Assembly (NCBI GenBank): GCA_001784175.1
Contig: MFPR01000002.1
Location: 62,001-110,685 of the forward strand
From: Candidatus Lindowbacteria bacterium RIFCSPLOWO2_12_FULL_62_27
GTDB lineage: Bacteria; Lindowbacteria; 2-12-FULL-62-27
Length of the DNA stretch: 48,685 nt
Direction: 5' to 3'
A program made the translations under genes and the position numbers. The notes beneath the pieces are model-generated. The model saw nothing but the letters and a program-made list of their open reading frames with translations, was not told the DNA's origin and made no database searches. This document shows, piece by piece, positions 1 through 48,685 of the stretch (positions are counted from its first letter, which is position 1; each line of letters begins with the position of its first letter).

Positions 1-2040
1 ATCGCCGTTGGGGCTGATCTGTGCGTTGGTGAGCGCGAAGTTTTTGATCTGGAGCGTGGCGCTCTGGGCTTTGAGTTCGCCGGTCTTCAGAGAGAGGTTC
101 CCGGACAGGTCCTGCACGGTGACTTTGACGTCGTAAATCCCGTCCGGGATGCCGCTCGGGCCGGCGGTTGAGATGTAATTGCCGGTGCCGTTGAAGACGG
201 GCTGGAACGAGAGGTCGGACTGTTTGGCCCCGTCCTTCTTGAACAATTCCACCCGCATGTTGCCACCGGGCCGTGTGCGGAGTTCGAAATCGGTGTTGAT
301 CACCCGTCCGCTGGCGCTGAGCCGGAGGACGCCGGTGACGCCGGTGATGGTGGCGAATTCGGTATTGACGTCCGCCACCGTATTGACCTGACTGCCCTCT
401 TTGATCGTGACGACCTCGGACTGGATCGTCTGGCCTTTGGCATTTGTCCCGAGGACCTGGAGATCAACGCTGGCGTTGATCAGTTGCGTGGTCACGACGA
501 TCTGGAGTTTGGTCGGCGTGGTCGGGTTGACGGGTCCGGCGGTGGGCGTGAGGGCAAACCCGGACGACACGCCGTCGTAGAAGACATTGAAGCGTTCGAG
601 GAGTTCCGCGGATTCGACATTCGACACGCTGATGCTGATGGTGGCGACGTCGTTCAGGTTGTCGCCGTTGGGCGAGAAGGGGCTGGGCGCGATTCCTGTG
701 ATGTTGACGATCGGCAGGAGGGTGTCGAGCCGGACCTGGCCGAGTTTCTGGGTGGCGACGTTTGCGGCGGCGTCTCGCACCGAACACCAGACGTCGTAGG
801 TATTGTCGGCGACGCCGCCGCCCCACGAGAATTTGGCCTGCCCGCCGGTGCGGAACTGGTTGAGGACGACCGTATCGATGGCGTTTTTATCATCGAGGGA
901 CCCTGCGGCGGTGATCACGACCGTGCAGAAGGCGTCCTCGGAGAGCGTGAAGATGAAGTCGACCGTATCGTTGACGCCGTCGCCGTTGGGCGAGAAGGGG
1001 CTGGGCGCGACGGAGACGTTCGAGATGTTGGGCGCGAGCACATCGGCCGCCGCGGTGTCGTATTTGACGAAAGTGCTGTCTGTCGGGTCCTCGGCATTGT
1101 TGCCGGCGTCGATCCCCTTGGACACGATGAGAACCGTGGTGACGGACTGGACGCTGAATTTGTTCCACTGGATGAAGTAGGTCCAGTTGGTGGTCCCGAC
1201 GGCGGTGTCGTAGACGAAGGTGTCGCCGTAGGGCGCGGTGGTGTCGAATCCGACGAGGACGGTCTTGACCGACGAGGTGGTGTCGAAGGCCGATCCGGAG
1301 ATGGTGACGTCGGTGTTGAAGATCTTGTTGTTGGGCGGATAGGCCATCGTGGTGACGGGTCCGCGCTTGTCGAAATTGAACCGCCGTTCCGTCGTCGAGA
1401 TCAGGCCGGTCAGGTCGCGCGCCGTGACCACGATCCGGTAGTTGCCCTCCTCGGTCACCGCGTCCAGGCTGTCGGACAGCGTCAGTTTCATGACGCTGTC
1501 GCCGATGGTCGTCCGCGCGCCGTCGATCTTGGACGTGCCCTTGTACAGTTCGAGCGTGCTGATGGAGAGGTTGACGCCGGAACTGTCGCGGACGACGACG
1601 CCAAGGGTGACGATGCTGTCGGTGAAGGACTCGTTGTCGTCGATCGTGTCGCCCTGGTCGGCGCGGAACCAGAGGGCGACCCGGGGTTTAAGCGTGTCGA
1701 GGAAGAAGGTCCGCGTGTCGTAGGCGACGTTGCCGGCCTTGTCGGTGGCCGTGACCACAAACCGGTAGGACCGGTCGTAGGCCCCGGTCGTGTCGAACGC
1801 GGCGGCCAGGGTGAAGGTCAGTGTATTGGTGGCGGCGTCGAAGCTGGATGATCCGCCGATGTTGGTGCCGGCGGAATCCGTGAGCAGGACGGAACTCAGG
1901 GTTCCGTCGACCCCCGCGACCTTGTCCGTGCCGAGGGACAGGGCGTCGTCGCCGAGTGTGACGGTGATCTTTGTGAGCGCGCCCGTGAAGGTGTCCTTAC
2001 CGGCCGGCACCGACGTCAGGATCTGGGGCTGGGTGCGGTC
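1..2040 (-). repeat. Third, more diverged and edge-truncated copy of the second super-repeat
   Basis: YDRTQPQILTSVP...VAGVDGTLSSVLLTDSAGTNIGG parallels YDQSAPSILSSVP...VAGVDSAASSIRLYDSAGALIGG at ~11580-11390. It is followed by the same module order, including two FSPNGD domains. Confidence 0.65.
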
Positions 2041-5000
2041 GTAAATGATCATCGTGCCGGTCTTCTTCGTGAGGTCCTCCAGGTTGCCCGCGGTGTCCTG
2101 GGCCTGGCTCTTGATGGTGTACGCGCCGTCGCCGCCGTCCGAGAAGACGGATGCGCTGACGTTGAAGAAGAAGGTGTCCGGATCGAGCGAGGCGTCGATG
2201 TGTCCCTGGCCGCTCGTGAGGACACTCTTCTTCTGGATGAGCCCGTTGGGCAGGGTGACCTCGACGAAGACGTCTTTGGCGTCGCTGCCGAAGACGCGGC
2301 CGTCGACGCGGATGACCGTCGTGTCAAACGGCGTAAGCCCCCCCGCCGGGTCCTTGATCGAGTCGATGACCGAAATCGGCGAGATGCTGTCCAGCACGAC
2401 CTCGGCGACTTCCTTGTCCGCGTACACGTCGACGGCGATGGAACTGTCGCCGGCGAAGACCTGGAGGGTGTCGATCACGTCGAAGAGCTGGCCGGTCACA
2501 GGCTGATAGAGCCGCGCGATTTCCGCGCCCTGGATGAGCGTAATCGTGTCCGACACCGCCGTCCCGCTGCTCTTGCCGCGCACGACCAGCGTGGTGGTCG
2601 TGTCGATGCTGCTGCGCGTGATGATCACGAACTTGGACGGCCGCGGCGAGGTGTCGGGGAACGCGGGCGTAACGGTGGCGGCGGTTTCGGTCGTGAAGGT
2701 CACGCGTGCGCCGGTGGTGCGGCTGATGTTTCCGCCGGCGTCTTTGGCGGACACGGTGATGAGGTTCGGGCCCTCGTTCAGGGTGAGTTTGTGCGTGTAC
2801 CGGCTGGTGGCCGGGTCGACGACCACCGACACTTTTTCCGCGACGGCGTTATTGGAAACCGTCACGGTGAGGCCCGGCTCGCCCTGTCCCGAAATTTCCT
2901 GCTGCGAGACATTGACCACAATGTCGCCGTTGTCGACGGTGGGCCGGGTTGGGGCGGTCAGATCGATGGTGATCCGGACGCTGGCCCTTGCCGATTCACC
3001 CGTCTTGGGATCGAACGCCGTGACCACGGCCTCGTAAGGGCCGTCGACCTGCACGACACCGGAATCGTTCTTGCCGTCCCACACCGCCGTCTGGCCGCCC
3101 TTGAGAAGCGCCTTGGCCGAATGGATCACGCGGACGGGTGTTGTGTCGGAGAGGTCCTTGTAGACTTTGACCGAAACATCCGCGTTGTCCGACAGCTCAT
3201 AGGTCATGACGCTCTCATCCGTGACGAAGTCGAGGTTCGGCGAAATGACGTCGGGCACGGCTTTGACGTTCTTGATCGACAGCGGCGTATTGTCCACGCG
3301 AACGCTGCCGGTATGAAGCGCTTGATTGCCGGAAACGTCCGCGACCCGGATGGTGAAGGTCCAGTCGCCGTCCGGTGAAACGACGGCGCCGACCTTGGGC
3401 GGCTGGAAGGACCCGAAATTGCCGCCGTACGTTCCCGGGCCGATGAATACCGGCGACATGTCCGGAAGAACGGTGACGGTGCCGTCGGGCGACCGCATTT
3501 CGATGTTGGCCGATCCGGTGGCGGTGGTGATCATGAGGGACCCGCCGGTCCCCGCGTCGATTCCGTCGACCTGCACGTTGAGGACCTCAAAAAATTCGGC
3601 GTTGATCAGCTTGCTGGCGCCGATGGGGTCATCTTCAGGCAAGCGGACCGAGGAGGTGACGATATTTCCGACGGCGTCGCGGCCGATCACGATGACATCC
3701 ACCGTCGTGGTGGTCTTGGAGGTTTTGACGACCCGCAATTTGGACGGTTTTCCGAGCGATTCCCGCGGATGCACCGGCCCGAAATCGAATTTGTTGAATC
3801 CCACCACCCCGATCACCACCACGTCGCCGAAGATGCTGGAACTGGCTGATCCGTTGAACCGGGTACGGTCGCTGACGATGCTGGACGTGTACGTCAGCGC
3901 GGCCACCTGGAAGGCCTGTTCAACGCCGGACACGTCGAAATTGATGGTGGTGATGTCATTGACGTTGTCGTTGTTGGGCGAGAACGGGGACACGCCGAGA
4001 ATGACGTTGAATATTTTCGGCACCGTCACGTCCAATCGTATCGACCCGAACGCCTCACCCGCATTTCCTTTCGCGTCGAAGGCGCGGATGTTGAACACGT
4101 AATTGCCCTCCGGCAGAATCGTTCCGGTGTCGTTTTTGCCGTCCCACGTAATGTTGTTGACGCCGGCCGTCAGATTCTTGAAAAGGAGGGTGTCGCCGAC
4201 CCGCGAAACCGTCGTGTCGTCCGGCCCGAAGAAGGTGATGAGGATGGTGTCGCAGATTTCGGAGAGGCCGAAGGTGATGCCGGCGACGTCGTTCTGGCCA
4301 TCGTTATTGGGCGAGAACGGGTTGGGCGTAACCGAGACGTTGAAGACATTGGGCCCGACGATGTCGGTCGCGTCGGTGTCGTAAAAGAGGATGATGCTGT
4401 CGCCGATGATGGTGTTGCCGGAAGCGTCGATCCCCTGGATTTCGACGATGATGAACGTGTCGGGACTGCCGGCCGGGAGGAGGTCGGTCGGGTTCAATCC
4501 GAATGTCCAGGAGATCGTGCCGCCGGTGAGCGCGAAGGCGGTCGCGTCCGTATCGTTGAATTGTCTGAGTCGTCCTTCGACCCGGCGGATGAAGCCGGCG
4601 TCGGACGCGGAGCCGGTGATCACCGCCGGCCCGTTGATGACCGCGCCATCGGCGACCGGATACAGAATCGTGATCTTCGGGGGCGTGCGGTCATACTGGA
4701 ATGTCCGGAAATACGTCTGCGCGTCCTGGCCGGCCTTGTCGTAAGCGATGACCTTGACGCGGTATTCGCCTTCATCCGTGCTCTCATCCAGGGCGTTGGT
4801 CGGGAAGAATGTGTAGGTGTCGCCCGAAATCACCTGTGTGCCGCTCACGACGGTATAGGTGGGGGTCGACAATCCCGCGATGCGTTTCTCGAGATTGATC
4901 TGGCTGCGCGCCGGATCCACGCCCGCGAAACTGTCGGCCAGGACCACGGACACGGAAATGACGGTGGTGCCTGTGGACGCGCCGGTGGCCGTGATGGTTT

Positions 5001-8000
5001 CAGAGGGAATCCCGTTCAGATAGAAGAGTGTGGCCAGGGGCGGCGCGGCGTCGTGGAAGAAGGAGAAGGTGTCGAAGGCGATGTTGCCGGACTTGTCCTG
5101 AACGCTCGCCGATATCATGTAGGTGCCGTCGGCGGTGCCGTCGAGCGGCAGCGGTGTCGAAAAATCGAAAGAGAGGATAAAGACGGAGGTGTCGGTCTTG
5201 GAGGTGCGCATCTTGTACGTGCCGGTCTTGTTCACGGTGGCCGGCGACACAACGATTTTGACGCTCGATGCCGCCTCGTCCACGCTCGAGGCTATTTCCC
5301 GCGTGTGGACTTGGATGGTGGCCAGGCCGGCGATTCCGGCGATGCCGGTTTCGTCATGGCCGTCCACAAGGGCGCCCGAGAAGGGCGACCGGGAGGTGAT
5401 GAGCGGCGGCGTGATGTCGTACATGAAGGACTTGGCGTTGGCCAACTGGGGTTCCTCGAAGAGCCCGTTGATGTTTCTCGCCCGCGACCGCACCGTGTAG
5501 GGGCCTTCGCCGCCGAGGTCCAGATGGAATTTGGACAGCGTGAACACCCAGGTATCGGGATCGGGCACGGTGGAGAGGGTGTCGACCCTGACCCAGCCGG
5601 TGACGGCGCCGTTGGGATAGGTGATCTGGATTTCGACACTGGCAAGGTTGGCGCCGGAGGATGCGCCGCGCACCGTCAGGGGTCCCGTGTTGTAGAAGAG
5701 ATCGGCGTCGGTCCCAAATACGACGTCGTCCACCCGGGTGGTGGGCGGGGCCTCCGGCGCGACGATGCGGGCCTCGACCACGGCTTCCGCGGCCGCGACG
5801 TTGGCGGCGGCGTCCGACGCCGTGATCACGATCTTGTACTCGCCGTCGGCAATCGCCGCCAGTTCCACCGACGAGCCAATCACCTTGCCCGATCCGAACT
5901 GCACGACGTATTCGCTGTCCACGGTGAACTCCAGGTACTTGCCGCCCTTGCCGCCGAACGCCGGGTCGTCCACCACCCGGGTCAGGTCCGAATCGATGAG
6001 ATGCAGGTTCGTCGAGACGGTCACGTTGACGCCCGACATGGTCTGGGCCTCGATGGTGCCCTGTTTCACGCCGCTTGTCCGGAACCGCACAAACACGTGG
6101 TCCAGAATGCCGTCGTTGTCGGGTGAAAACGGCGTCGGCCCCACCGACAGGATGGTGATCACCGGCGGCGTAATGTCCTTGCGGGCCGCCGTCATGGCCA
6201 CGCTCTGGTTCCGGCCCGCATCGATCGCCGTCAGCTCAAACCGGTAGTCGCCCTCGGGCACGAACAGTCCCTGATAGTCCCGGCCGTCCCACGAGAGGGC
6301 ATTTTGGCCGGCGGGCTGGGCCACGCCGCCGGACGATGGAACGGTGTCGACAAACGCGCCGGCGCCGGTCTTGATCAGGATGACGGCCGTGTCGATGTTT
6401 TCCGTAAAGATGTAGCTGAACGTCACGCCGGAATCCTTGAAGGGACTGGGGTTGGCCACAAAACTCGATATGAGGGGCGGTGTGATGTCGGTCAGGCGCG
6501 TGTCGTAGCGGATCGTGAGGGTATCGGACAGCGGGCCGGTATTGCCGGCGACGTCGACCGCGTAGGCCTGGATCTTCCAGTAGCCGAGGGTATCCCCGAA
6601 GAGATTGAAGTGGAGGGTGGCGATCCAGGGCGCGACGGCGGCGGCCAGGGTGTCGATCCCGTCCGCGAGGGCCGTGGAGTCGTCCGACCTCGGCGCGAAG
6701 ACGCGCACGTAGACTTTCGATACGGCCGAGTTCGTGTCGGAGGCCGTGCCGCTGACCGCGATGGGTCCTGTGTTGAACGCGGCATTTTGCGCGGGCGACA
6801 AAATGATCGCCGACGGCAGATCCCGGTCGAACACGAAGGTGGCGGTGTCGGCGGTGAAGTTCCCGGCGGCGTCGATGGCCGTGACGGCGAGGGTGTACAG
6901 TCCGGCCTCGGCGGCGGCGTCCAGGGCCGACGCAATCGTCAGCCGGCGGGCCATCGTGTCGGGGCCGGTGTCAAACTCGAACGATCCGATCTGCTGGTTG
7001 AGGGCGTTGTAGAGGTAAACCCGGGTCGTGTCGTTGTATCCGGCCACGTCCGAAACCTTGCCGTTGGGGCTGGAGGTGGTGTCCAGGAGGTCGACGCCGA
7101 CCACGATCACGCTGTCGTTGAAGGCCGTGCCGCTTTTGGCCGTGAAGGTTTCCATGACGCTGACGGACACGCCATGGACAGCGAAGAAGTTCTGGATCGA
7201 TGGCTTGACCGTATCGTACCGGATGATCCGCGTGTCCGTGACGCCCGCGACGTTGCCGCCCTTGTCGTAGACGACCATGTAAATCGCGTAGTCGCCGTCC
7301 TGGATCCCGTTGGTCGCCCGAACCAGATTCACCCCTCGGGTGTCGGTCACGCCCGGCAGGCCACTCGAAGCGAGGGTGACGATGTTGACCTGCTCGCCGA
7401 ACACGCCGTCGCCGTTTTCGTCCCAGATCCACCTTAGCTCCGGCGCCGTGTCCGTCCCCGTCACCGTATCGCCGAACGTCACGACCAGGTTGTCCAGCCG
7501 GTTGGTCCGGGCGCCCGACTCGAGGCTGATCGAATAGAAGGGCGGCTCGCCGTCGTATTTGAATGTCCGCTTCGACGCGCTCTGATTGCCGGCCATGTCG
7601 AACGCATTGACCTGGACTTCCAGAATTCCGTTGGCCGGCGTCGAATCGGACAGCCAGAAGATCAGGAGCGAGTCGCCGGCGCGGCTCACGACCCCCGGGA
7701 CGTTCTGGTTCGCCGTCAGGTTCCAGACGTTGATGCCGCTGGCGGCCAGACTGAGTCCGCCATTGAATTTGAAGCCCATGTCGGTGGCGGTCTGACTCGA
7801 AGAATCTGTGAGATGCACGGCGATCGAATCGATGGAATCCTTGCCGCCGAAGATCCGGCCCTCCGCCATCGTCTCCCCGCCGCCCCGGTTGTTCAAATAG
7901 AAGATGCTCCCCAGGACCGTTGGCCCCACGCTGTCGAGGACAAAGGAATCGGACAGGGTCGAGGTATTGCCGACGTTGTCCACCGCCGTCACATAAATGC

Positions 8001-11000
8001 CATAGACGCCGTCTTTTTTACCGTCGGGCGCCACGTCGAAAATGAGGTCCAACGTCAGTTCGTTCACATTGTTTTGGCTCTTCGTCACCACCGCGTCCGC
8101 TCCCACCGGCTCCACCAGCCGGGCGCCGCCGAGGGTCGAGTTCAGATTCAAGCCCGCCATGCCGACGTCCGAGAGCTTCACCCGGACGAGGCCAATACCC
8201 GTCTTGACGGTCGTGTCAAGACTCGTAAGGACCTTGGCGACCCCCGCCGAGTCGACCACGGTGATGGCGGCCGACGTGTCAAACGCCGGGCCGAGCCGGT
8301 CGACCACAAAGGTCGCCGCCACCGAAGTGTCCTGATTGCCGACGTTGTCGACCGCGACGGCCGTGACGGTGTAGAGGCCGTCGCCGCCGGCCAGGAGGGT
8401 CGAGTTGGGGACCCGGACAATCCACGTGTCTGAGGCCGTGCTCGAGGTGGTGTCGATCGACCTGCCCGGGAAATCCGGCGTTTTGACGAGCTGGGCGGAT
8501 CCGTCCGGCAGACGCACGGTGACGTCCACCCGTGTGAGCATCCCGTTGAGGCCGGCCGGCGTGCTCCGGCCGATCACCAGGACCGCCTCCGTCGGATCGA
8601 TGGCGCTCTTGCCGTCCAGCGGACTGACCTGACTGCTGAACTCCTCGCGGATGGTGGTGATCGAGGGTTTCGGCGCGGTGATGTCGCGGGTGAAGATCAC
8701 GATCTGGTCGTCGGCCCTAATTTCGATGGTGTTCGGCGGATTGGAGTCGGCGGAAGCTCCCGACACGGCGATGGTGTCGAACCGGATGAAGGACTGGCTG
8801 CCTTTGAACATCTGGCCGGCCACGGCGCCGGAGTCGATCTGGATGGTGTCGTAAATGACCGCGCCCAGCGTGTTGGCGCCGCCAATCACCACCGTCGTCG
8901 CGCGAGTGTCGACGTCCACCCGCAGAATAATGGCGGCCGGGCTGGGCCTCGGCAAGGCGGTTTCTCCCCCGATGGACACCCCGGCCGGACCCACGCCGAC
9001 CAGCGTCACGCTGGCCTGGCCGGACAGGCGGCTCACGTTGGATACGGAATCAATGGCTTCGGTGTAAATGAGGTTGCGACCCTCCACGATCGGCACGTTT
9101 GCGAACGTGAAGAGGCCGGTCAAAGGCGCGGCGGTCTGGGGCGTGCCCGTCCCCGCGCCGTTCACCACCAGCCGCACCGCCGCCTCCGGCTCCGCCACGC
9201 CGGTGACGGTGACGGCGGAGGCGGTGACGAACGCGTCCGGCGAGGCGATCTGCGGCGGCGCCGGACGCGTAAGGTCCAATTTGACCGTGCCGCTCACGCT
9301 GACGCCGTCTCCCGTCAGGGGATCGACCGCGATGATCTTGAAGGCGTACGTCTTGTCCGGCATCGTGTCCCCGGCGGTCCGCAGGCCGTCCCAGGACTCG
9401 ACGTAGGTCCCGGCGGGCCGCGGCTCGCTGTCGGACACGACCACGCGGACCACCGAATCGGCGTCCAGAATCTGGACCGCCACTCTGGCCCGGTCGTTCG
9501 TGGTGAACTGGAAAAAGACCTTGTCCTGCACAAAATCGCCGTTCGGGCTGAACGTCGGATTGATCACCTGCAGGCCGGTCACGGCCAGCGACACGCTCTT
9601 GGCGGTCACCTGCCCTGTTTTGATCTCGATGTTCCCGCTTCGGTCCGTCGCCGTGATTTTGTAGGTGTAACTGTTGTCCGGTATTTTCACGGCCGCGCCG
9701 TTTTCGATGAGGAAGTTCACATCGTAGCTGCCGTCGCCGACGAAATTCGAAGTGAGTTTGAGGGCCCGGAAGACCGTGCCGTCCGGATTGAGTATGAGGG
9801 CGGATGCGTTGCCGCTGAAGAAGATGAGGCTGAAGGCGGCGCCATCGTCCTCGTTTTGGGCGCCGTCGATGAGGACCCCGTTGATGCTGTCGAAGAAATC
9901 AGGGTCGCCGTTCAGGTCCTTGAAACTGGCAATCCCGGTTTTGATGCCGAGTGAATTGGAAGTCTTGGCGGTCACGCCATACGAGCCGCTCACCCGCATC
10001 GTCACGGTCTTCGAAAAATTGCCCACCACGGCCACATGAACCCCGGAGGGAAACGTGATGGGCCCCGACGTGAAGGTGGCGAAAGGCGGGTTGCCGGACG
10101 GCACGGACAGTTTGAGCGCGCCGATCGTGCCGGACGGTCCGCTGCCGGCGATGGAGAAGCGGACCTGGCTGAAATCGTTCACGCCGTCGAGGTCCGGCGA
10201 GAACGGATTGGGCGCCACCGACAGGACGTCGATGGTCGGTTTCACTGCGTCCCGGATGACCTTCCCAACCCGCTCGACCACGACGTTCCCGGAATCGTCC
10301 CGGGCGGTGATCCAGATCTCGTAGGTGGCGTCCAGCAGATTCCCGCCGGCCCAGAAGACCCGGTTGATGCCGGTCTGGACGGCGACGTTCGGGGGCGCGA
10401 GGGTGTCGACGGCGGCGGCGGGTCCGGCGGAATTTTCGGGCGTGATGAAGAAGGTGCAGTTGGCGTTTTCGGAAATCACGAACGTGACCTGCGTCGAATC
10501 GTTTTTCCCGTCGCCGTTCGGCGTGAAGGGGTTGGGCGAAATGACGACGTTGGAGATGTCGGGCGGCGTGACGTCGGCCTGGGCCGGTTTGTAGTAGACG
10601 GTCAGGGTGTCCGACTCGACTTCGACGTTCCCCGCCTTGTCCCGGCCTCTCGTCACCAGCCGGACCGGCGAATCCGGACCGACCGACAGGGTGGAGAGGT
10701 TGAGGAAATAGGCCCATTCGAAAGCGCTGGGGGTGAGGAGCGCCGGCGTTCCGGTGTCGTACCGGACGCCCGTCCCGGTGTCGACGCCGATGTGGACCGA
10801 ATCGATGCCGCTGAAGGCTTCCGAGTAAGTTCCCGCGATGGAGACGTTGGTGTTGAAGATTTTGCCGGTGATTTCGGGGAACTTGATTTTCGTCACCGGA
10901 CCGACGCGGTCAAACGTGAAGTTGCGGACAAAGGTCCCGGCATTGCCGGCGTTGTCCCTCCTCGTGATCAAGAGTTGATAGAACCCCTCCTCCTCGACGG

Positions 11001-14000
11001 TGTCCAGGGCGTTGGAAAGCCGGAGGATGAGGCTGTCGCCGGAAACGGTCTGCGTGCCGAACACGGACACGCCGTTCTTGAAGAGGTTGACGCTGGAAGC
11101 CGCGACGTTCACGCCGTTGAAACTGTCCGTGATCTGCACCACAAAGCTGTCGACGTTGAGGCTCACCGGCTCGTTTTCCGTGATGTCGTCCGTTGCGCCG
11201 TTCCGCAGAATCGCCACGACGGCCGGGGGCGTCACGTCATAGAAAAATACCAGGGTGTCCTCCAGAATGTTTCCGGCCTGATCGACCGTCCGGACGGCAA
11301 ACCGGTAGAGGCCGTCGGCCGCCCCGGTCGCGACCAGCGGGCTGGCGAGGGTGAACGTGAGCGTGTTTTTGGGGGGATCAAACGTGGTGGCGCCGCCGAT
11401 GAGCGCGCCGGCCGAATCGTACAGCCGAATGGAGCTGGCGGCGCTGTCGACTCCGGCCACGTCGCCGGCGCTGAGGCCGACCACGGTGTCGGTGATGACC
11501 ACCGTGATGTTGCTGAGCTGCGAAATGTGCGTGTCGTTGCGGACCGGCACGGACGACAGGATGGACGGCGCGGACTGGTCGTAAATGAGGCTCAGATCGT
11601 CGGCCGACGTGGCGTCCGGTTCCGCCTCCAGGTTCCCCGCGCCGTCGATCGCCCGGGCCTGCAGGAAGTATCCGCCGTCGCCGGCGGCGGTGAAGATCGA
11701 CGCCGGGATGCTCGCGCCCCAGGTGTCAAACCCCGCCGTGGTCGTCATCGTGTCCGTCGCGTTTATCCAGCCGGTGAAGGTGCCGTTGGGCTGGCGCACC
11801 CGCACCTGCACGTTCACCATCTTCGGTCCGAAACTCCGGCCGGTCACCCGCACGGGGCCTTCGTTGATCGGCGTCGTTTTCTGGCTCGCATTGAATTCCT
11901 TCGCCACCTGGACGTCCGCGGCCGGCGGCGTCGAGTCAAGGGTGAAGAGAACGATTTGGTCCTCCGCCCGCACGTCCACGCTGGTCGGGGGATTGGAGTC
12001 GCCGGCGCCCGAAACCGCCAGCGTGTCGAACCTCGAAAATCGCTTCGTTCCCGTGAGGACTTCGCCCGTCACGGCGTTGGAGTCGATGAGAATCGTGTCA
12101 TACACGACGTCGCCCGTGTCGGACAGCCCGCCCACCACGACCAGGCACGCCCGCGTGTCCATGTCCACATTCAAAACGATCGCCGCCTTCGCCGCCCTCG
12201 GCAGATTCGTGTCACCCGTCAGCGTGATCCCCGACGGCCCCACGCCCTTCAGCGACTTGCCCGTCTGACCGGAAAGAACGCTCCGGTTGAACACGGTATC
12301 GGTCGCCTGGGTATAGAGGACGTTCTTGCCTTCGGTCAATAAAACATTCGAAAATGTAAAGGCGCCGGTGACGGCGTCCGCAAAGAGCGGCGATCCCTGG
12401 ACCGATCCGTTCACAAACAGGATGACACTCGCGCTGGGTTCCGCTTCCCCCAGGACGCTGACCAGACTGGTCCTGACAATCTGGTCCGGAGACGCGATGA
12501 CCGGCGCCGCGGGCCGGTTCAGGTCGATCGTGACCTTGCCGGTGTGGCTGACGCCGTCCCCGGTGATGGCGTCGAGGGCCATGATCCTGAACGCGTAAGT
12601 CTTGTCGGCAAAGGTGTCGCCGGCGGCGCGGATGCCGTCCCAGGACTCGACATACGTTCCCGCCAGACGCGGGCTGACACTGTCGGACACCACGACATCC
12701 ACCACCGAGTCGTTGTCCAGAATTTCGATCGTGACGAAGGCCCGGTCGTTGATGGTGAATTTGAAAAAGGATTTGTCCTGCAGAAAATCGTTGTTGGGGC
12801 TGAAAACCGAATTGGTCACCTGCACGTTCGTGATCGTCACGGCCTTGCTCTTCGCCGTCACAATCCCTGTCTTGATGTCGACGTTCCCGCTCTGGTCCAC
12901 GGCCACGAGCTTGTACGTGTAGTTGTCGTCCGGTACAACGTCCACCGTGACTGCCGCCACGGGGTCGACCAGTCCATTGGTGAAAGATGCGTCGTAGGTG
13001 CCGTCCCCGGAGAACGTCTGGCCGAGGGGCAGGCGGTTGAACAGCGGTGTCCCGTCGGACTTGAGGATCGACATGGAAACGTTGCCGCTGTAATAAACAA
13101 GTTTGGCCTGGGCGCCGATCTCTACAGTCCCGAAGCCGGAGAAATCGACGCCGTCGACGGAGTCAAAGAAGTCGGGGTCTCCGTTCAAGTCGGTGAAAAA
13201 GAACGTGCCTACGGCGGCGGCCGGGATGATGACCAATCTGGAGGTTTTGGTCGTATTGCCCAATCTCCCGGTAAGTCGAATATCCGAGCGGTTGGTTATA
13301 TCCAAAGGCGTTGTGACAACGAGGGCGACATGAACATTTCTGGGCATCGGGATGGGTGAGCGAGTAAAGGATACGCTAAAGTTTGACGTGAGAGCGACAT
13401 CCCCGACCTCGCCGGTCCCGCCGCTGCCGGCGACGGTGAATCGAATGACCGAAACGTCATTGATCCCGTCCTCGTTCGGAGAAAACGGGTTCGGCGCCAC
13501 GGAAAGGATGGTGACCGTGGGTTTGATCGAATCACGGATGACCGAAGCCAGCCGCTCCACCACCACGTTGCCGGAGGCGTCCCGCGCGGTGATCCAGAAG
13601 TCGTAGGCGCCGTCGATCACGTTGCCGCCGTTCCAGTAGAACCGGTTCTGGCCGGTTTGCACGGCCACGTTGATCCCGATCGTATCCACGGCCGCCGCCG
13701 GCCCGGCGGCGCCAAACGGCGTCATGACGATGGTGCAGACGGCATTTTCGGAAATCACGAACATCAGTTGCGCCGAGTCATTGTTGCCGTCGCCGTTCGG
13801 CGAAAAGGGGTTCGGAGAGATTTCGACATTGGAGATGTCCGGCGGCGCCGCGTCGGCCTGCGCCGGCTTGTAGTAAACGGTGATCGTGTCCGATTCGATT
13901 TCGATGTTCCCCGACTTGTCGCGCCCCCGCGTGACCAGCCGGACCGGGCTGTCCGGCCCCACCGACAGGGTCGACAGTTTCAGCGCGTAGGACCACTCGC

Positions 14001-17000
14001 TGGAGGCCAACGTCAGGGTCGCCGGGGTGGCGGTGTCGTACCGCACGCCGGCGCCGGTGTCGACGCCGATCTCGATCGTGTCGATGCCCGCGAAGGTTTC
14101 GGTGTAGGTGCCGGAGATCGCGACGTTGGTATTGAAATTTTTGCCGCTGATTTCCGGATACGTGAACCGGGTGACCGGGGCCGTGAGGTCGAATCGGAAG
14201 GTGCGCGTAAACACGCCGGCATTACCTTTTTTATCCCGGCGCGATATCTGCAGTTGATACGTCCCCTCTTCGGAAACGGTGTCCAGGCGGTTGCCCAGAA
14301 TCAGTATGAGGCTGTCCCCGGCTGTGGCTTGCGACGTCTGCAGGATGGTCAGTCCCTTGAGGAGCGACAGGGTCGATACGCCGATGTCCACGCCGGAGAA
14401 ACTGTCGGCCAGTGGAACGACGACGCTGTCGACGTTCAACCCCACGGGCCGGTTTTCAAAGATTTCGTCGGAATCGCCGTTCCTCAAAACCTTCAGCACC
14501 GCCGGCGGCGTCACATCCAATATGATCGTCTGCGTGTCTTCGCTCATCCGATTGCCCGCCTTGTCGCCCGCGCGCGTGTAGATTTTGTAGAGGCCGTCGA
14601 ACCCGCCCGAGATCGACAGGGGGGTGGCGAGGTTCAGGGTGAATGTGACATTGCTGTCGTTGGTGAGGGAGCCGGGGACATAGAATCCGGCCGGATCGAT
14701 CAGCCGGACGGTGACGCTGTCGACGCTCAGGCCGGCGCCCACTTCGGTGAAGGTCACTTTGACGATCGACACGGATTCGGTCACGTTCGTGTCCGAGGGC
14801 GTGATGATCTTGGACCCCAACTGCACCGTGGCGATGGACGGCGCGTCGGAATCGAAGACGAAGGCCCGGTTCTCCTGCCGCAGGTTGCCGGCGCCGTCGT
14901 AGGCGGAGACGAGGATCTCGTATCGGCCTGACACCGGCGTCGAGTCGGAGAGCCAGAAGACGAGGAGGGAGTCGCCGGCAAGGCTCTGGACGCCGGCCAC
15001 GCCCTCGCCGGTTGTGGTGTTTCTGATTTTGAGGGTGGTGGCCGCCTGGTTGATGACGCCGCGGTAGTTGAATCCCAGATCGCCGGAGATGATGCTGGAC
15101 GAGTCGATGAGCTGAACCGCGATCGAATCGATGTACCCGCTCGAGCCGATGATCCGGCCTTCCGCCATCGAATCCCCGCCGCCCCGGTTGTTCAGCCAGA
15201 ACGCGCTGTTCAGCACCCTCGGGCCGATGCCGTCGACGATGAAGGAATCGCTCAGGGCGGACGTGTTGCCGGCGTTGTCCGCCGCCGCGACGTAGATGCC
15301 GTAGATGCCGTCCATCCGGCCGGAGCTGTCAATGTCCGTGGTCAGGCCGAGTTTGAGGGTGATCTGCTGGTTCCGCGTGGACTGCGTCGTCAGGTTGTTG
15401 GTCTTCGTGATGACAATGTCCACGCCCTTCGGATCTACGAACCTCGCGCCGGTGGTGGTCACCGGCGCGTCGATGCCGGCCACGTCCGTCGCCGACAGGC
15501 CCGCCGGCACGGGGTCTTCGACAATCACCTGGATCGTGGAATCGATGCCCTGGGTAATGGTCGAGTCGCTGTTGGTCAATGTCTTGTTGCTGAGTTTTTT
15601 GTAGACGATGGTGATTCCGCTCGTTAAAGTGACGGGATCGGAAAACAACCTGGGTTGCGTCACATCGTAAATGAATTGGGCCGTCTGCTTGCCCAAGGGT
15701 TGCGCGTTGCCGATGTTGTCCACGGCCGAAACGTCCACGGTGAATATCCCTTCGCCGCCGCCGGTGACCACGTTGTTCGGGATTCGCACCTGCCAGGTGT
15801 CAAACGTTCCGCCCGTGACGTTGGTATCGATGTAGCCGCCGGCGTCCAGGGTGCTGAGTTTCGTCTTCACAAGGTTGGGAGACGTCACCGACACGTCCAC
15901 CCTCGCCAGGCCGCCGCCCGTTCCCACCGGCGCGCTGCGGCCCAGCACCAGGATGTTCTCGTTGGCGGTGAAAGAACTCTTGGCGTCCAGTGGGCTTGCC
16001 TTTTTCGACAGCTCCTCCTGAATGGCCGTCACGCTCGCCACCGGCGCCACCGTGAAGATCCGGTAGAACACGTACTGGTCCTCCGCGCGGATTTCCAGGC
16101 TCGCCAGGTTCGCGTCGCTGTCGCCCGGCGCGCCGGTCGCAACGGCGATGGTGTCGAACCTTGAAAAGTCGACGGCGCCCGTCACCCGCTGGCCTACGGT
16201 GGCGCCCGTGTCGATGGTGAGCGTGTCTTCCAGCCCTCCGCCCCGGATCACCACACGCGTCTGCGTGTCGATTACATCGCCACGCACGATGACCACCGCC
16301 TTGCTCACCCTCGGCAACACCGTGTCCCCGCCCGACTCCGGACCGATCGCCACCCCCGCCGGGCCCACCCCTTTCAGCGTCACCTGCAGGCCGCTCCGCG
16401 CGCTCTTGTTTCCGACGGTGTCCGACGCCGTCGCGTAGACGATATGGGACCCGTCCCCGAGCGTGAGCGTCGTGCTCCACAGGCCCGTCACCGAGTCGGC
16501 CTGTATGCTGCCGACGTCGGCGCCGTTCGCATTCAGCGTCACCAGCGCGCCGGGTTCGGCGGCGCCGCTGACCAGCTGGCCGGCGCTGCGGGCCGTCAGA
16601 TTGTCGGCCGCGAAAATCTGCGGCGGCAGCGGGCGGCTGTTGTCGATCAGGACGTCGCCGCCGGCGGTCAGCACCTGGCCGTTCGTGCCGTCCACGGCCG
16701 TGATCTTCCAGAAATAGGTCCGGGTCGCGCTCGGACTCAGGATCGCGCCGGCGTCGTTCTTGCCGCGAAATGTAAACGTCCGGACGGCGGGGAACACGAA
16801 TAAGGTCACGCTGTCCGTATAGACGGGGACCGTGTCCGACGCGCCCGCGAACACCTGAAATCGGATCGACGCCGAATCTTTCACACCGCCGACGGCGTAA
16901 CTGATCGATGCGAAATCGTTGACACCGTCGGCGTTTTCCGGACTGAGCTTCGTCGGGGTGATGGTGACGCCCGTCAGCGCAAACGGCGTGTTGTCGATCT

Positions 17001-20000
17001 CGACCTCGCTCGATACTTCCGCCGTCAGACCGTTTCCATCGACCGCCGTCACCAGCACCCGGTACAGTCCGTCCGGCTGGCCGCTGCCGTCCCATACCAC
17101 CCGCGTGTCCGTCCCGTCGCCGGTCGCCGTGAAGATCGGCTTGCCGGTCACCAGCACGCCGGTCGCCTTGGAATAAATGTCCACCCGGCTGAACACCGCG
17201 CCTGTCGTGGTGTACCGGATCGCCGTCACGTCGTCTTCGCCGGACGTCACGGCCGGACTGAATGGATTGGGGATCGGCGACTGCGTGAGCGTCACCACGG
17301 GCGGCACGACGTCCTTTACGCCCTTCACCGTCACCGCCGCGCGGTTCCCGCCCTTGTCCGTCACTCGAATCTCAAACGAGTACGTGTCGTCCGGCACCGG
17401 ATTTTCGCTCACATCTTTTCCGTCCCACACGATCGCGTTCTGCCCCGCGACCTGCGCCGCGCCTCCCGTCGGCGCCGTGTCGATGAACGCCCCGTTGCTC
17501 CCCTGGATCACTACCAGGGCGGTATCCACGGACTCGCCTAACACATATTTGATCGTGGCGCCGTTGGCGCCAAATACCCCCGGATCGACCGTCGCGTCGC
17601 TGATCTGCGGTGGCGTCACGTCCACAATTCCCGTGTCGTACCGGATCACCAGCGTGTCGCTGGTCGGGCTGGTGTTGCCCGCCGCGTCCACCGCGTAGGC
17701 CACGATCCGCCAGTCGCCCAGCGTGTCGCCGAGCCGTGTGAAATTGATCGTCCCCAGCCACGACGCCGTGCCCGACGCCGCGCTGTCCATCCGCGCGACC
17801 GTTTCCGACGCGCCGAAATCCGCGCCCGGCAGATACACGCGGACGAACACTTTCGCGACGATCCCGGTCGTGTCGGTCGCCACGCCCGTGACGGCGATCG
17901 GGCCCGCGTTGAACTGCGCGTTTTGCGCCGGCGTTGTGATCCGCGCCTGCGGGTTGTCCTTGTCGAACACGAAGGTTGTGGTTTCGGCCATGAAGTTTCC
18001 GGCGCGGTCAATCGCCTGGACGGCGAGGGTGTAGACGCCGCTCTGGGATGTGAGGCTGAGGGCGGAGGCGCCGTCGAGGGCGCGGCCGAGGGTGTCGGGG
18101 CCGTCGTTGTAGACGAAGGCGCCGATGGACGCGCCGGTCGGATTGATGAGCCGGACCGTGGTCGTTTCGCCGTAGGCCGTGAGGTCCGCCGTGTCGCCGG
18201 CCGGTCCGGTGTTGGTGTCGTTGAGGTCGACGCCGACGAACGTCACGCTGTCGCCGAATGCGGCGCCGGCGGTGAGCGTGTCCTCCACCGCGGCGGCGCT
18301 CACGCCGTGCGTGATCAGATACCGGGCGACCTTCGGTTTGACCGTGTCGTACACGACGATCCGAGTGTCTTCGGTGACGTTGCCGGCTTTGTCGACGGCC
18401 CGGACGACCACGGCGTAGAGTCCGTCCTCGGCGCCGTCGGTCCGGCGGCCGAGGTTGAACGGCGTGGTATCCGCGGGGAGATGGATGGTGAAGACCAACT
18501 CGGCCGGCTCAAATTGCCGATTGGCGTTTCTGTCCAGGAAGACGCGAAGGGTCGAGGGGTTCGACAGGGCCGTCGAAATGCCCGCGCCGGCGTCCGTCAG
18601 GGACACCGCGATGGAATCGAGGCTGTTCACAAACGCGCCGGAATCAAGGGACCGGTCGATAAAGACCGCCGCGCCGGTCGTGTCGAGCGCCGGGCGTTTC
18701 TGCAGAACGGCCGCGACGACCGGCGCGACGTAGTCGCTGACGCTGGTGATCCTGGCCGACGCGTATCCGCGGGTGACCGGAATGTCGGTGTTTCCGGTGT
18801 CGGCGAAGACCAGGCCGTCGGACGCGATCCGGACGCGGAACGCGTCCCCCGAACCGATGGTGGCCGAAGTCTGCAGGACGAGGAAGAAGTCCGACCCGGC
18901 GAAATCGTTGGCGTCCGTGTCGGGCACGCTCGTGTCGCCGTAGACCGACAGCGTCAGAGTCGCGCGGTATGTATTGCCAAATCCGTCCCAGGCGAGGGGC
19001 GAGGCGTCGGGGAGGATGGCGTCGGAGGAGTCGAAGGCGCCGGTGACGAGGCCGTTGTCCCGGGCGATCGCGAGGCCCGAATCGGCGTGGAGATCGGCCG
19101 GCGTGAATCCGCCGAGGTCGTCGATGGTGACGGTCAGTTTTTTGAGGAACGGCCCGGATGTGCCGTCGCGGGTGTTGAGTCCGAAGACGGGGAAGAATCC
19201 GGAGGAGTTCAATATCTGCGTGTCGCCGCCGAGCATGTCCGCGACCGTCACCGGCATCTGCACGGAGATCGTGTCGGTCCGGACCTCGTAGGCCGGCAGG
19301 GTCTGGGCGTTGTTGAAGACGAGGCCGCCGGCCGGAATCCGAAGCCGGGCGCGGTCACGGAAGGCGGCGGTGGCAGAGGTTTTCAGGGCGATGTAAAAAT
19401 CCGGCCCGAGATTGCTGAGCGTGTTGGCGGCCGGAACGGTTTCGGACACCGACAGGTACAGCGTCGCCGTTTCGGCGGCCGTCCAGGCCGGGACGCCCGC
19501 CAGATGGATCCGCCGGTCGAGCGCGTCAAACACTCCCTCGATCGGGCCGTCGTCCCGGTAGAACTGCAGGCCCCCCGTCGTGTCGTTGGCGAGGGCGGCG
19601 AGGTCGGTGGAGTCGAACCCGCCGAGATTGTCGAAGGCGATCTGCACCGCCGTCAGGCGTCCGCCGCTGGTGGGGTCGGTGATGTCGAGCGCGAAGACGG
19701 CGACGGTGTCGGACGGCGCGGGGACCTGGGCGGGCGTGAGGTTGGAGATGCTGACGGCGATCCGGGGTGAGACCTGGATGAGGAACGTTGTTTCGTGAAT
19801 GTTCGTGGCCTCGTCCACCACGCGGAGCTTGATCGTCAACGCCGAAACCTGGGCGGTGGGATCCACGTAGAAGGTCCACTGCGCCTGGGTTTCGCCAAGC
19901 GTCCCGCGCGCCATGTCCTCGTCGATGAGCGGGAAGAGCTCGGCGCCGATCGGCGTCTGGATGCCGGAGGTCTTGCCCTCCGACAGGACCTGATTGGACC

Positions 20001-23000
20001 CCGTGTACTTGACAAACGGCACGCTGTCGGTCACGGACATGAGGAACACCTCGTCGATCCCGCGTTCATAGACGCCGGCCTTGCCGCCCGGATCGTCCGC
20101 CCAGAAATCGCCCCGGGATCCGGCCTGGGCGAAGAACGAGCCCCAGTCGTCGTTCGCGTTCGTGGAATCGGGAGACTCCTCATCCCGCAGGCCGTCGCTG
20201 TCGTTGTCCGCGCCGTCGCCCGAAAGGACCGCCTTGGAGTAATTCAGCCCGCCGTCCATGCTGACGAGGACGGACTGGATGGAGGACAGAAGGCCGCGCG
20301 GGGACGCCGTGGCGTCGGCCAGACCGGTGATCCGGATCGACCCGCTGTCGTCATACACGGTGACGGTGGTCTTCGGCCGCGTGGAATCGAGCGTGAAGAT
20401 GGCCGTCCGGGTCTCCTCGTTGCCGTTCCCGTCGACCGCGACCACTTCGAACGTGTAATCTCCGTCCGGCAGGCCGAGGGACGACACTTGGATCTTGAAG
20501 TTGACCGAGTCGGACGGAACGAGCGGGGACACGGCGTAGGAACCGGAGAAGGCGCCGGTTCCCTCCTTGTACCGGTAGCGGATGTTCGTCACGGTCGACA
20601 CGTCGGTCGAAATGCCCTCGATCCGGGCCAGCCGGTTTTCGTTGCCGATGAGCGAGATGATGGTCGCGGCTACAGAGTTGAGCAGGGGCGCGAAACTTGA
20701 TGCGGTCGTGTCGAGCTCCATGATCTGGCCGCCGGTGTTGAACGCGAGCGGGAACAGCTCGGACTGGCCGGCGAGTCCGGCGGTATCGGTGACGAGGAAC
20801 AGGGTGACGCCGGCGCGGACCAGGCTGTCGGACACGGTCTGGATCCGGACCTTGCCCGTGGGCTCGTGCCCGAAATTCTTCGACTCGGCGTCCGTGATCA
20901 GCACAAAGAACCGCTTGGCGCCCGGTGTCGCCAGGTTCAGCGCCTCCAGCGTTCCCTCCAGGGACGATTCCGGCAGGTCGCCGCCGCCGCTGGCGGTGAG
21001 CTGGGAGACGTTGTTTCGGAATGTGTTGATGTCGGCGGTGATCCCGTAATTCACGACGGCCGGATTGTCCACGTCGACATCCTTGAAGGTCACCAAGCCG
21101 AGGTTGAGGGGGATGCCGGCGTTGAGGATCTGGGTGGCGAAGGAGGTCACGTTGTTTTTGACGCCGGTGATGGCGAATCCCATGCTGCCCGTGATGTCGA
21201 CCACGAACACGACCTCGGCCGTCGGCGAGATCGCGGCGGCGTCGGCGTTGTTCGTGAGCTCGATGTTGACCTTCGGGAAATTGATCGTCATCGCGGGCTT
21301 CGTGAAATCGCTGACGCTGGTGATCCTCGCCGTCGCAAAGCCCCGCGTCACCGGCGCGTCCGTGTTGATCGTGTCGCCGAAGACCAGATCGTCCGAAATC
21401 ATCCGGACGCGGAACGCGTCGCCGGCGCCGAAGGTGGCGGACGTGCGCATGAGGATGAAGAAGTCGCTGCCCGCAAGGTCATTGCCGTCCGAGTCCGGCA
21501 CCGATGAATCCGTCGCCGCCGAGAGCGTCAGGGTTGCGCGGTAGGTGGCGCCGAACCCGTCCCACACGAGGGGCGTGGCGTGCGACAGGATCGCGTCGCC
21601 GGTGTCGAACACGCCCGTGTCGAAGCCGTTGTCCCGCGCGATCGAAAAGCCGCTGTCGGCGTGGAGGTCGGAGGGCGTGAATCCTCCGAGGTCCTCCACG
21701 GTCAGCGTCACCTTCTTCAGGAACGGCCCCGGCGTGCCGTCTTTCGCGTTCAGGCCGAACACCGGAAGGTAGCCGGACGACTCGCGGATGCGGGTGTCGG
21801 CCTCGATCAGGCGCGTCACCCCCACCGGCATCTGCACGACGATCGTGTCGGTCCGGACGTCCGCGGCGGGCGAGATTTGCGCGTTGTTGAAGGCGATGCC
21901 GCCCCGCGGGATCCGGAACCGCGCGCGGTCGCGGAAGGCGGCGGAAGAGGAAGTTTTGATGACGACGAAGAAGTCCGGGCCCGCGTCGTTGCCCGTGTTG
22001 TTGATCGGCACCGATTCGGAGGTCGAGAGAACCAGTCCCACGGTTTCGTTTCCGCTCCATGCCGGAACGCCGCCCAGGGTAAGCCGCTGGTCGAGCGGGT
22101 CCAGCGAGCCCGAAACGATGCCGTTGTCCGCGTAGAGCTGGACGCCGCCGGTCGTGTCGTTCGCGAGCGCGGCAAGATCGGTCGAATCAAACCCGCCCAG
22201 GTTGTCGAACGCGACCTGCACCGACACCAGCCGGCCGCCGGCGGTCGGGTCGGAGATGTCAAGCCCGAAGACGGCGATGGTGTCGGACGGCGCCGGGACC
22301 TGGGCCGGCGCGACATTCGTGACGGCGACGGATATCTGGGGAGATATCTGGATCGTGACGCTGGTCTCCAGGACATTGCCGGCCTCGTCATGAACGCGCA
22401 ATTTCACGTTCAGGGTCGGCTGGCCGGGCGGCGGAAGATAGAAGGTCCACCGCGCGAGCGTGTCGGTCAGCGCGCCCGTTCCCACGTCCTCGTCGATCAG
22501 CGGGAACAGCTCTGAACCGATCGTTGTCTGAACGCCGGCGGTTTTTCCCTGATAGAGGACCATGTTGGCGGCCGTGTATTTCACAAAGGGGACGCTGTCC
22601 GTCACCGACATCAGGAACACCTCGTCCACGCCGGGCTCGAACACGCCCGGCCGGCCGGCCGGATCGTCCGCCCAGAAGTCCCCGCGGGCGTCGGCCTGCG
22701 GAAAGACGGTCGACCAGTCCTCGTTCTGGTTGGTCGAGTCGGGCGACTCTTCGTCCACGACCCCGTCGCTGTCGTTGTCGATCCCGTCTCCTGAAGTGAC
22801 CGCCGAACCGTACGTCTTGCCGTCATCGACGCTCACCGCGACGCGCGTGATGCGGGTCCGCCGGCCGCGCGGGGACGCGGTGGCGTTGGCGAGGCCGGAC
22901 AGCCGGATGGACCCGCTGTCGTCGTAGACGCGCAGGTCGGTCGAGGGTTTCGTGGAATCGAGCGTGAAGGTCACAGAGCGGGTGTCCTCGTTGTCGCTCT

Positions 23001-26000
23001 CGTCCGCGGCCGTGACCTCGAAGGTGTACCGGCCATCGGGCAGGCCGAATCCGGAGACTTGGATTTCAAACAGGGACGCGATGTTGGGCGTGATCGGCTG
23101 CGTGAACGGCCCGGTATATCCGCCGGCGGCGTCCTCCTTGTAGCGGTACCGGACGGTCTTGATCCGGTGGTTGTCGACGGCGTTGCCCTTGATGATGGCC
23201 AGCGTGCTGGTGGTGGTGGTTTCCGTGACGGTGGTGCTGACGACCTGGATCTTGGTGGCGAACTGGCTGAAGACCTGGTTCAGGGTGGCCGAATTGGCGG
23301 CCGACACGAATGTCCCGCCGGTCTTGCTGGCCACCTGCTGCATGATATTGGCGAGGCTCTGGCTGTTCGCAACGGCGCTGCCGAACGCGATGGCGTCGAC
23401 CACGATGCCCGCGGCGGCGGCGGTATCGGCGGCTATCGGGACCGCGGCCGGATCGTTGGGTTCGCCGTCGGTCAGCAGGATGATCCGCTTGTTGTTCGCG
23501 GTGGATTTCGTCACGAGTTCCTTGACGGCGAATTCGATGGCCTCCGCGGTTCCAGTGCCGCCACTGGCTTGGAGAGCGGAGATGACGGTCGTGAGTTTTG
23601 TTTTGTCGCCCGTGAGGTCCTGTTCGAGTTTCGGGGTGGATTCAAAGCTCACCACCGAAATCTGGATGCCGGACCCGATCTGATTGATGAAATTGATCGC
23701 GGTCTGCTTGGCCACTTCCATCCGGCTCATCGTGTCGGGCGAATCGATGGACCCCATGCTGCCGGACACGTCGATCAGCAGGACGACGTCCACCGACGTG
23801 GTGGTGGTGACGGTGGAGGCGACCTGGACGTCGGTGAAGGGCACGTTGGTGAGGAGCGCGCCGTCGGCCGGGTACACCAGCGACACCGTCGGTTTCATCT
23901 TGTCAGCCGTGGGCGCCGCCTTGACCGGCTTTGTGGTGACGGTCCTCTGGCTCGCGCCGGAATCGAATTTCGCGCCGCCCGCGAGAATTTTTACCTGGAA
24001 CTGGTCGCCCACCGAGAAATTCTCGGCGGTGCGGACGACGATGTAGAAGTCGGACGTATCGTGTGTGCCGGTATCGAACGGCGGAAGCGCGCTGTCGGGC
24101 ACGTCGATCGTGAACAGGTAATTGCCGGCCGAGTCCTGCTGGATAGCGGTTGGCGTGGAGGCGACGGAGACGAGCCGGTGGTCGGTCGAGGCGCTGAACG
24201 CGCCGGTGTCGGTCGCGCCCGAATCGATCCAGAGGTCGATCGCGAGCAGGTCCTGGAGCGTGAATCCCAGGCCGGGCGTCACGGCCACCACGATCGTGTC
24301 CAGCCGGAGTCCCCGGCCGGAATCGCCCACGTCGATCCCGATCACGGCGCGCGTGTCCTGCGACAACATCGAGTCCGTGGACGTCGTCAGATCGATCAGA
24401 TTCAGGCGCGGCAGGACCCGGATGACGCCGCTGGTGTCCGCAAGGCCCGAAACCCCGTCGTTGAACTGGATGCCGCCCGGCGGTATGCCGATCACAAACG
24501 TGTCGCCCGGCCGGGCCCACGGGGCGGTCTTGACGACCACGAAGAAGTCATTCCCCGCGTCCGCGCCGCTGTCCGAGAGCGGGACCGATTGTGGCTCGCT
24601 CAAAGCCAGTGTCAACCGGAAGCCCGGCCCGCTGTCCCAGACCGGCGCGCCGCCCGGCGCAAGGCGCGCGTCAAACGTGTCGAAGACGCCGTCCTGCGAT
24701 CCATTGTCCCTGTAGATGGCCACCCCGTTGTTTCCGCCGCCCACCGGCAGGAGGATGTTGTCGAGGTCGGTGTCGGCCTGCAGGGTGACGGCCTGAAGTG
24801 TCTTGGCGGCGGATCCCATGACATTGATGCCGAAGAGGACGACATGGTCGCTTGCGACGTCGATCGCGTTGGGCGCCAGGTTCGCGATGACGGCTTCGGA
24901 CGTGAACGTGAAGACGAACGTGGCGGTGTCGGCGTTGCCGGCCTTGTCCTGAATGAAGATGGTCAGAACATAGGTGTCGTTTTCCGTCACGTCGTCCAGA
25001 ATGTTCCCACCCGTCAGCGTCAAGAGGAGGCTGTCGGCGCCGGCGAAGTTGGCCGTGCCGGTCGTCGAGCCGAGCAGGGCGCCGGTGGACCCGCGCGTCA
25101 GGGTCAGCCGGGCGGTTGGCGTGTCGACGCCCGAGAACGCGACCACGGTCGGGCTCGAATCGGACACCGCCACCCAGATACGATCGACCGCGCGGGTCAC
25201 GACGTTGTCCGCCGCCGTCAGCGCCTTCGCCACGCCGCCGGTCCGGACGTTGAACGACGCGGATCGGGCGGCGGTATTGTCCAGCAGAATCCTCGTGCGC
25301 GTGTCCTCCGCGATGTTGCCGGTATTGTCCTCCATGTGGAACACGATCGCATGGTAGGCGTTGGCGGCGGCCGCGAAGGTCAGGGTGTCAACGGCGGCGG
25401 TCAGATTGACCGATTGAAGAACGTCCGGGCCGTCTCCATATATATTATTGCCGTTCAGATCGCTGATCAGGCTCGCCCGCGTCGCGCCCCCGACCAGCTT
25501 GACGCCCGCCGGCTGGTCCGAGATCGCGTAGGCGAACACGGTCGTGCGCGTCATGGCGCCCGAATCCGGCGCGAGGCTCGTGAGGACCGGCCCGGCGGTG
25601 TCGCTGATGATCTTCGAGGACACCACGCCGCGCGTCACCGGGACGTCCGTGTTGGTCGTGTCGCCGAAGACCAGATAGTCGGGCAGAATCCGCACGCGGA
25701 AGGATTCGCCCAGACCCATGCTCGCGGACGCGCGGATGAGGACGAAGAAATCGTTGCCCGCGAAGTCGCCGCCGTCCGTGTCCGGCACGCTTGTGTCTCC
25801 GGCCGACGAGAGCGTCAGGGTCGTGCGGTAGATGTTGCCGAAGCCGTCCCAAATGAGGGGCGACACGTCGGCCAGGATCGAATCGGCGGAATCGTAGACG
25901 CCCGTGTCGCTGCCGTTGTCCCGCGCGATCACGAGGCCCGAATCGGGATCGAGGTCGGACGGCGTGAATCCTCCGAGGTCCTCCACCTCGATCGTGACCT

Positions 26001-29000
26001 TCTTCAGGAACGGACCCGGCACGCTGTCCCGGACGTTGAGTCCGATGACGGCCGTGTAGGCGGCCGTGTTCAGTATCTTCGGGTCCGTCGTCAGAAGGTT
26101 CGCCGCCACCACCGGCATCTGCACTGTGATCGTGTCGGTCCGCACGTCGGCGGAAGGCACGGTCTGCGCGTTGTTGAAGACGATGCCGCCCTTCGGAATC
26201 CGGACCCGCATGCGGTCCCGGAACGTTGCCGTGGCCGAGGTGCGGATGACGACGTAGAGGTCGGGCCCGATCTCGGAGCCGGTGTTCGCGACCGGGATGG
26301 TTTCGGACACCGACAGATATAGCGTGACCGTTTCGGCCGCGCTCCAGACCGGCGCGCCCGACAGCGGGATCCGCTGGTCCTTGCCGTCGAATACGCCCGA
26401 GAGCATCCCGTCGTCGCGGTAAAGCTGGATGCCGCTCGAGCTGTCGTTGGTCGTTGCGGCCAGATCGCTCGAATCGAATCCGTTCAGATTGTCCAACGCC
26501 ACCTGCACCGCCGTCAGCCGGCCGCCGGCCGTCGGGTCCCACAGGTCGAGCCCGAAAACCGCGATCGTATCGGACGGCGCCGGCACGCCGGCCGGGGCCA
26601 GGTTCGAGACGCTCACGGTCAGGCGCGGAGAGATCGCGATGGTGAATACCGTGTCGTGTGCGTTGCCCGCCTCATCGATCACGCGGAGTTTGACGGCGAG
26701 AGACGTGACGTTCGATCCGGGATTGACGTAGTAAATCCACCGGGCCTGCGAGTCAGTGAGACCCGCCTTGCCCATGTCTTCGTCGATCAGCGGGAAGAGC
26801 TCGGCTCCCACCGGCGTCTGAACGCCCGCAGTCTTGCCCTGCGACACGACCTGATTGGCGCCGGTGTACCGCACGGCCGGCAGGCTGTCCGACGGGATCA
26901 TGAGGAAGACTTCATCGACGCCGGGCTCGAACACGCCCGCCTTGCCGGCCGGATCATCCGCCCAGAAATCTCCGCGGGCGGAGGCCTGCGGGAAGACGGC
27001 CGACCAGTCGTCGTTCTGGTTGACCGAGTCCTGATATTCCTCGTCGACCACGCCGTCCTTGTCGTTGTCGACGCCGTCGCCGGACAGACTGGCCGTGTCG
27101 AAGGTCGACCCGCCGTCCAGGCTGATCTCGACTTTCCGCACCTTGCTCACGCGCCCGCGCGGCGACATCGTGGCGTCGGCGAGGCCGGACAGCCGGATGG
27201 ATCCGCTGTCGTCGTAGGTGGTGGACGACGTGGTGGGCCGGGTGGAGTCGAGGGTGAAGACGATTGTTTTTGTGTCCTCGTTGCCGCGCTCATCGGCCGC
27301 GATGACTTCAAATGTGTACTGGCCGTCGGCGAGGGTGAATCCGGACACCTGGATGTTGTAGTTGATGTTGGCCGCGGGCGTGATCGGCAGGGTGAACGGC
27401 CCGGAATAACCGCCGGCGGCGTCCTCCTTGTACCGGTACCGGATCGACGTGATCTTGAAGTTGTCCGTCACGGTGCCGCGGACGGCCGCAAGCGTGCTGG
27501 TGTCGATGAGGACGCTGGCGAGTTTCTGGGCGAACTGGGTGAAGTAGGCGTTGAGTTCGTTCAGATCGTTGGCCCGGGTCATGATGCCGCCAGTCTTGGC
27601 GGCCATGTCCTGCATGAGGATGAGGTCGGTGCCCACCAGGGACGGATTGAAAATCACCGGGTCGACCACCACGAAGGACTGGACCGCCGTGTCGGTCGCC
27701 GCCTGCACCACCGTGTCCGCCTCGGTCGGCCTGCCGTCCGTCACCATCATGATCCGCTTGTTCGTCGACGCGAGGTTCGCGTTGACGTACTGGACGGCGA
27801 AACTGATGGCGGTGCCGGTCGCGGTCTGGCCGCCGGTGGTCACGAAGCCTGATATTTTGTTCTTGAGCGCGGTCTTGTCCGTCGTGAACGTCTGCTCGAT
27901 CCGCGTCAGCTCCGGCGTGCTGAAGGACGCGATGGCGATGCGGATGTTGGGATCGACCTGGTCGATGAACGACAGCAGCGCTGTCCGAGCGTCCGACAAC
28001 CGCGTGGTGCCGGAGCCGGTCGATGCGTCCATGCTGAGGGACAGATCGAGCAGAACGACGAGGTCCATGCTGCTGACGGGATTAAAGATGAACGGATTGT
28101 TGGACAAAAGCGCGTTCGCGGACGGATAGACGATCGTCACGGCCGGCGCCTGGTTGTCGGCGGTCGGCGCTGCGGTTACGGTCTTCGTGATCATCCCGCG
28201 GCGGCTCGGCCCCGAATCGAAGATTGCGCCGTGCGGCGCCACGCGCACCTGGAAGACGTCGCCGTTCGTGAGCGAGGCCGACGTGCGGACGATGACGTAG
28301 AAGTCGGAGGTGTCGTAGGCGCCCGTGTCAAAGGCCGGCAACGGGGTGTCGGGCAGATCAAGGGTGAAGACGTACTGGCCGCCCGAATCGAGTTTGGCGT
28401 TGGTCGCGTTGGACGCGACCGAGACGATCATGCTGTCGGTGAACCGGTTGAACGTGCCGGCGTCGGTGGAGCCGGAGTCAATCCAGATTTCAACCGCGAT
28501 CAGGTCCTGCAGGGAGAAATTGGTAATCGGGACGATGCTGACCGCGATCGTGTCCAGCCGCAGGCCCCGGCCGGTGTCGCCGACGTCGATCCCGATCACG
28601 GCTTTCGTGTCCTCGGCCGTCACGGAATCGTTCGCGACGGTGAGGTCGATCAGGTTCAGGCGCGGTAGAATCCGGATGACCGGCGACGTGTCCGAAATCG
28701 ACGAGAGGCCGTCGCTGAATTGAATGCCGCTCGCCGGGATGATCACCACAAACGTGTCGCCCGGCCGCGCGTTCGTCGAGGTCCGGATGACCACGTAAAA
28801 GTCGCTGCCCGACGCCGAGCCGCTGTCCGACGCCGGGATGGCCTGCGGCGCGGTCAGGGCCAGCGTGATTCTGAATCCGCCCAGCCCGCTGTCCCACACC
28901 GGCGCGCCGCCCACCGGCAGGAGCGCGTCGGTGGTGTCGAAGACGCCGTCGATCGTTCCGTTATCGGCGTAGATCGCCACGCCGCCTGATCCGGCCGGCA

Positions 29001-32000
29001 TCAGGATGTTGTCGAGGTCGGTGTCGGCCTGGAGCGTGACCGCCTGGAAGGTCTTGCTGGCGACGCCGGCCATGTTGAGTCCGAAGAGCGCGACCTTGTC
29101 GCTGCCGACGTCGATCGAGACTGGCGCGAGGTTGGTGACGTTGACTTCGGCAGTGAAGGTGAAGACGAAGGTGATCGTATCCGCGTTGCCGGCCTTGTCC
29201 TGCTTGAAGACCGTCAGGAAGTAGGTGTCGCTTTCGTCGATGGCGTCGATGATGTTGGCGCCGGCCAGCGGGATGGCGATGCTGTCGGCGCCGGCGGTGT
29301 TCGCGGCGCCGATGACGGTCGAAAGGACGCTGCCGTTGCCCCGCGTGAGCGTCACACGGGACACGCCGGTGTCGACGCCCGAAAACGCCAGGACGTTGGG
29401 GTTCGAATCCGACAGCACGACCCAGATGAGGTCAATCGCCTGCGATACGATGCTGTCCGAGGCCGAGATGACCTTCGGCGCGCCGCCCGCGCGGACGTTG
29501 AACGACGTGGCGCGCGCGACGGTGTCGTCGAACAGAATCCGGGTGCGGGTGTCCTCGGTGACGTTCCCGGCGCTGTCCTCCATATGGAAGACGAGGGCCT
29601 GCCGGGCGTTGGTGACGTTGATGAAGGTCAGGGTGTCGGCGGCGGCCGTCAGGTTGAGGGTCTGCGCGACATCCACGCCGTCGTTGTAGACGTCGTTGTT
29701 GTTCATGTCGGTGATCAACCGCGCCCGGCTCGTCGCGCCGCTCAGTTTCAGGCCCGCCGGAAAGTCCGTGATCGAATACGTAAATACGGTGGTCCGCGTC
29801 GTCCCGCCGGTGTCGGGCGACAGCGCCGACAGGACCGGGCCGGCGTTGTCATAGGAGAATTTGCGGGCGAGCTGGAAGATGTTGCCGTTGTTGTCCCGCG
29901 CCACGGCCGAGGCCTGGTAGATGCCCGGCGGGGGCGTGCTGTCGGTGAGCCAGAAGTAGGCGCGGTTGCCCTTCTTGAATTTCGTGCCGGTGATCGTCGC
30001 GCCCGTGGTGGTGTTGATGAGCGTGAGGATGTCGCTCGTGGCGGTGTCGATCCCGGCGGTGTAGCCGCTGAGAGACGTGTCGACGAACTCGACGCTGAGG
30101 GTGTCGAGTTCGGTCGAGAAGGCCTCGTTCTCCTCGATCGTGTCGTTGATCGTCCCGCTCAGGCTGTCGCCCCGGTACCAGTTCCAAGCCGAGGGGAAGG
30201 TCATGTCGACGATGAAGAGGCGGGTGTCGTTCAGGATGTTCAGCGCGTGGTCCCGCGTGCGGAATTCGATCAGGTAGGTATCGTCGTGCAGGCCGGTCTT
30301 GGACAGGGCCAAAAAGAAGGTCAGGGTGATCTTGGAATCCGACGTTGCGACCGACAGCGTCCCGCCGATTTCGACGTCGACCGAATCGATGATGTTGTTG
30401 CTGTTCTCGTCGCGCCAGACCTTGGCGTAGGAGACCCCGCCCTGTGTCGTCAGCCGGCCGTCGATCTTCGTCAGGTTGTCCGACGCCGTCACTTCGACCT
30501 TCGTCAGGCCGTTTTGCGTGTCGTTGACGACGGTCGTCGCCGGCGCCAGCGCCGAGATGCTCGGCTTCGTCTGGTCAAACACAAACGTCTTGTCGTCCGG
30601 GTCCGTGCCGGTCGTGGCGTTGGCCTCGAAGTTCCCCGCTGCGTCGACGGCCTGCGCCTGCACTTTGTACGTGCCCTCGCCGCCGGCGGTCAGGGTCGCG
30701 GACGGAATGACGGCCGAATACGTGTCATAGCCGAGGCTCTGCCAGTTGGAGACGGTGTCGGCCGACTCGATGTAGGAGCCGAAGGTGCCATCGGGATTCT
30801 GGACCCGGATCCGCGCGCGCCGCATCTCGCCCGAGGGCGTGGACCGGCCGAAGACAATGAGGGGGCCGGCGTTGAAGGGACTGGTCTGCGAGCCGCCCTG
30901 GACGATGATGGTCTGAACGTCGGCGTCCGGCGAGAGGGTGTCGATGCGGAAGAAGGTGAATTGATCTTCGGCCCGGACCTCGACTGAGGTCAGGTTGACG
31001 TCGCTGTCGGCCGTGTCCGCGGTCACGACGCCCATGACCGAGACTGTGTCGATCCGCGTGAAGAGTTTGGTGAGATCGCCGGTTACCGCCTGGCCGACCT
31101 CCGTGCCGGTGTCAAGCGTGATCGTGTCCTCGAGGCCCCCGCCGCGGACCACCACGCGCGTCTGCGTGTCGATCTTGTCGCCCCGCACGATCACCACGAT
31201 CGGGCTGGCCCGCGGCAGAATCGAATCGCCGCTCACCGCAACGCCCGTGTCGCCCACGCCCTTGAGATTGACGCTCCCGCCGCTCGAGATGCTCTGGTTG
31301 CCGTCCGTGTCGGTGGCGCGGGCGAAGACGACGTTGAATCCCTGGCTGAGCGGGATGGTGGTCGTGAACGCGCCGGACACGGACGCGGTGACGCTCACTG
31401 CGAAAATGTCGTTCACCGAGATGTCCACCACCGCGCCCGGATCGGCCTGGCCGGTCACGATCGAACTCGTCGCGGACAGCGACAGGTTATCGGCCGTCAG
31501 AATCTTGGGCGCGGCCGGACGCTTGTTGTTGATGACGACTTCGCCGCCGGCCGTGAGAACCTCGCTGGTCGTGCCCTCCAGCGCGGTGATCTTCCAGAAA
31601 TAGGTCTTGATGGCGGCCTGCGACAGATACACGCCGGCGTTGTCCTTGCCGAAAAACACGAAGGATTTGCCCGCCGGATAGACGTTCAGGGTGTGGCTGT
31701 CGGTGAAGACGGGGGCGGTGTCGTTGGCGTTGGCGAAGATCTGGAAGGTGACGGTCGACGTATTTTCGGCGCCGTCCACTTTGTAGCCGATCGACGCAAA
31801 GTCATTTTTCCCGTCGGCCAGAATCGGCGAGATGCTGGTCGGGGTGAGGGCGACGTTGGTCAGCGAGAACGGCGTGTTGTCGATCCGGACCTCCGCGCTG
31901 GCCTCGGCGGTGAGGCCGTGCCCGTCCGCGGTCTTGACGACGACCCGGTACAGGCCGTCGGAGAGCTTCGTGCCCTTGTTGCCGTCCCACGTGACGAGGG

Positions 32001-35000
32001 CGTCCGTCACGTCGCCGGTCACCTGGTTCAGGGTCTTGACGAGCGCGCCGGTGGCTTTCGAGTAAATCTCAACCCGGCTGGTCGCGGCGCCGATCGTCGA
32101 GTACCGGATGGTCGTTGCGTCCTTGTCGCCCGGCGTGACTTCGGGGCTGAAGGGGCTGGGCAGCGGAGACTGCGTGATGGTGACGACCGGCGGCACCTGG
32201 TCCTTCACGCCGGTCACCGTCACGTTGGTCTTGTTGCCGCTCTTGTCCGTCACCCGGATCTCGAAGGTGTAGGTGTCGTCCAGCACCAGATTGCCGTTGA
32301 TATCTTTTCCGTCCCACACGATCACGTTCTGGCCCGCGCTCTGGGACACGCCGGCCGCGGTCGGCGCCGTGTCGATGAAGGTTCCGTCGCTGGCCTTGAT
32401 CACCACGAGGGCGGTGTCGACGGTTTCGTTCAATACATATTTGACGGCCGCGCCGTTTCCACCGAACACCGCCGGGTCGACCACCGCGTCCGAAATCACG
32501 GGTGCCGTCACGTCCGCGATCCCCGTGTCGTACCGGATCACCAGCGTGTCGCTGGTGGGGCCGGTGTTGCCCGCCGCGTCCACGGCGTAGGCCACGATCC
32601 GCCAGTCGCCCAGCGTGTCGCCGAGCTGCGCGAAGTTGATCGTCCCCAGCCACGATGACGCGCCCGACGCCTGGCTGTCCATCCGCGCGACCGTTTCCGA
32701 CGCGCCGAAGTCCGCGCCCGGCAGATAGACGCGCACGAACACTTTCGCGACGCTTCCGGTCGTGTCGGTCGCCACGCCCGTGACGGCGATGGGGCCGACG
32801 TTGAACTGTGCGTTCTGCGCCGGCGTCACGATCCGCGCCTGCGGCAGGTCCTTGTCGAAGATGAAGGTCGCGGTTTCGGACATGAAGTTGCCCGCGGCGT
32901 CGATGGCCGTCACCACGATCGTGCAGACGCCCGCCTCGACCGCGAGGTCCAGGATGTTGCCGCCGACGAGCTGCCGGCCCATCGTGTCGGTCGCGGATTC
33001 GAAAACGAACGAGCCGACTTTCTGGTTGGCCGCGTTGTAGAAGGTCACGGTCGTGGTGTCGTTGTAGCCGGTCACGTCCGTCGTGTCGCCGTTCGTGCTC
33101 GGGGCGGTGTCATCGAGGTCGACGCCGGCGAAAATTACGCTGTCGTTGTAGGCCCGCGTCGCCACGAAAACCTCCTGAATCCCCGATCCGGTCGCGGTCA
33201 CGGGAATGGTCTCCGTGACGCTCACGCCGGATCCGTGGACGATCACAAAATTCTGCCGCGTGGGTTTGACGGTGTCGTACCGGATGATTCGCGTGTCTTC
33301 CTGGACGTTGCCCGCGCGGTCGACCACGCGGACCCACAGGGCGTAGTCGCCGTCCTGCGTGCCGTTGGTCTGCCGGCCCAAGCTAAGCGTGCTGACGTCG
33401 ATGGCGCCGGGGGTGCCGCTCGCGTTGAGGTTGAGGGCGGTGACCGCCTCGCTGAACGTCGCGTCGCCGTTTTCGTCCCAGATCCACCGCAGTTGCGGCG
33501 GGGTGTCGGCGCTGACGCCGGTCACGGTGTCGCCGACGCGGATCACGATGTTGTCCAGCTTGGGCGTCTTGGCGCCGGTGTCGGGCGAAATCGAGAAGAA
33601 CGGCAGTTGCGCGTCGTACCTGAAGGTCCGCTTCTCGCTCTTCTGGTTGCCCGCGCGGTCGAAGGCCGTGATCTGGACCTCCAGCTCGCCGCTGACCGGC
33701 GTTGAGTCGGTCAGCCAGAAAATCGCCATCGAATCGCCGGCCGTGCTCACAACGCCCGCCACACTCTGGCCCGTGGTCTTGTTCGTGGCGCTGATCGAAC
33801 TGCCGGCGAGGTTGATCCCTCCGTTGAATTTGAAGCCGATGTCCGTCGCGACCTGGCTGGAGGAGTCGGTGAGCAGGATGACGATCGAGTCGATGACCTG
33901 CGTCGCGCCGAAGATCTGGCCCTCCGCGATGGTCGCGCCGCTGCCGCGCTCGTTCACATAAAAATTGCTCCCGATTACGGCCGGACCCACGCTGTCGACC
34001 ACGAAGGAGTCGGTCAGGGTTGCGGTGTTGCCCGCGTTGTCCGACACCACGACGTACACGCCGTAGACGCCGTCCTTGCGGCCGTCCGGCGCGATGTCGA
34101 AGACGAGGTCCATCGTGACCTGATCGCCGGGCACCGGGCCGTTGTGACTCAGGACAATTCCGACGCCGGCGCCGGACGGGTCGACCAGCCGGCCGGTGCC
34201 GGTGGTGGTGTTGATGTCAACGCCGGAATTTTTCTGGCCGGTCACGGGCGCGGCCGGGTCGGTGAACTTCAGGCGGACCTTGCCGACGGACGTGCGGACG
34301 GTCGTATCGAAACTCGTGAGGGTCTTCGAGCCGGCCGCCGTGTCGTCCACGATGAGGAATCCGGCGCTGATGAAGGCCGGCGCGGTCTGGTCCAGCGTGA
34401 ACTCGAACGCGGCCGAGGTGTCCTGGTTGCCCGCCTCGTCGACGGCGACCGCTTCGACCTTGTAATCGCCGTCGCCGCCGGCCAGCAGGTTCGCGTTTGG
34501 CAGGCGCGCCACCCACGTGTCAAACGCGCCGCCCGACACGGCCGTGTCGGGGTTGTTGAGGCCCGCAAAGTCCGTCGTGCTGACTCTGACGGTTGTCTTG
34601 TTCGGCAGCGTTACCACAACGTCGACGCGCTTGAGGCCGCCGGTCTTGCCGGCCGGGGTGCTTCGGCCCAGAATCAGGATGTCTTCCGACGGGTCCTGGA
34701 TGCTCTTGCCGTTGAAGGGACCGACCTGCCCGCTGGCCTCCTCTCTGGCCTGCGTGACGCTCGGCAGGGGTGCGACATTGTCGAGCCGTAAAAAGACGAA
34801 TTGATCTTCCGCGCGCACTTCGAGTGAAAGGCCCGTCGCGTCGCTGTCGCCGGATTTGACGCCGATGGTGTCGAGCCGGCTGAAATTTATGTTGCCGGTC
34901 ACGGCTTGGCCGATGAGCGTGCCTGTGTCGATCACAATCGTGTCCTGCAGCGACCCGCCGCCGACGACGACCACCGTGCGCGTGTCGACGTTCGAGCCTC

Positions 35001-38000
35001 GCACGATCAGGACCGCCTTGCCTGCGCGCGGCAGAACCGTGTCGCCGCCCGACTCCACCCCGATCACGACGCCGCCTGACGTGTCCGCGCCGGCCATGCT
35101 GACCTGCTTGCCGCTTCGCACGCTCTTGTTGCCGACCGCGTCGGTCGCGGTGGCGTAGAGGGCGTTGTCGCCCTGCGCGATCGTGACGGTCGCGCTCCAC
35201 GCGCCGGTGGTGGCGTTGGCGGTGGCTGTCGTGACGTCGGAGCCGTTCAGGTTCACGGTCACCAGCGCCCCCGCCTCCGCCACGCCGCTGACCGTCTGGC
35301 CCGTGAGGGCGGTGGCGAGGTTGTCGGGCGTGAATATCTGCGGGGCGTCCGGCCGGGCGTTGTCGATGGAGACGTTGCCGCTGGCGGTCAGGATCTGGCC
35401 GTTGGAATTGTCGATCGCGGTGACTTTCCAGTAATAGGTCTTCGTGGCGCTCGGACTCAGGATGACGCCGGCGTCGGTCTTGCCGCGGAAAATGAACGAC
35501 TTGGCCGCCGGGTAAACGTTGACGGTCACGCTGTCGTTAAAGACCGCGACGGTGTCGCCGGGATTGGCGAATACCTGGAAGAGCGCCGACGCGCTGTCCT
35601 TGGCGCCGTCCATCTTGAAGCTGATCGTGGTGAAATCGTTGACTGCGTCGCCGTTCTCGGGGCTGATGGTCGCCGGGCTCATGGCGACGTTCGTCAGGCT
35701 GAAGGGCGTGTTGTCGATCTCGACCTCGGTCGAGACTTCCGACGTGAGGCCATGCCCGTCCACCGCCGTGACCACGATCCGGTACTGGCCGTCCGGTTGA
35801 GGCGAAGCCGCGCCGCCGCCGTCGAGGGTGACCAGCGCGTTCGTCACGTCGCCGGTCGGCGCCGCGTACGACGTGAACGTGACCTTCGCGCCCGTGACTT
35901 TCGAATAAACGTCCACACGGCTCGTGACGGCGCCTATCGTGCTGTACCGGATCGTCGTCACGTCGTCCTCTCCCGGCGTTGCGGCGGGACTGAACGGGTT
36001 CGGGATCGCGCTCTGCGTCAGAGTCACCACCGGCGCCACCTGGTCCTTGATGCCGGCCACCGACACGCTCGCCTTGTTGCCGCTCTTGTCCGTGACGCGG
36101 ATTTCAAACGTGTAGGTGTCGTCCAGCACGAGATTGTCGTTGATATCTTTTCCGTCCCACACGATCGCGTTCTGCCCGGCGCCCTGGGAGAGGCCGACGG
36201 TCGGGACCGAATCGATGAACGTCCCGTCGCTGGCCTTGATCACCACAAAGGCCGAATCGACGGACTCGTTCAATACGTATTTGATCGTCGCGCCGCCCGC
36301 GCCGAACACGGCCGGGTCGACCACGGCGTCGCCGATCTGCGGCGCCGTGACGTCCGTGATGCCGGTGTCGTACCGGATCGTCAGCGTGTCGCTGAGCGCG
36401 CCCGTGTTGCCGGCGGCGTCGACGGCGTAGGCCACGATCTTCCAGTCGCCCAGCGTGTCGCCGAGGAGCGTGAAATTCACGGTGCCGAGCCAGGAGGCGG
36501 CGCCCGAAGCCTGGCTGTCCTGTTTCAGCTTCGTGATCTGGCCGAAGTCGGTGTCCGGAACGTACACGCGCACGAACACCTTCGAGACGCTGCCGACCGT
36601 GTCGGTTGCGGATCCGGTGACCGAGATCGGGCCGGCGTTGAACTGCGAGTTCTGCGCCGGCGTCGTGATCCGCGCCTGCGGGTTGTCCTTGTCGAACACG
36701 AAGGTTGCGGTTTCGGCCATGAAGTTTCCGGCGACGTCGACGGCGGTCACGACGATCGTGCAGATTCCGGCCTCGGCCGCCGCGTCCAGGATGTTGCCGC
36801 CGGACAGCAGCCTTCCCATCGAGTCGGCGGCGGCGTTGAAGTCGAACGTGCCCACTTTCTGGTTTGACGCGTTGTAGAAGGTCACCGTGGTCGTCTCGTT
36901 GTAGGCCGTGACGTCCGTCACCCGGCCGCTCTGGCTCGGCGTTGTGTCGACGAGGTCGACGCCCGCCAGCACCACGCTGTCGCCGTAGGCTCGCGTCGCC
37001 ACAAAGACCTGCTGGGCGCCGGACCCGGACGCGGTCACGGGGATCGTCTCGAAAATCGTCGCGGACAGGCCGTGGGCCAGAATGAAATCGACCCGCGTCG
37101 GCTTGACGGTGTCATAGCGGATGATTCGCGTGTCTTCGAGAATATTGCCCACGCGGTCGACCACCCGCACCCACAGGGCGTAGTCGCCGTCCTGGGTGCC
37201 GTCGGTGAGCCGGCCGAGCGAGAGGGTGCTGACATCGATGGCGCCCGGGGTGCCGCTCGCGTTGAGGTTGAGGGCGGTGGCGGCTTCGGTGAAGGCGCTG
37301 TCGCCGTTTTCGTCCCAGATCCACCGAAGCTGCGGCACGGTGTCGCCGCTCACGCCGGTCACGGTGTCGCCCACGCGAACCACGATGTTGTCCAGCCGGT
37401 TCACCTTGGCGGCGGTGTCGGGGAAGATGGAGAAGAACGGCAGCTCCGCGTCGTATTTGAACGTCCGCTTTTCGCTCCGCTGGTTGCCCGCCTGGTCGAA
37501 GGCCGTCACGAGGACCTCGAGGTCGCCGCTGACCGGGGTCGAGTCGGTCAGCCAGAAGACCACGAGGGAGTCCCCGGCCGTGCTGATGACCCCGCCGATG
37601 CTCTGGCCGGTCGTCTTGTTCGTGACGCTGATGGAACTGCCGGCGAGGTTGATCCCGCCGTTGAATTTGAAGCCGAGGTCCGTCGCGACCTGGCTCGAGG
37701 AATCGGTGAGCTGGACGACGATCGAGTCGATCTGCTGGCTCGCGCCGACGATCTGGCCCTCCACGACGGTCGGGCCGCCGCCCCGGTTGTTCAGATAGAA
37801 ATTACTGCCGATGATGCTCGGACCCACGCTGTCGATCACAAAGGAGTCGGTCAGCGTGGCCGTGTTGCCCGCGTTGTCGGCCACCACGATGTAGACGCCG
37901 TAGACGCCGTCCTTCTTGCCGTCCCCGGCCACGTCGAAGACCAGGTCCAGCGTGACGGCGTCGCCCGGGGTCGGGGCGTTGTTGCTCCGCACGATCCCGA

Positions 38001-41000
38001 CGTTCGCGCCCACCGGATCGACCAGCCGGGCGCCGCTGGTGGTCGTGTTGATGTCGACCCCCGCGTTGTTCTGGCCTGCCACGGGCGCGGCCGGGTCCGT
38101 GAACGTCACCTTCACGCGGTCGACGCTCGTCCGGACGGTCGTATCGAAACTCGTCAGGGTCTTGGAGGCCGTGCCCGTGTCGAACACCACGATCTTGCTC
38201 GTGCTCGCAAACGCCGGCGCCGTCTGGTCCAGCGTGAACGTGAAGGACGCCGAGGTGTCGCGGTTGCCGGCGTCGTCGATCGCGACCGCCGCCACGACAT
38301 AGTTGCCGTCCCCGCCGGCCACCAGGGTCGAGTTGGCGATGCGGGCAATCCACGTGTCGAAGGAACCGCCCGCGTTCGTGTCCGGGTTGTTGATCCCGCC
38401 GAAGTCCGCCGACTTGACGGTCACCGTCGAGTTGTTCGGCAGCGTCACGAGAAGCTCCACGCGGTTCAGGCCGCCGGTCGCGCCCGCCGGGGTGCTCCGG
38501 CCCGAAATCAAAATGTCCTCGGTCGCGTCCTGCGTGCTCTTGCCGTTGAAGGGACTGACCTGCCCGCTCGCCTCCTCCTTCGCGGTCGTGACGCTCGGTT
38601 TCGGCGCGACGTTGTCGAGCCGGTAAAAGACGAATTGATCTTCGGCGCGCACTTCGAGTTGGAGCGTGTTGGCGTCGCTGTCGCCCGGCGCGACGCCGAT
38701 CGTGTCCAGCCGCGTGAAGTCCACAGCGCCGGTCACGCGCCGGCCGATGGTCGTGCCCGTGTCGATGACGATCGTGTCCTCAAGGCCCCCGCCGCGAACG
38801 ATGACCGTCGTCCGCGTGTCCACGTTCGAGCCTCGCACGATCAGCACGACCTTGCTCGGACGCGGCAGCGCCGTGTCGCCGCCCGCTTCCGTGCCGATCG
38901 TCACGCCGGTGGTGTCCACGCCTTTCAGGCTGACCTGCTTGCCGCTCCGGACGCTCGTGTTGCCGACGGTGTCGGCGGCCGTCGCGTAGAGGACGTTGTC
39001 GCCCTGCGAGATCGTCACGGTCGCGCTCCAGGCGCCGGTCGTGGTGTTCGCGGTGACGGTGCCGACGTCCGCGCCGTTCAGGTTGACGGTCACCAGCGAC
39101 CCGGCCTCGGCCTGGCCGCTCACGGTCTGCGCCGAGGCGGACACGGCGAGGTTGTCCGGCGAGAAAATCTGCGGCGGGTCCGGCCGCTGGTTGTCGATGT
39201 TGATGTTGCCGGCGGCGGTCAGGACCTGTCCGTTGCCGCCGTCGATGGCGGTGATCTTCCAGTAATATGTTTTCGTCGTCCTCGGACTGAGAATCCCGCC
39301 GGTGTCGATCTTGCCGCGGAAAATGAACGTCTTGACGGCCGGGAACACGTTGATGGTCAGGCTGTCGTTGAAAACCGCGGTCGTGTCGGTGGGGTTCGCG
39401 AACACCTGGAACCGCACGGTCGCGCTGTCCTTCGCGCCGTCCGCGGTGAACCGGACGGTCGTGAAGTCGTTCTGGGCGTCGGCGTTTTCGGGGCTGATGG
39501 TCGTCGGGCTGATCGATACGCCGGTCAGCGAGAATGGCGTCACGTCGATCTCCACCTCGCTCGCCACCTGCGCCGCCAGGCCGTGCCCGTCCACCGCCGT
39601 TACGACGATGCGGTACAGGCCGTCCGGCGGCGTCGTCGCGCCGGTTCCGGTCCATGTGACGAGCGAGTCCGTGACGTCACCCGACACGCTGAACACGGTG
39701 GCCGCAAGCGCGCCGGTCGTCTTCGCGTAGACCTCCACCCGGCTCGTCACCGCGCCCACCGTCGTGTACCGGAGGGTTGTGACGTCGTCCTGGCCGGGCG
39801 TGACGCCGGGGCTGAACGGATTGGGAATGGGCGACTGCGTCAGCGTCACGACCGCCGGCACCACGTCCTTCACGCCCTGCACCGTCACGCTCGTCTTGTT
39901 GCCGCTCTTGTCGGTCACGCGGATTTCAAAGGAATACGTGTCGTCCAGCACGAGATTGCCATCCACGTCTTTTCCGTCCCACACGATCGCGTTCTGGCCC
40001 GCGCCCTGCGCCACGCCGTTGGTGGGCGCCGTGTCAATAAACGTGCCGTCGCTGGACTTGATCACCACGAGCGCGGTGTCGACGGCTTCGTTCAATACAT
40101 ATTTAATGGCGGCGCCGGCCGCGCCGAACACGCCCGGATCGACGGCGGCGTCGCTGATGATCGGCGCCGTCACGTCCGTGATGCCGGTGTCGTAGCGGAT
40201 CGTGAGCGTATCGCTCAAAGCGCCCGTGTTGCCGGCCGCATCCACTGCATACGCGACGATCTTCCAGTCGCCCAGCGTGTCGCCGAGGAGCGAGAAATTG
40301 ACGGTACCGAGCCATGAGGCGGCGCCGGACACCTGGCTGTCCTGTTTCAGCTTCGTGATCTGGCCGAAATCGGTGTCCGGAACGTAGACGCGCATGAAGA
40401 CCTTGGCGACGGTGCCGGTCGTGTCGGTGGCGACGCCGCTGATGGCCGTGGGGCTGACGTTGAACTGCGTGTTCTGGGGCGGCGCCACGATCCGCGCGAT
40501 CGGCAGGTCCTTATCGAAGACGAAGGTCGCGGTTTCGGCCATGAAATTTCCCGCGGCATCGACGGCCGTGACGACGATCGTGCAAATGCCGATCTCGCTC
40601 GCCGCGTCCAGAATCGTCCCGCCCGTCAGGTACCGGCCCATCGTGTCGGGAATCGCCTGCGACACGAAGGCGCCGACCTTCTGGTTGGCGGAGTTGTAGA
40701 AGGTCACGGTCGTGGTGTCGCCGTAGCCGGTGACGTCGGTCGTGTCGCCGTTCGGGCTCGGCGCCGAGTCGACAAGGTCGACGCCGGCGAAGATCACGCT
40801 GTCGTTGTAGGCGCGGGTCGCGACGTAAATCGTCTGGCCCAAGGCGTCGGTCGTCGCCGTGACCGGGACCGTCTCGGTCACGGTCGCGCTGGCGCCGTGG
40901 ACGATCAGAAAGTCCTCCCGGCGCGGCTTGACGGTGTCGTACCGCACAATCTTCGTGTCCTCCGTCACGTTGCCGGCCCGGTCGGTCACGCGGACCCACA

Positions 41001-44000
41001 GGGCGTAGTCTCCGTCCTGGGCGCCGGTGACCGCGCGGCCCAGGCTGAGGTTGCTCGTGTCGATCTGGCCGGCGGCGCCGCTCGTGTTCAGAATGAGGGT
41101 GGTGACGGCCTCGTCGAAGGTCCCGTCTCCGTTTTCGTCATAGATCCATATCAATTGCGGCGACGTGTCGGGACTGACGCCCGAAACGGTGTCGCCGATG
41201 CGCACGACGAGGTTGTCCAGGCGGTTCACATTTTTTCCGGTGTCGGGCGAGATCGTGAAGAACGGCGCCTGCGCGTCGTACTTGAAGGTCCGCTTTTCGC
41301 TCCGCTGGTTGCCGACCTGGTCGAAGGCGGTGACGTTGATTTCAAGCTCGCCGCTCACGGGCGTTGAATCGGTGAGCTGGAAGATCAGGAGGGAATCGCC
41401 GGCCGTGCTGCTCGTGCCGCCGATGCTCTGGCCGGTCGTTTTGTTCGTCACGCTGATCGAACTGCCGCTGAGGTTCACGCCGCCGTTGAATCCGAAGCCG
41501 AGGTCGCCGGCCACTGAACTTGACGAGTCCGTGATCTGGAGGGCGATGGTTTCGATGGTTGAATTTGCGCCGAAGATCTGGCCCTCGTCGATCACCGAAC
41601 CGCCGCCGCGGTTGTTCACGTAGAAGGCGCTTCCCACGATCCGCGGACCCACGCTGTCGATCAGGAAAGAGTCGGTCACGGCGGCGGTGTTGCCCGCGTT
41701 GTCCGCCACGATCACGTACACGCCGTAGACGCCGTCTTTGCGGCCGTCGCCGCTCACGTCGAAGATCAGGTCCATCGCGACTTCGTCGCCCGGCGTCGGG
41801 CCGTTGTTGCTCCGCACGACGCCGACGTTCGCGCCGCGCGGGTCCACCAGCCGGCCGCCGCTGGTGGTGGTGTTGATGTCGATGCCCGCGTTCTTCTGGC
41901 CTGCCGTGGGCGCCGCGGCGTCCGCCAGTTTCACCCGCACCTTGCCGACGCCCGACCGGACGGTCGTGTCAAACGGCGTCAGCGTCTTGGAGGTCGTGCC
42001 GCTGTCCGGATCGACCGTGATGGCCCCGGTCGCGGCGAGGCCCGGCGCGGTCTGGTCCAGCGTAAAGGTGGAGGCCGTCGAGGAATCCTGGTTGCCGGCA
42101 TTGTCGATCGCCACCGCGACGATCTGATAGTCGCCGTCGCCGCCGGCCAGCAGGGTCGAGTTCGGAATCCGGACCACCCACGTGTCGAAGGAGGCGCCCG
42201 CACCCGTGTCCGGATTGTTCAGGCCGGGGAAATCCACCGACTTGATCGTCGACGTCGCCTTGTTTGGCAGCGTCACCACCAGTTCCACCCGGCTCAGGCC
42301 GCCCGTCGTCCCCGCCGGAGTGCTGCGGCCGAGTACCAGCACGTCCTCGGTCGCGTCCAGCGTGCTCTTCGCGTTGAAGGGGCTCACCTGGCCCGACAGC
42401 TCCTCCCGCACGGCGGTGATGGTCGGTTTCGGCGCGACGTTGTCAAGCCGGAAAAATACGAATTGATCCTCGGCGCGGACTTCCAACTCAAGTCCGGCCG
42501 CGTCGCTGTCGCCCGATTTCAGGCCGATCGTGTCCAGCCGGCTGAACTCCACGCTGCCGGTGACCGCACGGCCGATGGGCGTGCCCGTGTCGATCGTGAT
42601 CGTGTCCTCAAGTCCGCCGCCGCGCACAATTACCACCGTGCGCGTATCGACGTTCGAGCCCCGCACGATCAGGACGGCCTTGCTCGACCGCGGAAGTATC
42701 GTGTCGCCGCCGGCGGCCACCGCGATCGCCACGCCGGCCGTGTCGGCGCCTTTCACGCCGACCTGCCCGCCGCTTCGCACGCTCTTGTTGCCGACGGCGT
42801 CCGTCGCCGTGGCGTAGACGATGTTGTCGCCCTGCACGATGCCCACGGTCGCGCTCCAGGCGCCGGTCGTCGCGTTCGACGTGATGGTCGCCACGTCCGA
42901 GCCGTTCACGTTGAGCGTTACGAGCGCGCCGGCCTCGGCCGAACCGCTGATGGTCTGGCCGGTGGCGGACGTCGCGAGGTTGTCGGGCGTGAAAATCTGC
43001 GGGGGATCGGGGCGCTCGTTGTCGAGGTTGACGTTGCCGCTGGCGGTCAGAATCTGGCCATTGCCGCCGTCGATCGCCGTGACTTTCCAGTAGTATGTTT
43101 TGGTCGCGTTCGGGCTCAAGATGCCGCCGGTGTCGATCTTGCCCCGGAAGATGAACGATTTCGACGCCGGAAAGACGTTGACGGTCACGCTGTCATTGAA
43201 GACCGCGGTCGTGTCGGTCGGGTTCGCAAAGACTTGGAATCGTATCGTCGCGCTGTCCTTCGCGCCGTCCGACGTGAACCGGATGGTCGCGAAATCGTCC
43301 TGGGCGTCGCCGTTTTCGGGGCTGATGGTCGCCGGCGTGATCGATACGCCCGTCAACGAGAACGGCGTGATGTCGATCTCCACTTCGCTCGAGGCTTCCG
43401 ACGTCAGGCCGTGGCCGTCCACGGCGGTCACGACGATCCGGTAGAGACCGTCCGGCGGGGTCGGCGCGCCGGAACCGGTCCACGTCACCACCGAGTCGGT
43501 CACGTCGCCCGCCACGTTGACCAGCGTCGCGATCAGCGCGCCCGTCGTCTTTGCGTAGACCTCCACCCGGCTGCTCACGGCGCTCACGGTCGTGTAGCGG
43601 AGGGTCGTCACGTCGTCCTGGCCCGGGGTGGCGGGCGAGGGACTGAACGGATTCGGAATGGGCGATTGCGTCAGCGTCACCACCGGCGGCACCACGTCCT
43701 TGACGCCCTTCACGGTCACGCTGGTCTTGTTGCCGCTCCGGTCGGTCACCCGGATCTCGAACGAGTAGGTGTCGTCCAGCACCAGATTGCCGTTCACATC
43801 TTTTCCGTCCCACACGATCACGTTCTGGCCCGCGCCCTGCGTTACGCCGTTGGTGGGCGCCGTGTCGATGAACGCGCCGTCGCTGGCCTTGACCACCACG
43901 AGGGCGGTGTCGACGGTTTCGTTCAATACATATTTAATGGCGGCGCCGCTTGCGCCGAACACGCCGGGATCGACCACGGCGTCGCTGATCTGCGGCGCCG

Positions 44001-47000
44001 TCACGTCGGTGATGCCGGTGTCGTACCGGATCGTCAGCGTGTCGCTGAGCGCGCCGGTGTTGCCGGCGGCGTCGATGGCGTACGCGACGATCTTCCAGTC
44101 GCCCAGCGTGTCGCCGAGGAGCGTGAAATTGACGGTGCCGAGCCAGGAGGCCGCGCCGGAGGCCTGGCTGTCCTGCTTCAGTTTCGTGATCTGGCCGAAG
44201 TCGGTGTCCGGAACGTAGACCCGCACGAAGACTTTGGCCACGCTCCCGGTCGTGTCGCTCGCGATGCCGGTGACGGCGATGGGACCGATGTTGAACTGCG
44301 TGTTCTCGGCCGGCGTCACGATCCGGGCCTGCGGCAGGTCCTTGTCGAACACAAACGTCGCGGTTTCGCTCATGTAGTTGCCCGCGGCGTCGGCCGCCGT
44401 CACCACGATCGTGCAGACGCCGACCTCCGACGCAAGGTCGAGGATGTTGCCGCCGCTCAGTTGCCGGCCCATCGTGTCGGCGCCGGCCTCAAAGACGAAT
44501 GAGCCGACTTTCTGGTTGGCCGCGTTGTAGAAGGTGAGGGTCGTGGTGTCGTTGTAACCGGCGACGTCCGTGACCCGGCCGTTCGGGCTGGCTGCGGTAT
44601 CGACGAGATCGATGCCGGCGAACACCACGCTGTCATTGTAAGCCCGCGTCGCCACGTGGACGGTCTGGAGGCCGGAACCGGTCTTCGCCACCGGGATCGT
44701 TTCGGTCACGCTCGCGCTCGCGCCGTGTACCAGCACGAAATCCTGCAGGGTGGGTTTCACCGTGTCATAGCGGAGAATCCGCGTGTCCTCGAGGATGTTG
44801 CCGGCCCGGTCGGTCACTCGCACCCACAGGGCGTAATCGCCGTCCTGCGTGCCGCCGGTCGCGCGGCCCAAGCTGAGCGAGCTCACGTCGATCTGTGCGG
44901 CGACGCCGCTCGCGTTGAGGGACAGGGTCGTCGCCGGCTCGGTGAAGGCGCTGTCGCCGTTTTCGTCCCAGATCCATTTCAGTTCCGGCGGCGTGTCGGA
45001 GCTGACACCCGTGACCGTGTCGCCCACCCGGACCGTAATGCTGTCCAGGCGGTTCATCTTCGCGCCGGTATCCGGGGAGATCGTGAAGAACGGCAGTTGC
45101 GCGTCATATTTGAACGTCCGCTTCTCCGTGCGCTGGTTCCCCGACTGGTCAAAAGCCGTCACCTGCACCTCGAGGTCGCCGCTGACCGGTGTCGAGTCCG
45201 TCAGCCAGAAAATCACCAGCGAGTCGCCGGCGGTGCTTACCACGCCCGACACGCTCTGGCCCGTGGTCCTGTTCGTCGCGCTGATGGAACTGCCGGCGAG
45301 GTTGACCCCGCCGTTGAATTTGAAGCCGAGGTCGGTCGTGACCTGGCTCGATGAGTCGGTGAGCTGGATGACGATCGAATCGATGACTTGTGTCGCGCCG
45401 AAGATCTGGCCCTCCGAGAGGGTCGAGCCGCTGCCGCGCTCGTTCAGATAAAAATTGCTCCCGACCACGGCCGGGCCCACGCTGTCGATCACGAAGGAGT
45501 CCCGCAGGGTCGCCGTGTTGCCGGCGTTGTCCGACACCACGATCTGCACGCCGTAGACGCCGTCCTTCTTGCCGTCGCCCGCCACGTCGAACACGAGGTC
45601 CAGCGCGACCTGGTCCCCCGGCGTCGGGCCGTTGTTGCTTCGCACGACGCCGACGTTCGCGCCGGCCGGATCGATCAGGCGAGCGCCGCTCGTGGTCGTG
45701 TTGATGTCGAGGCCCGCGTTGCTGTGGCCGGCGACGGGCGCGGCCGGGTCCGTGAACGTCACGCTCACCTTGCCGACCGCCGTCCGAACGGTCGTGTCGA
45801 AACTGGTGAGGCTCTTGAAACCGCTGCTGGTGTCGTGAACGATGATGAAGCCGGTCGTCGCGAACACCGGCGCGGTCTGGTCCAGCGTGAAGGTCGAGGC
45901 GGTCGAGGAGTCCTGGTTGCCGGCGTTGTCGATCGACACCGCCACCACCTGGTAATCGCCGTCGCCGCCGGTCACCAGCGTGGTATTTGCGATGCGGACG
46001 ATCCACGTGTCGAACGCGCCGCCCGAGACGTTCGTGTCCGGATTGTTGACGCCCGGAAAGTCGGTGGACTTCACGGTCACCGTCGTCTTGTTCGGCAGCG
46101 TCACCACCACGTCGACCCGGTTGAGACCGCCGGTCTTGCCCGCCGGGAAACTCCGGCCGGTGACGAGGATGTCCTCGGTCGCATCCTGCGTGCTCTTGCC
46201 GTTGAAGGGACTCACCTGGCCCGACAGCTCCTCCCGGATCGCCGTGACGCTCGGTTTCGGTGCGACGTTGTCCAGCCGGAAAAAGACGAATTGATCCTCC
46301 GCGCGCACCTCGAGCTCCAACCCGGTCGCGTCGCTGTCCCCCGATTTCACGCCGATCGTGTCCAGACGGCTGAACTCCACGCTGCCGGTCACCGACTGGC
46401 CGATCAGCGTGCCGGTGTCGATCACGATCGTGTCCTCCAGCGCGCCGCCCCGCACGATCACCGTCGTACGCGTGTCTACGTTCGAACCGCGCACGATCAG
46501 CACGACTTTCGAAACCCGCGGCAGGATCGTGTCGCCGCCGGCCTCCGTGCCGATCGCTACGCCGGTGTCGACGCCGGCCATGCTCACCTTCCGGCCGCTC
46601 CGCACGCTCTTGTTGCCCACGGTGTCGGTCACGGTCCCGTACACGATGTTGTCGCCCTGCGCGACGGTCAGGGTCGTGCTCCACGAGCCGGTTACGGCGT
46701 TGGCGCTGACGGTCGTCACGTCCGAGCCGTTCAGGTTGACGGTCACCTGAGCGCCCGGCTCCGCCAGGCCGCTCACCGTATGGGAGGTGAGGGCGGTGGC
46801 GAGGTTGTCCGGGGTGAAAATCTGCGCGGCCGCCGGCCGCTGGTTGTCGATGTCGACGTTGCCGCTCGCGGTCAGGATCTGGCCGTTCGAGCCGTCGATC
46901 GCGGTGACCTTCCAGTAATATGTCTTCGTCGCGTTCGGGCTTAGAATCCCGCCGGTGTCGGACTTGCCCCGGAATATGAACGTCCGGATGGCCGGGAAGA

Positions 47001-48219: not shown

Positions 48220-48220
48220 C

Positions 48221-48238
48221 NNNNNNNNNNNNNNNNNN
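48221..48238. other. Assembly gap (18 N) with overlapping flanks
   Basis: CGCGGTCCACC occurs at 48210-48220 and again at 48239-48249. Confidence 0.95.
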
Positions 48239-48239
48239 C

Positions 48240-48683
48240 GCGGTCCACCGCGACGTAATGCAGAAAATACTTGCCGACCTCCGACAACGCGTCGATGACG
48301 GTGCCGCCCGTGAGCTCCCGCACCATCGTGTCCAGCGCGGCGTCGCTCCGGAACAGGCCCATCTTCTGGCCGGTCTTCGCGTTGATCAGCTCCACCGTCG
48401 TCGTCTCCCCGTAAAAGCCGATGTCGCTCACCCGGCCGTTGGGGCTGGGCGCGCTGTCCCGCAGGTCCACGCCGGCCACCGTGATCGAGTCGTTGAAGCC
48501 GGCGCCGCTCGCGAACGTGTCCACTCGCTGCACCACGCCGCCGTGCTTCACAAACGTGCTGTCGGCCACCGGCTTCACCGTGTCGTACGTCACCAGCCGC
48601 GTGTCCTCGTATTTGTTCCCGGCCTTGTCCCACACCCGCACCACCAGCGCATACTCCCCGTCCTGCGAGCCGTCCGTCGCGCG
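48240..48683 (-). CDS. Upstream continuation of the same giant gene beyond the assembly gap (open at the right edge)
   Basis: Reads VRVWDKAGNKYEDTRLVTYDTVKP...GVDLRDSAPSPNGRVSDIGFYGETTTV...GKYFLHYVAVDR, homologous to modules I/J of the super-repeat. It joins the main frame when the 11-bp overlap across the gap is collapsed. Confidence 0.85.
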
Positions 48684-48685
48684 CG

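Follow-up and report, generated by a model that had tools for sequence, protein, structure and literature searches.

The stretch of DNA analysed here (the window, 48,685 nucleotides) is filled by one open frame on the minus strand, which encodes 16,228 amino acids, mostly Ig-like repeats. An initial annotation noted vWA domains in mid-protein, and the locus raises the question of how they are joined to the rod: whether each is one more domain in a row, or is nested inside an Ig-like domain that is split around it, and what such a protein might do.

A giant frame with five vWA modules

Translation of window:20389-28158:- gave 2,590 residues without a stop, including all of the peptides quoted in the initial annotation. 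Pfam identified PF00092 VWA in three stretches of this segment (E 1.8e-39) and nowhere in the remainder of the window protein, searched as three further pieces, confirming the three vWA domains described for the middle of the window. The count does not hold for the gene, however. Extended into the genome, the frame runs for 66.8 kb without a stop (at least 22,286 amino acids) and contains five modules; m4 and m5 lie beyond the window, on its downstream side (residues 19,980-20,332 and 20,876-21,196 of the full frame), and the heads form two widely separated clusters on the rod. Similarly, the initial statement that more than 6,000 residues separate the heads from each end is true of the window protein but not of the gene product, whose true C-terminus lies 12,848 residues past m3 and whose N-terminus is absent along with any signal peptide, the contig end and an N gap being found there. 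The source organism belongs to a rare phylum, and the protein is non-RTX; Pfam lists no HemolysinCabind or RTX repeats for it.

A PorU CTD-like region of the protein scores 19.3 bits, below the curated cut-off, and the T9SS candidates of the host genome are likewise under their curated cut-offs (PorV, 70.5 bits versus 250; SprA, 69.9 versus 200). From these matches we infer that the protein is probably exported and anchored by a T9SS-type sorting domain at its C-terminus.

Each module consists of a 23-residue N-terminal piece (N piece), a vWA domain, and an 88-residue C-terminal piece (C piece), the two pieces together making up one predicted Ig-like domain, the host. A further Ig-like domain, the follower, comes next. 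The features of the window are as follows.

1..48684, minus strand: part of the giant frame, mostly Ig-like repeats (Pfam Big_13, FlgD_ig, Big_3_x, Big_6)
28096..28164, minus strand: m1 N piece of the predicted split Ig-like host, strands A and A' (residues 6841-6863)
27499..28095, minus strand: m1 insert, 199 aa, entry linker, classical vWA (DLSLS ... TDG), exit linker (residues 6864-7062; alignment; Pfam VWA_2 E 2.3e-16, VWA E 1.9e-15)
27235..27498, minus strand: m1 C piece of the predicted split host (residues 7063-7150; C-half HMM E 1.6e-51)
26623..27234, minus strand: m1 follower, Ig-like with acidic insert (basis includes secondary structure and pLDDT of the model of the homologous m2 follower)
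23842..23910, minus strand: m2 N piece of the predicted split host (residues 8259-8281; AlphaFold strands 17-22 and 27-30, pLDDT 74-78)
23209..23841, minus strand: m2 insert, 211 aa, Thr-rich entry and exit linkers, classical vWA (DVSGS ... GGT ... TDG) (residues 8282-8492; Pfam VWA E 1.1e-21, profile positions 1-173 of 174; pLDDT 79-93)
22945..23208, minus strand: m2 C piece of the predicted split host (residues 8493-8580; C-half HMM E 1.9e-50; pLDDT 81-90)
22336..22944, minus strand: m2 follower with acidic insert
21247..21315, minus strand: m3 N piece of the predicted split host (residues 9124-9146; AlphaFold strands 17-22 and 27-30, pLDDT 83 and 75)
20638..21246, minus strand: m3 insert, 203 aa, integrin-beta-like/VWA_4-type vWA (DITGS ... 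GGGDLPES ... TDA) (residues 9147-9349; Pfam VWA_4 E 3.7e-17)
20374..20637, minus strand: m3 C piece of the predicted split host (residues 9350-9437; C-half HMM E 2.4e-46; pLDDT 85-94)
19762..20373, minus strand: m3 follower with acidic insert

The RYRY motif occurs three times in the 16,228 residues, once in each C piece. Pairwise identities of the host pieces are 62% (m1-m2), 49% (m1-m3), and 45% (m2-m3), versus 37%, 17%, and 21% for the corresponding inserts, which bears out the original description of homologous hosts with divergent inserts.

Insert classes, metal sites, and the follower domain

Judged by sequence, the inserts are of two vWA subfamilies, classical (m1 and m2) and integrin-beta-like/VWA_4 (m3). 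The m3 insert matches three of four foreign integrin-beta-like/VWA_4 proteins at 60-74 bits, versus 15-29 bits for the m1, m2, and m5 inserts. Pfam assigns it to VWA_4 at 62.8 bits; it is under the PF00362 Integrin_beta threshold, while its nearest outside relatives exceed that cut-off. VIA matched the m3 model to integrin beta chains, with Z scores of 17-18. The heads had been called exchangeable, and the presence of two subfamilies agrees with this; exchange itself finds no echo in the trees, since those of hosts and inserts do not conflict. Nor did a search for homologues with an empty host domain, or with an insert other than vWA, return any: the strong C-piece matches in the four genomes of this phylum number nine, each with a vWA domain.

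MIDAS-type motifs, read against what we take to be the standard definition, are DLSLS and TDG in m1; DVSGS, GGT, and TDG in m2; and DITGS, GGGDLPES, and TDA in m3. Both m4 (DITTG) and m5 (DATTG) have a degenerate first motif, and m5 in addition has no TDG aspartate, so not every head need bind metal.

The follower (DNDxDG ... FW(A/V)DDP) adjoins all five modules. This Ig-like domain contains a conserved acidic insert of ∼100 residues (DGxDNDxDG ... FWADDP ... LIDED) whose loop looks, by its sequence, calcium-site-like; no Pfam family was found for the domain. Module and follower have been duplicated as a single unit. The same vWA and follower cassette is present in two sister genera, where the frames that contain the modules stay open for 2,861 and 4,462 aa, and in a 3,910-aa protein (P0073) from an organism of different composition.

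The constancy of this arrangement admits a reading in which the heads serve as internal connectors, the vWA metal site binding the acidic loop of the follower, either as an intramolecular latch or as a metal-dependent mesh or sheath between fibres. In the Ig topology the A'-B loop is located at an end of the domain, and here that loop, from which the vWA emerges, would be at the host end abutting the follower. The follower is better conserved (64-65% identity among m1 to m3) than either hosts or inserts, and its presence after every module and the retention of the cassette in P0073 and the sister genera also fit this reading. We nevertheless consider it unlikely. The two-domain model has a pTM of 0.45, with the acidic insert of the m2 follower (residues 388-483) at a pLDDT below 50, and one conserved loop would need to suit two vWA subfamilies, one of which has a different site make-up. 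Moreover, the nested vWA heads of Mfa5 and RrgA are read as outward adhesins in the excerpted text of PMC7835359.

Evidence for a split Ig-like host

Nesting of the vWA domains in a split Ig-like domain is well supported by sequence profiles and structural models. Host pieces from 10 modules were aligned, the vWA columns were deleted, and the resulting profile was compared by hhalign, over 102 columns spanning the junction, with nine Ig domains of this protein that carry no interruption. The two profiles matched with a probability of 86.8% and an E value of 4.3e-6, within a moderate range of probabilities (77-87%). Without realignment, the score was 35.0 for both pieces and 28.9 for the C piece alone, a gain of only ∼6 score units from the N piece, but shuffling the N columns 20 times never gave 35.0 (top shuffle, 32.6), and the N piece lies in register with the starts of the uninterrupted domains. 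The C piece aligned only from template position 31 onward, and hence lacks the A and A' strands; in m1 it covers Big_13 positions 57-101 of 102.

AlphaFold2 models of m2 with its follower and of m3 (mean pLDDT, 71.1 and 79.5), both built on shallow alignments of 10 rows, place confident strands ahead of the vWA. In m2 these strands are flanked by low-confidence linkers, and the Ig part (248-326) has a pLDDT of 81-90; in m3 the corresponding part has a pLDDT of 85-94. The insertion had been placed after the first strand of the host; it is indeed early, but in both models two short strands (17-22 and 27-30) precede it. A VIA comparison of the m2 model with domains D1-D3 of the pilus tip protein Mfa5 (6to1) gave a Z score of 23.2 over 250 residues, albeit with a poor rmsd of 7.4; this match pairs model residues 15..327 with chain residues 103..543 and takes in the Ig part as well as the N strands and the vWA. 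For m3, only the vWA aligned with 6to1 (39..234), and the multidomain match was not repeated. The best VIA matches of the m2 model included Mfa5 structures, with 6tnj at Z 26.1 (rmsd 1.8, 190 aligned); 4fx5 gave Z 26.3 (rmsd 1.7, 179 aligned).

The predicted packing of the N piece onto the C piece was also assessed by complex prediction. Docking of the two pieces scored 0.48, rated as weak support, versus 0.02 for the best of three controls; the runs share at least 89% of contacts, and the partner pLDDT is 61. Of 157 solved complexes, 116 attained the docking mark, as did 2 of 215 mismatched pairs; scores of 0.60 or less were given by just 18 of the 157 solved complexes and by both mismatches above the mark; these counts hold only roughly here, since custom alignments were supplied.

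A simpler arrangement would be beads on a string, in which the vWA is an ordinary tandem domain, the 23-residue stretch is either linker sequence or the end of the domain before it, and the Ig-like domain that follows is complete. The N piece alone, although aligned in the correct place by hhalign (score, 13.1), falls short of significance in its match to strand A of the uninterrupted domains (E 0.039); its two strands could in principle make an isolated hairpin; and two proteins among the best matches, P0051 and P0115, resemble, by eye only, a vWA domain next to an independent Ig-like domain. Against this stand the missing A and A' strands of the C piece, the shuffles and register of the N piece, its D, P, P, and N columns, which are invariant across nine of nine modules, the docking difference, and the N strands themselves, which are predicted at a pLDDT of 74-83 in constructs from which the preceding rod domain is absent. 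We regard the tandem arrangement as distinctly improbable. An assembly artefact, in which repeats in a metagenome bin were collapsed or joined into chimeras and the gene is not real as read, is scarcely credible: the contig does stop inside the gene, with an N gap close to its end, and two other records, P0004 and L013, hold pieces identical to m1 followed by unrelated sequence, but the frame stays open for 66.8 kb, the modules differ too strongly (17-62% identity) to be collapsed copies, and homologous modules occur in independent genomes of two sister genera.

Known nested heads and the proposed fibre

Nested vWA domains are known from pilus tips, and the precedent of RrgA and GBS104 cited initially is genuine. 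GBS104, RrgA, and Mfa5 have a common arrangement, according to excerpts of PMC7835359, in which two strands of an IgG-like domain come first and the inserted vWF domain follows them. Mfa5, at the tip of the type V (Mfa1) pilus of Porphyromonas gingivalis (6to1 and 6tnj), has the same nesting of a MIDAS-bearing vWF domain and an Ig-like stalk, its D2 domain consisting of residues 105-135 and 423-544 (PMC7835359, excerpts). It is a pilus subunit with a single head, however, whereas the giant protein has five heads on one chain of over 22,000 residues. The vWF domain of Mfa5 contains a 98-residue ARM2 insertion, while the vWA domains here are compact (∼190 residues); D2 has a Lys-Asn isopeptide bond, while the module alignment shows no invariant Lys in the N piece. 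No sequence relation between the two host domains was detectable. RrgA (Streptococcus pneumoniae) and GBS104 (S. agalactiae) share the nesting, with a CnaA-like Ig domain and two N-terminal strands (PMC7835359, excerpts), but unlike the giant protein they are sortase-assembled pilins with one head, ARM1 and ARM2, and isopeptide bonds; neither structure was among the 50 VIA matches listed for the m2 and m3 models.

In RTX adhesins, the available portions of PMC10865825 and PMC12077191 describe split Ig-like domains with a single N-terminal strand, an off-axis ligand-binding domain, and completion of the fold thereafter, and one adhesin may bear several such units. The Ig-like fold there is discontinuous in sequence around a ligand-binding domain, as is predicted for the giant protein. 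Those domains are sugar-, peptide-, or RTX-type binding domains rather than vWA; in AhLap, a vWFA domain buds off the RTX beta-roll and not an Ig-like domain (PMC12077191, same portions). The RTX units are grouped close to the distal C-terminal end of T1SS substrates, whereas the giant protein has no RTX repeats in Pfam, a T9SS-type-looking C-terminus, and heads in two distant clusters.

The fibrillar adhesin-like proteins surveyed by Monzon et al. likewise combine repeated Ig-like stalks with adhesive domains, of which VWA is the second commonest (659 hits, 19%), and in Bacteroidetes many adhesive domains lie in mid-protein (PMC8286594, excerpts). That class is defined by domain content regardless of nesting; the giant protein is several-fold longer than its typical members, and the follower in its cassette has no Pfam family.

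The m3 module also resembles the integrin beta headpiece, in that a vWA-fold domain, here from the integrin-beta-like branch, is nested in a beta-sandwich. In integrin beta chains, the beta-I domain is inserted in the hybrid domain. The giant protein lacks PSI, EGF, and tail domains and an alpha-subunit partner, and the likeness of the m3 host to the hybrid domain is one of layout, for which we claim no homology.

Taken together, the data make it likely that the protein is a giant Ig-like surface fibre whose split-Ig vWA heads make it a multi-headed fibrillar adhesin. In such a fibre of at least 22,286 residues, built of Ig-like domains, the first two short strands (A and A') of a rod domain would lead into a whole vWA domain of ∼190 residues, after which the chain would complete the sandwich (strands B to G) and pass to the next rod domain. 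Because the chain returns to the host sandwich, the rod would be continuous and the head held off its axis; the suggestion that heads branch sideways accords with Ig topology and the RTX-adhesin literature. The MIDAS of each head would face away from the junction. As there are two kinds of head, two or more types of ligand would be bound through their acidic residues; this binding would depend on metal and be multivalent, and would make the fibre a multi-headed adhesin.

A split Ig-like domain that presents a ligand-binding domain is a known design, found in pilus tips and RTX adhesins. Here a giant protein of a rare phylum, not itself of the RTX kind, repeats it five times within a single chain.

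Giant reading frame, vWA modules and follower domains

A single uninterrupted frame crosses the window on the minus strand; it is 16,228 codons long and is closed at neither end. The window lies at the end of contig C2 of the source genome, G000. Downstream the frame extends as far as C2:43824, where a stop brings it to 22,286 residues. Upstream, a run of Ns (window ~48220-48237, ~150 codons from the contig end) interrupts the frame; because the frame meets this gap and the contig end, the gene is 5'-truncated and encodes at least 22,286 residues. Beyond the N run, window 48238-48685 gives an Arg/Gly-rich translation, apparently out of frame, and the final ~450 bases of the window may be misjoined. 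Opposite the giant gene are plus-strand frames exceeding 1,000 codons (window 23059-26322 and 37072-40317), most likely shadows of the 65% G+C sequence.

The stalk consists of Ig-like domains, which Pfam assigns to Big_13, FlgD_ig, Big_3_x and Big_6. A test for RTX character was negative, HemolysinCabind being absent from the families listed over all 22,286 residues; the Pfam listing for the protein also contains no pilin, sortase-signal, PSI or EGF family. The last 60 residues give a weak match (19.3 bits, E 1.8e-4) to the CTD portion of the PorU model, and the C-terminal β-sandwich resembles an FlgD-Ig or T9SS-type sorting domain only weakly. The best PorV-like and SprA-like matches in the genome reach 70.5 bits (cut-off 250) and 69.9 bits (cut-off 200), both below the curated cut-offs; G000 holds several such sub-threshold PorV-like barrels. 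The PorU CTD-like region is matched at 32 places in G000, below the curated cut-off (for example C40:24895-25299, C6:180768-180995 and C19:21325-21558), and many of these matches end very long frames (10,454, 9,114, 7,200, 5,498 and 5,224 residues). Giant surface proteins of the sorted kind seem to be a large investment for this organism.

All peptides quoted in the initial annotation are present in the minus-strand translation of 20389-28158, which runs for 2,590 residues without a stop. Within this segment Pfam finds PF00092 in three stretches (E 1.8e-39); the rest of the window protein, scanned as three pieces, has none. The vWA profiles PF00092, PF13519 and PF25106 were applied with their curated cut-offs. 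The m1 insert matched VWA_2 with 60.8 bits (cut-off 27, E 2.3e-16), as well as VWA; m2 matched VWA with 78.2 bits (cut-off 23.8, E 1.1e-21) over profile positions 1-173 of 174; and m3 matched VWA_4 (PF25106) with 62.8 bits (cut-off 27, E 3.7e-17), ahead of VWA (E 2.3e-7). All three are thus assigned by profile, above curated cut-offs, to the vWA superfamily. A MIDAS is defined by DxSxS, followed by a Thr and then an Asp. By alignment, motifs of this type are DLSLS/TDG in m1, DVSGS/GGT/TDG in m2 and DITGS/GGGDLPES/TDA in m3, and each of these three modules has a putative metal site. Including linkers, these inserts are 199-211 residues long. In m2, entry and exit linkers alike are rich in Thr (window 23209-23260 and 23790-23841, minus strand); the model makes each of them a strand (residues 40-46 and 236-242, pLDDT ~50), and together they may form a two-stranded neck under the head. 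The linkers of m1 and m3 are shorter.

Where three modules had been claimed, the full gene has five. The additional two, m4 and m5, lie ~1,100-2,300 residues before the C-terminus of the gene product. Each of the five is immediately followed by the same further type of Ig-like domain, here called the follower.

Additional modules, and followers of the window modules
m4: residues 19,980-20,332; L001:6689-7747 (G000:C2:49689-50747), minus strand; nested vWA module, first motif DITTG
m5: residues 20,876-21,196; L001:4097-5059 (G000:C2:47097-48059), minus strand; nested vWA module, first motif DATTG, TDG aspartate lost
Follower: window 19762-20373, minus strand; Ig-like sandwich with ~100-residue insert
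Follower: window 22336-22944, minus strand; Ig-like sandwich with ~100-residue insert
Follower: window 26623-27234, minus strand; Ig-like sandwich with ~100-residue insert

The first motif is degenerate in m4, in m5 and in the locus L008, and m5 has SLG at the position expected for TDG; m4 carries an extra insertion of ~30 residues ahead of its exit linker. The follower insert (~100 residues) is acidic and highly conserved, with DGxDNDxDG ... FW(A/V)DDP ... LIDED, and is modelled with pLDDT under 50. Follower identity among m1-m3 is 64-65%, above that of either the host pieces or the inserts. No Pfam family covers the follower, and a search of the ESM Atlas gave no usable match. Module, follower and two to four unnamed β-rich domains make up a super-repeat of ~860-1,430 residues. 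Between modules (window 24001-25500 and 25585-26607, minus strand) lie repeated domains of ~160 residues with a recurring motif like G-x-D-F-F-V-V-I-R-T ... G-D-x-F-x-V-x-I, also present in many copies in the homologous protein P0073. Pfam lists no family for these domains, NCBIfam gave none on window 24001-25500, and a PDB sequence search with the rod domains of window 25585-26607 gave no match at E <= 1.

In domain content the protein resembles a fibrillar adhesin of very great length. vWA heads bind ligands via a metal ion, and the heads of this protein would do likewise. A different use of the same site, which we regard as unlikely, is self-association, in which the metal site of the head binds the acidic loop of the follower and the cassette is self-complementary. 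Such binding would explain why module and follower are strictly coupled and why the follower is so well conserved. Within a single chain it would be a latch on the closed head; contacts from chain to chain would zip fibres of over 2 MDa together, in a metal-dependent way, as an extracellular mesh. The m3 type, an integrin-β-like head in a hybrid-domain-like sandwich, would then be a prokaryotic counterpart of the integrin headpiece, one that carries its own ligand. We favor binding of separate ligands by the heads.

A probable split Ig-like host for each vWA domain

The initial annotation placed each vWA domain inside an Ig-like domain, and several lines of evidence support this arrangement. 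The 23 residues before each vWA domain (N piece) contain D-x3-P-x6-P-x7-N in all nine modules, the only invariant columns being D12, P16, P23 and N31; the 88 residues after it (C piece) match the last third of Big_13. A host profile was made by removing the vWA columns, by script, from the ten-module alignment, and was compared using hhalign with a template of nine uninterrupted Ig domains from the same protein. The joined profile aligned over 102 columns across the junction (probability 86.8%, E 4.3e-6). One template domain, residues 1443-1552, reads D-L-P-x-A-R-I-V-T-P ... F-N-x-G-P-I-A-V-T-G, with the same start as the host. In control comparisons, the joined profile scored 35.0 and the C piece alone 28.9; none of 20 shuffles of the N columns reached 35.0, and the N piece by itself found the correct template positions with E 0.039. 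The contribution of the N piece to the profile score is real but modest.

AlphaFold2 models were obtained for m2 with its follower (mean pLDDT 71.1, 10-row alignment) and for m3 (mean 79.5), the preceding domain being left out of both constructs. Each has short strands at residues 17-22 and 27-30 (pLDDT 74-83), flanked on both sides by low-confidence linkers, and an Ig part C-terminal to the vWA domain with pLDDT 81-94. With VIA-align, the m2 model (15..327) was matched to the three-domain structure of Mfa5 (6to1, chain residues 103..543) with Z 23.2 over 250 aligned residues, at a poor rmsd of 7.4. This multi-domain match was not repeated with the m3 model, whose alignment was confined to the vWA domain; among the 50 matches listed in structural searches, m3 found vWA domains only and no multi-domain nested analogue. 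Docking of the N and C pieces as two chains was marked "weak support," with a score of 0.48 (best of three controls, 0.02), contact agreement of at least 89% and partner pLDDT 61. Of 157 solved complexes, 116 reach that mark, as do 2 of 215 mismatched pairs; just 18 of the 157 reach it with 0.60 or under, alongside both of those mismatches.

The sequence order of a split Ig-like domain, as defined for RTX adhesins, is thus present, with a short strand segment at the N-terminus, then an entire inserted domain, then most of the fold; on profile and model evidence each vWA domain is very probably nested in one such host. That the vWA domains are ordinary tandem units, like beads on a string, is quite improbable: neither the invariance of the N piece nor the profile alignment and models sit easily with it.

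Insert classes and distribution of the cassette

The host pieces of m1 and m2 are 62% identical, those of m1 and m3 49%, and those of m2 and m3 45%; the corresponding insert identities are 37%, 17% and 21%. Since host identities (45-62%) exceed insert identities (17-37%), the description of homologous hosts with divergent inserts is correct. By Pfam, classical VWA/VWA_2 inserts occur in m1, m2, m5, P0073 and the loci L006 and L008, and VWA_4 inserts in m3, m4 and the loci L003 and L004. The m3 insert matches four foreign, non-nested proteins (P0154-P0157) with 47.8-73.9 bits (E 1e-10 to 9e-20), versus 15-29 bits for the co-resident m1, m2 and m5 inserts. The Integrin_beta cut-off of Pfam is cleared by all four foreign relatives; m3 itself is missing from the PF00362 matches at E <= 0.001, and L004 scores 22.2 bits, below the cut-off of 24.8. 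Because the m3 insert is nearer to foreign proteins, two pre-existing vWA subfamilies occupy the same loop of one conserved host, which is best read from these sequences as one old insert replacement.

Of 62 stretches of the window protein matched by a C-half HMM, the three modules alone were strong (E 1e-46 to 1e-51); the next best had E 2.2e-7. The weaker stretches were considered as close "empty" hosts and rejected, since they span merely the last strands. Searched with alignment A4, the phylum's four genomes yielded 10 matches at E <= 1e-6: nine vWA modules and one weak, distant Ig domain. All nine strong C-piece matches carry a vWA domain, and the proposed search for homologues with the host empty or differently filled found none in these four genomes. 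Swapping of inserts was looked for as a conflict between host and insert trees, built with all 10 rows retained, and no conflict was found. The sole supported group is (m5, L006) in the host tree (97/96) and (m3, m4, L003, L004) in the insert tree (100/100); the latter clade is already in the best host tree (31/78), and the insert data do not reject (m5, L006) when it is imposed (p-AU 0.284). The term "exchangeable," as applied to the heads, therefore holds insofar as two vWA subfamilies occupy one host; the agreement of the trees and the presence of vWA in every strong host match count against any wider sense.

Of the phylum's three other genomes, two carry the cassette (three modules in G001, one in G002); G003, which is 88% complete, has no module. 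It also occurs in P0073, a protein of 3,910 residues with the same C-terminal domain type, from an organism of very different composition. The nested module is rare: among the best 150 of 12,650 vWA matches, it was present only in P0073 and in P0004, a fragment identical to m1, as judged by reading the four proteins matched over the whole query. The "longer" homologous-protein search gave two matches, covering the vWA domain alone, and alignment A6 and P0073 found no relative as queries against genome contigs. A metagenome scan gave six loci; five metagenome loci, untranslated, are taken as this organism's own sequence (100% matches or contig-mates of one). P0004 and the locus L013:2-2551 are identical to m1 and its follower and then pass into unrelated or frame-broken sequence; because they depart from the gene at this point, assemblies may often break inside the repeat-rich giant gene. 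That other records stop partway through could also suggest that the gene is an assembly artefact, an explanation scarcely credible against 66.8 kb of open frame, modules strongly divergent from each other and homologues in sister genera.

Relation to known adhesins and significance

In Mfa5, according to PMC7835359, the IgG-like domain D2 comprises residues 105-135 and 423-544, with the vWF domain inserted after the first two strands. The topology is very probably shared with Mfa5, RrgA and GBS104, two strands preceding the insert in both of our models and the alignment with 6to1 spanning them. Unlike in those proteins, a Lys-Asn isopeptide bond from the first strand to the second sheet is not supported by the sequence: the N piece has no conserved Lys, and the first strand of m1 has none at all. 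The ARM lid over the MIDAS is also absent, the models having the plain vWA order of strands and helices with no extra subdomain. Whereas Mfa5, RrgA and GBS104 are pilus subunits, joined by sortase or strand exchange, the modules here are five heads on a single chain of at least 22,286 residues. RTX adhesins, which are T1SS substrates, differ in their C-terminal RTX nonapeptide β-roll and T1SS signal, where the protein here has a C-terminus weakly resembling an FlgD-Ig or T9SS-type sorting domain. They also have an N-terminal retention domain with a LapG cleavage site, a region that in this gene would fall within the missing 5' part. The integrin β chain differs in its PSI and EGF domains, and m3 falls below the PF00362 listing that only its outside relatives pass. 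The architecture is already known from integrin β, where a vWA domain lies in a sandwich, from Mfa5, RrgA and GBS104, and from RTX adhesins with their split Ig-like domains. The novelty lies in a non-RTX carrier that exceeds 22,000 residues and comes from a phylum that has only four representative genomes; in the repetition of the unit, five times over and in two widely separated clusters; in the occupation of one host domain by two vWA subfamilies; and in the fixed pairing with an unnamed acidic-loop domain. In a non-exhaustive survey of the literature on split-domain and RTX adhesins, Mfa5, fibrillar adhesins and giant genes, repeated vWA-bearing split Ig domains in one chain were undescribed.

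According to PMC10865825 and PMC12077191, split Ig-like domains of RTX adhesins keep the rod continuous and hold the inserted binding domain off axis, its site facing away; the latter proposes them as markers of ligand-binding parts in giant adhesins. By analogy, the host would keep this rod continuous and carry each vWA head off axis with its site outward, and five heads of two classes would allow multivalent binding to two or more types of ligand. Geometry and export, like the ligands and their binding, are what we infer for this protein. The literature ranks VWA second among the adhesive domains of fibrillar adhesin-like proteins (PMC8286594) and repeatedly links giant bacterial proteins to cell-cell adhesion (bioRxiv 10.1101/2023.11.21.568195).

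The value of this protein is as a clear, well-delimited example of a known architecture, with no new principle. Exact construct boundaries are now given for expression of the heads, and the case illustrates that domain annotation by linear profiles overlooks the N-terminal strand of split hosts. It extends the split-Ig rule beyond RTX adhesins and pilus tips to a non-RTX giant protein of a rare phylum, in which the unit can be repeated five times per rod, can hold two different vWA subfamilies in one host, and travels with a conserved partner domain that lacks a family name.
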